Below, piece by piece: positions 1-64,000 of a DNA stretch of 64,000 nucleotides. Position 1 is the stretch's first letter; the number at the start of each line of letters is the position of its first letter. The notes beneath the pieces are model-generated. The model was not told where the DNA came from, did not search any database, and saw only the letters and a list, made by a program, of their open reading frames with translations. Source of the DNA: a virus; the IMG/VR virus record IMGVR_UViG_3300034061_000981, positions 32,001 to 96,000 of that record; one strand, given 5' to 3'. Made by a program: the position numbers and the translations under genes.

Positions 1-783
1 ATAGGAACACTAGAAACTCAAGTTATTACAACCGGAGCCGCAAATGCAGCCGGCACATTAACAGGTACGTGGACTGCAAATGGTGGATTAGCAGGTAATA
101 CAATGATTGTTACTGGTGGAAACATTTATGCGGCAACTGGTATTAAAGTTAATCCACTTAACTTATATGATTTAACAGGTAATGTAATTACGTTTACTGG
201 CACTTATACCAATGGTAACGTATTTGATTATCTAACTGGTTCTAATTCTATAACTAGTTTCAATGGAACATTAGGCAGTATAGCAAGACCTATATCAAGT
301 ATTACAACAGCAAATATTACAACTGGTGGTAATACAACCGGAGGTCAAATAACTGGCAATTGGCAATTAACATCCGGGTCAAGATTACAAGCAACATACG
401 CTGACTTAGCAGAACGTTTTGAAGCAGATGCATATTACGATGCTGGTACTGTTGTTGAATTGGGTGGTATAAAAGAAATTACATCAGTTCAATATGAATT
501 ATCAGAAGATGTATTTGGTGTAGTTTCTGATACTGCGGCCTATTTAATGAACTCTGGTGCAGGATCAGATGAAACTCATCCACCAATCGCAGTTTCTGGT
601 CGTGTTCAAGTTAAAGTTACTGGTATAGTTAAAAAAGGTCAACGTTTAGTAAGTGCAGGCAATGGTATTGCACGTGCGGCATTACCAAGTGAAGCGACTG
701 CATTTAATACAATCGGTCGTTCATTGGTTGATAAATTAGATGAAAAAGTTGGTACTGTACTAGCGATGGTAACAATAAAATAA
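1..783 (+). CDS. Tail fibre/structural protein, C-terminal part (5' truncated by window), with intramolecular chaperone-like C-terminus
   Basis: Frame 1 is open from base 1; G/T/N-rich; C-terminal YADLAERFEAD..GTVV.LGG..FGVVS..G.V.VKV.G motif typical of phage fibre chaperone tails. Confidence 0.7.
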   Translation: MGTLETQVITTGAANAAGTLTGTWTANGGLAGNTMIVTGGNIYAATGIKVNPLNLYDLTGNVITFTGTYTNGNVFDYLTGSNSITSFNGTLGSIARPISSITTANITTGGNTTGGQITGNWQLTSGSRLQATYADLAERFEADAYYDAGTVVELGGIKEITSVQYELSEDVFGVVSDTAAYLMNSGAGSDETHPPIAVSGRVQVKVTGIVKKGQRLVSAGNGIARAALPSEATAFNTIGRSLVDKLDEKVGTVLAMVTIK

Positions 784-793
784 GGAATAAAGA

Positions 794-1747
794 ATGTCAT
801 ACGCACAATTTGATTTAATTCAAGCAACCGACTATAATACATTAGTGGGAACAAACCCCAATACAACGTCAGGTACACTTAATACAGTTTGGTCTACTGG
901 TGGAACAACTGCCGGTTATGGTCAAACAGCACTTGCTACTGTAGCAGTAGCGCAAATTGTGGGAGCCAACGAATGGGCAAACTTAGTTAATAGAACTTCT
1001 AATTCAGCAACACATCAAGGCACTTCTATCACTAGTGTTACTGCTCCTGTTGCAGGAAATGTTGTAACATTTGTATCTGCTATACCCACAAACTTAACAA
1101 CAATTTATAACAGTCGTCTAAATGCCGCAACACAAGGAGCAACAACTGCAAATACAGCAACATTTGGTAGTACATGGTCAGCCGCATTGACATTTACTCA
1201 TACTGTTACATTTGCTAACGGTGATGCCGCACGATATTTCTTTAATTCAGGCGGACAATTAAAACTAACATGTTCTAATCCTAACAGCACAGCAGGTATT
1301 AACTTATTGTTTAATAACTTATGTTCTAATGTTGGTACAATTGTTCAAAGTGCACCTACTTCTGGTGCAGTAACTATTTCTGGTGTAAGCTATAATGGTA
1401 TTACTAAAATTGGTGGTGGTGGCAATGCTCCTACTATTAGTGCAGGTTCTGGTTATTATGCTATGACTACATCTAACGCTACCGTATTCACACAAACTGC
1501 CTCAACGGGTCCATCTGGTTATTTAGGTACGTTCATTCGTGTAATTGCTAGATCAAACGGTACTCAAGGTTCAAACGGTGATTCTGGTTCTGTTATTACA
1601 CTGCATACGATTTGGGATGAGGTTCCAGATGGTTTAGTAGTTGGTACTGGTTCTGCCGTAACTGTTACAGCCCAAGCTCCAGAAACAACGAATTTGGCTA
1701 ACACTTGGGGAACAATTACTATAGCCGGTTCAGTATCAGGCTCATAA
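794..1747 (+). CDS. Putative tail/virion structural protein (paralog A)
   Basis: 317 aa, T/S/G/N-rich, SD TAAGGA, follows fibre gene, paralogous to 1769..2728. Confidence 0.6.
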   Translation: MSYAQFDLIQATDYNTLVGTNPNTTSGTLNTVWSTGGTTAGYGQTALATVAVAQIVGANEWANLVNRTSNSATHQGTSITSVTAPVAGNVVTFVSAIPTNLTTIYNSRLNAATQGATTANTATFGSTWSAALTFTHTVTFANGDAARYFFNSGGQLKLTCSNPNSTAGINLLFNNLCSNVGTIVQSAPTSGAVTISGVSYNGITKIGGGGNAPTISAGSGYYAMTTSNATVFTQTASTGPSGYLGTFIRVIARSNGTQGSNGDSGSVITLHTIWDEVPDGLVVGTGSAVTVTAQAPETTNLANTWGTITIAGSVSGS

Positions 1748-1768
1748 TTCTAACTAGTACATACTATA

Positions 1769-2728
1769 ATGACTTATGCACTGTACGGCAATATTGCATC
1801 TTTTGATTATAATACTTTAGTTGGAACTAACCCGTCTACTAGTTCAGGTGCATTAAACAGTGTTTGGGCCATTGGTGGAAATAATGCTGGTTATGGTCAA
1901 CCAGCATTAGCGCAAGTCGCATACAGTAGTAGAATTAATTCTTCTAATTGGGCAAATTTAATAAACACTACTGGTACAGTTGCTACACATCAAGGTACCT
2001 CTATTACTAGTATTACTGCGCCCGCTCTCAATGGGCCAATTCCATATATAGCCGCCCTTCCTACTAACTTAACATCTATATATAATAGTAGACTGAATGC
2101 CGCAACTCAAGGTGCTACTACTGCTAATACAGCAACTTACAACAGCACATGGAGCAACGTATTAATATTTACACACACTATTTCTTTTGCAAATGGTGAT
2201 GCCACAAGATACTTCTTTAACGCAGGTGGGCAACTAAAAGTAACATGCTCACATGCTAACAACATTGCAGGTATTAATTTATTAATGCATAATTTAGCAA
2301 GTAATATTGGTACAGTTGTTATGAGTTCCCCAACGTCAGGTTCAATTACTGTATCCGGTGCTAGTTATAATGGTGTTACTAAAGTTGGGGGAGGGTTACC
2401 GGCCCCCACAATTTCACCGGATAAGGGTTATTATGCAATGACTACTGCCAACACTAATATATTCACACAGACAGCCAGCACAGGACCTGCTTACTATTTA
2501 AATACAAATATTTCAATAATTGCTAAATCAAATGGAACACAAGGTTCAAATCAAGATGCCGGTAACGTAATTACACTTTACACCGTTTGGGATGAAATTT
2601 CATTAGGTTCTGTCGCCGTAGTAGGAGCCGGCTCAAGTACTACTGTCACTGTACAAGCACCCGAAACAACAAATTTGGCTAACTCTTGGGGCCCAATAAA
2701 TATTACCGGTACTGTATTCGGTTCATAA
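1769..2728 (+). CDS. Putative tail/virion structural protein (paralog B)
   Basis: Shares DYNTLVGTNP, YNSRLNAATQGATTANTAT, RYFFN.GGQLK and QAPETTNLAN with 794..1747. Confidence 0.6.
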   Translation: MTYALYGNIASFDYNTLVGTNPSTSSGALNSVWAIGGNNAGYGQPALAQVAYSSRINSSNWANLINTTGTVATHQGTSITSITAPALNGPIPYIAALPTNLTSIYNSRLNAATQGATTANTATYNSTWSNVLIFTHTISFANGDATRYFFNAGGQLKVTCSHANNIAGINLLMHNLASNIGTVVMSSPTSGSITVSGASYNGVTKVGGGLPAPTISPDKGYYAMTTANTNIFTQTASTGPAYYLNTNISIIAKSNGTQGSNQDAGNVITLYTVWDEISLGSVAVVGAGSSTTVTVQAPETTNLANSWGPINITGTVFGS

Positions 2729-2755
2729 TTTTTTAACATCACCTTTGTATCTATC

Positions 2756-2761
2756 TAAATA
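2756..2761 (+). promoter_or_regulatory. Putative late promoter core (TAAATA) for the sugar-tailoring operon
   Basis: Intergenic TAAATA upstream of SD TAGGAG; same motif precedes terminase and structural genes; resembles T4 late TATAAATA. Confidence 0.5.
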
Positions 2762-2776
2762 CTCGTAGGAGCCTAT

Positions 2777-3085
2777 ATGGATACAAAAACATTAATAGCA
2801 GAAGCCAAAGCTCGCTTCGCACATAACTCAGCTAAAGCATATCTTAAAGACAAATATGACAGCAAATTAATTGTTGCTGATCAAGGTGGTCTATGGCGAG
2901 CTGACCGACAAACCATTTCTTTTCTAAATTCAATGAGCAATGACAATTACATTGTTGTAATTGATACCTTTGATAACCCAGTTCAAGTTAGTCGTGAAAA
3001 GTTATTGGAAACATTAACAACTACATATAATGCAGTTATGCTTGAATGGCATAAAGAATGGTCTGAACTAGAGAAAAAAAGATGA
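2777..3085 (+). CDS. Hypothetical protein
   Basis: 102 aa, good SD, ATGA overlap with next gene. Confidence 0.75.
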   Translation: MDTKTLIAEAKARFAHNSAKAYLKDKYDSKLIVADQGGLWRADRQTISFLNSMSNDNYIVVIDTFDNPVQVSREKLLETLTTTYNAVMLEWHKEWSELEKKR

Positions 3086-3885
3086 GCAAAGGTGCATTAC
3101 TATTTGCGTTTAATTCACCTAAGTACAACTACTATGAAATGGCAGTTGCTACAGCCAAACGAATTAATCATTTTTTAAATTTACCTGTTACTATAGTGAC
3201 TGATGAAAAGTCATTACCCGACGTTAGTGATTACACTTTTGATAAAACTATTCTAACTACAGCAGATGCGTCTAATAAACGTGATTGGGGAGTTTGGATC
3301 AATAAAGGAAGATTTCAAGCGTATGATTTAAGTCCATACGATGAAACGTTATTGTTAGATACTGATTATATGGTAAATTCTGATAAGTTAATAAAAACAT
3401 TTGAATTACCAACTGATTTTTGTTGCCACGACAATACTAGTTTTTTAATGCACCCCTCGGTTCCACAAGAGGTATTAAGTGTATATAGTTTCAAAACGTT
3501 ATGGGCTACAGCCGTTAATTTTAAGAAAACTAAACGTGCTAAATCAATATTTGATTCGTTAAAAATGATTCAAAATAATTTTGATCATTATGCAAACATA
3601 CATGGATTTATATCAGTTACTTTTCGCAATGATTATGCATTGACTTTAGCAACACGTATTGTCAACGGACACACCACAGTACCTGAAGATATAATACCTT
3701 GGAATTTAGTTCACGTTGGTAAAAATACAACAGTGTATAGAAATAGTGACGACCCATTAAACACCGAATATACTGTTATGTTTGATAATTGGGTTAGGGG
3801 TAAAATTCGTAAAGAATATACTATTATTAAAAATATGGATTTTCATGTTATGAATAAAGAAAACTTTATGGAGTTAATTAAATGA
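3082..3885 (+). CDS. GT-A fold nucleotide-sugar transferase
   Basis: SPYDETLLLDTD (DXD motif), RNDYAL. Confidence 0.7.
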   Translation: MSKGALLFAFNSPKYNYYEMAVATAKRINHFLNLPVTIVTDEKSLPDVSDYTFDKTILTTADASNKRDWGVWINKGRFQAYDLSPYDETLLLDTDYMVNSDKLIKTFELPTDFCCHDNTSFLMHPSVPQEVLSVYSFKTLWATAVNFKKTKRAKSIFDSLKMIQNNFDHYANIHGFISVTFRNDYALTLATRIVNGHTTVPEDIIPWNLVHVGKNTTVYRNSDDPLNTEYTVMFDNWVRGKIRKEYTIIKNMDFHVMNKENFMELIK

Positions 3886-4637
3886 CAAGAGGATTTGTTA
3901 TTATGGCTCAGGGACAAGATTATGTCAAATGTGCCACTGCTCTTACGGCAAGTATAAAACGAGTTATGCCTAATGCTGATATAACCGTTGTTACTACAAA
4001 AATGTTGCCATATGGTGATCAGGCGCCCAATACTAATTGGAAACTTCAAAATGACTGGCAAGTATATGAAGCAAGTCCATATGACGAAACTATTAAATTA
4101 GAAGCAGATATGTACATACCACGCAACATTGACCACTGGTGGGATATATTGTCACCGCAGGATGTTGTAGTATCTAGTCATATAAGAAACTTTAAACAAG
4201 AAATATCGGATGTTAGAATGTATCGTAGATTTATTGATGACAATAATTTACCTGACGCATATAACGCAATTACATATTTTAAAAAGTCAGACACCGCAAA
4301 ACAATTTTTTAATATTGTAAGAGATGTTTTTGAGAATTGGGAAGAGTATAAGGAAATATTAAAATGTAATCCACAAGAAATAGCAACCACTGATTGGGCA
4401 TATGCTATTGCTTGTCATGTTATGGGCATTGAAAAAACAATGCTACCATCATTTACAGAAATGTCAATGGTACATATGAAACAATATATTAATGGAACAT
4501 CTACTGAAAATTGGACTGATACATTTATATATGAGTGTTTACCAAATCAAATTAGAGTACAAACAGTCCCACAACAGTATCCATTTCACTATCATATTAA
4601 GAACTTTTCTGATAAAATACTTGAAAGTATAAAATGA
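3882..4637 (+). CDS. GT-A fold nucleotide-sugar transferase paralog
   Basis: SPYDETIKLEAD (EXD variant); paralogous to 3082..3885. Confidence 0.65.
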   Translation: MTRGFVIMAQGQDYVKCATALTASIKRVMPNADITVVTTKMLPYGDQAPNTNWKLQNDWQVYEASPYDETIKLEADMYIPRNIDHWWDILSPQDVVVSSHIRNFKQEISDVRMYRRFIDDNNLPDAYNAITYFKKSDTAKQFFNIVRDVFENWEEYKEILKCNPQEIATTDWAYAIACHVMGIEKTMLPSFTEMSMVHMKQYINGTSTENWTDTFIYECLPNQIRVQTVPQQYPFHYHIKNFSDKILESIK

Positions 4638-4990
4638 ACACTGAAAACAACCAAGAAGAATATGTTATAATATGGGAACAGCCCAAGCTAGAACCACCTG
4701 AGTTTAGGTTATATTATGATGAACACGGTGCTGTTGTATGTTACACCGGAGATAAATCTACAACCGGTGATTATATAGTTATTGATGCACTTACATTTGC
4801 ACAAGCAAGACCTGACGTAAGAGTTATCAACGGCAAAATATCTACTGTTTATCCCAATGCGGTTGTGCATAAGTTAATGCCAAGTAAGGATGAGGGGATA
4901 GATTGTCATCCGGAAGATATAAGTATACTTGTTGATAAAAAAGATTACAATAAAAAACAAAAATGGAAACTAACTACATATGAACTCTGA
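4634..4990 (+). CDS. Hypothetical protein
   Basis: 118 aa ORF overlapping both neighbours. Confidence 0.7.
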   Translation: MNTENNQEEYVIIWEQPKLEPPEFRLYYDEHGAVVCYTGDKSTTGDYIVIDALTFAQARPDVRVINGKISTVYPNAVVHKLMPSKDEGIDCHPEDISILVDKKDYNKKQKWKLTTYEL

Positions 4991-5933
4991 AGATATTATT
5001 GACGTAGCAGATTTAGATTGTATCTATCTAAGCTACGATGAGCCACAGAAAGAAGAATTCTGGCTAAAGATTAAGAACATGGTGCCTTGGGCAAAACGTG
5101 TTGACGGTGTTAAAGGTAGTGATGCCGCACATAAAGCCGCAGGTGAAGCAAGTGATACCGAACGATTTATTTTAATTGACGGTGATAATATGCCTGATGA
5201 AGAATTTTTCAATATTCAATTAAACTTTACTGGTAAAGACCCGTCGTTTAAAAAAGCACAGTTTCGTTGGAAAGCAATAAACGCAATCAACGGTTTACGC
5301 TATGGCAATGGCGGTATGAGTAGCTGGACAAAAGAATACGTTGCTAAAATGAAAACTCACGAACATCAAACAGATGGTGATGTATCACGCATTGCTGACT
5401 TCTGTATGGGAGGCAATGATAATTTGTATTGGGCGATGTATAACTGCTATAGCACAACACATCCTAACTATACGCCATTTCAAGCATGGCGCGCAGGATT
5501 CCGTGAAGGGGTAAAGATGAGTTTAGACAGAGGTGCTAGACCAACAGTAGAACAATTTAAACAAACAGTAGCAACACGTAATTTAAACAATCTAACTATT
5601 TGGCACAACATCGGTCGTGATGTAGAGAACGGAGAGTGGGCTATTTATGGTGCTCGTCTTGGAACGTATATGACTATGTTGACTGAATGGGACCACGCAA
5701 ATGTGCAATGGTTTGATAACTATACAGTATTGTGGGAAGAACATATGAATAGAGACCCTGATCGTGAGTCAGCGTTGCTCGGAGCCGCACTGCATGACAA
5801 ATTGGGACTACCGATGAACCACTTTGACAGTGGACAAAGTAAATTCTTTAAGCGTCACTATAAAGCAGACTTTCATAATTTAGATCCTCTAGTAACTGAG
5901 ATGGATGTGATTCGTAGAATCGAAGGATGGTAA
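4980..5933 (+). CDS. GT-A-like glycosyltransferase
   Basis: YLSYDEP..RVDGVKG..AHKAA..FILIDGDN (DXD)..NGLRYG..AWRAGFREGVK; homologous to the C-terminal domain of 33255..38945. Confidence 0.6.
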   Translation: MNSEDIIDVADLDCIYLSYDEPQKEEFWLKIKNMVPWAKRVDGVKGSDAAHKAAGEASDTERFILIDGDNMPDEEFFNIQLNFTGKDPSFKKAQFRWKAINAINGLRYGNGGMSSWTKEYVAKMKTHEHQTDGDVSRIADFCMGGNDNLYWAMYNCYSTTHPNYTPFQAWRAGFREGVKMSLDRGARPTVEQFKQTVATRNLNNLTIWHNIGRDVENGEWAIYGARLGTYMTMLTEWDHANVQWFDNYTVLWEEHMNRDPDRESALLGAALHDKLGLPMNHFDSGQSKFFKRHYKADFHNLDPLVTEMDVIRRIEGW

Positions 5934-7327
5934 TGAGTAGCGAACAACAAAGAATTAAAGACATTAAGATTAAGATTGAGAACGAAGCAGGTCCTACATT
6001 TTGTCTTGCTAAATGGCATCACGTAACTATGTATTTGCAATCAGGTGAAACACATAGTTGTTATCACCCACAACCTCATAAAATTCCATTAGAAGAATTG
6101 AAAGATAATCCTTCAGCACTACACAATACACAATTCAAAAAAGATGAACGCAAAATGATGCTGGAAGGTGAAAAGCCAACAGGTTGTCAATATTGCTGGA
6201 ACATTGAAGCAATGGGCCCAGATTATATTAGTGATAGACACATTCGTAATGCTAGTATTTTTACAGAAGAACGCTATGAACAAACAACTAAAGGTGCATG
6301 GAATCAAAATATTAATCCAGAATACTTAGAAATCAACTTTGGTAACGAATGTAATTTCAAGTGCGGTTACTGTCATCCAAAATATTCAACTAGCTTTTAC
6401 AATGAGATTAAGAAGCATGGCCCTGTTACTACAGTAAAGAACCATCGTTGTGATGTTGATTGGATGACATTGTATCAGCGTGAAGAAGAAAACCCATACG
6501 TTGATGCATTCTGGGAGTGGTGGCCCGAACTACGCAAGACATTGAATATTATGCGTGTAACCGGTGGCGAACCTACGATGCACACTAGTACATGGAAATT
6601 GTTAAAAGAAATTGAACAAGATCCTATGCCTTGGTTAGAGTTGAATATAAACAGTAACTTAGGTACTAAGACTGCATTGGTTGAGAAACTAGCGCATAGT
6701 GTTAAAAAATTAGTAGACGATAAAAAAATTCGTGCATTCAAACTATTCACTAGCTTAGATACATGGGGTCCTAAGGCTGAATATATTCGTACAGGATTAG
6801 ATTTAGAATTGTGGGAAAAGAATTTCCATACGTATCTACAGAACACCGACAGCCCAATCACGTTTATGATTACTTTCAATATCTTTAGTGTTACTACATT
6901 TAAAGAATTCTTGGGTAAGTTTTTAGAATGGCGCAAACAATATGGTTGGTATGATGACCGAAAAGAACATCGTGTTCGGTTTGATACCCCTTACTTACGT
7001 GACCCTATTCAATACGATATGAACATTTTACCTAAGGACGAATTTATGCCTTACATGCGTGACGCATTATCATTCATGGAAGCTAATGTAGATGACAATC
7101 GTGCCGACGCATTTACTACTATTGAGTTTGAAAAATTCAAGCGTGTAGTTGACTACATGAATGAAACTAAATACTCAGACACAAAGTTAATTGAAGGTCG
7201 TAGAGATTTCTACAATTGGTTCAATGAATTAGATGAACGCAGGGATACAGATATGTTATCAGTTTTTCCTGAGTATATGAATTTTTATAGACTTTGCCAA
7301 GAAGTTAATCAATTGAATCCAAAATGA
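5933..7327 (+). CDS. Radical SAM protein with N-terminal twitch/SPASM-like domain
   Basis: CNFKCGYC; TGGEP; N-terminal FCLAKW..SCYH..CQYC; ATG at 5933 overlaps upstream stop. Confidence 0.9.
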   Translation: MSSEQQRIKDIKIKIENEAGPTFCLAKWHHVTMYLQSGETHSCYHPQPHKIPLEELKDNPSALHNTQFKKDERKMMLEGEKPTGCQYCWNIEAMGPDYISDRHIRNASIFTEERYEQTTKGAWNQNINPEYLEINFGNECNFKCGYCHPKYSTSFYNEIKKHGPVTTVKNHRCDVDWMTLYQREEENPYVDAFWEWWPELRKTLNIMRVTGGEPTMHTSTWKLLKEIEQDPMPWLELNINSNLGTKTALVEKLAHSVKKLVDDKKIRAFKLFTSLDTWGPKAEYIRTGLDLELWEKNFHTYLQNTDSPITFMITFNIFSVTTFKEFLGKFLEWRKQYGWYDDRKEHRVRFDTPYLRDPIQYDMNILPKDEFMPYMRDALSFMEANVDDNRADAFTTIEFEKFKRVVDYMNETKYSDTKLIEGRRDFYNWFNELDERRDTDMLSVFPEYMNFYRLCQEVNQLNPK

Positions 7328-8598
7328 GCAAGAAAAAAACTAAAATAACAGTTGAAGATTTATCTACTAGTAAGACACTATGTGTTGTGCCATGGATACA
7401 TATCCACACTAATCCTAGTGGCATTGCTACTCCTTGCTGTATCGCAGAATCGTGCACCAAACCCGAAGGTGTAGGAAACGCACGTGAACAATCATTGATG
7501 GAAATTGTTAATTCTGAATCAATGAAACAATTGCGTTTAGATATGTTAGCCGGAGTTAAAAATTCTGAATGTACCAAATGTTATGAACATGAGGATCAGG
7601 GTATAAAAAGTTTTAGAAATATGATTAACGATGAATTTAGTCATCACTATGATGCTATGAATTCAACAAAGAAAGATGGATCACTCAAAGAATTTAAAAT
7701 GAGATACTTTGATATCCGTTTTAATAACATTTGTAATTTTAAATGTAGAACATGTGGTTCAGGATTTAGTACTCAATGGGAACAAGAAGATTTAAAAAAT
7801 AAAGTTTGGAATGCAAAAGTCATTCCAAAGAATGATAATAAAAAATTCTTAGCAGAGGTAGTGGATCAAATTCCAAATATGGAAACAGCATACTTTGCCG
7901 GTGGCGAGCCACTAATTACCGAAGAACATTATATTCTACTAGAAGAAATGATTCGTAGTGGCAAGACTGATATCAAACTAAGATATAATACTAACTTAAG
8001 CAATCTTAAATTTAAAGACAAAGACCTGTTGTCCTTGTGGAAACACTTTGAAAAGGGTGTAGATGTTTATGCAAGTATTGACCATTACGGTGAACGTGCA
8101 GAATATATTCGTCACGGAACTGATTGGGGTGTAGTTGAATCTAACTTCAACTTAGTTAAAAAAACATCCTTCATAAAACTACACATGAATACCGTATTAA
8201 GTGTATTCAACGTTTTAACTATAAATGAATTCTATCAGTATCTATATGATAATAATATGTACTCAAACAAAGATTCAGTATATATGTTATATAATATGTC
8301 AACTCCGGAATTTTTAGCATGTCATATATTGCCACCTGATTTAAAAATCAAAGCTAAAGAAAGTTTAGAACAGACTGTTAAGTTTTTAAAATCTAAAAAA
8401 TTTAAAGTACACCAAATAAAACAGATAACAGATGCTATTCCTTGGGCTATGTCTAAGGATTCTTGGGAACAACAAAAAATGAATTTTAGAAGTGAAGTCA
8501 AAAGATTAGATAAAATTAGAGATGAAAACTTTAAACAGACATTTCCTGAATTAGCTATGTTATTAGAACCCGAATACAAAAGATTGTGGCCAGTATGA
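7324..8598 (+). CDS. Radical SAM protein with N-terminal twitch/SPASM-like domain
   Basis: CVVPW.H..PCC..CTKC; CNFKCRTC; AGGEP. Confidence 0.9.
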   Translation: MSKKKTKITVEDLSTSKTLCVVPWIHIHTNPSGIATPCCIAESCTKPEGVGNAREQSLMEIVNSESMKQLRLDMLAGVKNSECTKCYEHEDQGIKSFRNMINDEFSHHYDAMNSTKKDGSLKEFKMRYFDIRFNNICNFKCRTCGSGFSTQWEQEDLKNKVWNAKVIPKNDNKKFLAEVVDQIPNMETAYFAGGEPLITEEHYILLEEMIRSGKTDIKLRYNTNLSNLKFKDKDLLSLWKHFEKGVDVYASIDHYGERAEYIRHGTDWGVVESNFNLVKKTSFIKLHMNTVLSVFNVLTINEFYQYLYDNNMYSNKDSVYMLYNMSTPEFLACHILPPDLKIKAKESLEQTVKFLKSKKFKVHQIKQITDAIPWAMSKDSWEQQKMNFRSEVKRLDKIRDENFKQTFPELAMLLEPEYKRLWPV

Positions 8599-9845
8599 AC
8601 AAAGATTATCTATCCAAGATGAACAAAAATTATTTATTAAACGAGAGCAAGACTTTTTGCATGTTCCCTTGGGTACATTTAAATGTGACACCAAAAGGTG
8701 ATATCTATCCTTGCTGTAGTAACGACTACACAAAACCATTTGGTAATACAAAAGAAACTTCATTAAAAGAAGCATTCAACAGTCCGCAAATGAAACAGTT
8801 GCGTTTGGACATGTTAGCTGATAAGAAAAATGATATATGTAACTTTTGTTATAAACACGAAGAAGCAGGACCTCATTCATTTAGAAACTATAGCAAAGAA
8901 CAATTTGCTAAACACTATGATGAAACAATTCCTACAACACTAGATGACGGAACTGTTCCCGAATTCAAAATGCATTATTTTGATATTCGTTTCAGTAATA
9001 TTTGTAACTTTAAATGTAGAACATGCGGGTCAGAGTTTAGTAGTCAATGGGGAGCAGAGATGCGAGCCAATCACGATCCAAAACATCCTATTGTTATTCA
9101 TGCCGATGAAAAGGGTAATCTATTACGTGAAGTATTGGAACAAGTAGAACATATTGATTTAGCATACTTTGCTGGTGGTGAACCTACATTGACCGAAGAA
9201 CATTATATAATGCTTGAAGAAATGATTCGTAAAGGTCGTAGTGATATTGTTCTACGATACAACACTAACGCTAGTAACATTAAGTTCAAAGACTATGACT
9301 TACTAGATATGTGGAAGTACTTTAAAAAGATTGAATTGAGTTGTAGTATTGACCATTATGGTGAAAGAGCAGAATGGTTACGTCATGGAACTGATTGGGG
9401 TGTAGTAGAGTCCAATCTATTAAAGTTCCGTGAACTAGATTATGTTAGTTTTCAAATGAATACGGTATTCAGCATCTTTAACTATAGTACAATCGGTGAG
9501 TTCTATCAGTATTTAAAAGATAAGAATATTATCCGCAGAGAAGATTGGTATCATAGTTTGTACTTGGCTGTACACCCTAGCTATTATTCTGGTAAGAGTT
9601 TGCCCAAAGAATTAAAAGTAGAAGCCGCAGAAAAGGCATTGGCTTGGGCAAAGGCTAATGAAGGTGATGGTACATCACTAAGTAGATTAGTGACTGATGC
9701 TGTAAACTTTGCGGCAGATGATGATACTTGGACTGAAAATAAAGAAACATTCTTTTTACATACAGGTTCAGGAGATAGAATTCGAGGTGAAAGTTTCTGG
9801 AAAACGTTTCCTGAATTAAATAAATTACGTGATTTAACGGAGTAA
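8595..9845 (+). CDS. Radical SAM protein with N-terminal twitch/SPASM-like domain
   Basis: CMFPW.H..PCC..CNFC; CNFKCRTC; AGGEP; ATG at 8595 gives ATGA overlap. Confidence 0.9.
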   Translation: MNKDYLSKMNKNYLLNESKTFCMFPWVHLNVTPKGDIYPCCSNDYTKPFGNTKETSLKEAFNSPQMKQLRLDMLADKKNDICNFCYKHEEAGPHSFRNYSKEQFAKHYDETIPTTLDDGTVPEFKMHYFDIRFSNICNFKCRTCGSEFSSQWGAEMRANHDPKHPIVIHADEKGNLLREVLEQVEHIDLAYFAGGEPTLTEEHYIMLEEMIRKGRSDIVLRYNTNASNIKFKDYDLLDMWKYFKKIELSCSIDHYGERAEWLRHGTDWGVVESNLLKFRELDYVSFQMNTVFSIFNYSTIGEFYQYLKDKNIIRREDWYHSLYLAVHPSYYSGKSLPKELKVEAAEKALAWAKANEGDGTSLSRLVTDAVNFAADDDTWTENKETFFLHTGSGDRIRGESFWKTFPELNKLRDLTE

Positions 9846-9847
9846 TA

Positions 9848-11119
9848 ATGCAAGATTCAATTGTTGTAGAAAATTTAGTAAAACATGGTAAACATTTTTG
9901 TGTGTTACCCTGGGTCCACTTTCATTCATGGCCAGATGGTCGAGTGATGCCATGTTGTGTTGCTGACAGCGGAATGCCTGTAGCTGAAATAAAAGAAGAA
10001 GAATCAATCATCCAAATGATGAATAGTGATGACTTCAAAAAGATTCGTTCAGCTATGCTTAACGATGAACCAGTAGAAGCGTGTAAGCGTTGCTATGACT
10101 TAGAGTTAATGGGTACATGGACAATGCGTCAAAGTCACAATAAGCGCAAAGGTCTTGAATACGTCAAAGAAATTAGTGAAATAACAAGTGATGACGGTAC
10201 CATTAGTGACTTTAAAATGAAATACATGGACTTACGTTTTAGTAACATGTGTAATATGAAATGTCGCAGTTGTGGCCCTGGTTGCTCAAGTCTATGGGCA
10301 CAAGAATTTTTAGACGAACGAGGTGAAGAAGTATTTGAACAATACTTCAAAACAAAAAAGATTGTTATTAACAAAGCAGATGAAGTTGGATTCTTAGCTA
10401 AACTAAAACCATACTTGAAAGACGTTACTGAAGTATATTTTGCTGGTGGTGAAATTATTATTACTCCTGAACACTATGAGTGTTTAGACTATTGGATTGA
10501 TAACGGATTGAACGAACAGATTGAGTTAACATACACAACTAACTTTAGCTCATTGAAGTACAAAGACAAAGACTTAATCGGTTATTGGAAGAAGTTTCCC
10601 AAGCTCAAAATTTGGGCTAGCTTAGACGGCATGGGCGAGACAGCAGAATTGATTCGTAAAGGTACTGACTGGGATCGTATTGTTAAAAACATCAAAGCAG
10701 TTAAAGAACAAGTGCCACATGCTGAGTTCCAAATCACTCCTACAATTAGCATCTGGAATGTGTTCCACTTCCCTGACTTTTTTGACTACATGATTGACAA
10801 TGGGTTCATTGATACTAAGAGTAGCCCGCGTTTTAATCTAGCAACTAATCCATGGTACGCAAACATTATGATTCTTCCTGTGTCTGTTAAGCGCAGACTA
10901 GCTGAATTATATCGTGTATATCAGAACAAGTATAAAGACAACCAAGATATCTATAACGGCTTTAAGATGATTATCTACAATTTGACAGTTGGTGATGAAA
11001 ACAAAGGTGGTATCTTAGAATTTAAACAGTTCAACGATGAGTTGGATCAATTTAGAGATGAGAAGTTTGAGGACATTTGTCCAGAAATTAAAGAGGTATA
11101 TGAATGGGCAAAAAGCTAA
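9848..11119 (+). CDS. Radical SAM protein with N-terminal twitch/SPASM-like domain
   Basis: CVLPW.H..PCC..CKRC; CNMKCRSC; AGGE. Confidence 0.9.
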   Translation: MQDSIVVENLVKHGKHFCVLPWVHFHSWPDGRVMPCCVADSGMPVAEIKEEESIIQMMNSDDFKKIRSAMLNDEPVEACKRCYDLELMGTWTMRQSHNKRKGLEYVKEISEITSDDGTISDFKMKYMDLRFSNMCNMKCRSCGPGCSSLWAQEFLDERGEEVFEQYFKTKKIVINKADEVGFLAKLKPYLKDVTEVYFAGGEIIITPEHYECLDYWIDNGLNEQIELTYTTNFSSLKYKDKDLIGYWKKFPKLKIWASLDGMGETAELIRKGTDWDRIVKNIKAVKEQVPHAEFQITPTISIWNVFHFPDFFDYMIDNGFIDTKSSPRFNLATNPWYANIMILPVSVKRRLAELYRVYQNKYKDNQDIYNGFKMIIYNLTVGDENKGGILEFKQFNDELDQFRDEKFEDICPEIKEVYEWAKS

Positions 11120-12072
11120 TAGCGATTGAGGCCCCGCAGCCTTATCTCGCAATTACTTGGCAAGTTAATAACTATTGTAACTTCAAATGTAGTTACTGTA
11201 ATCCAGGTAACTGGGGAGGCACAGATATTAATGATGGTAATTTAGATTTATATATCAACAATTTATCTACTATGATTAGTAAGTATAAAGCCGCCGGCTA
11301 TAAGAACTTTAAGTTCTTCTTTAGCGGTGGAGAACCTACTGCATGGAAGAACTTTATTCCAATATGTGAATGGATTTATAAAGAACTTCCACGTGCTACA
11401 TTAGCAGTCAATACAAATTTAAGTCGCCCGTTGGCGTGGTGGGAAAAGCATTATCATTTGTTTGATGATGTTGTTGCAAGTTACCATGTAGAGTTTAGCG
11501 ATAAAAAACGTTATGAAGAAAATAGTATCTTCTTATGTGATAAAGTCAATTACCTTTCTACAAAAATGTTGATGCATGAGGAAAGATTCTGGGAAGTTGT
11601 TGAGTATGGTAATTATTTGAAAACAGTAATGCCAAACTATTTCTTAGAATGGACTCCGTTGTTTGATGAGATGAGTGTTAATGCAGGTCCATGGCAATAT
11701 AAAGATTCTGCGAAAGAAGCATGGTTGCGTGAACACACTACTGAGATTCAACAAACTAAGCGTAAGCCTATGAAAAGAACAACACTTACTGTTAGTTACA
11801 ATAAATACGATGATAACAGTACAGAAGTATGTAATAGTAATGAAGTTATTGTTGCAGGTAACAATTTCTTCAGTGGCTGGAATTGTAACGTAGGTGATGC
11901 TATCTTTATCAATCCAGTAGGAGAAATGAGTTTAGCAAGTTGCGGTATGGGTGGTTATGTAGGTCACATATTGACTGATATTAACCGTGTAGGACCAAAA
12001 CAAATTGTTTGTGAAAAAGAACACTGCCATTGCGGTACTGATATTATTATACCAAAGTTTTTAGAAGAATAA
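11104..12072 (+). CDS. Radical SAM protein with C-terminal Cys cluster
   Basis: CNFKCSYC; SGGEPT; C-terminal GWNCNVG..SC..CEKEHCHC. Confidence 0.88.
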   Translation: MGKKLIAIEAPQPYLAITWQVNNYCNFKCSYCNPGNWGGTDINDGNLDLYINNLSTMISKYKAAGYKNFKFFFSGGEPTAWKNFIPICEWIYKELPRATLAVNTNLSRPLAWWEKHYHLFDDVVASYHVEFSDKKRYEENSIFLCDKVNYLSTKMLMHEERFWEVVEYGNYLKTVMPNYFLEWTPLFDEMSVNAGPWQYKDSAKEAWLREHTTEIQQTKRKPMKRTTLTVSYNKYDDNSTEVCNSNEVIVAGNNFFSGWNCNVGDAIFINPVGEMSLASCGMGGYVGHILTDINRVGPKQIVCEKEHCHCGTDIIIPKFLEE

Positions 12073-12073
12073 A

Positions 12074-13393
12074 ATGAGTGATAAAAAAATTAATTTAGTA
12101 TATAATTGGCTTGGTCCTAAAGGTCCTATTCCAAACACAGAGGTACCTAATGTATTACATTTAGCTGCCGTAGGAGAATCAACTACTACTAATAGCCCAA
12201 ACTTTTGGTGTGACAGTATATGGCATTTAATGTTTTGCAACAAACCAGGATATGGTATTAGTAGTGCTGTATTCTTAGGTCTAGATGATGTGTTCATTTA
12301 TCCTTTTTCTATTACATGGAGAATAAATTTTACTTCTTATTTTCATAAAGGTGGAGGGATTTTAGAGTACTCACATACCAATGGTCAACTTAAACATTTA
12401 GTTGCAACTGGCAAAGGGTTTATTTTAATTGAAGATGCCGCAGAAGCTCACATTGAACCATCTCAAATACAAGCAATGCATACATATTTTAATGAGAGTC
12501 ATATTCCCATGAATAAGATAATATATGTTACTGGCTGTATGAATGCACAAGCATTGTATGATGAGTGGTGTCTAATAAATGGAATTAATCATCCTAGGGA
12601 TAAAATGAATATATTATCATATCCCACTTCACAAAATAGTTTAGCAACATATTTTAACGTATGGAACCCTCAAGTTCCTGAATATGATACTGAACGTGTT
12701 CCTGAAAAATTATTTTTATCCTGGAATCGTAGATTTAGACCACATAGAACTGCAATGGCATTTGGTTTAGATAAACTAGGATTAGTAGATAGATCATACT
12801 TAAGTATAGGATTAGTAGACCCGGAAAATTCTGCAATGCACATAACACATACGTTGCAGGATCATTTACTTTATCAACTGGACATACAACCCGAAGATAA
12901 AATTCGTTTTGTAAACAAATTACCATTAGTATTAGATGGTGAAAACGATGTTAATCAAATGTGTCAGGATTTCAATGATGCTACTAGACCCTTTTATCAG
13001 AATAGTTTAGTGAGTCTTGTATCCGAAACAAATTTTTTGGAAAACGAAGTATCATTAACTGAAAAATCATTTAAACCTTTTAAAGAAAAACACCCATTTA
13101 TTACTGTAGGGGTCAACGGTACATTACAAGCATTAAGAGATATGGGATTTATAACGTTTGGAGCCTTTTGGGATGAAAGTTATGATAACATAATTAGCCC
13201 AATAGAGAGAATGGCAGCAATTCTAAATGTATGTAAAGACATTGCTACTTGGGATAGTGAAAAAATTAAAGATTTTAGACGCAGAGTTAAACCTATCTTA
13301 GACCACAATTATGAAATATTAAAAATAGAATATTCATATGTACTTGCGGCTAAGATAAAAGATAGAATATTTGAAATAATAAATAACAAATGA
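12074..13393 (+). CDS. Putative glycosyltransferase (GT10-like 'E(T/S)..(T/S)EK..PF' family), paralog 1
   Basis: FLSWNRR.RPHR..LVSETNF..LTEKSFKP..HPF..GF..WDESYD. Confidence 0.55.
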   Translation: MSDKKINLVYNWLGPKGPIPNTEVPNVLHLAAVGESTTTNSPNFWCDSIWHLMFCNKPGYGISSAVFLGLDDVFIYPFSITWRINFTSYFHKGGGILEYSHTNGQLKHLVATGKGFILIEDAAEAHIEPSQIQAMHTYFNESHIPMNKIIYVTGCMNAQALYDEWCLINGINHPRDKMNILSYPTSQNSLATYFNVWNPQVPEYDTERVPEKLFLSWNRRFRPHRTAMAFGLDKLGLVDRSYLSIGLVDPENSAMHITHTLQDHLLYQLDIQPEDKIRFVNKLPLVLDGENDVNQMCQDFNDATRPFYQNSLVSLVSETNFLENEVSLTEKSFKPFKEKHPFITVGVNGTLQALRDMGFITFGAFWDESYDNIISPIERMAAILNVCKDIATWDSEKIKDFRRRVKPILDHNYEILKIEYSYVLAAKIKDRIFEIINNK

Positions 13394-14367
13394 AAAAAAT
13401 ATTAGTATGCGGTGCAGGAGGATTCATTGGATCACACCTGGTAGAAAAATTGAAAGAACAAGGTCATTATGTAATAGGTTCTGACCTTCATTATCCGTTA
13501 TACAATGAAACTCCAGCAGATGAGTTTTATATTATGGACTTGCGTGAACAAGAGAATGTTCGTAGATTAATCACTAGTGACATTGATGAGATATACCAAC
13601 TAGCGGCTGATATGGGAGGCGCCGGCTATATCTTTACAGGTGAGCATGATGCTGACATTATGCATAACAGTTGTCAAATCAATTTGAACATATTAGATTC
13701 AATGGTTAAATCCAAGGTTAAAAAAGTTTTCTATAGTTCAAGCGCATGTATGTATCCAAGTCATAATCAGGAAGATCCTGATAATCCTTTATTAGCAGAA
13801 GATAGCGCATATCCTGCAAACCCTGACAGCGAGTATGGTTGGGAGAAACTGTTCTCAGAACGTTTATATATGACATATGGGCGTAACTATAACTTGGACG
13901 TTCGTATCGCACGTTTTCACAACATCTTTGGCCCAAGAGGTTCTTGGGATAATGGTAAAGAAAAAGCACCAGCGGCATTGTGCCGCAAAGTAGCACTATG
14001 CAAAGATGGTGGTGTTATTGACGTATGGGGCCCGGGCAATCAAACACGTTCATTCTTGTTTATTGATGAATGTGTTGAAGGTATGCAACGTATTATGACT
14101 AGTGAGTATACTAAGCCAGTCAATCTAGGTAGCACTAGAATGATTAGTATCAATAACTTAGTTTTACTGATTGCAAAATTAAATGGAAAAAATGTTAATA
14201 TTCGTAACATTGATGGGCCACGCGGTGTTATGGGTCGTAATAGTGACAACAGATTAATTAAAGAAACAATTAATTGGGCACCAGATGAAGATTTAGAATC
14301 AGGCTTAATTAAAACATATAACTGGATTGATGAACAAATTAGTAGAGGCATCAAAGACAACAAATGA
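13390..14367 (+). CDS. NAD-dependent epimerase, GDP-mannose 3,5-epimerase-like
   Basis: GAGGFIG, LAADMGGAGYI, YSSSACMYP, YGWEK, RFHNIFGP, EKAPAALCRK, GRNSDN: GME signature segments. Confidence 0.88.
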   Translation: MKKILVCGAGGFIGSHLVEKLKEQGHYVIGSDLHYPLYNETPADEFYIMDLREQENVRRLITSDIDEIYQLAADMGGAGYIFTGEHDADIMHNSCQINLNILDSMVKSKVKKVFYSSSACMYPSHNQEDPDNPLLAEDSAYPANPDSEYGWEKLFSERLYMTYGRNYNLDVRIARFHNIFGPRGSWDNGKEKAPAALCRKVALCKDGGVIDVWGPGNQTRSFLFIDECVEGMQRIMTSEYTKPVNLGSTRMISINNLVLLIAKLNGKNVNIRNIDGPRGVMGRNSDNRLIKETINWAPDEDLESGLIKTYNWIDEQISRGIKDNK

Positions 14368-15389
14368 TTACATGTTATTTTGTAAATCACGTATCTTTAC
14401 GAGGTAGAGAACATATAGTTGTTAATGAAATAGAAAATATAAATCCTGATATAATTATAGGATTGTGTTTAGAAGAATTTGATTACCACTATATTTTTGA
14501 AAAATTCTTCAAGGTAATTCAACCATATTTAATACGTACAAACAAAATAATGAAACTTATTGCACCGTACGTTGATTCTAAACCTGTACCTAATAATATA
14601 ATAGTTGAAAAGTCATATGGATATTATCATTGGTCATGTGGTTCAATAGAGAATTGCATAGAAAATAAAATAGAGTTCAACTTTACTGATACTACTAAAC
14701 TGTTTACAAATTATAATAACAATAACAAATATCAACGTGCTATGTTGGTAGATGAGTTTGTAAAAAATGATTTATTGAAAGACGGGATTGTAACATTAAA
14801 TAAACCCGAAATGAGACTAGCCGACGGCCGCCCATATATTTATAAATATCACGATGGTTCAAAAATAGTTGATGAGACAGATTTTGTGTTAAATGCAAAG
14901 TATGAATACAATGCTGGAATGTTTCCAAAAAGTTATTTTAATGGATTTATAGATATAGTTTCAGAATCTACATATGATGCTGGTGAGTTTTTTATTACTG
15001 AAAAAACAGCTAAACCAATTGGTGCCCTTAAACCTTTTTTAGTTTTTGGTCCACCACTAGTGCACCAACATTTATATAATAATTATGGCATTGAATATTA
15101 TAATGAATTGTTTGACTATTCATTTGATATAGAAGAAGATATTGAAAAACGTATTGATGGAATAGTTCAAAATTTATTAAGGTTAAGACAACTTTCAAAT
15201 GCTGAACTTATATCTATGTATAAATCTATTAACGATAAATTAATATGTAATAGAAAAAACTATTTACAAATTAAAACAGATCGAGTTTATATACCCGAAT
15301 CTTTAAAATTTTTAGAACAGTATGACAATGGTGTTAAATGCTACGGTGATACTAAAGCGAGTATATTACATATGATAGGAATAAAATGA
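14364..15389 (+). CDS. Putative glycosyltransferase (GT10-like family), paralog 2
   Basis: IVSEST..FITEKTAKP..KPF..ELFDYSFD. Confidence 0.55.
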   Translation: MITCYFVNHVSLRGREHIVVNEIENINPDIIIGLCLEEFDYHYIFEKFFKVIQPYLIRTNKIMKLIAPYVDSKPVPNNIIVEKSYGYYHWSCGSIENCIENKIEFNFTDTTKLFTNYNNNNKYQRAMLVDEFVKNDLLKDGIVTLNKPEMRLADGRPYIYKYHDGSKIVDETDFVLNAKYEYNAGMFPKSYFNGFIDIVSESTYDAGEFFITEKTAKPIGALKPFLVFGPPLVHQHLYNNYGIEYYNELFDYSFDIEEDIEKRIDGIVQNLLRLRQLSNAELISMYKSINDKLICNRKNYLQIKTDRVYIPESLKFLEQYDNGVKCYGDTKASILHMIGIK

Positions 15390-16270
15390 CAAAAAAATAT
15401 ATTATTGGTTTAGGATGTAGCTGGACACAAGGTGAAGGTGGTTATCCTGAAGAAATATGGAAACAATATAACGGCAGCCCTCAACGTGCATTAAGATGTA
15501 AAGATGATTACGCTATACGACACTATGAACATGAAAATAGTTGGGTTAACGTATTATGTCGTGACCACTTCCCTGAATATGAACCTGTTAATCTAGGTGT
15601 CAAAGGTATAGGTAATCGTGCGGCGGTAGGACAATTACATTTTTGTGATAAAGTAGACTTTAACAATAGTACTGGTATTATTGTATTAATGTTAAGTGGT
15701 TTTGAAAGATTAGATTTGTTCCAGCAATATCCACATACTAGTGACGGGCAGAATGATTTTTATTCTAAGAATGAATTTCGTCATTATAAATGGAGAACAG
15801 CATGGCCAATTCCAAATCATAGTACAGGCGATACATCATACTGGGATGTGTATGCTAGAGAATTATGGAGTGAACAGTTTGTCTCCGCACATCAAATGTG
15901 TAATTTATTAGAACTACAAACGTTTGCAAAAGCATATGGGTATAAAGTTGTTGTGGCTAATGGATTTAATCAACGGCAAGAGGGTATTAAACAATACCTA
16001 CGTGATAATGCAGGTTATTTAGTTGATAAATTTGATTGGTCAACGTATATACATGATACTACTCCATATTCCGCTTTTGTACAAAAGCTAGTAGAACTTG
16101 ATGGACTAATTCAACCTGAGCATTGGGGTGGATTCCATCAATATTATAGTCAGCGTGATTGGCCTGCTAAATACTTGACAAACTGTGACGGAGCACATCC
16201 TACAGTAGATGGTTATAAAGCAATAGGAAGTGAACTTGCACGGTTTATCAAATTACGCGGATATGTCTAA
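15386..16270 (+). CDS. SGNH/GDSL-like hydrolase or acyltransferase
   Basis: GCSWT block I, NLGVKGIGN, C-terminal DGAHP. Confidence 0.6.
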   Translation: MTKKYIIGLGCSWTQGEGGYPEEIWKQYNGSPQRALRCKDDYAIRHYEHENSWVNVLCRDHFPEYEPVNLGVKGIGNRAAVGQLHFCDKVDFNNSTGIIVLMLSGFERLDLFQQYPHTSDGQNDFYSKNEFRHYKWRTAWPIPNHSTGDTSYWDVYARELWSEQFVSAHQMCNLLELQTFAKAYGYKVVVANGFNQRQEGIKQYLRDNAGYLVDKFDWSTYIHDTTPYSAFVQKLVELDGLIQPEHWGGFHQYYSQRDWPAKYLTNCDGAHPTVDGYKAIGSELARFIKLRGYV

Positions 16271-18200
16271 ACGAAAAATTAGTTTTGTAAACCCAAACTT
16301 TTCACAAGGACCCAGAGAGTTTAACGCATATTACTTGCCTTATACTCCTGCCGTTCTTTGGGCATACAGCCAGCAATTCCCTAAAATATCAAACAATTAT
16401 GAGCTAGGTGATTTCATTTGGCGCAGAGATTTAATTGAAGAAGCAGTTGAATTATTGAAAGATAATGACGTTGTTGGCTTTAGTACATATGTTTGGAACC
16501 GTAGCTATAATGCAGTGCTTGGTCGTGAATTAAAAAAGGCCAACCCAAACATATTCATTATTGCTGGTGGACCTGAATACCCCATAGAGAAACCAGACTT
16601 TTTTGTAAAGTACCCCTTCATTGATATATGTGTGAAACTTGAAGGTGAAATTTCAATGAAAAAAATACTCATTGAAAGATTAAAAGATAAACCAGACTAT
16701 ACAACTATTCCAGGACTGTTAATTAATGACAACGGCAACACAATTGATACGGGTGATAGTAAACGCATTGAAGATTTAGATAGTATTCCTAGTCCATATC
16801 TATTGGGTATATTTGATAAATTGATGAAGAAGCATCCCGAAGTACGTTGGAATGTAACACTAGAAACAAATCGTGGTTGTCCCTATGCTTGTACATTCTG
16901 TGACTGGGGTAGTTTAACATACAACAAAGTTAAGAAATTTGGACTAGAACGTGTTTACCATGAACTAGAATGGATTGGTAAAAATGGTTGCGACTTTGTA
17001 AGTATTACCGATGCAAACTTTGGTATCTTTGCTGAACGTGATAGTTTAATTGCTGACAAACTAATTGAAGTGCAAAAGAAGTGGGGTAACCCACGTGCTT
17101 ATACAATTGCATGGGCAAAGAATCAAAAACAAGAAGTTGTTGATATTGTACATAAGTTGATTTACGAAGGTGGAAGCAAGATGGGTCTTAATTTATCTGT
17201 ACAGTCAATGGATGACGATGTATTAGATATCATTAAGCGCAAGAACCTTGAAATGAATAAGATTGAAGAAGTATTTAAACTGTGTGAGGAATATAATATT
17301 CCACTATACACAGAACTAATTCTAGGATTGCCCGGCGAAACTATGAGAAGTTGGAAAGAAAACTTTTATAAACTATATAAGAGTGGCAACCATACTGGCA
17401 TTACTGTATATCAAGCACAATTACTTGAGAACGCAGAGATGAATTTAACTCAGCGTAAGATGTATAAACTAGAGGGCAAGATTGTTTATGACTATCTAGT
17501 TGGTACATACAATGAACATGAATTAAAAGAGGGTATTGAAGTAATTGTTAGTACCCGTGACTTACCACGTGAACAAATGATTGAAGCACAAGTGTTTAGT
17601 TGGTTTATGAATACTTTTCATATTAATGGCATAACCAATTATATCTCACGTGTGTTGTATAAAAAACACAATATTGAATACAGTGACTTCTATGATAAAC
17701 TATGGAAGTATGTTGCAGAAGATGAATGGTTAGCAAGCGAAGTTAAACGTATTGAAGATCATTACGAGAAGTGGACTACTGACGGGTTAATCAATCATAC
17801 TCCAATTGAGGGTATGGAGATTCATGGCTGGAATCTAATTCACAGTACAGTAATTAATTTGCACAGCGCAAGCAAACATAATCATATCTTTAATGTAATT
17901 GAAAAGTTCCTACGTAGTGAGTATGATATTGAAGAAAGTCTATTACAAGACTTAATGACATTCCAGCGTACATTCTTAATTGACTATAACGAGATTCAGA
18001 ACTATACAAAAACTATTACGTTTAAGCATGACATTCCTGGCTATGTGCAGAATACACATGATTTAAATACTGAATCTACATATGAGTTTGAATTCCCGGA
18101 AGATCATAACATGTCATTACAACGTTTCTGCGAACAGATTTTCTTTGCACGTAGAAGAAACTTTGGTAAAGCGTGGATAACTAAAAATGGCACTAATTAA
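16263..18200 (+). CDS. Cobalamin-binding radical SAM protein (class B methyltransferase-like)
   Basis: VGFSTYVWN, IAGGPE, EGE; ETNRGCPYACTFCDW; ELILGLPGET; ATG at 16263. Confidence 0.88.
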   Translation: MSKRKISFVNPNFSQGPREFNAYYLPYTPAVLWAYSQQFPKISNNYELGDFIWRRDLIEEAVELLKDNDVVGFSTYVWNRSYNAVLGRELKKANPNIFIIAGGPEYPIEKPDFFVKYPFIDICVKLEGEISMKKILIERLKDKPDYTTIPGLLINDNGNTIDTGDSKRIEDLDSIPSPYLLGIFDKLMKKHPEVRWNVTLETNRGCPYACTFCDWGSLTYNKVKKFGLERVYHELEWIGKNGCDFVSITDANFGIFAERDSLIADKLIEVQKKWGNPRAYTIAWAKNQKQEVVDIVHKLIYEGGSKMGLNLSVQSMDDDVLDIIKRKNLEMNKIEEVFKLCEEYNIPLYTELILGLPGETMRSWKENFYKLYKSGNHTGITVYQAQLLENAEMNLTQRKMYKLEGKIVYDYLVGTYNEHELKEGIEVIVSTRDLPREQMIEAQVFSWFMNTFHINGITNYISRVLYKKHNIEYSDFYDKLWKYVAEDEWLASEVKRIEDHYEKWTTDGLINHTPIEGMEIHGWNLIHSTVINLHSASKHNHIFNVIEKFLRSEYDIEESLLQDLMTFQRTFLIDYNEIQNYTKTITFKHDIPGYVQNTHDLNTESTYEFEFPEDHNMSLQRFCEQIFFARRRNFGKAWITKNGTN

Positions 18201-19323
18201 TAAAGACAATACATGGTTTCTTGGAGTTAACGAATATCATCATCGTCCTATATCATATACAAGAGATATACATAACTTTGAAGATACTGATTATTGGTAC
18301 GCTGAATTCTTTGGTCCTGAGTCGATTAATTATTTATTAAACCCCGATGTATTGTCAATAGACGCATTAACTAGAATACAAAATAAAACGTGTGTATTAA
18401 TGTTGAATAATGCACATGAAGCGTTTCACACAGTGGTAAAATCAATATATGATATTGCTGTAATACAATTGAGTATTCCCCCGGAACAAATTATATTGAT
18501 AAGTGAATCAGCCATCATTGACAAAGAAGTAGAAAAAATAGCAAACGAATATAATTTAGGAAAAATTAAAACTGAATGGATGCGAATGTTTGAACGTGCT
18601 GTTTCAACGATAAACCATAAACCGTTAGAAACATTAAAATATAAACATTACGATAAGAAGTTCGTTAATTTTAATAGACGTTGGAGATTGCATCGTCCTG
18701 CATTGGTTGCGTTATTAGAAATAAAAAGTTTATTAGATAAGGGTTATGTTAGCCTTGCAAAGACAGAAGAATATAATGACACATGGGATGTATTCTTTGA
18801 ACATATGTCTTGGACGTTAAGACATAATCCTAATTTTGTTGATACTTTTGTTCGTAATAAAGAAAAAATTAGTAATATTCCAGCAATGATATTGGACCAA
18901 ACTGATATGACAATCAACCATGCACACAAACTAACAGACTCAACCGACATATATTATGAAAATACATACTTTAGCGTAGTATCCGAAACTAATTTTTTTA
19001 AAGCAATTGCTGAAGGGATATTTGTTAGTGAAAAGATTTTTAGACCAATACTAAAAAAACATCCATTTATTTTAGTGTCCAGACCACATACGCTAAGTAT
19101 AATGAGAAATATTGGATATAAAACATTTGATTCTATTATCAATGAGGATTACGACAAAGAAGAAGATGATTGTAAACGTATGTTAATGATAGTAGATGAA
19201 ATAGATAGGTTATGTCATTTAAATGATGATCAATTACGTGTGTTTTTACATAAGGCAAAAATGATCACGGAGTATAATTATATGATACTTTTTAGTAAAA
19301 GGGAGTTTTTAACAAAATTATGA
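18187..19323 (+). CDS. Putative glycosyltransferase (GT10-like family), paralog 3
   Basis: FVNFNRRWRLHR..SVVSETNF..FVSEKIFRP..HPF..INEDYD. Confidence 0.55.
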   Translation: MALINKDNTWFLGVNEYHHRPISYTRDIHNFEDTDYWYAEFFGPESINYLLNPDVLSIDALTRIQNKTCVLMLNNAHEAFHTVVKSIYDIAVIQLSIPPEQIILISESAIIDKEVEKIANEYNLGKIKTEWMRMFERAVSTINHKPLETLKYKHYDKKFVNFNRRWRLHRPALVALLEIKSLLDKGYVSLAKTEEYNDTWDVFFEHMSWTLRHNPNFVDTFVRNKEKISNIPAMILDQTDMTINHAHKLTDSTDIYYENTYFSVVSETNFFKAIAEGIFVSEKIFRPILKKHPFILVSRPHTLSIMRNIGYKTFDSIINEDYDKEEDDCKRMLMIVDEIDRLCHLNDDQLRVFLHKAKMITEYNYMILFSKREFLTKL

Positions 19324-20141
19324 TTACAGATTTAACAAAATACAAAAGAATATTTGCGTTTGGATGTAGTTTTACGTCCTACATTTACCCTACATGGGCT
19401 GACATTATATATAAATCAATGTCACCTGATGTTGAATTTTATAACTTTGGCAAATCAGGTGGCGGTAATGTCTTTATTGCAAATAGAATTACAGAAGCAA
19501 ATAGAAAGTATAAATTTACAGAAACTGATTTAGTGGTAGTATTATGGTCTACCCATGCTAGAATTGATTTTTTTAAAACAGACAGTGGTTGGAAAACCCC
19601 CGGTAATATATATACTCAAGGAATGTTGAGTGAACATTCAGTTCGTGAGTTAGAAGATTTAAATTGGTTTTTGCTTAGAGATTTATCTATGATTGATTTA
19701 ACTACATCATATTTAAATAATCTACCATGTGGTTCAATCAAATTAATGTCAGTTCCATTTAATTATGAAAGCAGATATAAAAATAAAGTTTTGTTGAATA
19801 AGTATCTTACAACTTCTATAATAGAAACATACAGTGAACTACTTAAAGAATATCCTAACCCATCATTGTATGAATTTATGAATTATAAATGGTCATCATC
19901 TATAAAATATAAACATCATCATCATCCGGAACAAGATGTTTTTATTGATTATCATCCCACTCCGGTTGATTACGCAAACTATTTAATTAAGTGTAATGTA
20001 CCAATAACACAAGAGGCAATTAATTACGCACATGAATCATTGGATAAAATGTTAGTTGAGGGAATAACACATCCTGACATAGTTACTATGTTCCCTGATT
20101 GTGACGAAAGAGTTAGTAATGCATTTAAACAACTATGGTAA
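19320..20141 (+). CDS. SGNH/GDSL-like protein
   Basis: AFGCSFT, NFGKSGGGN, DYHP. Confidence 0.6.
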   Translation: MITDLTKYKRIFAFGCSFTSYIYPTWADIIYKSMSPDVEFYNFGKSGGGNVFIANRITEANRKYKFTETDLVVVLWSTHARIDFFKTDSGWKTPGNIYTQGMLSEHSVRELEDLNWFLLRDLSMIDLTTSYLNNLPCGSIKLMSVPFNYESRYKNKVLLNKYLTTSIIETYSELLKEYPNPSLYEFMNYKWSSSIKYKHHHHPEQDVFIDYHPTPVDYANYLIKCNVPITQEAINYAHESLDKMLVEGITHPDIVTMFPDCDERVSNAFKQLW

Positions 20142-21136
20142 AATTATGTTATAACCCAGTTGATGGCATTGAGACAGATAAAATTATAGCTGATATCAAT
20201 AAGTTTAATCCTTCAAAAATCATTATTTTTAATGAATTAGAATGGGAATTAAAACATATTAATTTCGAATTTGTTCAATTATTAAAAGACAGAAATATTG
20301 AAATAGAAATAATATATGGAAGTTTCTATGACAATTCTTATGATAAGTATTGCAACCGAATGGGATTGGATAATAGTAATCTGACATTCTGGCCTACATA
20401 TTGGATAAATTGGACGGAGATATGTTTAAAAGGCGAAATAGATTATACTAAACACACAGTTAACACTGATTTTAAATATCCATTTATCTGTTTAAACAAC
20501 AAAAATCATAAGCATAGAGCCGCATTGATTGATCATTTAGCAAAGTATAATTTACTTAATAAAGGAGTAGTAACTTGGCACAAATTTGCTAATTGTATGC
20601 ATGGATATGAATTTAAATATTATGATGATAGTATTAGATTAATTGATGATGACTTTGTGACTAAATTAGATTCATTCTTAATACCTAAACAATGGCATGA
20701 ATCGTTTTTGCATGTCGTGGGTGAGGCTACAATCAATACACATTTTATTACAGAGAAAACAATTATTCCCATATTAATGAAAAAGCCATTTGTTTGTATT
20801 TCTAAACAAGGATATAATCAACGATTATTAGATTTGGGTTTTGTTTTGTACGATGAAATAATTGATTATTCATATGATAATTTAGAAGATGTAGGTGATA
20901 GAGCAGATAAACTATGTGAAAGCATTAGTAAAATTCCTACAAACTATTCAAAATTGTATGAGATACTAAAACCAAAAATAGAACATAATTATAATAGATG
21001 CTTAGAGATTATCAGGGATAAAAAATATATTCCTAAATCTGCAATCGACCGTGTCGCTAATATGAAAGATAGTGATTATATACCAATGCATACTGACCTT
21101 AGGTATGAAAGAATGTTGAAAGAATGTAATGATTAA
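20135..21136 (+). CDS. Putative glycosyltransferase (GT10-like family), paralog 4
   Basis: FICLN..HR..VVGEAT..FITEKT..KKPF..YDEIIDYSYD. Confidence 0.55.
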   Translation: MVKLCYNPVDGIETDKIIADINKFNPSKIIIFNELEWELKHINFEFVQLLKDRNIEIEIIYGSFYDNSYDKYCNRMGLDNSNLTFWPTYWINWTEICLKGEIDYTKHTVNTDFKYPFICLNNKNHKHRAALIDHLAKYNLLNKGVVTWHKFANCMHGYEFKYYDDSIRLIDDDFVTKLDSFLIPKQWHESFLHVVGEATINTHFITEKTIIPILMKKPFVCISKQGYNQRLLDLGFVLYDEIIDYSYDNLEDVGDRADKLCESISKIPTNYSKLYEILKPKIEHNYNRCLEIIRDKKYIPKSAIDRVANMKDSDYIPMHTDLRYERMLKECND

Positions 21137-22172
21137 GATTACTAACGTTTGGACAAATACATTTAAAGAATTTGTAGATGATGTTAGTGACAAAATTTCA
21201 GGAGTTACTTTGGTAATTCTTGATTGTTTGAATGAAGTTGATTACTATGACAAGGTATTTAAAAAACAGGATATCGATAGGTTATTAGAAATCACACAAC
21301 AATATAATGTCCCGGTTAAAATACTAACACCAAACTTAAACAAAAATAAAAAACTTGATAAATTCACACATATAGAAATTATATGTTGGTCTACCTTTTG
21401 GTTTACTAGAACATATAGAGTTTGGACATATCCAGATACTATTGATTATAATCAAATAAAAGGTATTGATATTAAAAATGAAAATGTTTGTAAAAATTTT
21501 GAATTAACTTATCCATATGTATGTCTTAATAATATTAGAAAAAATCATAGAAGCAACCTAATGGATATGCTAGCAAAACATGATTTAATCAAACATGGGG
21601 CAGTATCATGGCGCGATGTATGCCGAGCCGGCGTATCTGATAATTATTCTTATAAACATTGGAAACCTGAAATAATAATTTTAGATTTTGGTGTAAATGA
21701 CATTTTTAAACAAGAAACTATGCCGTTAGAATTTAATCATTCATTTATGCAAATAGTAACTGAATCAGATGATACGGAAACTTTTTTTAGTGAAAAAACA
21801 GCAACACCCATGTTTTTAAATAAACCATTTTTAGTTGCAACTAATTGTGGGTTTCACACCGACTTAAAAAAGCATGGATTTGAATTATATGATGAGTTAT
21901 TTGATTATTCATTTGATGATGAACCTGATATGGAACTCAGATATGATAAATTGGTGCAGAATTTAAAATCATATATAGGATTAAGTCCGTCAGATTTACA
22001 AAAACAGTATGATAAGGTGGCTGATAAAATTACATATAACAGAAAACTGGCAATGAAATATGCGCTTCATGTACCAAAAGAAGTAATGGATTTGCACTTA
22101 TTGGTAGAAGAAAAAGTTCAGGATTATACGGGCCCACTAAATAATATCAAATATATAGGTGAAGGATACTAA
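21129..22172 (+). CDS. Putative glycosyltransferase (GT10-like family), paralog 5
   Basis: YVCLN..HR..IVTES..FSEKTATP..NKPF..YDELFDYSFD. Confidence 0.55.
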   Translation: MIKITNVWTNTFKEFVDDVSDKISGVTLVILDCLNEVDYYDKVFKKQDIDRLLEITQQYNVPVKILTPNLNKNKKLDKFTHIEIICWSTFWFTRTYRVWTYPDTIDYNQIKGIDIKNENVCKNFELTYPYVCLNNIRKNHRSNLMDMLAKHDLIKHGAVSWRDVCRAGVSDNYSYKHWKPEIIILDFGVNDIFKQETMPLEFNHSFMQIVTESDDTETFFSEKTATPMFLNKPFLVATNCGFHTDLKKHGFELYDELFDYSFDDEPDMELRYDKLVQNLKSYIGLSPSDLQKQYDKVADKITYNRKLAMKYALHVPKEVMDLHLLVEEKVQDYTGPLNNIKYIGEGY

Positions 22173-23365
22173 TGAAAAAAGTAGCAATGATTGGTGTTGG
22201 CAAATTAGGTCAAGATTGTGCCGAAGTTATGGCAGATGCAGGAAATGATGTAGTTGGATATGATATTGAAATTAGAAATCCAGCTTTCCCGATGTTACCT
22301 ACAATAGCTGACGCAGTTAGAGATAGAGATATTATTTTTATTGCGGCACCTACGCCGCACGATCCTATATATGGTGGCGAAACTCCAACAAGTCATTTAC
22401 CAAACAAAGACTTTGATTATACAATCGTTACCAATATTCTACAAGAAGTTAATAAACACGTTAATAAAAGTCAATTAGTTGTGCTCATCAGTACCGTATT
22501 ACCCGGAACAGTTCGCTCTTTACTTGAACCATGTATCACTAACGCACGGTTCATTTACAATCCATACTTAATTGCAATGGGGACTATCAAATGGGATATG
22601 GTTAATCCTGAGATGGTTATCATTGGTACAGAAGATGGTAGTATTACTGGTGATGCTAGTGAACTAATTGACTTTTATAATGTGTTTATGCAAAACAATC
22701 CACGATATGAAGTCGGTACGTGGGATGAAGCAGAATCAATTAAGATTTTCTATAACACATTTATCAGTACAAAACTTGCATTAGTTAATATGATTCAAGA
22801 CGTTGCTGAAACAAATGGTAATATCAACGTAGATGTTGTTACTAACGCATTGGCTAAATCAACATATAGAATTATGGGTCCAATGTACATGAAGGCTGCA
22901 TTGGGAGATGCGGGTGCTTGTCATCCAAGAGATAATATTGCACTACGTTATCTAGCAGAACGACTAGACTTGGGTTATGATTTGTTTGATAGCATTATGA
23001 CCGCTAGAGAAAAACAAGCTGAACGTATGGCACAAAAATGCCTACAGTATGGTAAAAATGTTACTATCATCGGTAAAGCGTACAAGCCAGGTGTACCGTA
23101 TTTAAATGGTAGTGCAAGTATGTTAGTTGGTCACTATGTTGAAAAGCATGGTGGCACAGTTCATTATTATGATTTGAATACAGGTGATACTGATTTGCGT
23201 GAAGATTGGACTGAAGTTTATCTAGTTGGTTACTGGGAAAATTGGGTGGATAGAATCTCATTGCATAATGCAGGATGTGTATTAATTGATCCCTGGAGAA
23301 AAGCAGAATCAAGACACCACACTGGTGAGATTGTGTATTACGGTAATACTAGAAAGAAAACGTAA
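22172..23365 (+). CDS. UDP-glucose/GDP-mannose 6-dehydrogenase family protein
   Basis: GVGKLG Rossmann motif, AAPTP, STVLPGT, YNP, AESIK.FYNTFISTK, GACHPRD catalytic Cys. Confidence 0.9.
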   Translation: MKKVAMIGVGKLGQDCAEVMADAGNDVVGYDIEIRNPAFPMLPTIADAVRDRDIIFIAAPTPHDPIYGGETPTSHLPNKDFDYTIVTNILQEVNKHVNKSQLVVLISTVLPGTVRSLLEPCITNARFIYNPYLIAMGTIKWDMVNPEMVIIGTEDGSITGDASELIDFYNVFMQNNPRYEVGTWDEAESIKIFYNTFISTKLALVNMIQDVAETNGNINVDVVTNALAKSTYRIMGPMYMKAALGDAGACHPRDNIALRYLAERLDLGYDLFDSIMTAREKQAERMAQKCLQYGKNVTIIGKAYKPGVPYLNGSASMLVGHYVEKHGGTVHYYDLNTGDTDLREDWTEVYLVGYWENWVDRISLHNAGCVLIDPWRKAESRHHTGEIVYYGNTRKKT

Positions 23366-25254
23366 TGAGAATCTCCCGGGAGTTAATGGCAGAGCATACG
23401 TTTGTTGCTTTCCCTGAAATAAAACAATATGAAAATAATATACACTTTATTGATGCAACCATTGGTAGAAGAGAAATATTTTTAACTAGAGACACTGTTG
23501 AAATAGTAAATGAAATAAAACAAGCATATAGTCAAGGAAAAACTAAATTTTTCTTTTATATGTTTACCGAAGCGGTGATGTCCCATATTGTTTTTAAAGT
23601 ACACAGGATAGCTAAGTTACTTCAAGATATTATACCTTCTGAAAATTTCTTTTATTTGTCTGGGGCAATTAACGGTGAAGAAGCGTATGAAAAGGTTGCA
23701 CAACGACACAATTTTACTTTTAGAATAAGCATATTGTCTGCGTCAATGTTCCATCATTACTTAAAAAAAACAACATTAAGTTACGAAATTGATTACAACA
23801 TATTTGAAGTTAAAGTAAAACCTAAAAAGTTTCTTTGTTTCAATAAACTTGAACGAGAACAACGTTTAAGATTAATTGAACGAATGTTGAAAAATAATTA
23901 TGTTGATTTGGGATATTATTCATTTGAATCATCTAATAGTGATAATTTTAATATAATTGCAAACCGATTAGACCCAACACGATTTCCTTATATAAAAGCA
24001 AATAAACATAAGTTCCCGTTAAGATTAAATATAAAAGAAGATCGTACTAACCCAGTTAATATTATACCGGAAGACTTAGACTATTTTAAGAACAGTTATT
24101 TTAGTATTGTAAATGAAACAATATTTTACGGTACTAGTAGCTCTAGGACAAATAATTTATCACATCAGCCCAATGCAGAGTATTCAAGTATATTTGTATC
24201 AGAGAAAACATTTAAGTGTTTGGCTCTAAAACATCCTTTTGTTGTTTTTGGCAGACCGGGTTTTATTAAAGGATTACATAAATTGGGATTCAAAACATTT
24301 AGTCCCTACATTGACGAATCATACGATGATATCGTGGATGACGATGAACGATTTAATAAAATCTTTAATGAAATAGATAGACTAATTAATTTAAGTGATG
24401 ACGAGTGGTTAGCTTTATTACAACACTTAGAACCTATAGTTGAATATAATCACGGTTTATTTTTAGATAAAGAGTTTCACGGTATAACTGAAAATCCAAC
24501 AAGGTTCTTTGCAGACATTAAACCAAAAAAACAATTAAAAACATTGAATGAAGTTCTATTAAAAAGTGATTATATAGAATTAATGCCAATTATTGAAATA
24601 AAAGATTGGTCAATGCAAACTAGAACATTGAACAGTGGAATAGTAGTAGAATATCCAACATATTTAGATGGTGGCGGATTAGAGATGGTTAATGAGTTAG
24701 TTAATGTAATTAAAACTACGGGTAAATCATCCTATGATAGGGGTTGTGAATGGTGTGCAGGTTTTGGTGTATTGGGCTTTGATGTTTTAGGACTAGGATT
24801 AGCAAAGCATATGGTCTTTACTGATTACTTTGCAGCCGCAATAGAAAACTGTTTGGCTACTGCTAGTAAAAACAACATAAGTGATAAAGTAACCGGGTAT
24901 ATCTCAGGTACCATCAGGGGCATACCAAATGAAAAATGGGATTTAGTTATCAGTAATCCACCTCATGTATTTGATAAAGAATATTTTATAGAGACATTAC
25001 CGGGCGGTAAAGAAAATAATCATAACATAGATAATTCTTGTAGATTAATTGTTGACCAAAACTTTGCAATACATAAAGAATTCTTCAAAAACATTAAAGA
25101 AAAATTAACTAAAGATGCTGATGTATATCTCATTGAAGCATTAAAAGATGGTTTTATCAATGAATGGGCAGAACAGGGTGGATTATATGTACATGCAACC
25201 TATCCTATAACTGCACTACCGCATGGACAAATATTCCATTTCAAGTTGAAATAA
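23365..25254 (+). CDS. Fusion: GT10-like glycosyltransferase (paralog 6) plus class I SAM methyltransferase
   Basis: N part: IVNET..FVSEKTFK..HPF..IDESYD; C part: EWCAGFG and VISNPPH. Confidence 0.7.
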   Translation: MRISRELMAEHTFVAFPEIKQYENNIHFIDATIGRREIFLTRDTVEIVNEIKQAYSQGKTKFFFYMFTEAVMSHIVFKVHRIAKLLQDIIPSENFFYLSGAINGEEAYEKVAQRHNFTFRISILSASMFHHYLKKTTLSYEIDYNIFEVKVKPKKFLCFNKLEREQRLRLIERMLKNNYVDLGYYSFESSNSDNFNIIANRLDPTRFPYIKANKHKFPLRLNIKEDRTNPVNIIPEDLDYFKNSYFSIVNETIFYGTSSSRTNNLSHQPNAEYSSIFVSEKTFKCLALKHPFVVFGRPGFIKGLHKLGFKTFSPYIDESYDDIVDDDERFNKIFNEIDRLINLSDDEWLALLQHLEPIVEYNHGLFLDKEFHGITENPTRFFADIKPKKQLKTLNEVLLKSDYIELMPIIEIKDWSMQTRTLNSGIVVEYPTYLDGGGLEMVNELVNVIKTTGKSSYDRGCEWCAGFGVLGFDVLGLGLAKHMVFTDYFAAAIENCLATASKNNISDKVTGYISGTIRGIPNEKWDLVISNPPHVFDKEYFIETLPGGKENNHNIDNSCRLIVDQNFAIHKEFFKNIKEKLTKDADVYLIEALKDGFINEWAEQGGLYVHATYPITALPHGQIFHFKLK

Positions 25255-25284
25255 ATTAAGTTTTATAGTATAATTTTAATAGAT

Positions 25285-25290
25285 TAAATA
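25285..25290 (+). promoter_or_regulatory. Putative late promoter core (TAAATA)
   Basis: Intergenic, upstream of SD TAAGGAG and TTG start at 25315. Confidence 0.5.
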
Positions 25291-25314
25291 CTACTTGAAG
25301 TAAGGAGATATTGT

Positions 25315-27597
25315 TTGGATTCAAACACCGATTCGAAGGTAGTTCTAAAAGAAAGACCCACAGCAGATGTTGCAGATGAACGTCATCAAGCGATGATGGA
25401 TGCCATTGCGCCCTATGCTAAAAAATCTATACAGAAAAATTTAACTCCAGTATATGTAGATTATAAAACACGCAACACAAAAATGGTATTGGTATTGTGC
25501 CCTGAATGGTCACCTTACATGCCTCCGTTTTCGTTAGCAAAACTATCCGGAATTGCTAAAGCTGCCGGATATGAAACAAATATTATAGATTTGAATGTTA
25601 GAGCATACAATGCTCATAAAAACGATTGGAGACCAAATAACAAATTACCCTTTAGGTTGTGGGATCCAGCCGCAAGTTGGCACTGGTTGGGTGACACGTA
25701 TTCCAAAGATATTCACCCTGTACTAGAACCATTACTCTCACAAGCTATTGATGAAATTGTTGCAATGAAGCCTGACGTTGTTGGCTTTAGTGTTTATTAC
25801 ATTAGTGAAGAACCCACTAAGTGGATGTGCCAAGAGTTAAAGCGTAGACTACCTAATGTAAAGATTGCAGTAGGCGGCCCTAATGTACATAAACATTGGT
25901 TTGCAATTCACGATTACTATGACTATGTTATTGTAGGTGAGGGTGAAAACAATCTATTAGTCATGCTTGATGAAATTGAAGAAAAGATTGAAGTTCAATA
26001 TCCACGAGTATTAACACAACCTGAAGACCAGCGTATCAATATTAACAATTTGCCGATGCCAGACTATGAAAGTATTGACTTCTCACAGTATGAGATGCCA
26101 AATGGTATCAACAGTGAAATTAGTCGAGGTTGTACAGCTAAATGTACATTCTGTGAAGAAACACACTTCTGGAAATATCGTCAACGTCAAGCAGTTGATT
26201 TGATTACAGAGATTGAGTGGTTATATTACAATAAAGGTACTGATGTTATTTGGTTTATTGATAGTCTTATTAATGGTAATATCAATGAACTTAGAGCATT
26301 TGCATTAGCACTCAAAAATAAAAATTTAGAGGTTAAATTTGCAGGTTATGCACGACATGATGGTCGTATGGATAAAGCATACTTGAAAGATTTAGCAGAT
26401 GGTGGTTGTTTGCGATTTAACTTTGGTAGTGAATCCGGAAGTCAAAAAGTATTAGACGATATGGCTAAGGGTGTGACTATTAAAGAGATGGAACAAAACT
26501 TTATTGATTGTAAAGAATTGGGTATAGGAAGCGATACTAACTGGATTGTAGGATTCTCCACTGAGGATTATCAAGACTACTCAGATACAATGACATTACA
26601 ATGGCGTATGCGTGAAAATATTAGTAACATGGGTTTAGGGGTAGGCTTTGCAGTAGGTCCAGAAACTATTGTAGGACAGAATCCACATAGATTTAATGTT
26701 AGCTATCATAAGTATCAGAATCATTGGATTACTAATGATTTATCTAAAGGTGGTACACACATTATGATGCGTGTGAAAAATATTCACATATGGGCTGACT
26801 TAATATCACATTGCAAAGAAGGTCCGGCAACCACATATCCAGTTCGTTTCGCACTAGCACAAAAGCATTATAAGATTAAATTTAATGATCCGCTATGCCG
26901 TAAAGAGATGAATTATGAAAAATTTGATTATGATATCATTCCACCGGTAGATCCTAACAATAAATTTGCAAATCAGCTTGTGAATGAAATATGGCCATTA
27001 TTAAGAAATATTTGGAGAGCAAGAGGCGGATATGAAGCAGAGATACTTTTTAATCCTGAACTTGATTTAGTAGAATTTGGATCGCAATTTGGTCCGGGTA
27101 TGTTTAATGCCGTATATAAGTTTAAGATTAGTGATGATGGAAAGTGGGAAGCAGACTTTGATATGCACTTTAATCAACATATTGATAACCCAGAAGATAA
27201 TAGATTACCTCCTCCAGAAGGTCGTAGGGGTCCTTTCTATGCACAAGATTATTCAAGGGCACAATCTAATACAGTTAAACGTGCTAGAAGATTAGCAAAA
27301 CCAAAATGGTCAGATGAAAAAGGTCGTAGTGGTCAAGACTTTACTGATTTATTAAATGAAGAAGAATATTTAAATAAAAATATAGATTTTACCTTTGACC
27401 TACATTATGTAGGCACTGGTGATTGGGGTAACTATGCTGATTATGAAGTAAAAGTATCTGATAAGAAACGTGATGCTATTCCTGAAAAAGAAGTAATGTA
27501 TATACCTAAAGTACCTGTGTCCCCAGTAGTTCCTGAAATTGCTACAATTGATATTTCTCAGATTAAAAAAAGTAGAAGACCATTGTTTCCAGTATGA
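25315..27597 (+). CDS. Cobalamin-binding radical SAM protein
   Basis: VVGFSVY, IAVGGP, GEGE; SRGCTAKCTFC; FGSESGSQKVL. Confidence 0.88.
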   Translation: MDSNTDSKVVLKERPTADVADERHQAMMDAIAPYAKKSIQKNLTPVYVDYKTRNTKMVLVLCPEWSPYMPPFSLAKLSGIAKAAGYETNIIDLNVRAYNAHKNDWRPNNKLPFRLWDPAASWHWLGDTYSKDIHPVLEPLLSQAIDEIVAMKPDVVGFSVYYISEEPTKWMCQELKRRLPNVKIAVGGPNVHKHWFAIHDYYDYVIVGEGENNLLVMLDEIEEKIEVQYPRVLTQPEDQRININNLPMPDYESIDFSQYEMPNGINSEISRGCTAKCTFCEETHFWKYRQRQAVDLITEIEWLYYNKGTDVIWFIDSLINGNINELRAFALALKNKNLEVKFAGYARHDGRMDKAYLKDLADGGCLRFNFGSESGSQKVLDDMAKGVTIKEMEQNFIDCKELGIGSDTNWIVGFSTEDYQDYSDTMTLQWRMRENISNMGLGVGFAVGPETIVGQNPHRFNVSYHKYQNHWITNDLSKGGTHIMMRVKNIHIWADLISHCKEGPATTYPVRFALAQKHYKIKFNDPLCRKEMNYEKFDYDIIPPVDPNNKFANQLVNEIWPLLRNIWRARGGYEAEILFNPELDLVEFGSQFGPGMFNAVYKFKISDDGKWEADFDMHFNQHIDNPEDNRLPPPEGRRGPFYAQDYSRAQSNTVKRARRLAKPKWSDEKGRSGQDFTDLLNEEEYLNKNIDFTFDLHYVGTGDWGNYADYEVKVSDKKRDAIPEKEVMYIPKVPVSPVVPEIATIDISQIKKSRRPLFPV

Positions 27598-28184
27598 ACT
27601 CGGTAGAACATTTTGAGAAAATAGTTGCAGAATATTACAATGCACCATATGCGATAGCAACTGATTGTTGCACACATGCAATTGAATTGTGTTTGCGACT
27701 TACTGAGCCTGTGTATGTTAAATGCCCTAATCATACATATCTCAGTATTCCAATGACGTTCAGTAAGTTAAAACTTCAGTGGAATTTCACTGACGAAAAA
27801 TGGCAAGACTACTACACTATTACCAATACTAATATTATAGATGCCGCCGTTTATTGGAAAAAGAATAGCTATATCAGAAACACATTGATGTGCTTGAGTT
27901 TTCAATATAAGAAACATTTGAACATTGGTCGTGGTGGTATGATTCTACTTGACAATACAGAACAGTATGAACAATTACTAAAGATGCGATATGACGGTAG
28001 GTTAGACAACATACCCTGGGCAGAGCAAGACATTGATATAATAGGATATCATTATTACATGACTCCTGAAAATGCTGATATCGGTATTGAGAAATTTAAG
28101 ACAGCAAGTATAACAGAACCTAAACAATGGTCATATAAAGATTATCCTGATTTAAAGAAAATGAAAGTGTTCAATGCTAAGTAA
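27594..28184 (+). CDS. Short DegT/DnrJ/StrS-family PLP aminotransferase
   Basis: DCCTHAIEL, IIDAA, LSFQYKK..GRGGMI; only 196 aa. Confidence 0.75.
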   Translation: MNSVEHFEKIVAEYYNAPYAIATDCCTHAIELCLRLTEPVYVKCPNHTYLSIPMTFSKLKLQWNFTDEKWQDYYTITNTNIIDAAVYWKKNSYIRNTLMCLSFQYKKHLNIGRGGMILLDNTEQYEQLLKMRYDGRLDNIPWAEQDIDIIGYHYYMTPENADIGIEKFKTASITEPKQWSYKDYPDLKKMKVFNAK

Positions 28185-29145
28185 AAACGAATGGGATCCA
28201 CTACAATCAGTTATTGTAGGTATTGCTGATGATGCTAAGATTCCTAAACTTGATACTAGTTTACGTTGTGTAAACTATGCAGACTTACAGTCTACAATAC
28301 AAGTTGGTAACTATCCGCAACAAGTTATTGACGAAGCAAACGAAGATTTAAATAATTTAGTATCATTCTTAGAGGGTGAAAGTGTCACAATATACAGACC
28401 TAACACAAAGTTTGTGCCTGAGTATTATAACTACTGCCCACGTGATACTGTGTTAGTGCATGATGACTTAATATTAACTACACCTAATCCTTTACGAGCA
28501 AGACAAACAGAACATCTTGCTATGTTAGATACACTAAAAGAACACGGTAGTGTTATTACTAAATTGCATTCTGGTCATGAAAGTCTGTACAATACAAATT
28601 GTGTAGGTAATCCAAATATACTTGCATTGAATGAGACTGAGCCTGCGTTTGATGCGGCAAACATATTGCGTTCAAATGATGATTTGTTTTATCTAGTAAG
28701 TAATAGTGGTAATAAAGCTGGCGCTAAATATCTGCAAGAATTATATCCTGATAAGAAGGTTCATACGATTGAAGGTGTGTATAGTTATATGCACTTAGAT
28801 AGTACAATTGCATTATTGCGTGAGGGATTGATGTTACTGAATCCTGCACGTATTAAGAGTATTGAACAACTACCCAAACCATTGCAATCATGGGATGTTA
28901 TTTGGGCGCCCGAGCCAGTTGATATTGGTCATTACCCGGGATACTGCAATGCTAGTACATGGGTAAGTATCAATTTGTTTAGTGTTAATCCTAACTTAGT
29001 TATAGTTGAAGAACACCAAAACAACTTGCGTAGTGAATTAGAAAAATATAATATAGAATGTGCTATGTTACCAATGCGTCACGCACGAACACTGGGAGGA
29101 TGCTTTCATTGTGTAACACTAGATTTAATTAGGAATCATGTATGA
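28174..29145 (+). CDS. Amidinotransferase (inosamine-phosphate/glycine amidinotransferase family)
   Basis: NEWDPL..VIVG, YCPRD, FDAAN, MHLDST, C-terminal GGCFHCVTLD. Confidence 0.9.
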   Translation: MLSKNEWDPLQSVIVGIADDAKIPKLDTSLRCVNYADLQSTIQVGNYPQQVIDEANEDLNNLVSFLEGESVTIYRPNTKFVPEYYNYCPRDTVLVHDDLILTTPNPLRARQTEHLAMLDTLKEHGSVITKLHSGHESLYNTNCVGNPNILALNETEPAFDAANILRSNDDLFYLVSNSGNKAGAKYLQELYPDKKVHTIEGVYSYMHLDSTIALLREGLMLLNPARIKSIEQLPKPLQSWDVIWAPEPVDIGHYPGYCNASTWVSINLFSVNPNLVIVEEHQNNLRSELEKYNIECAMLPMRHARTLGGCFHCVTLDLIRNHV

Positions 29146-30914
29146 AAGAAAAATGGAAAAGAGGTCATTTTGGAAGATTCTGGGACCTTAATGAGTTTAA
29201 AAAATTTGATTATGTTCGTCAACCCATTACTGCTGAAGAAGTAGCTGAGTGGGAATCACAGGGCTATGACCATGTTAAAAGTTTTACTGGTCAAATGTAT
29301 GACAATAGAAACCCTATGCCTGATTGGATACAAACCTTTAAGGGTCTTTTTCTTACGTATAAAAATATGACATTTACTTTCTATAAGATGAGTACATTAG
29401 AAATAATGCCAGAGCACTCAGATCATTATAGAACGTATATAAAAATGTTTGATGCTAAAAGTGAAAATGTTCATCGTATTTTAGTAATGCTTGAAGATTG
29501 GAAACCGGGTCATTATTTAGAAATTGATGGGGTTGGGATTACCAATTGGATTGCAGGAGATTACTTTATGTGGCGCGCCGATTGTAAACATGCCGCCGCA
29601 AATATAGGCATAGAAGATAGGTATACATTACAAATAACATGTGAAGAAGTTGAAATTACTGACACATGGAATACGTTACATTGGTATAATATTCCCGATA
29701 TGATCTCTAGGGATAGTTCTTATCTATATTATATGGATCGCATTTTAAGTTTTATACCAAAGGATATTAGTACTAATCCAATGTTCATTTATATGTTTAA
29801 CGAAAACATAAATGAATTAGAAAATATAACACATGATGACTTTGCTATAAATGAATTAAACAATAAAGGTTTAACAATTTATTTAACGGAACCTTTATGT
29901 AGCTATCTAGTAGGAGCCCCACAATGGCATCCACCTAAAGGAACTAAACATAATATGATGTTTTACTCTGAGTTTGAAGGTTTTGAACGCCCCCAACAAT
30001 TTAGAGCAGATGAATTGGATAGCATTGAAAGATATGTAATTAGAAATCAATTAACAAATGTAAAAGTTTATACATGTGACTATGATGCAAAAAAATGGTA
30101 TCCGTACTATTCAGATTTTATGCAAATTGGTTATGATGATTTGTTTGTAAAATCTGTATTACCTAAAAAGATTTACAATCCAGAAGTAGAACCTAATTTT
30201 ACTAAAAAATTTATTTGTTTAAATTGGAGATATACTCCACATAGACAAATGCTAGCGGCATATGTCGCTCCCCTATCAAGTCATGTCAGTTGGTATTTTA
30301 GAGGCGAGTTGGGAATTGTGGGACGGCAATATTGGTGTGATATATTTAACATTCAAATGCGTGACCCGGAAGTGTTTGGTAAATTAATAGCCGGTGTCGA
30401 ATATTTAAATATACATTCTCCTATGAATGTTGATTTAAATCTTACAGAACCAGTTACTATATTACATTCATATTTTAGACATTGCATGCCTAATGGCACA
30501 CTATTTGACCATACTAAAGGTGAATTAGATGAAAATAAGATGGAAGAATCATATAGAGATGTGTTTTGCGATATTGTTACTGAATCAAGATTTGCACAAC
30601 CAACCGGCAATTATAGCGAAAAAACGTTTCACCCTATGTGGTTTAAGAAGCCCTTTGTGTTGGCTGCACCTCCTAACACATTAAAGTTATTAAAAGAGCA
30701 TGGCTTTAAAACATTTAGTGATTTTTGGGATGAGTCATATGATTCAATTACTATACACGAAGAACGTTTATTAAAGATTTTTGAAGTAATTGATTTTATT
30801 AATAATAAATCAATAGAAGAACTACAAGAAATGTATGTTCAAATGAAACCAATATTAGAACACAATTACAATTTAATAAAAGAAAAATTACCACCAATTG
30901 GGATACAAAAATGA
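29142..30914 (+). CDS. Fusion: Fe(II)/2OG oxygenase-like domain plus GT10-like glycosyltransferase (paralog 7)
   Basis: PEHSD..HAAANIG..RYTLQIT; C part: IVTESRF..YSEKT..KKPF..WDESYD. Confidence 0.65.
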   Translation: MKEKWKRGHFGRFWDLNEFKKFDYVRQPITAEEVAEWESQGYDHVKSFTGQMYDNRNPMPDWIQTFKGLFLTYKNMTFTFYKMSTLEIMPEHSDHYRTYIKMFDAKSENVHRILVMLEDWKPGHYLEIDGVGITNWIAGDYFMWRADCKHAAANIGIEDRYTLQITCEEVEITDTWNTLHWYNIPDMISRDSSYLYYMDRILSFIPKDISTNPMFIYMFNENINELENITHDDFAINELNNKGLTIYLTEPLCSYLVGAPQWHPPKGTKHNMMFYSEFEGFERPQQFRADELDSIERYVIRNQLTNVKVYTCDYDAKKWYPYYSDFMQIGYDDLFVKSVLPKKIYNPEVEPNFTKKFICLNWRYTPHRQMLAAYVAPLSSHVSWYFRGELGIVGRQYWCDIFNIQMRDPEVFGKLIAGVEYLNIHSPMNVDLNLTEPVTILHSYFRHCMPNGTLFDHTKGELDENKMEESYRDVFCDIVTESRFAQPTGNYSEKTFHPMWFKKPFVLAAPPNTLKLLKEHGFKTFSDFWDESYDSITIHEERLLKIFEVIDFINNKSIEELQEMYVQMKPILEHNYNLIKEKLPPIGIQK

Positions 30915-31669
30915 AAGAAAAAATATTATTAATTGCAGGCTGTAGTCATGCCGCCGGAAGTGAGATTGACGGGAGTGAGGATAGTGAATACAATAGACAC
31001 CACTGTTTTGGTAGTGAGTTAGCATCAAAATTAGGTCGTAAACCTATCAATATGTCAATTGCAGGCAATACTAATAGTGGTATAGCAAGAAGTATACTTA
31101 AGTGGTTTTCTGCAAATTATAACCCTAAAAAGATAGATGTTATAGTATTAGTAGCTTGGACTGACAGTACACGAATGGAAGCCCCTGTAACAGAATTATG
31201 TAATCCTCCCCAGCCTTGTTACGCTAATTGGCTCGATATAACCTGTTCTAACTTTTTTAGGTCAACTATGGGTTATGAAGGTGATAAAAACAAACCCGGC
31301 GAAGTTGAAAGAATAAAAAGCATACAAAGATTTATAGCAGAAAATGAACAAATGGTTGAAATTATGTCTATAAACTATGTATTACAAATACAATATTTTT
31401 TACAATCAATAAAAGTAAATTATTTGATGTGTAATACAATGCCTATATTTATGGACCATACCAAGCATTTGGGATATTATTTAAATCTTATTGATGCGAC
31501 TAAATATTATGGTATATACAACAGTGAAGAAGCATTTTTTCCTAAATATAGAAAAGAAGGCTATGTCAATCCAAAAGCAAAATATTGGCATCACGATGAA
31601 ATCCCACATCAACTGTTTGCAGAAGAATTATACAACTTTATACAGGAGAACAAAAATGTTCATAGTTAG
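30911..31669 (+). CDS. SGNH/GDSL-like protein
   Basis: AGCSHAAG, NMSIAGNTN, C-terminal YWHH. Confidence 0.55.
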   Translation: MKEKILLIAGCSHAAGSEIDGSEDSEYNRHHCFGSELASKLGRKPINMSIAGNTNSGIARSILKWFSANYNPKKIDVIVLVAWTDSTRMEAPVTELCNPPQPCYANWLDITCSNFFRSTMGYEGDKNKPGEVERIKSIQRFIAENEQMVEIMSINYVLQIQYFLQSIKVNYLMCNTMPIFMDHTKHLGYYLNLIDATKYYGIYNSEEAFFPKYRKEGYVNPKAKYWHHDEIPHQLFAEELYNFIQENKNVHS

Positions 31670-31754
31670 ATGGTTTAAAAATTTAGTTAGAGAATACAAG
31701 TACCGCAAGCGCATTAAAGAATTACGCAAACGAGATCCATTTATTTACAAATGA
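31656..31754 (+). CDS. 32-aa basic peptide ending DPFIYK, upstream of the carbamoyltransferase
   Basis: SD AGGAG; MFIVRWFKNLVREYKYRKRIKELRKRDPFIYK; ATGA overlap with 31751. Confidence 0.7.
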   Translation: MFIVRWFKNLVREYKYRKRIKELRKRDPFIYK

Positions 31755-33244
31755 ACTATATCGGTATAAGTGCAGGCTTCCATGATGCGGCCCTAAGCGT
31801 CATAGATAGTAACGGCAATATTGTCTTTGCTGGTCATAGTGAACGCTACAGCAAACAAAAACATGACAAACATTTGTCAATGGGTATTGTTGAGGATGCG
31901 TTAACTTATTGTAACGATGAAGTTGAGATTCACTATTACGAACGTCCAGGGATGAAGTTTTTGCGACAATTACGTTCAGGTGAAAAGCCTAAACTATCTA
32001 GTTTATCTGTTAAAGAAACAATAGGCACAGGCTTATTGCATAAACTACAAGATGGTCGTGGTGGCAAAGTGCATACACATAATCATCACTTGAGTCATGC
32101 CGCCGCCGGCTTTCAAACAAGCCCCTACGATGATGCTACTGTAGTTGTTATCGATGCTATCGGTGAGTTTGATACTATTAGTATCTGGAACGCATGGTAT
32201 GATAAGAACGGTAAGGCACAATATAAAAAGTTGTGGGGGCAAAAGTATCCAGACAGTATTGGCTTATTCTATTCAGCAATGACTGAAAGAGTAGGCTTAC
32301 GCCCACTAGATGAAGAATACATACTGATGGGTATGGCAGCTTACGGTAAATCAAATCCAGTAGATAAAATGTCTACTGAATTAATAGAATCATACAAAGA
32401 CATTACATTCAAAGACAATTTACATACAGGTGTACCAAATACTTTCTTAGAAGGTGTTGACGAAATGAGTATTGCTACTAGCGCACAATTGATTGCTGAA
32501 CAACTAATAATGAATGTTATTAGCAAAGCAAAAAGTTTAGGTGGTAGTAAAAACCTAGTATACGGTGGCGGTGTAGCATTAAATTGTTTAGCAAATAGAT
32601 TGCTAGGAGAGTATTATGACAACATTTGGATTATACCTAATCCCGGTGACGCTGGTTCTAGTCTCGGAGCAGCCTGTATCGGTTATGGTAAACGTGTTAA
32701 TTGGACTAATGCTTTCCTCGGCTATGATATTACTGGGCCTTATCCTGCTAATCGTATCATTGATTGTTTGGTTACTGATAAGATTGTGGGGGTTGCTAGT
32801 GGGAGGGCGGAATTCGGCCCGAGAGCATTAGGCAATAGAAGTTTATTAGCTGATCCAAGAGGAACAGAAATTAAGGATAAAGTAAATGAAATTAAACGTA
32901 GACAAAAGTTCAGACCTTTCGCCCCGGTCATTCTGGAGGAGTATGCTGATGATTATTTTGATATGCCTCCTGGCTTCAATAATAGTAGGTATATGCAAGT
33001 CATCGCTCGCTGTAGGCATCCTGACTTATTTCCTGCTATCGTTCACGCTGACGGGACTAGTAGGGTACAGACTGTTCCGAAAGATGGAAGTGGAATAAGA
33101 GAACTATTAGAGAAGTGGTATGTATTAACAGGTTGCCCAATGCTACTTAATACAAGTTTAAATATTCGAGGAGAGCCAATGGTAAATGACCGAAAAGATG
33201 CGGATCGCTTTGAATTAATGTATAATGTAAAAGTTATATCATAA
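31751..33244 (+). CDS. O-carbamoyltransferase (NodU/CmcH/TobZ family)
   Basis: GFHDAA, HHLSHAA, DAIGE, GGGVALNC, PGDAG, EFGPRALGNRS, K.RQ.FRPFAP, LLNTSLN.RGEP. Confidence 0.95.
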   Translation: MNYIGISAGFHDAALSVIDSNGNIVFAGHSERYSKQKHDKHLSMGIVEDALTYCNDEVEIHYYERPGMKFLRQLRSGEKPKLSSLSVKETIGTGLLHKLQDGRGGKVHTHNHHLSHAAAGFQTSPYDDATVVVIDAIGEFDTISIWNAWYDKNGKAQYKKLWGQKYPDSIGLFYSAMTERVGLRPLDEEYILMGMAAYGKSNPVDKMSTELIESYKDITFKDNLHTGVPNTFLEGVDEMSIATSAQLIAEQLIMNVISKAKSLGGSKNLVYGGGVALNCLANRLLGEYYDNIWIIPNPGDAGSSLGAACIGYGKRVNWTNAFLGYDITGPYPANRIIDCLVTDKIVGVASGRAEFGPRALGNRSLLADPRGTEIKDKVNEIKRRQKFRPFAPVILEEYADDYFDMPPGFNNSRYMQVIARCRHPDLFPAIVHADGTSRVQTVPKDGSGIRELLEKWYVLTGCPMLLNTSLNIRGEPMVNDRKDADRFELMYNVKVIS

Positions 33245-33254
33245 GTAAGAGTCT

Positions 33255-36200
33255 ATGCTAAGAGATGTATTTTATTACGGTAAAAAGCCCAACGTTCACC
33301 CAAGAGAAAAATTTGCAACTTCATTAGAAGATGCAAGACAGCAATCAACTACAGAACATTTTTGGATAATCAATGAATACTGTGATTATCGCAATTTTGA
33401 TTGGGACTTTGATTTTGATTTTTTACCTGACGAAGATGTATGGGCAGAAGCACATATTAACGTGTGGCCTAGCCAACATCAAAAAGATAGTGGCACCTGG
33501 CTAGTTAATACTGATAACACATCATCACTAATAATCTATCGTGCAGATGTTGACGTTGTTAACCGTAAGAAAATTAAAACAGATGAATGGGTTGAGTTAG
33601 ATTCAATTGACAACTCTAAGTTTGATTTTAGTTGGCATCCTGATCCGACAGATCCTCCTTATATCTATAAATGGGGTAATAAATTCGCACCTGTACGATT
33701 TAAACCATGCTTAGAATATCATACACCGGGCGCTACTCAAATTAAGTATATGGATCAGATTGCTGAATTGTTGCCCAACGACTGTTGGGTTGAAGTTCAA
33801 CAAATAGATAAAGATAAATTTGACATGTCATGGAGACCTGATCCAATGGAACCTCCTATGATATATATATGGGGTAATAAGTATGTACCTGCAAAAACAG
33901 CATCTACATTAGAGTATCATGTTCCCGGTGCAACGGAAAAGAAATTCATGCCGGAAAAGCTAACATTAGTAGCTAACATGAATAATTGGGATCTATTAGA
34001 AAACGTTGATAAAAATAATTTTGACTTTGCTTGGATACCTGATCCAACTAGTCCTCCATATATCTATGTATGGGGTAATCAATGGAATAAGCCAGAAGAT
34101 AAAATCTCTATTCAATATGTAGTAGAGGGCGCAACCGAATACAAATACATGGAAGCACGTACTACACGCAAGCCATGCATGGACAACTGGATAGTACCTG
34201 CTAATGTTGATGTAAGTAATTTTGATTTTAGTTGGGAACCTAGTCCAGCTGACCCTGCGTTTATCTACCAGTTTGGTACGCAATGGCAAAAGACTAATGG
34301 CCCTCGTTATATAGTAGAAGATGCAACAGAAGTTAAGTTTGTATCAACAATGTCTGCTAAAGCGTTACCTACAAAAGATAATTGGACATTACCTAGTAAT
34401 ATTGATATTGCTGATTTTGACTTCAGTTGGCACCCAGATGATACTAGCCCTCCATACATTTATGTATTTCCTACACAGTGGGCATTAAGCGGTGGACCAA
34501 TATATACAGTTGACGGCGCCACAGAAATTAAGTATGTAGAAGACATGGTTGCTAAAGCAATCCCCGATAAAACTAACTGGGAAGTCCCTACATACATTGA
34601 TAGTGAATCATTTGATTTCTCATGGCATCCATATGCACAAGATGAACCATACATTTATCAATTTGGTACACAATGGCAAAAGACAGGTGGTCCGGTATAT
34701 AATACACCTGGTGTTCATAAGAATAGTGCAATCAAATATATTGATACACGTATTATAAAGTCAAAACGTTTACCTTCTAAAAGGGGATTTGCTACGCTAG
34801 GTAACTTACAAATCAAAGATTTTGATTACTCATGGCATCCAGATACAACTGACGAGCCATACATCTATGTGTTCGGCAACAACTTCTACTCAGGTGAGTT
34901 CATGCCTACAATTGAATACGTTGTACCGGGTGCAAAACAAATTAAGTATGTACATGACATTGTTGCTACGCTAGCAGTTGATATGACAAACTGGGAAGTA
35001 CCGGAGAACGTTGATGTTACAGGAATTGATTTCAGTTGGAAACCTAATCCCAAAGATCCTCCATTCATCTATCAGTTTGGTACACAACATCAAAAAACAG
35101 GTGGGCCTAGATATGTTGTGCCAAGCGCAACAGAAGTCAAGTACGTTGAAGAACCTAAAGCAAAGGCGTTTGCCTCAAAAGATAACTGGGAAGTTCCTAC
35201 TAATATTGATGTAGCTGAATTTGATTTCTCTTGGCACCCGGATTATAGCGAACCACCATACATATATGTGTTTGGAACACAGTGGGCGTTAACTGGTGGA
35301 CCTAAGTATATTGTACCTGGCGCAACAGAAGTCAAGTACATTGATACTATTGTTGCAAAGGCTGCCCCCAACAGAACGCACTGGTCAGTACCTGATGATA
35401 TTGATTCTACTACGTTTGACTTCTCATGGCACCCATATGCCGAAGATGAACCTTATATCTATCAATTCGGTACTCAGTGGCAGAAAACAGGCGGTCCGAT
35501 ATACATGCCACCTGAAGCTGACGCAACCTGCTTTACAAAATATATTGACACACGTATTCTTAAAGCAACTAAGTTGCCTCATAAGAAATATTGGTCAGTC
35601 GCTGAGGGTGTTAAAGTAGCAGAGTTTGATTACTCATGGCACCATGATGAGACAGAAGAACCATATATCTATGTGTTCGGTAATAATCTCTATTCAGGTG
35701 AGATTATGCCTACTGTAATTTATACTGTTCCGAGCGCAACAAAAACAAAATACATTTCTACTGTTCTTGCTAAGTTAGCTAACAATATGGACAACTGGGA
35801 TGTACCCTCTAATTTAGATACAAGTGACTTTGACTTTAGCTGGGTACCTAATCCCAAAGAACCTGCATACATATATCAGTTCGGCACACAACATCAACGT
35901 ACAGGTGGACCTCGTTACATAGTCCCGGGCGCCACTGAAGTTAAGTATATTGATGTTAAAGCTAAACGATTGCATACTAGAGACAACTGGATCGTCCCTG
36001 ATAACATTGATGAATCAAGTATTGATTTCAGTTGGCATCCAGACGATACAGAATCTCCATACATATATCATTTTGGAACACAATGGAATAATAGGGGAGG
36101 CCCGGAGTATCATGTTCAGGGAGCTACTGAATTAAAATATTCATCTAACATTGTCGGTAAAACTAAAAAGTCTAAGCAAGGTTGGAAATCATTAATTCAG

Positions 36201-38945
36201 ATTGAAGAAGATAAGTTTGACTACAGTTGGGTACCTCATCCGTACGATCCACCTTACATTTATGTATTTGGCAATCAGTGGAACGTTGCTGAGTTAGAAC
36301 CTACTGTTGAATATGTTGTTGAAGGTGCTACTGAAAAGAAATATATACATGATATTGTAGCAACTGTTGCTCAACGTAAACATGATTGGAACATACTTGA
36401 AGATGTTGAGAGTTTCGATTATTCATGGAGACCTAATCCAACTGATCCAGCATATACTTACGTGTTTGGTAATAAACAATATCCCGGCAACATCATGCCT
36501 ACTGTCACCTTGACTATCGAAGGTGCAACACAAGAAAAATTTGTTGATGATATTGTTGCTACCTTGGCACAAGATATTAGTAAGTTTACTAACACAAAAT
36601 TAATTAAAGAGTTTGATTATTCATGGAGACCGAATCCTAAGGATCCCCCGTATATATACCAGTTTGGTACACAATGGGCAAAGACACATGGTCCACAATA
36701 TATCATTGAAGGTGCAACAGAAACAAAATATGTTGAAAGTGTAAAAGCAGTTATTGCACCAAACATGACTCATTGGGAAGTTCCTTCTGGTGTCAATGTG
36801 AGCAAATTTGATTTCTCTTGGCATCCAGATGCTAACAGCCCACCCTACATCTATCAGTTTGGTACTATCAGTGATCCTAGCGATGGTCCTAGATATGTTG
36901 TTCCCGGAGCAACAGAAGTTGTTAACATGGAAAGAATTGAAATTGTAGGAAACGTATTTGTTGATTATCCTAAATACTTTATTGAGACAACACTAGAGGC
37001 ATTGATTGAGCAACATAAAGGTGAAGTATTCTGGGCATTGAATAATGAGATTGATTACACTAACTTTGATTTCAACTGGAGACCTGATATTCAACAGGCT
37101 CATTATGTACACGCATTTGGTTCAAGTGAGAGTGAAACAACACAAACTTACTTTATCAATAGTAACATGTGGGTGAACGGATACAGAGAACTAAATTGGG
37201 TCAAAGATGAAAAACTTGACGACCAAACACTTGCTAAGTTGTTTAAGAAACCAGATATGTTCTTTGTTGATAAGGGTAATAGTGAAGCACAAGACCGTTT
37301 TGATAAACTAAAACAACGATTCCCTACTATACAAAAAACAAGATATTTAAATACGTGGGTTGATACTATCAACCGTTGTATTAATCGTGCAACTACTAAC
37401 TTGTGCTGGATATTAAATTCAGAATTAAATTACGATCACTTTGACTTTGAATATTATCCTAATCCTTGGCAGATGAAAATGGTTCATGTGTTCGGGACTC
37501 AGTGGAGTCACTGGGGTACAACGTTCATGGTTAACCGCGAAACGTTTACTACTGATACCAAGTATGTCAAAATCATTGAACATTTGAATAATATTAACTT
37601 TGTCAAAGATCGTACAGCTATAGCAACAAATATATTATATGACACAGTTTACATTGACCATGGAAACAAACCAGTTCCAATGAACACATTGGTCATTGAA
37701 TATGATGAAAGTTATCTCAAAACGTTTAAAAAGTTACTAGAAAAGTTACCTAATAAAAAAGAACATTTTGTTTGGGTTATTAGTTCTATATGTGATTACA
37801 ATGGTTTTGACTTTACATACATTTGTGATCCATTTGCACGTGACCAACTACATGTATTCCCTAGCGACAAACAAAAGTTTGGTGATACATTCTTAGTTAA
37901 TGTGAACAAACTACGTGAGTTAATTGATAATGTTGAAGAATTAAAAGATATTAAGGTTAACTACAATCAACACATGCGAGTAAAACGTTTACCCGCGCCA
38001 ACTATTATTACAGAAGGTGATACACATGTCTCTGCTATTCATATTGATTTTGATTTCCCTTATGCTACGTTTCAAACGATTGACAACCAAGAAATAAAAG
38101 TTGTTGATGTTGAGCCAATGAATCTTTGGAGTAAAGAAACAAAAACTATTCAAATTACTAGTGTCGGTGGAACAAGAATTGTTGTTCCTAAAGAAACAAG
38201 AGATCATGTAAAGCGTGAATTGTATGATTATCCATACATTCAAACTAACAAAACATTAGCCAAGTCTACTCCAATGGACATTGTATTCTTAAGCAATGGC
38301 GAGACTGGTGCAGACGAAAACTATGAACACTTAATAAGGACAACACAGGGGTTATCTAATCGTGTTGTGCGTGTTGATGGGGTTAATGGTCGTGTGCAAG
38401 CATATCATGCCGCGGCAGAAGCAAGCAACACACCTTGGATGTTTACTGTATTTGCTAAGTTAAAAGTTAGTAATAAGTTTGATTGGAACTGGCAACCAGA
38501 TAGATTACAGATACCAAAACATTATGTATTCCATGCAAAGAATCCAGTTAACGGTTTAATATATGGTCACCAAGCTATGATTGCGTATAATAAGAAACTA
38601 ACACTTGCTAACAAAGGTAAGGGTCTTGACTTTACAATGGATGATGAGCATGAGGTTGTAGAAATTGTTTCGGGTACAGCTAATTTCAATACTGATGAAT
38701 GGAGTACATGGCGTACTAGTTTCCGTGAAGCACTAAAGTTACGTGCCAATAATGATGAGATTAGTAAGAATCGCTTAGAGTTTTGGTTGACAGTTGGGTC
38801 AGGCAAGTTTTCCCAATACAGTATAGATGGTGCGGCTGATGCGGTAGACTACTATGAATCAGTCAATGGTGATTTTGAGAAGTTAAAGTTGTCATATGAT
38901 TGGCCGTGGTTAAACCAAATGTTCAATAAAAAATATAAGAAATGA
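33255..38945 (+). CDS. 1896-aa repeat protein with C-terminal degenerate GT-A-like domains
   Basis: About 17 tandem repeats of about 66 aa; C-terminal domain homologous to 4980..5933. Confidence 0.8.
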   Translation: MLRDVFYYGKKPNVHPREKFATSLEDARQQSTTEHFWIINEYCDYRNFDWDFDFDFLPDEDVWAEAHINVWPSQHQKDSGTWLVNTDNTSSLIIYRADVDVVNRKKIKTDEWVELDSIDNSKFDFSWHPDPTDPPYIYKWGNKFAPVRFKPCLEYHTPGATQIKYMDQIAELLPNDCWVEVQQIDKDKFDMSWRPDPMEPPMIYIWGNKYVPAKTASTLEYHVPGATEKKFMPEKLTLVANMNNWDLLENVDKNNFDFAWIPDPTSPPYIYVWGNQWNKPEDKISIQYVVEGATEYKYMEARTTRKPCMDNWIVPANVDVSNFDFSWEPSPADPAFIYQFGTQWQKTNGPRYIVEDATEVKFVSTMSAKALPTKDNWTLPSNIDIADFDFSWHPDDTSPPYIYVFPTQWALSGGPIYTVDGATEIKYVEDMVAKAIPDKTNWEVPTYIDSESFDFSWHPYAQDEPYIYQFGTQWQKTGGPVYNTPGVHKNSAIKYIDTRIIKSKRLPSKRGFATLGNLQIKDFDYSWHPDTTDEPYIYVFGNNFYSGEFMPTIEYVVPGAKQIKYVHDIVATLAVDMTNWEVPENVDVTGIDFSWKPNPKDPPFIYQFGTQHQKTGGPRYVVPSATEVKYVEEPKAKAFASKDNWEVPTNIDVAEFDFSWHPDYSEPPYIYVFGTQWALTGGPKYIVPGATEVKYIDTIVAKAAPNRTHWSVPDDIDSTTFDFSWHPYAEDEPYIYQFGTQWQKTGGPIYMPPEADATCFTKYIDTRILKATKLPHKKYWSVAEGVKVAEFDYSWHHDETEEPYIYVFGNNLYSGEIMPTVIYTVPSATKTKYISTVLAKLANNMDNWDVPSNLDTSDFDFSWVPNPKEPAYIYQFGTQHQRTGGPRYIVPGATEVKYIDVKAKRLHTRDNWIVPDNIDESSIDFSWHPDDTESPYIYHFGTQWNNRGGPEYHVQGATELKYSSNIVGKTKKSKQGWKSLIQIEEDKFDYSWVPHPYDPPYIYVFGNQWNVAELEPTVEYVVEGATEKKYIHDIVATVAQRKHDWNILEDVESFDYSWRPNPTDPAYTYVFGNKQYPGNIMPTVTLTIEGATQEKFVDDIVATLAQDISKFTNTKLIKEFDYSWRPNPKDPPYIYQFGTQWAKTHGPQYIIEGATETKYVESVKAVIAPNMTHWEVPSGVNVSKFDFSWHPDANSPPYIYQFGTISDPSDGPRYVVPGATEVVNMERIEIVGNVFVDYPKYFIETTLEALIEQHKGEVFWALNNEIDYTNFDFNWRPDIQQAHYVHAFGSSESETTQTYFINSNMWVNGYRELNWVKDEKLDDQTLAKLFKKPDMFFVDKGNSEAQDRFDKLKQRFPTIQKTRYLNTWVDTINRCINRATTNLCWILNSELNYDHFDFEYYPNPWQMKMVHVFGTQWSHWGTTFMVNRETFTTDTKYVKIIEHLNNINFVKDRTAIATNILYDTVYIDHGNKPVPMNTLVIEYDESYLKTFKKLLEKLPNKKEHFVWVISSICDYNGFDFTYICDPFARDQLHVFPSDKQKFGDTFLVNVNKLRELIDNVEELKDIKVNYNQHMRVKRLPAPTIITEGDTHVSAIHIDFDFPYATFQTIDNQEIKVVDVEPMNLWSKETKTIQITSVGGTRIVVPKETRDHVKRELYDYPYIQTNKTLAKSTPMDIVFLSNGETGADENYEHLIRTTQGLSNRVVRVDGVNGRVQAYHAAAEASNTPWMFTVFAKLKVSNKFDWNWQPDRLQIPKHYVFHAKNPVNGLIYGHQAMIAYNKKLTLANKGKGLDFTMDDEHEVVEIVSGTANFNTDEWSTWRTSFREALKLRANNDEISKNRLEFWLTVGSGKFSQYSIDGAADAVDYYESVNGDFEKLKLSYDWPWLNQMFNKKYKK
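33588..36920 (+). repeat. Coding tandem repeat array, unit W..P..D...FDFSW.P....PYIY.FG.QW...GGP.Y...GATE.KY
   Basis: 17 units counted by eye; units 5-8 and 9-12 form a duplicated block of about 800 nt. Confidence 0.9.
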
Positions 38946-39967
38946 ATTACGCATGTATTAATCAATGGAACAGGCCATCATGGTCTAGTTTCAAAGAAAA
39001 AGTAATGAACGGTAACTACGAGAAGGTCATCTTGTTTGGTCAAAATGAGTGGGCATGGTTCTATCAGGGACCTGAGTTTTATGAACTAGTGGATTATTGT
39101 AAAGAAAAAAACATACATTTTGAGATTGTGACTGGCGCCAATGAAAAAAACTATCCATTTCAAATGGATCACGTTAAAATTAATTGGTGGGATACACATT
39201 GGATAGGTAAAACATATCAGGACTTGATATGCAATAATAAACCTACTGGATTGCCTCTTAGAGTCATTGATCCGTATAAAGATATTCAGTATGATCATCA
39301 TTTTATATCAATGAACAATAGACTACATAAACATAGATGTTTGTTCCTTGACTATATGGCTAAGCACGATTTGATGAAATATGGTGCAGTGTCAATTCAC
39401 TATGGTGAACATTCTGTAAATTATAAATGGCAATATCTTGACTATAAACCCATGTATCTATCAGATGGGGTAGAATTTAATCAGTATAAATTACCTGACC
39501 AATATTTTAATTCATTTGCACAATTAATTAGTGAAAGTACAAACAAGGCTTTGTTTTTAACCGAAAAAACTGCAACTCCTTTGATAATAGGCAAACCATT
39601 TTTGGTTGCTAGCCAAATGAACTTTCATAAGATGTTACGTGAAATGGGGTTTCAGTTATATGATGAAATCTTTGATTACGAATTTGACAGTGAACCAGCT
39701 GTAAATAAACGTTATGATATGATAATGCAAAACTTTGTTAGATTATGTAATATACCACTTAGCGAATTAAAATATTTACAACAACAGTTGGCACCGAAGA
39801 TTATGCATAATAGAAACAGAGCTAAAGAGATTGCATATGATTTGAATCTCTACCCAAAAATTGTATTGGAAGTCATTGACCACTACAAAAAAACAGGAAT
39901 CAATTTGGACAATAATACGGTGTATTTTCACTTGAATTTAGAAAGACACCGAGATTTAAAGTTCTGA
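38942..39967 (+). CDS. Putative glycosyltransferase (GT10-like family), paralog 8
   Basis: FISMNNR.HKHR..LISEST..FLTEKTATP..GKPF..YDEIFDYEFD. Confidence 0.55.
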   Translation: MNYACINQWNRPSWSSFKEKVMNGNYEKVILFGQNEWAWFYQGPEFYELVDYCKEKNIHFEIVTGANEKNYPFQMDHVKINWWDTHWIGKTYQDLICNNKPTGLPLRVIDPYKDIQYDHHFISMNNRLHKHRCLFLDYMAKHDLMKYGAVSIHYGEHSVNYKWQYLDYKPMYLSDGVEFNQYKLPDQYFNSFAQLISESTNKALFLTEKTATPLIIGKPFLVASQMNFHKMLREMGFQLYDEIFDYEFDSEPAVNKRYDMIMQNFVRLCNIPLSELKYLQQQLAPKIMHNRNRAKEIAYDLNLYPKIVLEVIDHYKKTGINLDNNTVYFHLNLERHRDLKF

Positions 39968-39973
39968 ACAGGC

Positions 39974-40002
39974 TTGACATAAATACAGAAAGATAATATA
40001 AT
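39974..40002 (+). promoter_or_regulatory. Consensus sigma70 promoter for the tmRNA locus
   Basis: TTGACA-17 bp-TATAAT. Confidence 0.9.
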
Positions 40003-40008
40003 TAGTTA

Positions 40009-40380
40009 TATTAATATTGCTGTATGAAGCAAAGAGAAAAGTGTCTTGGACGGGGGTGCGAATCCCCCCAGGTCCACCAATAAGGATGATTATGAACGTT
40101 GCACAAACATTAAAAGTTACAGGCTATCTAGTAGGTGCGTACATTGCTTACAAGTTAGGTCTTGAAGTGTGGTGTGTTGTTTATGGACTACTTTATTGAT
40201 GGGCCTGACCTAGATTCGACAGGGCAACAAGTAAATTAGTGGACAGCTCGGCAAAGCAGAAGCCGTTAGGGTTGGGGGAACTCGGCCAAAGAAGCAAAAA
40301 CCATAAACGCAAACGATAGCGTATATTCCTTGGCCGCTTGAGGTTAAGGTGCAGTAGGACTTACTGTATTAAATAAAAAA
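40009..40380 (+). ncRNA. ssrA: Circularly permuted (two-piece) tmRNA gene: acceptor piece ends 40079, coding piece starts 40201, tag ANDSVYSLAA at 40309..40341
   Basis: GGGCCTG (40201-07) pairs with CAGGTCC (40069-75) including the G3-U alanine determinant, then A-CCA; T-arm GGGGG-TGCGAAT-CCCCC; GATTCGAC after the 5' end; ATAAAC-GCA resume context; outer ends approximate. Confidence 0.92.
40092..40199 (+). CDS. 35-aa hydrophobic peptide encoded inside the tmRNA intervening segment
   Basis: SD TAAGGA at 40081-86; MNVAQTLKVTGYLVGAYIAYKLGLEVWCVVYGLLY; stop ends 1 nt before the tmRNA 5' G. Confidence 0.6.
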   Translation: MNVAQTLKVTGYLVGAYIAYKLGLEVWCVVYGLLY

Positions 40381-40384
40381 CCAC

Positions 40385-40410
40385 AATAGGAGCTTCGGCT
40401 CCTATTTGTT
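40385..40410 (+). terminator. Intrinsic terminator after tmRNA
   Basis: AATAGGAGC-TTCG-GCTCCTATT followed by TGTTT. Confidence 0.85.
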
Positions 40411-40527
40411 TGGGTATTCCCAAGTCCATGAACCATCGGGTAATACTTTTTTCCTTCTACCAGTAACAGTAGATGACAACTTACTTGCTCCTTTTTTACC
40501 AAATACTCTTACTTTTTGTGTAAACAA
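40402..40527 (-). pseudogene. Possible C-terminal remnant of a basic protein (homing-endonuclease-like tail)
   Basis: Minus frame reads LFTQKVRVFGKKGASKLSSTVTGRRKKVLPDGSWTWEYPNK*, no ATG, in-frame stop shortly upstream. Confidence 0.3.
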
Positions 40528-40630
40528 ATAGTATACTTTGCTACATGAACTATTTTATTGGGTTGATGTTAGCTCAATAAATATTAGTCTAACTTGTTGA
40601 GAGACAGGTTTATTTTTAAAGGAAAATCTT

Positions 40631-41512
40631 ATGAAAAAAATCGCATTAGCGACATTATTGGCCGCAACTACAATGGTTGCAACAGCACAAGTATCAATCT
40701 CTGGTAAAGTTGCTCAATTTGCAGACAGCACTAAAACTGGTGTAGTTCGCAATACTGGTATCGTAGGTGAGCCTACAAACAACATCACTATTTCTGCTAC
40801 AGAAAATTTAGGTGGTGGTTTAAGAGCACGTGTTGTATTAGATACAAGCCTTGGTCCAAACACTATCAACGGCGGTGGCACACAATTGGGTGATCGTCAA
40901 GGTACAGTTGGTCTAGCCGCCAAAGTTGGATCAATTGATATTGGTCGTAACGTTCACAGTCAGTTTTTGTCAATCACTAACAACGATGTATTCGGAACTA
41001 TGTATGGTTCAGTTGCCGGTGATGTACATAACTTACGTGGTCTACGTGTAAGCAATGGTGTATTCGCTACAGTTAACCCAATGAAAGGTGTAACAGTTTC
41101 TTATGACCGTACACAGGGTGCAACTGGTCAAGATGCAACTAGTTATGGTGCAGTTGGTTCATTTGCTGGTTTTACAGCAACAGCCGCACGTTTTGAACAA
41201 GGCGCTGAAGTTAGCACAGTAGTTGGTTTGAATACTAAAATTGCTGGCACACGATTGACATACACTCATAGTGATAACACAGGTGCTGTAAACAGCAAAG
41301 GTGATTTAATTGGTGCAAGTCAATCAATTGGTGCATATACTGCTAAGGCAAGTTTTGGTCGTACAAACAAAGATGTTAGAGCCTATTCTGTAGGTGTTGA
41401 CTATGCTTTTAGTAAGAGAACAGACGCGGGTATTGCATACCGTAGCGTTAATAAAGTTGGTGCATCACATGATGTAGCACAAGTTGGAGTTGGTTTAACA
41501 CACCGCTTCTAA
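40631..41512 (+). CDS. Gram-negative outer membrane porin (betaproteobacterial type)
   Basis: Signal peptide MKKIALATLLAA..ATAQ; ENLGGGLRA; VGVDYAFSKRT; C-terminal VGLTHRF; preceded by TAAATA at 40578. Confidence 0.88.
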   Translation: MKKIALATLLAATTMVATAQVSISGKVAQFADSTKTGVVRNTGIVGEPTNNITISATENLGGGLRARVVLDTSLGPNTINGGGTQLGDRQGTVGLAAKVGSIDIGRNVHSQFLSITNNDVFGTMYGSVAGDVHNLRGLRVSNGVFATVNPMKGVTVSYDRTQGATGQDATSYGAVGSFAGFTATAARFEQGAEVSTVVGLNTKIAGTRLTYTHSDNTGAVNSKGDLIGASQSIGAYTAKASFGRTNKDVRAYSVGVDYAFSKRTDAGIAYRSVNKVGASHDVAQVGVGLTHRF

Positions 41513-41528
41513 TTATTAATTAGATAAC

Positions 41529-41553
41529 AAAAGGGGCTTTAAGCCCCTTTTTT
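41529..41553 (+). terminator. Intrinsic terminator after porin
   Basis: AAGGGGC-TTTAA-GCCCCTT plus T tract. Confidence 0.85.
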
Positions 41554-41585
41554 ATTTTCTGTAAAATTAGTTACCCTTTTAGTTA

Positions 41586-41593
41586 TATAAATA
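41586..41593 (+). promoter_or_regulatory. T4-type late promoter TATAAATA upstream of ahpC
   Basis: Exact match in intergenic DNA. Confidence 0.5.
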
Positions 41594-41642
41594 TGTATGA
41601 GTATGTTATACTTACACAGACTATTACACATAAGGAGATAAT

Positions 41643-42182
41643 ATGAAAACAGTTGGTGATAAATTAGAAGCATTTGTAGTAACAGGTGTTAAGCCAGGAC
41701 AACCGGAAGATGCATTCTTCCCAATTACAGAAGAAAGTTTTGCAGGTAAATGGAAAGTTATCGTTTACTATCCAAAAGACTTCACATTCGTTTGCCCTAC
41801 AGAAATCGTAGCGTATGATAAATTACGTAGTGATTTTGAAGACCGTGATGCAGTATTGTTGACAGGTTCTACCGATAACGAATTCTGTAAACTAGCATGG
41901 CAAAAAGCACATCCAGACTTAGCAAAGATTAGTCATAATCAATTTGCTGACACAGCCCGTGATGAGCGTAGTTTGATTAATCAACTAGGAGTGTTCTATG
42001 CTCCGGCAGGTGCGGCACTACGTGCAACATTTATTGTTGATCCACAGAACGTTATTCAACACATTACAGTTAATAACTTAGATGTTGGTCGTAGCCCAGA
42101 AGAAACATTGCGTGTATTAGACGCATTGCAAACTGGTGAACTATGCCCATGTTCACGTCCAATCGGCGGAGCAACATTATAA
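41643..42182 (+). CDS. ahpC: Peroxiredoxin (alkyl hydroperoxide reductase C)
   Basis: YPKDFTFVCPTE, GRSPEE.LRVLDALQ, ELCPC. Confidence 0.95.
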   Translation: MKTVGDKLEAFVVTGVKPGQPEDAFFPITEESFAGKWKVIVYYPKDFTFVCPTEIVAYDKLRSDFEDRDAVLLTGSTDNEFCKLAWQKAHPDLAKISHNQFADTARDERSLINQLGVFYAPAGAALRATFIVDPQNVIQHITVNNLDVGRSPEETLRVLDALQTGELCPCSRPIGGATL

Positions 42183-42721
42183 TGCAACCAATTACAATTA
42201 ACGGAGATTGGGTACAGTCCGTAAAAGACAGCATCCCGGACCACTCAAAAGATATCAGATTAAACATTGACGCTGTTATCAATCGTTCAGGTCTAGATCC
42301 AGTTGATACACATGCTATTGCCTATGTATCAGCACTTGCCGCCGGCAATGGTGGATTAGCATTTGAGATTGAACACAATGGTCCTTTGTTTATGGCAGAA
42401 GCTGAACGTGAAGCCGCAAAGACTGCCGCAAGTTTGATGGGTCAAAACAACATTTGGTATCCATTTGTTGAAATGACAGGTGACGAATCAATGAAGGGTT
42501 TACCTGCAGGATTGCGTATGAATGCTTATGCTACTCACGGTGGTGTATCTAAGAAGAAATTTGAAATGTATTCATTAGCCGCAAGTATTATTGGCAAATG
42601 TCATTTCTGTGTAAAAGCACATTATGATACATTAAAGAAAGAAGGAATGTCCACACAAGAGTTAATGGCAATTGGTCGCATCGCGGCTGTTGTTAACTCT
42701 ATTGGTAAGATTGCTATTTGA
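42182..42721 (+). CDS. ahpD: Alkyl hydroperoxide reductase D
   Basis: KDIRLN, AASLMGQNNIWY, FEMYSLAAS.IGKCHFCVKAH; ATG overlaps ahpC stop. Confidence 0.92.
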   Translation: MQPITINGDWVQSVKDSIPDHSKDIRLNIDAVINRSGLDPVDTHAIAYVSALAAGNGGLAFEIEHNGPLFMAEAEREAAKTAASLMGQNNIWYPFVEMTGDESMKGLPAGLRMNAYATHGGVSKKKFEMYSLAASIIGKCHFCVKAHYDTLKKEGMSTQELMAIGRIAAVVNSIGKIAI

Positions 42722-42750
42722 TTGACATAAATGCCTAACTATGTTATACT
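42722..42750 (+). promoter_or_regulatory. Early sigma70 promoter
   Basis: TTGACA-17-TATACT. Confidence 0.8.
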
Positions 42751-42756
42751 GTAAGT

Positions 42757-43011
42757 ATGAAAATAGAACGTGCAATCGATTGGGATCAAGTTAGTATTGA
42801 ATTGTCAAAACAAATGGTCGGGATTGGATACAATCCCGACCTAGTTCGTATGCATTTAAACATTGGTAAAATGGTTACTGAATTAAGCAAACTTGAAGTT
42901 AATTTGCGTAGAACGGGCAAATACAATATGCTTGATGATAGAGTAGCCGAAATAAACAATGCAATCAATCACTTAGAGAAGCTAGTATTAATGGCTAATC
43001 TGATGAAGTGA
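42757..43011 (+). CDS. Hypothetical early protein
   Basis: 84 aa ORF right after promoter, possibly leaderless. Confidence 0.7.
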   Translation: MKIERAIDWDQVSIELSKQMVGIGYNPDLVRMHLNIGKMVTELSKLEVNLRRTGKYNMLDDRVAEINNAINHLEKLVLMANLMK

Positions 43012-43014
43012 AAT

Positions 43015-43043
43015 TTGACAATAAATCAATTTGGTACTATAAT
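43015..43043 (+). promoter_or_regulatory. Early sigma70 promoter
   Basis: TTGACA-17-TATAAT. Confidence 0.85.
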
Positions 43044-43071
43044 AGTCTCTCACTTTACTAAAGGACCTATT

Positions 43072-43368
43072 ATGAAGATAGCAAATTATGTATTGAAGTA
43101 TACAAAATCAGTCGATGGACCACTAATGATCCCTAAGAAAAAGATTGATAGCACAATGAAATGGGTAGAGTACAGTTTAGACATTGTAGATATGCAGAAA
43201 ATGCTTATGGGTACACGTGATCTAAAAGACAAGTATCAATTAATGGACCTACTAGAAATTGCAGAGCGTAAGAAAAAATGGCACTATCGTCAAGAAAACT
43301 TTGATGTGAGTCGGGCCAGTACTCTCTTGCAAGCTATGCTCAGTCGAGCTTACAAGAGTATTGCTTAA
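43072..43368 (+). CDS. Hypothetical early protein
   Basis: ATG at 43072 after SD AAGGA; the TTG start in the ORF track is the -35 box. Confidence 0.7.
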   Translation: MKIANYVLKYTKSVDGPLMIPKKKIDSTMKWVEYSLDIVDMQKMLMGTRDLKDKYQLMDLLEIAERKKKWHYRQENFDVSRASTLLQAMLSRAYKSIA

Positions 43369-43370
43369 AT

Positions 43371-43399
43371 TTGACAATAAATGGACCCTGTGCTATAAT
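43371..43399 (+). promoter_or_regulatory. Early sigma70 promoter
   Basis: TTGACA-17-TATAAT. Confidence 0.85.
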
Positions 43400-43425
43400 A
43401 CTTGTATTGAATTAATTAAAGGTTA

Positions 43426-43839
43426 ATGATGGAATACAAAGTTGAGGGCAGTCGCCGCAACAAAAAATTCGTTGAAGCAATATTGCCCTCAATGATATCT
43501 CAATTAAAACTTGAAAACTGCACAAAGGCAGTTGTAATTCGTATTGCCGATGAGTGTGAAGGCAATCAAGGTATTACTGTAGATTTATCTGAACTTACAG
43601 GATGCTATATGGTTGTCATCAAACCAACTCGCAAACTCAAAGATATTGGATTGACACTTGCCCACGAAATGGTCCACGTCAAACAATTAGCAAAGGGTAT
43701 TCTTAAAAATAAACGAAACGGAGTGAACATTTGGGCAGGTAAAGCATACAGTAAAAAGACCGCATACTTAGACATGCCTTGGGAGATTGAAGCATTCTCA
43801 AAACAAGAATTAATTCTACGCCGGGCATTTGAAGAATAA
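43426..43839 (+). CDS. Putative zincin metallopeptidase
   Basis: TLAHEMVHVKQ (HEXXH), PWEIEA. Confidence 0.7.
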   Translation: MMEYKVEGSRRNKKFVEAILPSMISQLKLENCTKAVVIRIADECEGNQGITVDLSELTGCYMVVIKPTRKLKDIGLTLAHEMVHVKQLAKGILKNKRNGVNIWAGKAYSKKTAYLDMPWEIEAFSKQELILRRAFEE

Positions 43840-43847
43840 CATAGCAC

Positions 43848-43876
43848 TTGACAATAAATCAAGTTTCATATATACT
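43848..43876 (+). promoter_or_regulatory. Early sigma70 promoter
   Basis: TTGACA-17-TATACT. Confidence 0.8.
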
Positions 43877-43915
43877 AACATCTGTTTCTAAACAAGCCAT
43901 TTCAAAGGAGATATT

Positions 43916-45019
43916 ATGGCATCGCAAATTTCTGACAATCTGACAATCACTAGCGTACAAACTCGCAAAGCATTGTTGACAGCTTTTAAAGTAAAACGTC
44001 CCGTATTCTTGTGGGGACCTCCCGGTATCGGCAAAAGTGAAGTTGTTGCCGAAGTTACTGAAGAACTCGGTGGCCATATGATTGACTTGCGTATGGCACA
44101 AATGGAACCTACAGATATTCGTGGTATCCCATACTTCAATAAAGATATTGCTAAGATGGATTGGGCGGCACCTGTTGACTTGCCCGATGAAGAACTTGCA
44201 AGCAAGTACCCAATTGTTGTTCTATTCTTAGATGAGATGAACAGTGCATCACCTGCAGTACAGGCAGCTGGCTATCAGTTGATTTTGAATCGCCGTGTAG
44301 GTAAATATGTATTGCCCGATAATGTTGTTATCGTTGCGGCAGGTAATCGTGATAGTGACAAAGGTGTTACATATCGTATGCCGATGCCCCTCGCTAATCG
44401 TTTCTTGCACTTAGAAATGCGAGCCGACTTTACGTCATGGCAGAACTGGGCTGTTGACAAAGGTATTCACAAAGACGTTGTGGGTTACTTGTCATTCGCT
44501 AAACAAGATTTGTACGAATTTGATAGCAAATCTAGTTCACGTGCGTTTGCTACTCCTCGTAGCTGGTGCTTTGTGTCTGACTTGTTGAATGATGAAGATA
44601 ACATTGATACTGATACAATGTTCAACTTGGTGTCAGGTGCAGTTGGTGAAGGTCTTGCTGTTAAGTTTATGGCACATCGTAAGATTGCAGGTAAGATGCC
44701 CGCACCAAGCGAAATTCTTTCAGGTAAAGTGAAAGACTTGTCTGTGAAAGAAATTTCGGCAATGTACTCATTGACAATTTCTATGTGCTATGAATTGCGT
44801 GATGCACTTGAAGCTAAGAAAGTTGATAGCAAGAAGTTCCACGAAATGGCTGACAATTTCTTTAGCTACATTATGACTAACTTTGAGACTGAATTGGTTG
44901 TGATGGGTGCTAAGATTGCACTTAAGACATACAAGTTGCCGATCGAGCCGAGTCAGTTGAAGCACTTTGATGACTTCCACAAGAAATACGGCAAGTACAT
45001 TGTTGAAGCAGGTAACTAA
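43916..45019 (+). CDS. MoxR-like AAA+ ATPase
   Basis: GPPGIGKS, LFLDEMN, AAGNR, LANRF, TPRSW. Confidence 0.9.
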   Translation: MASQISDNLTITSVQTRKALLTAFKVKRPVFLWGPPGIGKSEVVAEVTEELGGHMIDLRMAQMEPTDIRGIPYFNKDIAKMDWAAPVDLPDEELASKYPIVVLFLDEMNSASPAVQAAGYQLILNRRVGKYVLPDNVVIVAAGNRDSDKGVTYRMPMPLANRFLHLEMRADFTSWQNWAVDKGIHKDVVGYLSFAKQDLYEFDSKSSSRAFATPRSWCFVSDLLNDEDNIDTDTMFNLVSGAVGEGLAVKFMAHRKIAGKMPAPSEILSGKVKDLSVKEISAMYSLTISMCYELRDALEAKKVDSKKFHEMADNFFSYIMTNFETELVVMGAKIALKTYKLPIEPSQLKHFDDFHKKYGKYIVEAGN

Positions 45020-45022
45020 ACA

Positions 45023-45047
45023 GAGGGGTGCTAGTCACCCTTCTTTT
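45023..45047 (+). terminator. Intrinsic terminator
   Basis: GAGGGGTG-CTAGT-CACCCTTC-TTTT. Confidence 0.7.
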
Positions 45048-45061
45048 AACTAAGGATTATT

Positions 45062-45214
45062 ATGACAGGTAAGAAATATTTTTACGCATTGGGTCAACGT
45101 GCTAGAGCAAAAGGAATGACCAAGGACCAAGGTATGGCCTTCTATTCTATTGAATCGGCACACGATTATGCCCGAATTGCGTTTGACGCAGGATATCGTG
45201 GATTGTCACATTGA
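45062..45214 (+). CDS. 50-aa hypothetical protein (not in ORF track)
   Basis: SD TAAGGA; MTGKKYFYALGQRARAKG..FDAGYRGLSH. Confidence 0.65.
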   Translation: MTGKKYFYALGQRARAKGMTKDQGMAFYSIESAHDYARIAFDAGYRGLSH

Positions 45215-45239
45215 CAATAAATATAAGGTCTGCTATAAT
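45211..45239 (+). promoter_or_regulatory. Early sigma70 promoter
   Basis: TTGACA-17-TATAAT. Confidence 0.85.
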
Positions 45240-45269
45240 ACATTTTTTACATTTACAAAGGGACATATA

Positions 45270-45623
45270 ATGCAATTGACTTTTAGAGCATATCGTGGTA
45301 AAACAATTCTCAAAATGATTGAAAATCTTCTCAAAGAAGGTAATGTTATTCGTGCTCCCGAATATGGTAATGTAGTAGATGGAATTCACGGCGGTTCACC
45401 TGAAGGTATTAAGATTGACCCTCCTGCTAATATTCGTGGTATTGGTATGGATAGACTAGCAGGTTCTTGTGGCTATAAAACTTCTTTTACTAAGAAGCAA
45501 CAAGAAAAAATTGTATTGATTCATTTAGGTACAAAATACTTTGAATTGTATAGTGATGAAAAAGAACTCAATAAAGCATCATTCCCTAGTGAGGCTTGTG
45601 AATTTATTGCAGTTGACAATTAA
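45270..45623 (+). CDS. Hypothetical early protein
   Basis: ATG at 45270 after AAGGGA, downstream of the promoter. Confidence 0.65.
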   Translation: MQLTFRAYRGKTILKMIENLLKEGNVIRAPEYGNVVDGIHGGSPEGIKIDPPANIRGIGMDRLAGSCGYKTSFTKKQQEKIVLIHLGTKYFELYSDEKELNKASFPSEACEFIAVDN

Positions 45624-45641
45624 TACAATCTCTGTTACAAT
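45613..45641 (+). promoter_or_regulatory. Early sigma70 promoter
   Basis: TTGACA-17-TACAAT. Confidence 0.8.
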
Positions 45642-45667
45642 AGACGCATAAACAATAAAGGACTATT

Positions 45668-46948
45668 ATGAGTGAAGTACTAAATCCCACTAAGCGAACA
45701 CGTAGTAAGAAGTATGAGAATCTTATCGGACCTACTGATAAGAAAGTTGACTTTGACGCACGTGAACGTTTGGTAACAGCACGTATTGGTTTGCTACTAC
45801 GTCATTCATTCTTTGGTAATCTTGCTACACGTTTGCAGTTGATTAATGCTGATGAATGGTGTGGCACAGCGGCAACTGATGGTCAGAAGTTTTATTACAA
45901 TAGCCGCTTCATTATGATGTTGAAGCCCAAAGAAGTTGAATTTTTAGTAGCACATGAAGTGTTACACGTTGTATACGATCATATGGGTCGTAGAGATCAC
46001 CGTGACCCGCAAATCTGGAATATTGCTGATGACTATGCAGTTAACGCAGACTTGAAACGTCACAAAGTTGGTCAATTTATTACATCAGTACCTTGCTTGT
46101 ATGAGCAAAAGTATGATGGCAAAGCCGCTGAAGTTATCTATGATGACTTGATGAAGAACGTACAAAAGATTGATATCAATGACCTTATTGATCAATTGCT
46201 TGACGATCACATGGATGGTGATGGTGAAGATGGTGAGAGTGATAGTGATGGTAACAAGCAAGGTAAAGGTAAAGGTCGCCCTAAATTGTCTGATGAAGAA
46301 AAAGAACGTATTCGTCAGGAAGTTAAGCAAGCAATTATCAATGCCGCACAAAGTGCAGAAGCAGGTCAATTGCCACTTGGTGTTGAACGATTGATTAAGC
46401 AAGCAACTAACCCAGTCATGCCCTGGCGTGAACTGATTCAAACTAACTTGACTAGTGCTATTCGTACAGATTATAGTTGGATGCGCCCTTCTCGTAGAGG
46501 CTGGCACATGGATGCAATCATGCCCGGCATGACACCGGGAGAAGAGATTGATGTTGTTGTTTCTATTGATATGAGTGGTTCTATCAGCAACAAACAAGCA
46601 CAACAATTCTTAGGTGAGATTGGTGGCATGATGGATTCGTTCGATGGCTACAAGGTCCATGTATTCTGTTTTGATACTGACACATATAACCCACAAGACT
46701 TTTCTAGTGAGAATATGGAATCTATTGAAGAATATCAGCCAATGGGCGGTGGTGGTACTGACTTTGATTGTATCTTTACATACTTGAAAGAGAACGCTAT
46801 CGATCCGAAACGATTGATTGTATTCACTGATGGATATCCCTGTGGTTCATGGGGTGACCCTGACTATTGTGATACTACTTGGATCATTCATGGTGACCCT
46901 AATCCGAATCCCCCATTCGGTACATATGCGATATATGATGAGAAATGA
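45668..46948 (+). CDS. Metallopeptidase plus VWA domain protein (DUF2201-like), probable partner of the MoxR ATPase
   Basis: TAATDG, AHEVLH, WNIA.D; MIDAS DMSGS..GGGGTDF..FTDG. Confidence 0.88.
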   Translation: MSEVLNPTKRTRSKKYENLIGPTDKKVDFDARERLVTARIGLLLRHSFFGNLATRLQLINADEWCGTAATDGQKFYYNSRFIMMLKPKEVEFLVAHEVLHVVYDHMGRRDHRDPQIWNIADDYAVNADLKRHKVGQFITSVPCLYEQKYDGKAAEVIYDDLMKNVQKIDINDLIDQLLDDHMDGDGEDGESDSDGNKQGKGKGRPKLSDEEKERIRQEVKQAIINAAQSAEAGQLPLGVERLIKQATNPVMPWRELIQTNLTSAIRTDYSWMRPSRRGWHMDAIMPGMTPGEEIDVVVSIDMSGSISNKQAQQFLGEIGGMMDSFDGYKVHVFCFDTDTYNPQDFSSENMESIEEYQPMGGGGTDFDCIFTYLKENAIDPKRLIVFTDGYPCGSWGDPDYCDTTWIIHGDPNPNPPFGTYAIYDEK

Positions 46949-47073
46949 TTATGGAAATCTTACTTGATATTTTAGGATATGGTTTTATTGCTGTAGTTAT
47001 CATTGGTGCATTATATATCTTTGTCAGATTATTGACAACAAGCCTTGATACATTAACCAAAAATGATGATTAA
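46945..47073 (+). CDS. 42-aa single-pass membrane protein (not in ORF track)
   Basis: MIMEILLDILGYGFIAVVIIGALYIFVRLL..; ATGA overlap, fills the gap. Confidence 0.6.
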   Translation: MIMEILLDILGYGFIAVVIIGALYIFVRLLTTSLDTLTKNDD

Positions 47074-47323
47074 GTCTAGTGAGGAAATAATCATTTATGA
47101 ATCACCGGATGGTGGCAAAACAGTCTACTCCCGCAAGATGGGAGAGCCTCATAACTCTCGCACACTACATAGTGTAGACCCTGCTTGGCAAAAAGAACAA
47201 GAAATAAAGTTACGATGGGCTAATCTTAAAGAAGCCGTATATATGGCTGACAGTAACCCAACACTTAATGATGCAATAAGTAAAGTAGAAACATTATATG
47301 TCCTCCTCAAGAAAGAAAACTAA
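47063..47323 (+). CDS. Hypothetical protein
   Basis: 86 aa, IYESPDGGKTVYSR. Confidence 0.7.
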   Translation: MMIKSSEEIIIYESPDGGKTVYSRKMGEPHNSRTLHSVDPAWQKEQEIKLRWANLKEAVYMADSNPTLNDAISKVETLYVLLKKEN

Positions 47324-47669
47324 ACACTATCTTGCAATGTGGGATATGCAGGGCCTTGAAAGTCTACACGATGTTGACTATCATATGGATAGGTACAATG
47401 AATGGGAGAGACAACAAGTTATTGCTATTCTTAAAGAAGAACAAATCCCAGCAAGACCCACAGGTATCCCATTACAAATGTTGCTCCTTCGTGCTAAGGT
47501 AAACAGTCAACGTGCGTATGAGATTTATGAATTCAATAGTACTTTAAAGTATGACGAACTTAAGGAAGCGTTCAATGATAATCCACAACCTGTTGTTGAA
47601 TGGATTAGAGAGAATGGTAAGAAAGTCTATAGTGACTATGTTAAACAAGAAAGAAAGATGATTGTATGA
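47298..47669 (+). CDS. Hypothetical protein
   Basis: 123 aa ORF in operon. Confidence 0.7.
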   Translation: MSSSRKKTKHYLAMWDMQGLESLHDVDYHMDRYNEWERQQVIAILKEEQIPARPTGIPLQMLLLRAKVNSQRAYEIYEFNSTLKYDELKEAFNDNPQPVVEWIRENGKKVYSDYVKQERKMIV

Positions 47670-48097
47670 TGTATATTGGTACAAGCCTTGGTCGTTGTTT
47701 ACTTAGCTTGATGGCAGGTGAAGTGTCCGCAGATGAGGTTATGTTCATTGTAACTCGCACATTGTGTCCTGACTATGAATCCTTTATGCAAGTAGTAGAA
47801 CAATATCACGCAGAGGGCAATCCTCATGCTCTTAATCCTGCACAATATGGTTTAGGTGACTATGACTTTACTGAAGTAAAAAATCTAGCTACTAGATTAT
47901 ATTTCTCAGGTAGGATACATCAACCTAGAGTATTTGATTATGAAGGCAGAACATCCGGTCATTATTTCCACTATGATCATCCTGCTAAATTAGGTAATGG
48001 GTTGTGGATGCAAGTTGTCCCTACTAATGACAATAGTACGCCTGCTGTAGTAGAAGCCTACGAAAAATACAAGATGTTGGATAATTTAACCAAATGA
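47666..48097 (+). CDS. Hypothetical protein
   Basis: 143 aa, ATGA overlaps. Confidence 0.7.
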   Translation: MMYIGTSLGRCLLSLMAGEVSADEVMFIVTRTLCPDYESFMQVVEQYHAEGNPHALNPAQYGLGDYDFTEVKNLATRLYFSGRIHQPRVFDYEGRTSGHYFHYDHPAKLGNGLWMQVVPTNDNSTPAVVEAYEKYKMLDNLTK

Positions 48098-48348
48098 CAG
48101 AATATCAGATTAATCCTATTGGCTGGTTTAGCGAACGTGAATTAAAATACACACCCAAACACTTTGTTATATCTAAAACACGCTTAACTGATGAGGGTAA
48201 GATATGGATATTGAATAAACTTAAGGGAAGGTTTTCTATTACATATATAGATGATGATACAGATGACTTTCTTGTATTTTATACAATGGGAAATCCTGCA
48301 TTTGAAGATCCAAAAGAAGCAATTTTTTATGAATTGACTTGGTCTTGA
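48094..48348 (+). CDS. Hypothetical protein
   Basis: 84 aa, ATGA overlap. Confidence 0.7.
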   Translation: MTEYQINPIGWFSERELKYTPKHFVISKTRLTDEGKIWILNKLKGRFSITYIDDDTDDFLVFYTMGNPAFEDPKEAIFYELTWS

Positions 48349-48428
48349 TGCCCAAAAACATTACTACATAAAAAATAAGTGGTATAATAAAAAGATATTA
48401 AATATCTATAACACTCAAGGAGAATATT

Positions 48429-49106
48429 ATGAGTTTTTTAAAACACGTCGGTAAACATGGTGATCGCAAGGTTGCAATCATATTCCGCGAAGTTCCAGGT
48501 GAACCACACATGTGTTTAGTAACATATACTGAAACACTTAACCAACATATCCATGACCCGCTTATCAAATGTATTGAAAGTGATATCGGACAACATGCAG
48601 AATCATTATCTGATGCGCTTAATCGCACATTGGGTATGGATGGTCAACCGATATTATTCACGTTACACCGTGAAGGTTTACTAAAGAAAGTACAAACAGA
48701 GAACATCGTTGTTACCCCCAATTCAAATACTAAAATTAAATTAAATGAACTTAATAAGATTTTAACTGAAATGAAACAAGGTGAAGATGCTGTTAAGCGT
48801 ATGGCTGAATTAGATAAGAGCCGCGGCTTGCAGGATCCAGTTGATGTAGCACGTAGAGTACGTGAAAACAAAACACGTGATGCCAAAGTACCAGCAACAG
48901 TACCACTAACCGCATCTACAAATGACGCATTGGGAGACAATGTTATAGCAAATAACTTAAGACAACAGGCTCAGAAAATGGAAACAGAAGCAAAAGGCCT
49001 ACTAGCCGAATCTGCACGATTAATGTCTGAAGCGGCATCAATGGATCCAGTCAAGCCGGTTGCAAAGAAAACAACTAAGGCAAAAAAAGCAAAAGTTAGT
49101 GCATAA
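48429..49106 (+). CDS. Hypothetical protein with coiled-coil and basic tail
   Basis: SD AAGGAG; TAAATA at 48399. Confidence 0.75.
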   Translation: MSFLKHVGKHGDRKVAIIFREVPGEPHMCLVTYTETLNQHIHDPLIKCIESDIGQHAESLSDALNRTLGMDGQPILFTLHREGLLKKVQTENIVVTPNSNTKIKLNELNKILTEMKQGEDAVKRMAELDKSRGLQDPVDVARRVRENKTRDAKVPATVPLTASTNDALGDNVIANNLRQQAQKMETEAKGLLAESARLMSEAASMDPVKPVAKKTTKAKKAKVSA

Positions 49107-49402
49107 TGAGTCCAGAGTTCATTGAGAAATGGGAACATATTCTTGAGGATGTTGAGAAAAACAAAATACCAGTACAGTTTATCAAAAAACTAATTGTTAA
49201 ACTTCAAGGTAAGCGACAACAAACTATTAATATTGAAAAATTCTTACAACAAGGATTAGAACCCGATCAAATAGAAGATGCAGTAAGTAGAAAACTTAAT
49301 GAATTAGATGACCAAATTGTCAGTGTTGAGTTTATACTTAATGTGCAAAATATTGCCGACACGGTACAACCTGAAACAGATAGACTTTTAGGTAAACTTT
49401 AA
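49106..49402 (+). CDS. Hypothetical protein
   Basis: 98 aa, TAATG coupling. Confidence 0.7.
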   Translation: MSPEFIEKWEHILEDVEKNKIPVQFIKKLIVKLQGKRQQTINIEKFLQQGLEPDQIEDAVSRKLNELDDQIVSVEFILNVQNIADTVQPETDRLLGKL

Positions 49403-49407
49403 CAATC

Positions 49408-49434
49408 AAAAAGCCCTGATCATTCGGGGCTTTT
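49408..49434 (+). terminator. Intrinsic terminator (possibly bidirectional)
   Basis: AAAAAGCCCTGA-TCAT-TCGGGGCTTTT. Confidence 0.75.
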
Positions 49435-49458
49435 CTCATTACATGATATAATATAACT

Positions 49459-50358
49459 ATGAAACAATACTTAGATTTATTACAAGATATTTTAGATAAC
49501 GGAGAACTTAAAGATGATAGAACTGGTGTTGGCACCTATAGTGTTTTTGGCCGTAATCTTCGCTTTGATTTGCGCCGAGGTTTTCCCGCCATCACTACTA
49601 AAAAACTTGCATGGAAGGCTTGCGTCGGTGAGCTTCTATGGTTTATTGAAGGCAGTAGTGATGAGCGTAGACTGGCAGAGATTACTCACGGTACATCAGA
49701 AGGAACGGTTACTATCTGGACACCAAATGCGCTTGCACCGTATTGGAAACCGAAAGCAAAGTTCGAAGGCGATCTCGGTCGTGTCTACGGAGTTCAATGG
49801 CGTCACTGGAACAAAGACACGGTTGAAAAAGACATGGGTCCAGCGCACAAAGGTGGCACAAGGCTTGCAGTAGATAGAACCGAAGTAGACCAATTGGCAA
49901 ATCTCATTAAAGGATTAAATGAAGATCCTAATGGGCGCAGACACATATTAAGTGCCTGGAACGTGAGTGAGTTAGACCAAATGGCATTGCCCCCTTGTCA
50001 CGTTATGAGTCAATTCTATGTCAACAAAAATAAAGAACTATCTTGCCATATGTATCAGCGTAGTGTTGATGTGTTCTTGGGTCTACCTTTTAACATTGCT
50101 TCTTATGCACTACTTACACATTTATTGGCACATCACTGTGGTCTAAAAGTAGGTGAGTTGATTATCAGTACAGGCGACACTCATATATATAAAGACCATG
50201 TTGAACAAGTCAAAGAACAATTAACACGTGAACCATATCCATTGCCTACATTGATGTTAAATACACAAAAGAATAACATCTTTGAAATGACAATACAAGA
50301 TATACATTTAGAAAACTATATAAGTCATGGCCCAATCAAAGCAAACATGGCAGTCTGA
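49459..50358 (+). CDS. thyA: Thymidylate synthase
   Basis: DRTGVGT, ELLWF, YGVQWR, MALPPCH, YQRSVD.FLGLPFNIASY, DTHIY. Confidence 0.97.
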   Translation: MKQYLDLLQDILDNGELKDDRTGVGTYSVFGRNLRFDLRRGFPAITTKKLAWKACVGELLWFIEGSSDERRLAEITHGTSEGTVTIWTPNALAPYWKPKAKFEGDLGRVYGVQWRHWNKDTVEKDMGPAHKGGTRLAVDRTEVDQLANLIKGLNEDPNGRRHILSAWNVSELDQMALPPCHVMSQFYVNKNKELSCHMYQRSVDVFLGLPFNIASYALLTHLLAHHCGLKVGELIISTGDTHIYKDHVEQVKEQLTREPYPLPTLMLNTQKNNIFEMTIQDIHLENYISHGPIKANMAV

Positions 50359-50662
50359 TACTGCTACAATAAACAAACCCAAATATAAAATTGGTATGGA
50401 TAAAGATGGTAATGAAGTTATAACGACCAACTATCTAGTTCATACAATAAAGATGGGTGACGTTGAAGATCCTGATCTATTTGTAGCAGAACCAATATGG
50501 AAATGGCAACAAACAGAAGCCGGTCAATGGATAATGGAAAATGCAATAGATAGGCCTAGTTGGCATCGACACATAGATCATGCATCATATGGATATATCT
50601 ACGCAATCAGAGCAGATTTGACACCAGAACAATTAACATATTATAAGTTGAAATTCGAATGA
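50327..50662 (+). CDS. Hypothetical protein
   Basis: 111 aa, MGDVEDPDLF..W. Confidence 0.7.
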   Translation: MAQSKQTWQSDTATINKPKYKIGMDKDGNEVITTNYLVHTIKMGDVEDPDLFVAEPIWKWQQTEAGQWIMENAIDRPSWHRHIDHASYGYIYAIRADLTPEQLTYYKLKFE

Positions 50663-51627
50663 AAATATTAGTAACAGGTGGTCTCGGCCTTATCGGACAT
50701 CATGTAGTTAATAAATTAGAATCATTGGGGCACGATGTTGTCATTACTGACACTCGCACTACCTATGGAATTATCCCACAAGATGAAATTGATTACCTAA
50801 TGACTGAACGTCTTAAGAAGATTAAGACAGAACAAATATACAATATTGATATAAGCAATGGCGATAGTATTGATTGGTTGATACAAAAGCATCAGCCTGC
50901 AATTATTATTCACATGGCTAGCTTCCCTCGTCAGAAAGTTGTTAACGCTAATCCAGCAATGGGTGCAAGAACAATGATGGAAGGATTAATGAATCTATGT
51001 GAATCAGCAAAGAGTCACAAAGTATCTAAGTTCTTGTATATTAGTAGTTCAATGGTATATGGTGACTTTACTGACGATGTAGTTGAAGATTATAACTGTA
51101 AACCACAAGGTCAGTATGGTATTATGAAATTATCAGGTGAGCATATTGTTAAAGACTACAGCCGTCGCAATTGTTTCAGTCATACTATCATTCGTCCAAG
51201 TGCAGTATACGGTCCATTAGATGTTGAGGATCGTGTTATTGCTAAGTTTATGTTAACTGCTATGCGTGATGGCACTCTTAAAGTTAATGGTGCAAGTGAG
51301 ACACTAGACTTTACATATGTAGAAGATGCGGCAGATGGTATTGTTGCAGCCGCACTAAGTAATAATACTAATAATAAAACATACAATATTACAAAGAGCC
51401 ATAGTCGTAGTTTGTTAGATGCCGCAAACTTAGCAGTTAAGATTGCTGGCAAAGGCTCTATTGAAGTTAAAGACAAAGACGCAGACTTCCCAAGTCGAGG
51501 CGCATTAAACATTGATGCGGCACGTAGAGACTTTGGATATGATCCTAGGGTAGATGTAGAAGAAGGCTTTCAAAAGTATTATGAGTGGCTTAGTAGTTCC
51601 CCATTTTGGTCTAGCAAGACAGTATAA
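50659..51627 (+). CDS. NAD-dependent nucleotide-sugar epimerase/dehydratase
   Basis: TGGLGLIG, SSSMVYG, YGIMK, RPSAVYGP, DFTYVED. Confidence 0.9.
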   Translation: MKILVTGGLGLIGHHVVNKLESLGHDVVITDTRTTYGIIPQDEIDYLMTERLKKIKTEQIYNIDISNGDSIDWLIQKHQPAIIIHMASFPRQKVVNANPAMGARTMMEGLMNLCESAKSHKVSKFLYISSSMVYGDFTDDVVEDYNCKPQGQYGIMKLSGEHIVKDYSRRNCFSHTIIRPSAVYGPLDVEDRVIAKFMLTAMRDGTLKVNGASETLDFTYVEDAADGIVAAALSNNTNNKTYNITKSHSRSLLDAANLAVKIAGKGSIEVKDKDADFPSRGALNIDAARRDFGYDPRVDVEEGFQKYYEWLSSSPFWSSKTV

Positions 51628-52666
51628 GAACATCGGTGAAGAGTTGCTTGATGCAACTCACCGTGCCCTTAAAGACGGACAACTTGTGGGTGGACATTAT
51701 ACCCGCTCGTTTGAAGAATGGTTGAAGCATCGTACTAAAACAAAGTATGCTGTTACTGTTCATAGTGGTACACAAGCATTAGAAATTATTGCACGATGGA
51801 AAAAGATTAAACATATTGAATCTGGATTACAAGGTAACCCAATCATACATATACCTAATCTAACGTACCCTGCAACATTAAATAGTTTTCTATCTGCGGG
51901 TTGGGATGTTAACCTAGTTGATACAGACAAAAATGGTATCTTTGATTTTGATACAAAAATCGATGAGTCTTCCGGCACGTATGATTGTTTAATGGGCTTT
52001 GCTGGTCGCAAACCCTGGCCAAGTGCTAGTTATTCAAATGCATTTGGAGTGATAGTTGATGGTGCACAACATTGGTTAGTATCTGATGGTGATGTTGGGT
52101 CTGGCATGTCAATCAGTTTTGACCCTACAAAGAATTTACCTAGCTCAGGTAACGGTGGTGCAATTGTAACCAACAATGAACAACTATATCTATATGCAGT
52201 AAAATATAAAGATAACAACAAACCCTATTTCCATGATGTTGGGACTAACACAAAGATGAGTGAGCAGGATTGTGCCCAAATATTAGTCAGAGCAAAGTAC
52301 ATTGATGAATGGCAAAAGCGCAGAAGTGAGATAGCAAAGTATTGGTGTGACAAGTTTAGAGAATTACCGTTAACTTGTTTAAGTGATACCAAAGATCCTC
52401 ATGCACATCAAAAATTTGTAATGTATTTACCTGATCGTAACTCGCTACATACTCATTTATTAACGAATGGTATTGATAGTAAAGTACATTATGAATATGT
52501 TATCGGTGACTTACCTACAGCAAAAAGTTTATCAAAGCCAGATATGCTAAGTACAAGTGTGATGTTAAGTCGCGGTGTGATTAGTTTACCTATGTATCCT
52601 GAACTTACGGATGTTGAAGTAAACTATATTTCTGAAAAAGTAAAGTTATTTTTTGATAACATTTAG
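51581..52666 (+). CDS. DegT/DnrJ/EryC1/StrS sugar aminotransferase
   Basis: SGTQAL, VDGAQ, SFDPTKNL..GNGGA, LPMYPEL. Confidence 0.9.
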   Translation: MSGLVVPHFGLARQYKNIGEELLDATHRALKDGQLVGGHYTRSFEEWLKHRTKTKYAVTVHSGTQALEIIARWKKIKHIESGLQGNPIIHIPNLTYPATLNSFLSAGWDVNLVDTDKNGIFDFDTKIDESSGTYDCLMGFAGRKPWPSASYSNAFGVIVDGAQHWLVSDGDVGSGMSISFDPTKNLPSSGNGGAIVTNNEQLYLYAVKYKDNNKPYFHDVGTNTKMSEQDCAQILVRAKYIDEWQKRRSEIAKYWCDKFRELPLTCLSDTKDPHAHQKFVMYLPDRNSLHTHLLTNGIDSKVHYEYVIGDLPTAKSLSKPDMLSTSVMLSRGVISLPMYPELTDVEVNYISEKVKLFFDNI

Positions 52667-53626
52667 AAATGGCGATGATTTAGTTTCAAAAAATTCACCA
52701 CCACATACGCATATTCTTTTAGTACAAGTCACTGGAGTAGTAATTGGATTAAAATCATCATAAATTGATGACACATTGCCTCCTACTCCACATCTACCCC
52801 GTTGTATTTTATCAACAAGAATGACTAAACGTTCTATTCCAATATCACATTTCCATCCTAGAAATTTATTTTGACCTCTAACAAGAATTTCTTGCGGGTC
52901 ATACAATTTTTCAACTGAACCATCATCATAAAATAAATTTCCATAATGCTCAAAATTATTAATTTTAGATTTTTTCTTTTTTGTACTTGATAATTTTCCA
53001 TCTTTTATTCTTGATTGTTGTAATATCTCGGTTTGGTCATCATCATAATTATTAAGAATAGGTCCGTGTATCTTTTTTAGATGACATGGGATGCCCACTT
53101 TTTCTGCAACATAGTTGAATTTTTTTAAATTATCTTCAAAATCTATGTCTGTGCATGTAAAAAATATTAATCCATCTATCTCGGTGTCATGGATAGTATT
53201 CACTATTTCTACAAACTTATCAACATCTTTAACTTGAGAATTATGGAATGTAAAATAAATGTTATCTATAACTGGAACTTTAAGAAATTCGTCCCACCAA
53301 CGCAGTGTTCTACTACCATTTGTGAACATTGAAATGTAATGGTTTTCATTTTTTTGTTTTATGTAGGCAAATAACTCATGTAAATGAGGATACAACGTAG
53401 GTTCTCCTCCAGTAAAATTAAATAGAATTTTCTCACCGGCATATAATTCACATAATTTATCCACTACATTTTTGTTAATCTGAATGTCAATAAATGGTGA
53501 AGAACCATCTTTTTCTGCAGGATAACAATAGTCGCAATTGTAATTACAAACATTACTTAATTTCCAAGCAATTCTTTTAAAAGGTTCTGGTTTGACTTCT
53601 TCAATTTTTATCAGTATTTTAGACAT
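52646..53626 (-). CDS. Radical SAM protein, paralog of 11104..12072
   Basis: CNYNCDYC, TGGEPT, TNGSR, GWKCDIG..C..CTKRICVC. Confidence 0.88.
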   Translation of the reverse strand: MSKILIKIEEVKPEPFKRIAWKLSNVCNYNCDYCYPAEKDGSSPFIDIQINKNVVDKLCELYAGEKILFNFTGGEPTLYPHLHELFAYIKQKNENHYISMFTNGSRTLRWWDEFLKVPVIDNIYFTFHNSQVKDVDKFVEIVNTIHDTEIDGLIFFTCTDIDFEDNLKKFNYVAEKVGIPCHLKKIHGPILNNYDDDQTEILQQSRIKDGKLSSTKKKKSKINNFEHYGNLFYDDGSVEKLYDPQEILVRGQNKFLGWKCDIGIERLVILVDKIQRGRCGVGGNVSSIYDDFNPITTPVTCTKRICVCGGEFFETKSSPFLNVIKK

Positions 53627-53666
53627 AAAGTATTTAGTTTAACAACTCAGAATGATAAATAACGTT

Positions 53667-54170
53667 ATGTGGATACTATCAATACTACCAGAAGCCGCAA
53701 TACATATAATCTTTGGATTAGGTATTTTGGGCACAATAGCAGGATTCGTCCTAGGATTCATTCCCTTCATCAAAACATATAAACTAGCAATACAAATTAT
53801 CAGTATTCTTGTCTTAGTCTTAGGTGTTTATCTTGAGGGCGGTTTAGCCGACTACAAAGAGTGGGAACTCAGAGTCAAAGAAATGGAAGCTAAAGTCGCA
53901 CAAGCTGAAGCACAATCTGCTAATAAAAATGTAGAGATACAGGAAAAAGTTGTAGAAAACACTAAAGTGATCCGTGAAAGGGGTCGTGATATTATCAAGT
54001 ATGTTGATAGATGGAATACAAAAGAAATAGTTAAAGAAGTAGAAGGACCTGAAAGAATTAGGAGAGAAGAAGTAATCAAGTATATTGAAAACTGCCCTGT
54101 ACCTAAAGAAATGATAAACATACATAATCAGGCAGCAGAATTAAATAAGGCAGCGGAGACAAAGAAATGA
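53667..54170 (+). CDS. Putative i-spanin (Rz-like)
   Basis: N-terminal TM segments, coiled coil, C-terminal Cys, followed by a lipoprotein gene; TAAATA at 53656 favours ATG 53667. Confidence 0.65.
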   Translation: MWILSILPEAAIHIIFGLGILGTIAGFVLGFIPFIKTYKLAIQIISILVLVLGVYLEGGLADYKEWELRVKEMEAKVAQAEAQSANKNVEIQEKVVENTKVIRERGRDIIKYVDRWNTKEIVKEVEGPERIRREEVIKYIENCPVPKEMINIHNQAAELNKAAETKK

Positions 54171-54430
54171 GATATCTCTTAATTGCTCTATTATTAGCTG
54201 GATGCTCCACTACAGTTCCTGTTACTCAAAAGTTTCCTAATGCTACTCCTGAACTAATGAAGAAGTGTGAAGACCTCAAAAAGATTGAGGGTGACAAGGT
54301 AGCTATTACTGAAATGATGAAAGTCGTTGTTCACAACTATTCATTGTATTGGGAATGTAGTGCTAAAGTAGATGGATGGCAAGATTGGTATAACGCACAA
54401 AAGAAGATTTATGATGGTATCGCAAAATAA
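54167..54430 (+). CDS. Putative o-spanin lipoprotein (Rz1-like)
   Basis: Lipobox LLAGC, PELMKKC, NY..Y.EC. Confidence 0.75.
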   Translation: MRYLLIALLLAGCSTTVPVTQKFPNATPELMKKCEDLKKIEGDKVAITEMMKVVVHNYSLYWECSAKVDGWQDWYNAQKKIYDGIAK

Positions 54431-54686
54431 TAGTATATTATTAGCACTATGCTTATTGTTGACGGGATGTGCTAGCACAGACCATTATAGCACTTATGTA
54501 GAAGCGCAAAAGTCACTAAGTAGAGATGCTACAGTAGCAGAAGCCGCACGTATTGCAGCCTTAACCGAAATGGTTAAGAGTTCAGACAATGAAGTAAAGA
54601 TACAGGCTATCAGAGCATTACAAGAAATCCAACGCAGTAAGCGTCAAGTTATCATACAGCAACCCAAAGGTCTGTTTGGTAACTGA
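54411..54686 (+). CDS. Second lipoprotein
   Basis: Lipobox LLTGC after a hydrophobic stretch; start uncertain. Confidence 0.6.
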   Translation: MMVSQNNSILLALCLLLTGCASTDHYSTYVEAQKSLSRDATVAEAARIAALTEMVKSSDNEVKIQAIRALQEIQRSKRQVIIQQPKGLFGN

Positions 54687-54714
54687 TAAATACTATATAG
54701 GCTAGGATTTACAA

Positions 54715-55248
54715 ATGACACAAGAAATTATCAATATTGGCGCGGCGCCTAATGATGGCGAAGGTGATCCGTTACGAACGGCTTTCCAGAAGATTAATAA
54801 TAACTTTACGCAATTATATAGCACTGGTGTATTTACATATGATGCATACTCATTTGGGGATACTGCTGGTCAAGTCATATTTGAAACTCCTGCTAACTTA
54901 TTTACACAAGGTAATTTTCAAATTAATTCAAATAATCCAGACACCGATGATAGTCAAAACATTACATTAACTGTTAGTATTTCTAATGATATTACTGATG
55001 TTAAATGGTCAGGACATAGTACGTTATTTTTCAATGGCCCAGTTACTAGATATAATGTAGATTTAGTAAGTGGAAACGTTCGTATATTAGTAAATCCTTT
55101 AGTAGATGAGACTCTATATCATTTTATTTCCGCACAAATTTCGTTCAACAATAATGTTCCTGGTATGGAACTTGCACTTGAGGGATTATCAGATGATATA
55201 TTAGGTACAGAAAATCTAATTCCTATAACAACAGAACAATCGGCATGA
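54715..55248 (+). CDS. Baseplate protein with T4 gp9/gp10-like N-terminus
   Basis: INIGAAPNDGEGDPLRTAFQKINNNF.QLY; TAAATA at 54687. Confidence 0.65.
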   Translation: MTQEIINIGAAPNDGEGDPLRTAFQKINNNFTQLYSTGVFTYDAYSFGDTAGQVIFETPANLFTQGNFQINSNNPDTDDSQNITLTVSISNDITDVKWSGHSTLFFNGPVTRYNVDLVSGNVRILVNPLVDETLYHFISAQISFNNNVPGMELALEGLSDDILGTENLIPITTEQSA

Positions 55249-55649
55249 GAGCAAAAGAATTTATTATTGAAACTTCATTGAGTAAAGTTCATGATGGTTT
55301 GGAAGTAGCATCTGTGTCTCTTCCGAACACATATGTTATTCCAGATTTAAAAAACAATGACTTCTATGAGTTATATCGTTTCGGTGTAGCAATTGCCGCA
55401 GTAAGAGGTGAAAGCGGAAATGATGATGTTCAAAATAATTATAAACCCGAGTTTAGAGCAGAAACTAGTTGGGGAGAACAACAAGTAGTTTCTTCAGAGT
55501 TTGATAGAGACATTGGTAAAACTATTGACCAAGCATTAAAGAAGGTTGGAAAATCCGGCAAGAAATCAGTAAGTGCATTCGGAAGTAATGAGATGGATGA
55601 TACATTAACTCAGTCACCGATTAAAGGATTCAAAGGATATAAAAGATGA
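55245..55649 (+). CDS. Putative capsid-internal protein A
   Basis: N-terminus MRAKEFIIE; paralog of 55646..56023. Confidence 0.55.
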   Translation: MRAKEFIIETSLSKVHDGLEVASVSLPNTYVIPDLKNNDFYELYRFGVAIAAVRGESGNDDVQNNYKPEFRAETSWGEQQVVSSEFDRDIGKTIDQALKKVGKSGKKSVSAFGSNEMDDTLTQSPIKGFKGYKR

Positions 55650-56023
55650 GAGCAAATGAATTTATATCCGAATCTAAGATGGGTAAAATATCCGACCACC
55701 AACAACAATCAACTCGTGGCTTAAATATTTTTTCAAAAAAGATAGACAGCTATGATAGACAATATGATTTAAATCGTTTAATGATGGCTGTCGCAAGTAG
55801 TGATGGAATAAACCCAATCGAAATGCCTGCAGAAAGTTGGATAGGCAAACACAACTCTGCACATCCTTATACCAAAGAAGAACAAGATATGCTTAAATTA
55901 GCATATAAAGCAGCCGGCTTAGAGTATATAGATTTAAATAGTGGTGATTTAGATAGTGAAGAACTAGAAAACACTAATACTCAAAGTATCGTAAAGCCTT
56001 TTAAAGGTTACAAAAGAAAATAA
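55646..56023 (+). CDS. Putative capsid-internal protein B
   Basis: N-terminus MRANEFISE; shared C-terminus FKGYKR. Confidence 0.55.
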   Translation: MRANEFISESKMGKISDHQQQSTRGLNIFSKKIDSYDRQYDLNRLMMAVASSDGINPIEMPAESWIGKHNSAHPYTKEEQDMLKLAYKAAGLEYIDLNSGDLDSEELENTNTQSIVKPFKGYKRK

Positions 56024-56075
56024 TTTAATACATATCAATCTGAATAAGTAATTATATCAAATTACAGGATTCAGA

Positions 56076-56768
56076 ATGATTGATATTAATAACACGCTTG
56101 ACCTAGTCAAATTAAAATTCTACAACGAATGGTTATATACTGCCCACATCTATGATGAGGGTAATAGTCCAATGCACGACACACTTACTAAACAAGTTGT
56201 TACGCAATATATTGACCCGCTTAATCTACCAAAAGATGCTAAGATTATGGATTTAGGTTGTGGCCCCGGTTACTTCTTAAACGCAATGAGAGAACGTGGT
56301 TATACTGACTTAGTTGGTGTTACATTAAGCCCCGGTGATATTAAGATTTGTGAAGATAATGGTCACAAAATTGCAAAGTATGACTTGAGCTTCTTGCCAC
56401 AAAAAGATGGTTACTACGATGAAAGTGTTGACTTTATTTTCTTGCGTCATGCATTAGAACATAGTCCATATCCTATCTTTAGCTTGATGGAATACAATCG
56501 TGTATTGAAGCAAGGTAGCAAGATGTATATTGAAGTACCTGCACCCGACTGTGAACGTAAACATGAGTGGAATGTTAATCACTATAGCATATTAGGTGAG
56601 CAACAATTAGCCGCATTATTAGTGCGTACAGGCTTTGATATCGTTAAGTTTGAAAAACTAGATTTTGATATTGGTGGGAAAGATCCAGCAACCGGAGCAG
56701 AATTCACTGCCAAAGAGAAGTTTTACTGCGTTCTAGTTACTAAACAAAGACCTTTGGATATCAAATAA
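56076..56768 (+). CDS. Class I SAM-dependent methyltransferase
   Basis: IMDLGCGPG, RHALEHSP.P, RVLK.G..YIEVP. Confidence 0.88.
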   Translation: MIDINNTLDLVKLKFYNEWLYTAHIYDEGNSPMHDTLTKQVVTQYIDPLNLPKDAKIMDLGCGPGYFLNAMRERGYTDLVGVTLSPGDIKICEDNGHKIAKYDLSFLPQKDGYYDESVDFIFLRHALEHSPYPIFSLMEYNRVLKQGSKMYIEVPAPDCERKHEWNVNHYSILGEQQLAALLVRTGFDIVKFEKLDFDIGGKDPATGAEFTAKEKFYCVLVTKQRPLDIK

Positions 56769-56813
56769 GTTTTGTAATCTAAGATAAATATTCTCATTAA
56801 TGAGAGTATTTTT

Positions 56814-58469
56814 ATGGCTACACCAGATCCAGCAAACGTTGCACCGTGGTATTTACGCAACATCAATCAAGCGTTAGAACTCAACGAGGACACGGGGCAA
56901 GTATTTGTCCGTACTGGATTTGAAGGTAACATTATTATTAGTGGTAATGTTGTTATTCCAGGCAATGTTGATGCACACGTTTCACAAATAGGAACTAGTG
57001 GGGAACTAACAGTTCCTTGGATGCCTGTCAGTATCGACGGCAATAGTGCTGTCACAATTACTAGCGGTAACATTACAGTTGCTCAGGGTACAAGTCCATG
57101 GGTAGTATCAGGTAATGTAAACGCTAATGTATCTGGTAACGTGGGTGTTACAGGTAATGTTAACATCGGTACGATGCCAGCAATCACCGGCAATGTCAAC
57201 GCTAACATCACAGGTGGCAATGTAACAGTAACTCAGGGCACAAATCCTTGGGTCGTATCAGGTAATGTCAACACTACAATAACAGGTGGCAACTCAAATG
57301 TAGCACTTGGTGGAACAAATTTAGATGCATTCGGGCGTTTAAGAGTAAGTGAACCCTACACATTGTTTGACAGCCAAAATCGTTATATTGACGGTGACCA
57401 ATTTAGTAGTATCACTGCTACGGGTGGCAATGTAGTTTATGTTCAAAACGAAAGTTCATTTAATTTAAATGTTTCTTCCGCTAGTGGTAGTAGTGTAATT
57501 AGACAATCTAAGACTGTCCAAGCATATCAGCCCGGCAAAAGTTTATTAACAATGAACACATTTGCAATGGCTACTCTTAAAGCAAACCTAAGACAACGAG
57601 TTGGTTATTTTACAACTGATAATGGTGTGTATTTTGAAGCTGTAGGTACTACACTTAATCTTGTTATTCGTAGTAGCACAACTGGAGTAGTAGTTGAAGA
57701 ACGAATACCTCAAGCTAATTGGAATGGAAATACCTTATTATCAGGTATTGTGTTAGATCCAACATTGACACAAATATTTTGGTGTGACATTGAATGGTTG
57801 GGTGTAGGTAACGTTCGTGCAGGTTTTGTAATCAACGGTCAATTCATCGTATGTCATACATTCCAACACGCTAATCAGCCTGGCAACACAACTGTTTATA
57901 TGACCACTGCGTCATTAAACCCAAGATATGAAATAACAAATACTGGCGCAACAACTGGTAATAGCACAATGAAACAAATATGTAGCACTGTTATTAGTGA
58001 AGGAGGATTTACGCCAAGCACTAAAATAGGATATGTTACTAACAATACATCTCCTACAAGAGTAGGTTCAGCAAATACAGTAATCTCATTATGTTCAATA
58101 AGATTAAATCCTGCATATCCGGACGCGGTTGTGGTTCCTGCTCAAATTGATTTGTTATTACTTGATGTTCGTTATGGTCAGTTTCAGTTAATTGAAAACG
58201 CAACTATTGCAAATGCCTCATTTAGTAATGTGGCAGGAACAGTAGTTCAAAGTGCCATACATACTGATACTATAACAAATGGTACAGTTGTTTATGCAGG
58301 ATTAACTAGTAGCCGTGATGAAGTAGAAATTAGTGAAGATATTAAGAAACGAATTCAATTATGGAGATATGCTAATGGTACACCCAGCACACTAACACTT
58401 GCCGTAGCGTACACATCTACCAATGCAGATTTGTTGTGGAAAATGGGCTGGGAAGAACTTACTAACTAA
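56814..58469 (+). CDS. Putative virion structural protein with GNV-rich repeats
   Basis: Two copies of GN.TV.QGT.PWVVSGNVN; DAFGRLRVSEP and EWLGVG domain; TAAATA at 56785. Confidence 0.6.
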   Translation: MATPDPANVAPWYLRNINQALELNEDTGQVFVRTGFEGNIIISGNVVIPGNVDAHVSQIGTSGELTVPWMPVSIDGNSAVTITSGNITVAQGTSPWVVSGNVNANVSGNVGVTGNVNIGTMPAITGNVNANITGGNVTVTQGTNPWVVSGNVNTTITGGNSNVALGGTNLDAFGRLRVSEPYTLFDSQNRYIDGDQFSSITATGGNVVYVQNESSFNLNVSSASGSSVIRQSKTVQAYQPGKSLLTMNTFAMATLKANLRQRVGYFTTDNGVYFEAVGTTLNLVIRSSTTGVVVEERIPQANWNGNTLLSGIVLDPTLTQIFWCDIEWLGVGNVRAGFVINGQFIVCHTFQHANQPGNTTVYMTTASLNPRYEITNTGATTGNSTMKQICSTVISEGGFTPSTKIGYVTNNTSPTRVGSANTVISLCSIRLNPAYPDAVVVPAQIDLLLLDVRYGQFQLIENATIANASFSNVAGTVVQSAIHTDTITNGTVVYAGLTSSRDEVEISEDIKKRIQLWRYANGTPSTLTLAVAYTSTNADLLWKMGWEELTN

Positions 58470-58493
58470 GTTTTTGGCACATAAATACTCACT

Positions 58494-60041
58494 ATGAGTA
58501 ATGCACCTTCGTTAGTAAAGAATCCTTATACTAAAACAGTTTTCAAGACTGACAAAGAACTACAGGATTTTATCAAATGCTGTGATCCAGATACGGGTTA
58601 TCTATACTTCATGGATAACTTCTTTTACATACAACACCCTACTAAAGGTAGTATGGTATATCACCCTTGGCCCTATCAAGAACGATTGATTGATACATAT
58701 CATCGATATCGCTATTCAATCAGTCTGATGCCACGACAATCAGGTAAGTCTACTTCAGCCGCAGGATACTTACTCTGGTACGCAATGTTTGTTCCAGACA
58801 GTACTATCTTAGTTGCGGCACACAAGTATACAGGTGCACAAGAGATTATGCAACGTATACGTTACGCATATGAAAACTGCCCTGATCATATCAAAGCAGG
58901 TGTCACTACATACAACAAAGGCTCATTAGACTTTGAGAATGGTAGTCGTATTGTATCAGCAACAACTACTGAAAATACAGGTCGTGGTATGTCTATTACA
59001 CTATTATATCTGGACGAGTTTGCGTTCGTTCGACCAAGTATTGCTAAAGAATTCTGGACAGCGATTACACCAACATTATCAACTGGTGGTAAAGCGATTA
59101 TAACAAGCACACCAAACAGTGACGAGGATCAATTTGCGTTCATATGGAAAGGTGCTAACAAAACTGAAGATGATTTTGGTAACACAACTGAATTAGGTAT
59201 AAACGGCTTTAGAGCATACAGAGCACATTGGAGTGAACAACCAGGTAGAGATCAAAAGTGGGCGGATGAAATGAAAGCACAATTAGGTGAGGATCGTTTC
59301 AACCGAGAGATTGGTTGTGAATTCATTATTGCTGACGAAACGCTTATCAACCCTAATACATTATTGATGATGGAAGGTATAGAACCTATCAATCGTATGG
59401 GACAAGTTCGTTGGTATCAGAAACCTAAGAAGGGTAATATCTATTGTGTGGGACTAGACCCAAGTCTTGGTACAGGTGGTGACCCAGCTGCCATACAGAT
59501 TTTTGAAGCAAATACAACGACACAGATCGGCGAATGGAAACACAATAAAACTGACATCCCTAATCAGATTAAACTATTAGCACAGATTAACAAATATATA
59601 ACAGAATGTACAGGTGAACCCAACAGTATCTATTATAGTATTGAATGTAATGGTATCGGTGAAGCCGCTATTGTATCATTAAACGAATACGGGGAAAGTA
59701 ATATTCCGGGTATCTTTATCAGCGAAGCAGGAAAAGGTCGTAGAGGATTCAATACGACAAATAAGAGCAAACTAGCCAGTTGTGCTAAGTTCAAAACATT
59801 AGTTGAAAGTAAGAAAATGACTGTAAATAGTCGTAGTCTTATAACTGAACTAAAAGCATTTGTAGCTCATGGTGGTAGTTATGCCGCTAAAATTGGTGAT
59901 ACGGATGACTTGATAATGGCTAGTTTGTTAGTAACACGCATGTTACAGCAATTAGGGGACTATCACTTTGATTTAGAGAATCAAATACGTGACCACGATG
60001 AAATGATAGCGCCCTTGCCATTTTTTGCCGTGATAAGTTAA
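58494..60041 (+). CDS. terL: Terminase large subunit (T4 gp17-like)
   Basis: PRQSGKS, LYLDEFAF, ITSTPN, nuclease GLDPS..DDL.M; TAAATA at 58482. Confidence 0.95.
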   Translation: MSNAPSLVKNPYTKTVFKTDKELQDFIKCCDPDTGYLYFMDNFFYIQHPTKGSMVYHPWPYQERLIDTYHRYRYSISLMPRQSGKSTSAAGYLLWYAMFVPDSTILVAAHKYTGAQEIMQRIRYAYENCPDHIKAGVTTYNKGSLDFENGSRIVSATTTENTGRGMSITLLYLDEFAFVRPSIAKEFWTAITPTLSTGGKAIITSTPNSDEDQFAFIWKGANKTEDDFGNTTELGINGFRAYRAHWSEQPGRDQKWADEMKAQLGEDRFNREIGCEFIIADETLINPNTLLMMEGIEPINRMGQVRWYQKPKKGNIYCVGLDPSLGTGGDPAAIQIFEANTTTQIGEWKHNKTDIPNQIKLLAQINKYITECTGEPNSIYYSIECNGIGEAAIVSLNEYGESNIPGIFISEAGKGRRGFNTTNKSKLASCAKFKTLVESKKMTVNSRSLITELKAFVAHGGSYAAKIGDTDDLIMASLLVTRMLQQLGDYHFDLENQIRDHDEMIAPLPFFAVIS

Positions 60042-60063
60042 TAGTTGAGATAAATATATTATC

Positions 60064-62514
60064 ATGCCAATTAATACAGAAACCCTAAACCGACAACTTT
60101 ACAAAAGACTATCAAAATACAAGCCAAAACCATTAGATGCTGAAGGAAACGTTACTCCAGTAGAAGATGAAGCTGATGTATTCAAATTCATCTTTACTAA
60201 GGACGGAGAAGATTACGGAACTGTTTTTGCTACGATTGATGATAATCATGCACTAACTATATACTATAGTGATGATGTAACAGAAAGCCCAGCTGGATCA
60301 ACTCCTGATATAGGATATGATGATAGTTGGACTGGATTACTTAAACAATTAAAATCTTGGGCAATGCATAATCAACTTAGTTGGAAATTAAAAGATAGAT
60401 CCCATTTAGAGGGCGATATGGCACGGAGAAACCACATGAACAAAAAAGACAAAATATCAGAAGGCTACCACGCAATGGGCAAGAGCCGCAGTTACAGCGA
60501 CAATATACCTAGCGTTAAGATTGTTATTGAACACAGTCGTCAAATTGAAGAAGGTGAACAACGTTATCGTAACATCAACAAGATTTTCTTAGAGAATCAA
60601 ATGGGTGAGAGATTCTTGCTTGACACCAAGAAGCCTGGAATTGCACGTGTATATGCTAGACACATTGCCGAAGGTGGCAAAGTTAACGATGAGCGTTGGG
60701 GACACATTCAAAGTCTATGCGAAGAATATCAAAAGATGGCAGGATTCGTTCGTGCTACACGTAACAACCAATTCAATGAATCAGCACAGAAATTAGTTAA
60801 TGAAGCAATCAATCACTATCAAGGTTTGCGTGAGTCATTAAGTAAGATGACTGGCAAGCGTGGCTATGAAGCATACTTTGAATCATGGACACCTACATTG
60901 ATGGAAGATGAAGTAGAAGAAACAAACTTAAATGAGTTGTTTGTGCAAGAGACATTAGATCCACGCATTGAAAGTGTAATGCCAATATTAAGTAAGTTAC
61001 AAAAGAACTTAGGTGAGATGAAAGAAGTTAATGCATTAGCTGAATGGGCTGATAGTTTAATTGAAGGTGAAGGCGGACCAGAAGCTAGTGAAGAACCAGT
61101 AGATGATGATATGGGTAACGACACTTTCGGCGGTGAAGATGGAAATGACGCACCGGCTGACGATTTATCTGAAGATGAAAGCCTAACAAGCAACAATCCA
61201 ATTGGCATTCCTGAAGGTGAGGATCACAATCCAGTAGCCGGTGCTATCACTCGCAGAATACTAATGCAACGCCAAGATTTGTTACAGAAGTTTGGTCCTG
61301 TTAAAGTTATGCAAGCAATTGATGACGTTGCTGATTTTGTTGGTGATACTGATGAGATTGGTTCTAGTGATGTTAGTGGTTGGATCAAACAAGTAGAACG
61401 TTCATTGGGTGGTGTTGATGAAGGTATGTTGGACACAGTTAAGAAAGTTGGAAGTAAAGTATTTGATAAATTAGGCGGCGGAAGCGAAGAAGATTTGTTA
61501 AAAGACTTACAGAAGAAAGCTGGTATCCCATCACACGCACAACATGGTAAACCAAATATGGCTAAGCCAAATGAAAAAGAAGTAGATGAAAGCGCACTAC
61601 AAGCATACTTAGGCGATAAGAAGTATGGCAAAGATGGCATGGACGCATTACGCAAAGCTGGACAAGAACATGCTAGCGAAAAGACAATGCAAAACATTCG
61701 TGCTAAATTTAGTGATAAAGAAAAAGAAGTTGAAGAAGGCTTTGTTGGTAATATGATTAACAAAGCTAAAGGTATGTTTACAAAACCCGGACAACCAGCG
61801 GCAGCACCTGCTACGGCAGCTCCAGTAGTTCCAGATGCGGCAACTAAAGCAAGAATTGCGGCTGCACCACAAGGATATGATCCAAACACTGGTAAGCCAC
61901 AAGTTGCCATGGGGTTAAGGCCAGGCGTTGTGAAAAAAGGTGGCACGATGGATATGACTAAAAAGGTTGTAGCACCGGCAGCAAAGCCAGCAGTTGCTCC
62001 TACTAAGTCTGGAAATTACGATGGCGTAACCGGCGAACCTATTAGTGATAAAGCCAAAGCTGATGTGGCTTCTACGGCGGCCTGGAAAGCTAGCCCTGAA
62101 GGACAAGCCTTTAAAGCGTGGTCGGCTGCTCAACGAGCAGGCACCTTTAAAGGAACATTAAGACAGTGGCAACAAGCACAACAACCAACAGTAGCAGAAG
62201 ATTTAGATGCTGACCAAAAGCGTGTAGGTCAATTAGGCCCTACTGAGAAAGTTAAGAATAACAACATCGGTAAACTAGTTGGTGCTAATGAAAACTTTAT
62301 TAACACTGATGCCCAAGCTGTTGTTACTGAAGTAGACACTGGTGAATATGATGCTCGTAAATCAAGTTCCAAAGGCGAGACTACTCCAGAACAGGAAAAA
62401 GACTTCCGTAAGAAAGTACAAGCATATGGTAAAGAGTTAGAACAGAGACAAAAAGAAAAAGTCAAAGAAGGACAAGATGACCTAAACGCTATCAAGCGAC
62501 TATTGGGTAAATAA
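60064..62514 (+). CDS. Large hypothetical protein, probably a prohead-processed head/internal protein
   Basis: Short modules separated by hydrophobic-x-E sites; TAAATA at 60051. Confidence 0.55.
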   Translation: MPINTETLNRQLYKRLSKYKPKPLDAEGNVTPVEDEADVFKFIFTKDGEDYGTVFATIDDNHALTIYYSDDVTESPAGSTPDIGYDDSWTGLLKQLKSWAMHNQLSWKLKDRSHLEGDMARRNHMNKKDKISEGYHAMGKSRSYSDNIPSVKIVIEHSRQIEEGEQRYRNINKIFLENQMGERFLLDTKKPGIARVYARHIAEGGKVNDERWGHIQSLCEEYQKMAGFVRATRNNQFNESAQKLVNEAINHYQGLRESLSKMTGKRGYEAYFESWTPTLMEDEVEETNLNELFVQETLDPRIESVMPILSKLQKNLGEMKEVNALAEWADSLIEGEGGPEASEEPVDDDMGNDTFGGEDGNDAPADDLSEDESLTSNNPIGIPEGEDHNPVAGAITRRILMQRQDLLQKFGPVKVMQAIDDVADFVGDTDEIGSSDVSGWIKQVERSLGGVDEGMLDTVKKVGSKVFDKLGGGSEEDLLKDLQKKAGIPSHAQHGKPNMAKPNEKEVDESALQAYLGDKKYGKDGMDALRKAGQEHASEKTMQNIRAKFSDKEKEVEEGFVGNMINKAKGMFTKPGQPAAAPATAAPVVPDAATKARIAAAPQGYDPNTGKPQVAMGLRPGVVKKGGTMDMTKKVVAPAAKPAVAPTKSGNYDGVTGEPISDKAKADVASTAAWKASPEGQAFKAWSAAQRAGTFKGTLRQWQQAQQPTVAEDLDADQKRVGQLGPTEKVKNNNIGKLVGANENFINTDAQAVVTEVDTGEYDARKSSSKGETTPEQEKDFRKKVQAYGKELEQRQKEKVKEGQDDLNAIKRLLGK

Positions 62515-62522
62515 GTTCTCAA

Positions 62523-62547
62523 AAACCTCACTTAAAAGGTGAGGTTT
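62523..62547 (+). terminator. Hairpin, probable terminator
   Basis: AAACCTCAC-TTAAAAG-GTGAGGTTT. Confidence 0.6.
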
Positions 62548-62569
62548 ACCATATCTGGCATAAATACTA

Positions 62570-62598
62570 TTGACAGGACGAGAAAGCAATGCTATACT
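62570..62598 (+). promoter_or_regulatory. Sigma70 promoter for the SSB gene, with TAAATA just upstream at 62561
   Basis: TTGACA-17-TATACT with TG extension. Confidence 0.8.
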
Positions 62599-62678
62599 CT
62601 CTCATCGTGTTAGTCATTTCATAGGGAAGTGGCGAATATAAAAAACGAGACCATCTCAATTTATAAGGAAATAAAATC

Positions 62679-63677
62679 ATGGCATCATTAGCAGAAATTC
62701 GTGCTCGCATCTCAGCACAAGAAAACAAACAGCAAAAGGGTTCTAACACCCAATCTGATAACTCAATCTACCCCCACTGGAATATAGACGAAGGCACAAC
62801 AGCCACAATTCGTTTCTTGCCAGACGGTAATACGAAGAATGAATTCTTCTGGGTTGAGCGTCAAATCATTAAATTGCCATTCAATGGCGTTAAAGGCGAT
62901 CCAAACGTTAAGAAAATTGACGTTCAAGTACCATGCGTAGAAATGTATGGCGACAGTTGCCCTATCTTGGCAGAAGTTCGTCCTTGGTACAAAGACGAAA
63001 CATTGAAAGAAATGGCAAACAAGTATTGGAAGAAGCGTAGTTACTTGTTCCAAGGTTTTGTAAAACAAAACCCATTAGGTGATGACAAAACTCCAGCGAA
63101 TCCAATTCGTAGGTTTGTTATCAGTCCACAAATCTTTACTATCATTAAATCTAGTTTGATGGATCCAGAGATGGAAGAATTGCCAACAGATTACTTGCGC
63201 GGTCTTGATTTCAACATTAAGAAAACAAGTAAAGGTGGTTATGCCGATTACTCAACAAGTAACTGGGCACGTAAAGAGTCTGTATTAACTGAAGCAGAGG
63301 CAGCGGCAATTGAATCACATGGTTTGTTTAACTTGGCAGACTTCTTGCCTAAGAAACCCGGTGAAGCAGAATTGCGTGTTATCAAAGAAATGTTTGAGGC
63401 ATCAGTAGACGGTCAATCATATGACGTTGAGCGTTGGGGTGCATATTATCGTCCATATGGTGTTGAAGCACCTGCAGGAGCGACAGCGGAAAAACAAACA
63501 GCTACTACTGAAACTAGAGCACCCGCAACAGCACCCGTAGCAGAGACTTCTACTGCACCTTGGGATGAACCTGAAACATCAGTATCAAGTCCAGTTGTAG
63601 TTCCTGCTCAAGCAACATCAAGCGACAAAGCACAAGACATTCTAGCAATGATTCGTGCTAGACAAAACAAGTCTTAA
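62679..63677 (+). CDS. Single-stranded DNA-binding protein (T4 gp32-like)
   Basis: IRFLP, C..CPI, G.DF.IKK..GYADYSTS.W, low-complexity tail. Confidence 0.85.
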   Translation: MASLAEIRARISAQENKQQKGSNTQSDNSIYPHWNIDEGTTATIRFLPDGNTKNEFFWVERQIIKLPFNGVKGDPNVKKIDVQVPCVEMYGDSCPILAEVRPWYKDETLKEMANKYWKKRSYLFQGFVKQNPLGDDKTPANPIRRFVISPQIFTIIKSSLMDPEMEELPTDYLRGLDFNIKKTSKGGYADYSTSNWARKESVLTEAEAAAIESHGLFNLADFLPKKPGEAELRVIKEMFEASVDGQSYDVERWGAYYRPYGVEAPAGATAEKQTATTETRAPATAPVAETSTAPWDEPETSVSSPVVVPAQATSSDKAQDILAMIRARQNKS

Positions 63678-63683
63678 TCTCAA

Positions 63684-63701
63684 TAGGGGCTTCGGCCCCT
63701 A
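63684..63701 (+). terminator. UUCG hairpin after SSB gene
   Basis: TAGGGGC-TTCG-GCCCCTA, without a U tract. Confidence 0.5.
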
Positions 63702-63716
63702 TAATAGGAGAATAAT

Positions 63717-63944
63717 ATGACATTACCAGACGAACGCTACCGTGCCCTTAAGCAGGGTAAAAAACTACTAGAGGAGTTGTGCGATCCAGGTCGCACTCCT
63801 CGTGTTCCTAGCCTTGTTAGGGACAGAGCAAGAGGTGCATTGCGACATTACCCATCTGATTATGAATTGGAGCGTATGGCAGAAAAATGCCCCGAATTAC
63901 TTGATACACAACCATTTAGTGTGTACACTACAATAAACAAATAA
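63717..63944 (+). CDS. Hypothetical protein
   Basis: SD AGGAG; MTLPDERYRA..LRHYP. Confidence 0.75.
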   Translation: MTLPDERYRALKQGKKLLEELCDPGRTPRVPSLVRDRARGALRHYPSDYELERMAEKCPELLDTQPFSVYTTINK

Positions 63945-63954
63945 GGAATATAAA

Positions 63955-64000
63955 ATGAAATACTTAGAAAAACTTACCAAGGTAAATGAATCATTTACTG
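63955..64000 (+). CDS. Hypothetical protein (3' truncated by window)
   Basis: SD TAAGGA, ATG, open to window end. Confidence 0.55.
   Translation, partial: MKYLEKLTKVNESFT

Follow-up and report, generated by a model that had tools for sequence, protein, structure and literature searches.

A single-copy protein of GT-A-fold modules with a variable repeat array in the sugar-tailoring cluster of an uncultured jumbo-phage clade

Results

A long open reading frame adjoins a cluster of sugar-tailoring genes

The window, i.e. the whole stretch of 64,000 nucleotides analysed here, corresponds to bases 32001–96000 of a 107,619-bp virus record in IMG/VR. CheckV rates this record as approximately 30% complete, and contigs related to the window reach up to 364 kb, two of them with terminal repeats. 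Given the low completeness of the record and the size of the related contigs, we concluded that the window is a fragment of a jumbo phage genome of about 300–365 kb. Nearly all genes are carried by the plus strand, and the G+C content is approximately 35%. An uninterrupted open reading frame at 33255..38945 (+) encodes a product of 1,896 amino acids, referred to here as the giant protein, whose modules and neighbors are listed in Table 1. Genes for the terminase, virion proteins, SSB, and ThyA are located downstream of the giant gene.

Sugar-tailoring genes occupy about 28 kb upstream of the giant gene. They encode four SPASM/radical-SAM paralogs, two B12-radical-SAM enzymes, an epimerase, a UDP-sugar dehydrogenase, a methyltransferase-domain protein, a DegT-type aminotransferase, and a carbamoyltransferase, the gene for which ends 10 nt upstream of the giant gene. 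A homologue of this carbamoyltransferase occurs in 57 of 78 related loci, where its median position directly adjoins the giant gene. A protein family with a fucosyltransferase-like TEK motif is represented by eight copies in the cluster, one of them immediately downstream of the giant gene. No transmembrane segments were found in any protein encoded by the cluster; assembly therefore probably takes place in the cytoplasm on a soluble acceptor. For the same reason, a lipid-linked surface polysaccharide was rejected as the product.

A cytoplasmic cluster would also suit the hypermodification of phage DNA with sugars, rather than the synthesis of a protein-linked or free glycan, and phages are known to encode glycosyltransferases that attach sugars to DNA bases (Pyle et al. 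2024, cited in PMC12619734). However, the thymidylate synthase homologue is a genuine ThyA (345 bits compared to an equivalog cut-off of 327 bits) and no hydroxymethyl-pyrimidine route was seen, which leaves hypermodification by way of such bases unsupported. In addition, about ten transferase-like and nine radical-SAM genes far exceed the needs of known DNA sugar modification, and the 17-unit repeat array of the giant protein has no obvious role on DNA. Because of the genuine ThyA and the size of the cluster, we regard this as the weakest of the alternative explanations and as very improbable.

Table 1. Modules of the giant protein and related genes in the window. Nucleotide positions are those of the window.
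Feature	Residues (aa)	Position (nt)	Strand	Remarks
Stand-alone paralog, 317 aa		4980..5933	+	Intact hhhhDGD; orthologue of RsoM2USA ORF350
Carbamoyltransferase, NodU/TobZ type		31751..33244	+	Pfam Carbam_trans_N and Carbam_trans_C
N module	1–108	33255..33578	+	Truncated, GT-A-like; W.I...DY..FD core, without DXD
Repeats r1–r17	109–1236	33579..36962	+	17 tandem units of 64–70 aa each
Duplication r5–r8 (34374–35177) / r9–r12 (35178–35978)		34374..35978	+	Unit-for-unit match
M1	1237–1330	36963..37244	+	Degenerate module, closest to the repeat
M2	1331–1470	37245..37664	+	Complete compact GT-A-fold domain
M3	1471–1600	37665..38054	+	GT-A-like module, without DXD
M4	1601–1673	38055..38273	+	Beta-rich linker domain, only in the Lys-type (xAK) clade
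C domain and stop codon	1674–1896	38274..38945	+	GT-A fold with helical tail; paralogous to ORF 4980–5933
F-A-K	1733–1735	38451..38459	+	Occupies the DXD motif position
FDWNWQP	1742–1748	38478..38498	+	Repeat-core motif in the C domain loop after the DXD-equivalent strand
Downstream gene, putative transferase		38942..39967	+	TEK-motif 8-copy family; ATG overlaps the stop of the giant gene (ATGA)

The repeat core recurs in the modules that flank the array

Every repeat unit scores 78–113 bits against the repeat HMM, and the repeat region is composed of 9.0% Pro, 3.9% Trp, 6.7% Tyr, and 4.8% Phe. These values bear out the first-pass annotation of the locus, made from the sequence alone, which had described 17 tandem repeats rich in aromatic residues and proline. 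The units follow the consensus W.VP...D...FDFSWHPDP.DPPYIY.FGTQW....GP.Y.VPGATE.KY, in which D16, W19, and Y30 are invariant. Pairwise identity among the 17 units ranges from 24 to 69%; their DNA sequences have diverged too far to be recognized by Tandem Repeats Finder, which found no repeat. The 66-aa unit matched no Pfam or PHROG family and no PDB sequence.

A higher-order duplication is apparent within the array, with identities of 69% for r5/r9, 65% for r6/r10, 51% for r7/r11, and 65% for r8/r12. Similarity between units was strongest at a lag of four in 59 of 120 relatives, and the protein in the window differs from one relative, P0006, by insertion or deletion of a four-unit block. The arrays of close relatives are collinear, and the differences between them consist of one, two, or four units gained or lost. 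Orthologous units are 73–97% identical between close relatives and thus more similar than units within the protein, indicating that the units are individually maintained and not homogenized.

Four flanking modules, N in front of the array and M1 to M3 behind it, carry the same FDFxWxP core as the 17 repeats. The repeat HMM detects M1 with an E value of 5.5e-7 (core at aa ~1260–1299), and degenerate cores also lie at aa ~1384–1441 (E 2.2e-6) and at aa ~1518, in agreement with the earlier description of several degenerate domains after the array. A further degenerate core at the N-terminus, aa ~36–95, is new to the present analysis. When the modules were compared by hhalign, the repeat was linked to M1 with 98.4% probability (E 7e-15) and to M2 with 95.5%, M2 to M3 with 96.9% (E 1.7e-10), and N to M3 and M2 with 92.4% (E 5e-7) and 83.5%, respectively; the M3 HMM matches the N module at aa 29–93 (E 3e-7). 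N, M2, and the C domain are the most conserved parts of the giant protein: within the family, N has a mean top-residue frequency of 0.81, and 42 of the 140 columns of M2 are invariant among 48 relatives. No module of the giant protein has a DXD motif. The corresponding position is F-A-K in the C domain and N-S-E in M2, there followed by L-N-Y (L-D-Y in at least 90% of the relatives), and N, M1, and M3 likewise lack DXD.

The C-terminal domain is homologous to stand-alone phage GT-A enzymes

The last domain of the giant protein had been proposed to align with the product of 4980..5933 through a set of common motifs, with FAK in place of DGD. Both the motifs and the replacement are present. BLASTP gave 25% identity (E 2e-8), and hhalign of the family profiles 97.5% probability (E 7.7e-12) over 184 columns, with F-A-K exactly opposite D-G-D. 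The occurrence of the repeat core inside this domain was also confirmed. The string FDWNWQP...HYVF is located at aa 1742–1761 and is matched weakly by the repeat HMM (E 0.008), and a weak match at the equivalent site recurs in four of five near-complete relatives.

The stand-alone paralog is 40% identical to ORF350 (317 aa) of the Ralstonia phage RsoM2USA (E 8e-80), and an E value of 9e-13 is also part of the evidence for its homology. Its close relatives number more than 8,000 and are all unnamed; the sole label, 'Glycosyltransferase 2-like', was assigned automatically in the atlas to a neighboring cluster. A second protein of the same phage, ORF348 (233 aa, VVDGDN), matches the C domain over its full length with 29% identity (E 5e-25) and the paralog with an E value of 6e-35, thereby bridging the two. 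F-A-K is again aligned opposite the DGD of ORF348. The M2 and M1 HMMs align in register to this protein (E 4e-4 and 2e-3, respectively, each for a single comparison), with N-S-E opposite DGD. Between ORF348 and ORF350 lies a radical-SAM gene that matches 5927–7327 of the window (E 2e-96), and the synteny GT-A/radical-SAM/GT-A is preserved in RsoM2USA. This phage provided the only match, to the C domain, in a search of the INPHARED phage collection.

Homology of the C domain to ORF348, ORF350, and the paralog extends over the full length including the helical tail, and the motifs RVDGV.G, NGL.YG, DF, and WR..FRE are common to all. However, the stand-alone enzymes are single-domain proteins with hhhhDGD, whereas the giant protein has FAK and carries the domain behind approximately 1,670 aa of other modules. 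Neither the giant protein nor the paralog nor eight members of the superfamily matched a family in Pfam (including Glycos_transf_2, PF00535), PHROG, or NCBIfam, and searches of PDB sequences yielded no match, either for single sequences or for profiles.

Structure models place M2 and the C domain in the GT-A fold

Two AlphaFold2 models were built on family alignments. The model of aa 1471–1896 reached a pLDDT of 90.8 (approximately 90 for the M3 part) and a pTM of 0.85. GT-A enzymes make up all top Foldseek matches of its C domain, which aligned by VIA-align with B4GALNT1, WrtF, SunS/ThuS, SpsA, STIV A197, and GnT-I (Z 10–11.8, rmsd ~3 Å, ~140 aligned residues). The two-domain GT-A proteins CHSY3-CHPF and mimivirus R699 align over residues 1–342 of the model, spanning M3 plus C. 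In the model of aa 1106–1470 (pLDDT 84.3), M2 aligned with CHSY3, STIV A197, B4GALNT1, and PBCV-1 A64R (Z 8.9–9.4, rmsd ~3 Å, ~130 aligned residues), and each of the repeats r16 and r17 forms an all-beta unit of about four strands. A structure search with this model returned a hit list filled by M2, in which the repeat part was swamped. As judged from the models, the C domain and M2 adopt GT-A folds.

The C domain, M2, M3, and the repeats have a common order of elements, namely a strand at the DXD site, a loop of about 20 residues with FDFxWxP, and two or three strands. Taken together with the profile links to M1 and M2, this order indicates that the repeat probably corresponds to the latter half of a GT-A module of the M type. 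The amplified unit would thus span the DXD-site strand, the loop with FDFxWxP, and the two or three strands that follow. The first-pass annotation had derived the repeat from a glycosyltransferase sub-domain. This origin is supported by the profiles as far as the second half of M1 and M2 is concerned; the direct link to the C domain is weak. The repeat matched the C domain by hhalign with 76% probability over only 21 columns, the C-domain HMM aligned to single repeats in a consistent register with none individually significant, and hhalign of the repeat against the paralog profile gave no signal. We concluded that the giant protein is probably composed wholly of GT-A-fold modules, including 17 tandem copies of a half-module.

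The family varies in repeat number around a constant chassis

A word-indexed family search, covering 1,042–3,318 aa and clustered at 90% identity, identified 938 relatives of the giant protein, all unnamed. Repeat-number variation among relatives had been suggested as a check of the earlier description; in 120 relatives with 12–35 repeats, protein length follows 761 + 67.5 × repeat number (r = 0.996). Accordingly, a chassis of about 760 aa consisting of N, M1–M3, the linker M4, and the C-terminal GT-A domain is constant, with the array inserted between N and M1. The IMG/VR loci have approximately 4–36 repeats. Each of five near-complete relatives has exactly one giant gene, and the repeat was found nowhere else in the sequence available for the genome of the window. 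Literature searches for a description of the giant protein found none; the 'moraphage' lineage was rejected as a match, as PMC12619734 describes a different lineage.

When 1.84 billion representatives were scanned in full by HMMER, the M2 profile recovered only 306 clusters. Module HMMs revealed a series within the superfamily that starts with M3-M4-C (~435–450 aa), continues with N-M3-M4-C and with N-R1 or R2-M3-M4-C, and is topped, among the listed representatives, by N-R22-M1-M2-M3-M4-C. The superfamily as a whole extends from repeat-free forms of 435 aa to forms with about 35 repeats, and other lineages have amplified M1-like or M3-like modules instead. The minimal 435-aa form is located in a smaller, syntenic cluster: among 39 such loci, 26 have the carbamoyltransferase, 28 TEK-family genes, 25 SPASM enzymes, and 34–35 the epimerase and aminotransferase.

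Gain and loss of repeats in blocks is typical of exposed fibrous proteins. The giant protein could be a fibre or decoration of the virion or cell, with the array as a long shaft that is glycosylated by the neighboring transferases or itself binds host glycans. Virus-encoded glycosylation of virion proteins has precedent (Freeman et al. 2023, cited in PMC12619734), and the cluster lacks lipid-carrier and export machinery, as expected for glycosylation of soluble proteins. However, the gene is situated inside an enzyme operon, the closest structural genes are approximately 18 kb away, and no structural match was found in PHROG. Both ends of the protein are highly conserved, unlike those of receptor-binding proteins, and the family includes members without any repeat. 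We consider a fibre improbable.

A conserved lysine occupies the metal-binding position

Among 109 C domains of the superfamily, 87 have x-(A/G)-K/R at the DXD position, including the repeat-free minimal forms. The other 22, a sister clade in which M-modules precede the C domain and M4 is absent, have DAD, DGD, or DSD, and both DXD-type loci have the carbamoyltransferase and SPASM enzymes. The Lys of FAK is invariant in 53 orthologues (alignment A3). Twenty-seven positions, many of them polar, are conserved identically in the Lys and DXD clades, among them, as numbered within the C domain, D2, S7, E10, T53, N90, Y97, D119, T121, R151, E152, K155, and R167. Six positions switch jointly with the motif, K62/D together with the five co-varying sites H83/V, Y84/H, F86/W, H99/Y, and T148/S. 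This pattern of a conserved Lys, co-varying sites, and retained positions suggests that the site was remodelled under selection and is not an inactivated relic. The term "inactivated", used for the glycosyltransferase in the first-pass annotation, thus appears doubtful on sequence grounds. The Lys site, present in repeat-free forms, also predates the expansion of the repeats.

Loss of DXD normally abolishes catalysis by GT-A enzymes, and the lack of this motif in all modules would fit the view of the first-pass annotation, a protein that is catalytically dead throughout. As a pseudo-glycosyltransferase, it would be a scaffold, bind sugars multivalently, or measure length for the pathway as a ruler, with catalysis left to separate enzymes. 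Constant ends separated by rigid-looking beta units that vary in number would suit a ruler or spacer. The structural matches also include CHSY3-CHPF, and multi-GT-A complexes of this kind can contain inactive GT-A domains acting as scaffolds; vaccinia H3, an envelope protein with a GT fold, is among the matches to the model of aa 1106–1470. However, the Lys and the residues co-varying with it appear strongly selected and older than the repeats, the polar residues common with the DXD clade are retained, and the minimal 435-aa members resemble enzymes more than scaffolds. A wholly dead protein therefore seems unlikely.

Discussion

The giant protein is the single-copy representative, within a clade of phages of about 300–365 kb, of an unnamed family of multi-module GT-A-fold proteins encoded in a phage sugar-tailoring cluster. 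With regard to its putative role, we favor the view that it is an enzyme of the pathway or binds a ligand, and that its repeats form an extensible arm without catalytic function; we assign this view a probability of roughly 45%. The C-terminal domain would then be an active transferase domain, or would at least bind nucleotide sugars, and the conserved Lys may replace the metal-binding Asp to form a metal-independent site, by analogy with metal-independent GT-A enzymes. The modules without DXD may serve as accessory binding domains. The array would act as an arm for a soluble acceptor of repetitive structure, possibly a glycoprotein or glycan chain, keeping it in place or spacing it during assembly in the cytoplasm. 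A more specific version appears rather unlikely: here the 66-aa unit would be an autonomous beta domain and the array of 4–36 units a rod that sets the length of, or serves as a track for, a cytoplasmic glycan or glycoprotein fibre, combined with Lys-based, metal-free chemistry of the C domain.

Several known proteins resemble the giant protein in parts. Tandem GT-A domains in one chain or complex occur in the chondroitin polymerase K4CP, CHSY3-CHPF, the lysyl hydroxylase LH3, and mimivirus R699, all of which are structural matches spanning M3 plus C. However, these proteins are only 6–10% identical to the giant protein, without sequence similarity, and have neither an array of GT-A half-modules nor a variable copy number. 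Some GT-A enzymes, e.g. the GT14 core-2 GlcNAc transferase, are metal-independent, with basic side chains replacing the metal. The giant protein likewise has a conserved basic residue at the site of the metal-binding Asp; unlike in those enzymes, its Lys occupies the DXD position itself, and there is no sequence relationship. A GT-A domain combined with a repeated, aromatic-rich region is also found in enzymes with carbohydrate-binding repeats, such as ppGalNAc-transferases with a lectin domain and large clostridial toxins with repeats at the C-terminus, and both kinds are among the fold matches for the GT-A part of the giant protein. Their repeats, however, have unrelated folds not derived from GT-A, and the resemblance is one of logic only.

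With 938 clusters in the searched size range alone, the family is large and common among environmental phages, and it has been missed by Pfam, PHROGs, and NCBIfam. Within an abundant clade of uncultured jumbo phages, the giant gene appears to belong to the core genes and to be present in a single copy. The family provides a natural example of how part of an enzyme fold probably gave rise to a new repeat domain, and intermediates carrying zero, one, two, and more repeats are still extant. The conserved switch from Asp to Lys offers a testable hypothesis on metal-independent GT-A chemistry. Building of complex glycans in the cytoplasm has so far been documented mainly in giant viruses of eukaryotes. 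The fixed place of the giant gene in a membrane-free sugar cluster of about 35 kb suggests that large phages may build such glycans in the cytoplasm as well.

Module variation within the superfamily

Among the unnamed proteins that share the C-terminal domain of the giant protein, members of other lineages recovered with the M2 profile (P0246, P0267, P0292 and P0279) carry different modules amplified ahead of the same C domain, either M3-like (nine copies) or M1-like (8–11 copies). These amplifications are independent, and amplification is a recurrent habit of the superfamily. Within M2, the compact GT-A-fold module, the near-invariant Asp adjoining the DXD-equivalent site is lost in this phage (see table).

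Neighboring genes

The sugar cluster may start directly 3' of a fibre gene, as suggested by a weak match to Peptidase_G2, an intramolecular-chaperone autoproteolysis domain typical of tail-spike and fibre C-termini. In three radical-SAM paralogs of the cluster the SPASM domain lies N-terminal to the radical-SAM core, whereas usual radical-SAM/SPASM proteins have the opposite domain order. A fourth, more distant paralog is the orthologue of ORF349 of Ralstonia phage RsoM2USA. The eight members of a separate paralog family, two of them fusions, share the motif SES...E.F.TEK...P...KKPF, which is similar to that of GT10 fucosyltransferases; Pfam and PDB sequence searches with this family returned no match. 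Downstream of the giant gene, a consensus promoter lies just 5' of a predicted tmRNA. The phage also encodes a Gram-negative porin homologue, present in 14 related loci as well, and a peroxiredoxin and CMD (AhpD-like) protein that constitute a phage-borne oxidative-stress gene pair.

Features of the window and of the RsoM2USA locus
Feature	Position	Strand	Details
Peptidase_G2 match	103-783	+	E 3.9e-5, just below cut-off
Distant radical-SAM paralog	5927-7327
Three radical-SAM paralogs	7324-11119	+	SPASM, aa ~20-88; core, aa ~131-309
TEK-motif family	12074-30914 and 38942-39967	+
TEK fusion	23365-25254		Methyltransferase domain
TEK fusion	29142-30914		Fused N-terminal half
M2 site	37416-37436		aa 1388-1394; S-E-L-N-Y, versus S-E-L-D-Y in at least 90% of relatives
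Sigma-70 promoter	39974-40002		12/12 perfect
Permuted (two-piece) tmRNA	39987-40432	+	ARAGORN; tag ANDSVYSLAA
Porin homologue	40631-41512	+	Pfam Porin_4, E 4.5e-20
AhpC/TSA, then CMD	41643-42721	+
RsoM2USA trio (L081)	216629-219688 of RsoM2USA

The RsoM2USA trio consists of a GT-A protein (ORF350), a radical-SAM protein (ORF349) and a second GT-A protein (ORF348), all three annotated as hypothetical. As a cultured Ralstonia jumbo phage, RsoM2USA offers a tractable experimental way into the phage GT-A family.

Follow-up and report, generated by a model that had tools for sequence, protein, structure and literature searches.

Circularly permuted tmRNA genes have been described in Alphaproteobacteria, in some Betaproteobacteria and in Cyanobacteria (Rfam families RF04321 and RF01849-51; PMC11915505, PMC9004378; see also Keiler et al. 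2000 and Sharkady and Williams 2004, as cited in these two papers). Their organisation is distinctive: an acceptor piece ending in CCA is followed by an intervening sequence and then by the coding piece, the acceptor stem carries a G3.U70 pair, the tag ends in LAA, and the intervening sequence is absent from the mature RNA. The phage locus analysed here shares this organisation, and its intervening sequence would likewise be missing from the mature RNA. However, the intervening sequences of the bacterial genes are described as non-coding, whereas here a Shine-Dalgarno (SD) sequence, an open reading frame (ORF) and its stop codon are integrated in the helix which closes the spacer.

The presence of a second gene within the part of a tmRNA gene that is removed from the mature RNA is not without precedent. 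According to the 2025 tmRNA database paper, one permuted intervening sequence contains a tRNA-Ala gene and another a repetitive element, and of 883 group I introns in tmRNA genes, 36 carry LAGLIDADG homing endonuclease genes (PMC11915505). These cases involve an RNA gene, a repeat or a selfish endonuclease within a self-splicing intron. In contrast, the phage spacers encode diverse small proteins, there is no intron, the cargo would consist of small host-directed or redox proteins, and removal of the spacer would fall to the tRNA-processing enzymes. No protein ORF in a tmRNA intervening sequence is recorded in the 2025 database paper (PMC11915505) and the literature on phage two-piece tmRNAs and on huge phages makes no mention of protein ORFs in the spacer. 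A coding and exchangeable tmRNA spacer seems to be undescribed in the searchable literature. The closest phage example is the ssrA gene of Methylophilales phage Melnitz, which carries a glutamine riboswitch (PMC9004378). It is likewise a permuted phage tmRNA with an early sigma-70-type promoter and an acquired extra functional module, but this module is a riboswitch located in the 3' domain and not a protein gene located in the spacer.

Single transcripts can serve both as messenger and as functional RNA, or as the precursor of one. Examples are the dual-function RNAs SgrS/SgrT, RNAIII/delta-haemolysin and SR1/SR1P, and mixed operons such as thrU-tyrU-glyT-thrT-tufB of E. coli or the small ORFs in the tRNA cluster of T4. 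In all of these the ORF is adjacent to the functional RNA or part of it, and neither need be lost. The ORF of the phage tmRNA, by contrast, separates the two halves of a single stable RNA and would have to be destroyed before this RNA could mature.

Organisation of the permuted tmRNA gene

The window (the whole stretch of 64,000 nucleotides analysed) belongs to a record of 107.6 kb which is about 30% complete according to CheckV, implying a phage genome of roughly 350 kb. Its GC content is about 35% and almost all genes lie on the plus strand. Rfam model RF04321 (tmRNA_permuted) matches window positions 40018-40341 over model positions 1-213 with 115.9 bits, for a gathering score of 47, and ARAGORN also identifies a permuted tmRNA (flag 'tmRNA*') with the tag ANDSVYSLAA. 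The order of the elements is 3' acceptor piece with encoded CCA, intervening sequence and 5' coding piece. In the 7-bp acceptor stem, GGGCCUG (40201-40207) pairs with CAGGUCC (40069-40075), G3 being opposite the U at 40073 (G3.U70), and the T-arm reads GGGGG-UGCGAAU-CCCCC. The tag frame lacks a start codon and ends in a hydrophobic AA degron followed by a stop. Transcription would start near position 40009 and probably ends at a GC-rich hairpin at 40385-40406. The features of the locus are as follows.

39974-40002, plus strand: sigma-70 consensus promoter of the pre-tmRNA (TTGACA 39974-39979, 17-nt spacing, TATAAT 39997-40002; 12 of 12 consensus matches)
40018-40079, plus strand: tmRNA acceptor (3') piece with P2 strand, T-arm and 3' acceptor strand (RF04321 alignment and ARAGORN; 62 of 62 positions identical to related locus L008)
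40069-40079, plus strand: 3' acceptor strand (40069-40075), discriminator A (40076) and encoded CCA (40077-40079) (sequence and RF04321 alignment)
40078-40085, plus strand: 5' strand of the closing helix, made of C75, A76 and spacer nucleotides 1-6, holding the SD core AAGG (minimum free energy (MFE) fold and covariation)
40080-40200, plus strand: intervening spacer of 121 nt, from CCA to the mature 5' end (sequence and RF04321)
40081-40086, plus strand: SD sequence TAAGGA, 5 nt before the ATG at 40092 and within the 5' strand of the closing helix
40092-40199, plus strand: gene for a hydrophobic peptide of 35 residues (MNVAQTLK...VYGLLY), with the ORF at 40092-40196 and TGA at 40197-40199
40191-40198, plus strand: 3' strand of the closing helix, made of the last two codons (Leu, Tyr) and the first two stop bases (MFE fold and covariation)
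40201-40384, plus strand: tmRNA coding (5') piece with GGGCCTG, pseudoknot region and tag frame (ARAGORN and RF04321; first approximately 115 nt identical to L008)
40309-40341, plus strand: tag reading frame ANDSVYSLAA and TGA (ARAGORN, coding part 323-355 of a gene starting at 39987)
40385-40406: GC-rich hairpin, terminator candidate (scored on the minus strand; TTGTTT follows on the plus strand)

L008 and the other L-numbers used below designate related loci compared with the window. The betaproteobacterial-type tmRNA model RF01850 (gathering threshold 84 bits) is not matched at threshold by the window copy. It is passed by close relatives (103.6 bits for L008, and 99-113 bits for L014, L060, L084, L129 and L044), so that the lineage appears beta-like, the window copy itself being filed only under RF04321. 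No SmpB gene was found in the 107.6-kb record, which itself represents only about 30% of the genome.

The spacer had originally been noted to contain an SD sequence TAAGGA just after CCA, a 35-codon ORF and a stop codon one base ahead of the mature 5' end, and this layout is what the sequence contains: a single T (40200) separates the TGA from the mature 5' G at 40201. A second in-frame ATG, at 40086, would yield a peptide of 37 residues. A 60-codon frame starting with TTG and running through the tRNA-like piece was rejected as a gene model, in view of the good SD and ATG inside the spacer and of paralogs outside the spacer which begin at the equivalent methionine. Taken alone, the window spacer is only mildly unusual, since 159 of 5000 dinucleotide shuffles yield an ORF of equal coverage (p about 0.03). 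The significance of this ORF, which is weak by itself, derives from comparative data.

Conservation and properties of the spacer peptide

Homologs were sought with the 60-residue TTG frame restricted to its residues 21-60, and the database search returned 9 protein clusters of 33-63 residues. Peptide homologs occur at 50 loci: in the spacer in about 18 cases (at the same position in L124, L073 and many further loci), directly upstream of the tmRNA in 8, with the stop about 9 nt ahead of the 3' piece, 126-700 nt upstream in about 18, and after a tRNA pair in 6. Since the 50 loci belong to related phages, this linkage to stable-RNA genes may reflect synteny as much as function. The frame is unbroken in 13 distinct in-spacer copies and in 21 distinct copies outside it. 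The invariant positions of the peptide are K8, Y20, L22, L24, E25, W27, C28 and V30-Y35. Within the spacer, the first in-frame ATG is always located 7 nt past CCA and the stop always 1 nt before the 5' piece. The peptide has no match among cultured phages, belongs to no PHROG or Pfam family, and has no useful neighbour in the ESM Atlas (best score 0.81).

Locus L008 provides a direct comparison. A neighbouring protein is 80% identical to that of the window, and the tmRNA bodies are identical throughout the 62-nt 3' piece and some 115 nt of the 5' piece. Here, a homologous 35-codon gene is located upstream of the tmRNA, directly behind a promoter, and the spacer is occupied by a different hydrophobic ORF. 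Between the window copy and this paralog from outside the spacer, the C-terminal 21 codons show 11 nucleotide differences, none of which changes a residue (P about 1e-7). Pooled over the last 16 codons of 30 distinct copies, pN/pS is 0.155 at a pS of 0.71. This excess of changes at synonymous sites, together with residue identity, indicates purifying selection on the peptide. The N-terminal part (half or third) of the peptide evolves fast, with dN/dS of 0.29-0.69 between in-spacer orthologs. On these comparisons, the sequences argue that the spacer ORF is a real, selected gene.

AlphaFold2 predicts a single helix spanning residues 3-34 (pLDDT 88). The GRAVY value is 0.96; the best 19-residue Kyte-Doolittle mean is 1.36, under the usual transmembrane threshold, and K21 and E25 lie inside the segment. 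Judged from these models, membrane association of the peptide is plausible. As to its role, an early envelope-directed accessory factor, for example a superinfection-exclusion peptide, would be a guess of low confidence, suggested by the small lipoprotein and porin genes which share the neighbourhood. A holin or type I toxin identity was also considered but is not claimed.

Several of the copies outside the spacer have particular contexts. The upstream copies of L008 (2808-2840) and of several other loci start 3-6 nt after a -10-like box, TAAATA or TATAAT, and, judging from this position, would be leaderless ORFs at the extreme 5' end of the pre-tmRNA. In L213-L217 and L235, the genes of one branch of the peptide, a single family, follow a tRNA-Thr/tRNA-Pro pair at a distance of 37 nt and are preceded by an AAGGTGA SD sequence; tmRNA is absent from the stretch examined around these peptide genes. 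In L228, L231, L233 and L234, a conserved 74-residue ORF with a lipoprotein-like signal (...LVGC...) separates the peptide gene from the tmRNA. The surroundings of the phage tmRNA thus seem to be a gathering place for genes of small envelope proteins.

Cargo exchange and covariation in related spacers

Scanning viral contigs with the T-arm/acceptor sequence as a single pattern identified at least 120 loci. Among the matches listed, the 5' piece is found 4-342 nt downstream in 113 loci, representing 104 distinct spacers. An ORF covers at least 80% of the spacer in 40 of the 67 spacers of at least 80 nt among these matches. The corresponding figure is 6 for the reverse strand of the same 67 spacers and 8.45 +/- 2.6 (maximum 15) for shuffles. 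Among the matches listed, 35 of the 104 spacers start with TAAGG or AAAGG. In a sample extended by further loci to 130 distinct spacers, where an SD, a start codon in the first 30 nt and an ORF of at least 20 codons were demanded, at least 48 spacers carry an SD and an ORF, and these fall into at least 24 unrelated families. Coding spacers occur in about 40% of the related phage tmRNA genes. The possibility raised at the outset that homologous spacers would lack ORFs and SD sequences is true of about half of them and clearly false for the rest. All 15 ORF-bearing loci that were re-tested are full RF04321 matches (66-136 bits).

The cargo is diverse and includes recognisable domains: a thioredoxin in the spacer of L121 (PF00085, 75 bits), CxxCxxCC domains in those of L023 and L055, and Oxidored-like mini-proteins in six 115-nt spacers (PF09791, 41-46 bits). 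Many other cargos are tiny hydrophobic peptides of 22-26 residues. Pairwise dN/dS values are low: the Cys-rich protein gives 0.06, a 38-residue family 0.05-0.17 and the Oxidored-like group about 0.01. Moreover, when loci are paired by tmRNA flanks (162 nt) of at least 97% identity, the identity of the spacer interiors falls below 50% in 27 of the 41 pairs. Even where the flanks are 100% identical, one locus of a pair sometimes has an ORF and its partner a plain hairpin. The association of near-identical tmRNA bodies (97-100%) with unrelated spacers implies that the spacer behaves as an exchangeable cassette. Cargo families also recur beside the tmRNA, as seen for the window peptide and for an Oxidored-like gene which, in L205, is located upstream of the tmRNA and has an ATG start of its own. 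The proposal that the spacer is a safe cargo slot for variable genes receives strong support from these families, from the Pfam domains and low dN/dS of several of them, and from the different spacers within near-identical bodies.

Some of these cargos are unusual in their boundaries. L121 (213-464, minus strand) and the L201 spacer hold complete thioredoxin genes of 84 residues, with the active sites CGPC and CDTC, respectively; both proteins end in ...KVSL and use the terminal TGA of the spacer. The Oxidored-like protein (CCGxGCxGCVW) of the 115-nt spacers of L129, L025, L032, L091, L060 and L086 has no start codon within the spacer. Its sole in-frame ATG is a conserved one in GCTGTATGAAGC, at the 5' end of the acceptor piece and 55 nt before the CCA end, so that the protein would be read through the T-arm and CCA. 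In four further cargo families (L008 3026-3148; L100, L030, L082, L202, L013, L035, L046, L048 and L014), the ORF meets no stop ahead of the mature 5' end and enters the coding piece; after RNase P cleavage such ORFs would be non-stop messages. Unannotated permuted tmRNAs are also present in two cultured jumbo phages, Xanthomonas phage BUDD (L010 1348-1668, ON758385) and phage X1 (L009, OQ427096). They match RF04321 with about 77 bits, have the tag VAANDADYSVARYA and contain a spacer of 126-127 nt without an ORF. In the BUDD annotation, a 'hypothetical protein' CDS spans both the acceptor piece and the spacer.

The two ends of the spacer are joined by a helix. Each of the first 11 spacer nucleotides finds its pairing partner among nucleotides -5 to -15 ahead of the 5' piece in 80-100% of the 100 spacers of at least 50 nt. 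Compensatory pair types are numerous (for example GC 31, AT 18, GT 17, CG 16 and TA 10 at helix position 5), and pairing is far less frequent in registers slid by 1-3 nt. This helix of about 11 bp extends the acceptor stem via A73.U, C75.G and A76.U, C74 being always opposite an unpaired A. Among the matches listed, the last four nucleotides of the spacer are TGAT, TAAT or TGA[CAG] in 101 of 104, spacers without an ORF included. Since the terminal T[GA]A is kept even there, the position of the stop is set by the RNA and is not by itself evidence of coding. The triplet adjoins the 3' strand of the helix, opposite CCA, and is exploited by the ORFs. Of the 17 cargo families whose frame reaches the spacer end, 13 are in frame with this terminal stop (binomial p = 3e-4). 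The window peptide also shows the imprint of the helix: copies in the spacer always end CT[TC] TAT TGA T, whereas those outside mostly use TAC and TAA, which shows that codon choice is adapted to the helix. The interior of the spacer is no more stable than shuffles (z = -0.6), as expected of coding sequence and not of structural RNA.

Proposed expression from the tmRNA precursor and probable host

We consider it highly probable that the spacer holds a genuine small-protein gene, transcribed only within the tmRNA precursor and placed in an exchangeable slot. In the mechanism proposed, each transcript would act as messenger first and as stable RNA afterwards. The ORF would be transcribed solely as part of the pre-tmRNA, from the promoter at 39974-40002. 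The SD would be made about 110 nt before its pairing partner, and a ribosome could load while it is still free. When the nascent RNA (40000-40165) is folded, its centroid structure leaves most of the SD and AUG free. In the MFE fold of the full-length precursor, on the other hand, the SD and both AUGs are base-paired, a prediction equally compatible with poor translation of the ORF. The ribosome would then translate the 35 codons and terminate 1 nt short of the RNase P site.

Given the size of its mRNA channel, a ribosome covers mRNA beyond the stop codon. When terminating at 40197-40199 it would cover at least the first 10 nt of the mature 5' end, that is, the 5' acceptor strand, so that RNase P could not cleave while termination is in progress. 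Once the ribosome has been released, the helix and the tRNA-like domain would fold, RNase P would cut, and the 3' trailer, i.e. the message, would be trimmed back to CCA. Since the spacer is a 3' trailer which has to be removed for CCA to be exposed, the message would be short-lived by design. As one strand of the covarying helix carries the SD and the other the stop, translation and tmRNA maturation would compete on one transcript. The original prediction held that maturation releases or destroys a mini-mRNA and thereby couples its expression to RNase P; such coupling is plausible, given that both the SD and the stop belong to the helix which closes the spacer. It could be extended further: RNase P cleavage would leave the stop one base from the 3' end or, in four other cargo families, would leave a message devoid of a stop, cargo messages would become substrates of trans-translation, and tagging would act as a timer. 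We regard this extension as rather unlikely. If it were true, the products of translation that precedes processing would be stable, whereas those made after processing would be SsrA-tagged and degraded, so that a built-in timer would restrict cargo expression to the moment of transcription of the tmRNA gene.

A different order of events, in which RNase P and a cut next to CCA excise the spacer before a free mini-mRNA of 121 nt is translated, would account for the way in which the SD, 2 nt after CCA, and the stop, 1 nt before the RNase P site, delimit a near-exact monocistronic message, with an identical layout across the 13 distinct in-spacer copies. It is nevertheless distinctly unlikely. The excised ends could still pair and hide the SD, and a message with a single nucleotide beyond its stop would be a poor substrate for termination. 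Moreover, in tRNA 3' maturation the 3' trailer is exposed to exonucleases once RNase P has cleaved, and by general knowledge the same would apply to the spacer. It could also be supposed that the ORF acts in cis, transit of the ribosome timing or chaperoning the folding and maturation of the tmRNA and the peptide being incidental. The participation of the SD and stop in the closing helix in every cargo family would fit this idea, as would the highly variable identity of the cargo and the abundance of tiny hydrophobic peptides of 22-26 residues. It is made very improbable by conservation of the window peptide at the protein level outside the spacer as well, upstream of the tmRNA or after tRNA genes, by the strong purifying selection on other cargos which are recognisable enzymes or domains, and by the fact that about half or more of the tmRNAs of this lineage have no ORF.

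Finally, the ORF might not be translated at all, its sequence being kept because of constraints on the RNA itself, for example spacer structure or a signal for processing. The pairing of the SD and AUG in the MFE structure and the constraint imposed by the helix on the spacer ends are compatible with this explanation, but it is hardly credible in view of a spacer interior no more stable than its shuffles, of substitutions that are mostly synonymous, of retention of the same peptide in a different RNA context and of Pfam domains encoded by sister spacers. A protein-coding gene read from the precursor before maturation remains the preferred interpretation. The permuted tmRNA intervening sequence, hitherto treated as disposable, would then be a site for protein-coding cassettes, and phage annotation would systematically miss such small genes or miscall them as longer ORFs over the tmRNA. 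It would also provide a natural setting in which translation competes with the maturation of a stable RNA on the same molecule, and a compact design, transferable to other contexts, for producing a peptide together with a structured RNA. This raises the question of whether a spacer-bound ribosome delays RNase P and whether its product is tagged by the tmRNA of the same transcript.

A proteobacterial host, perhaps a betaproteobacterium, is suggested by the kind of porin encoded, by the sigma-70 promoter and by the fact that relatives have a beta-type tmRNA (RF01850). The genes directly downstream of the tmRNA (window 40631-42721 and 43916-46948) encode a Gram-negative porin (Porin_4, 73 bits), an AhpC/TSA protein, an AhpD-like CMD protein, a MoxR-type AAA ATPase and a DUF2201 VWA metallopeptidase, and a long glycan-synthesis cluster is located upstream. 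A search for related loci with the upstream 341-aa gene returned none, and six of the seven loci reached through the downstream porin gene are without a tmRNA.

In cellular genomes, only 2 of the 55 matches to the T-arm/acceptor pattern are permuted, both on contigs of metagenome-assembled genomes (MAGs), and the rest are mostly ordinary one-piece tmRNAs. This tmRNA lineage therefore looks phage-borne. The two cellular contigs with the permuted type, L134 (a Crocinitomicaceae MAG) and L142 (a Haliscomenobacter MAG), are probably phage contigs binned into MAGs. The spacer of L142 carries an SD and a hydrophobic ORF of 23 residues belonging to the L105 family.
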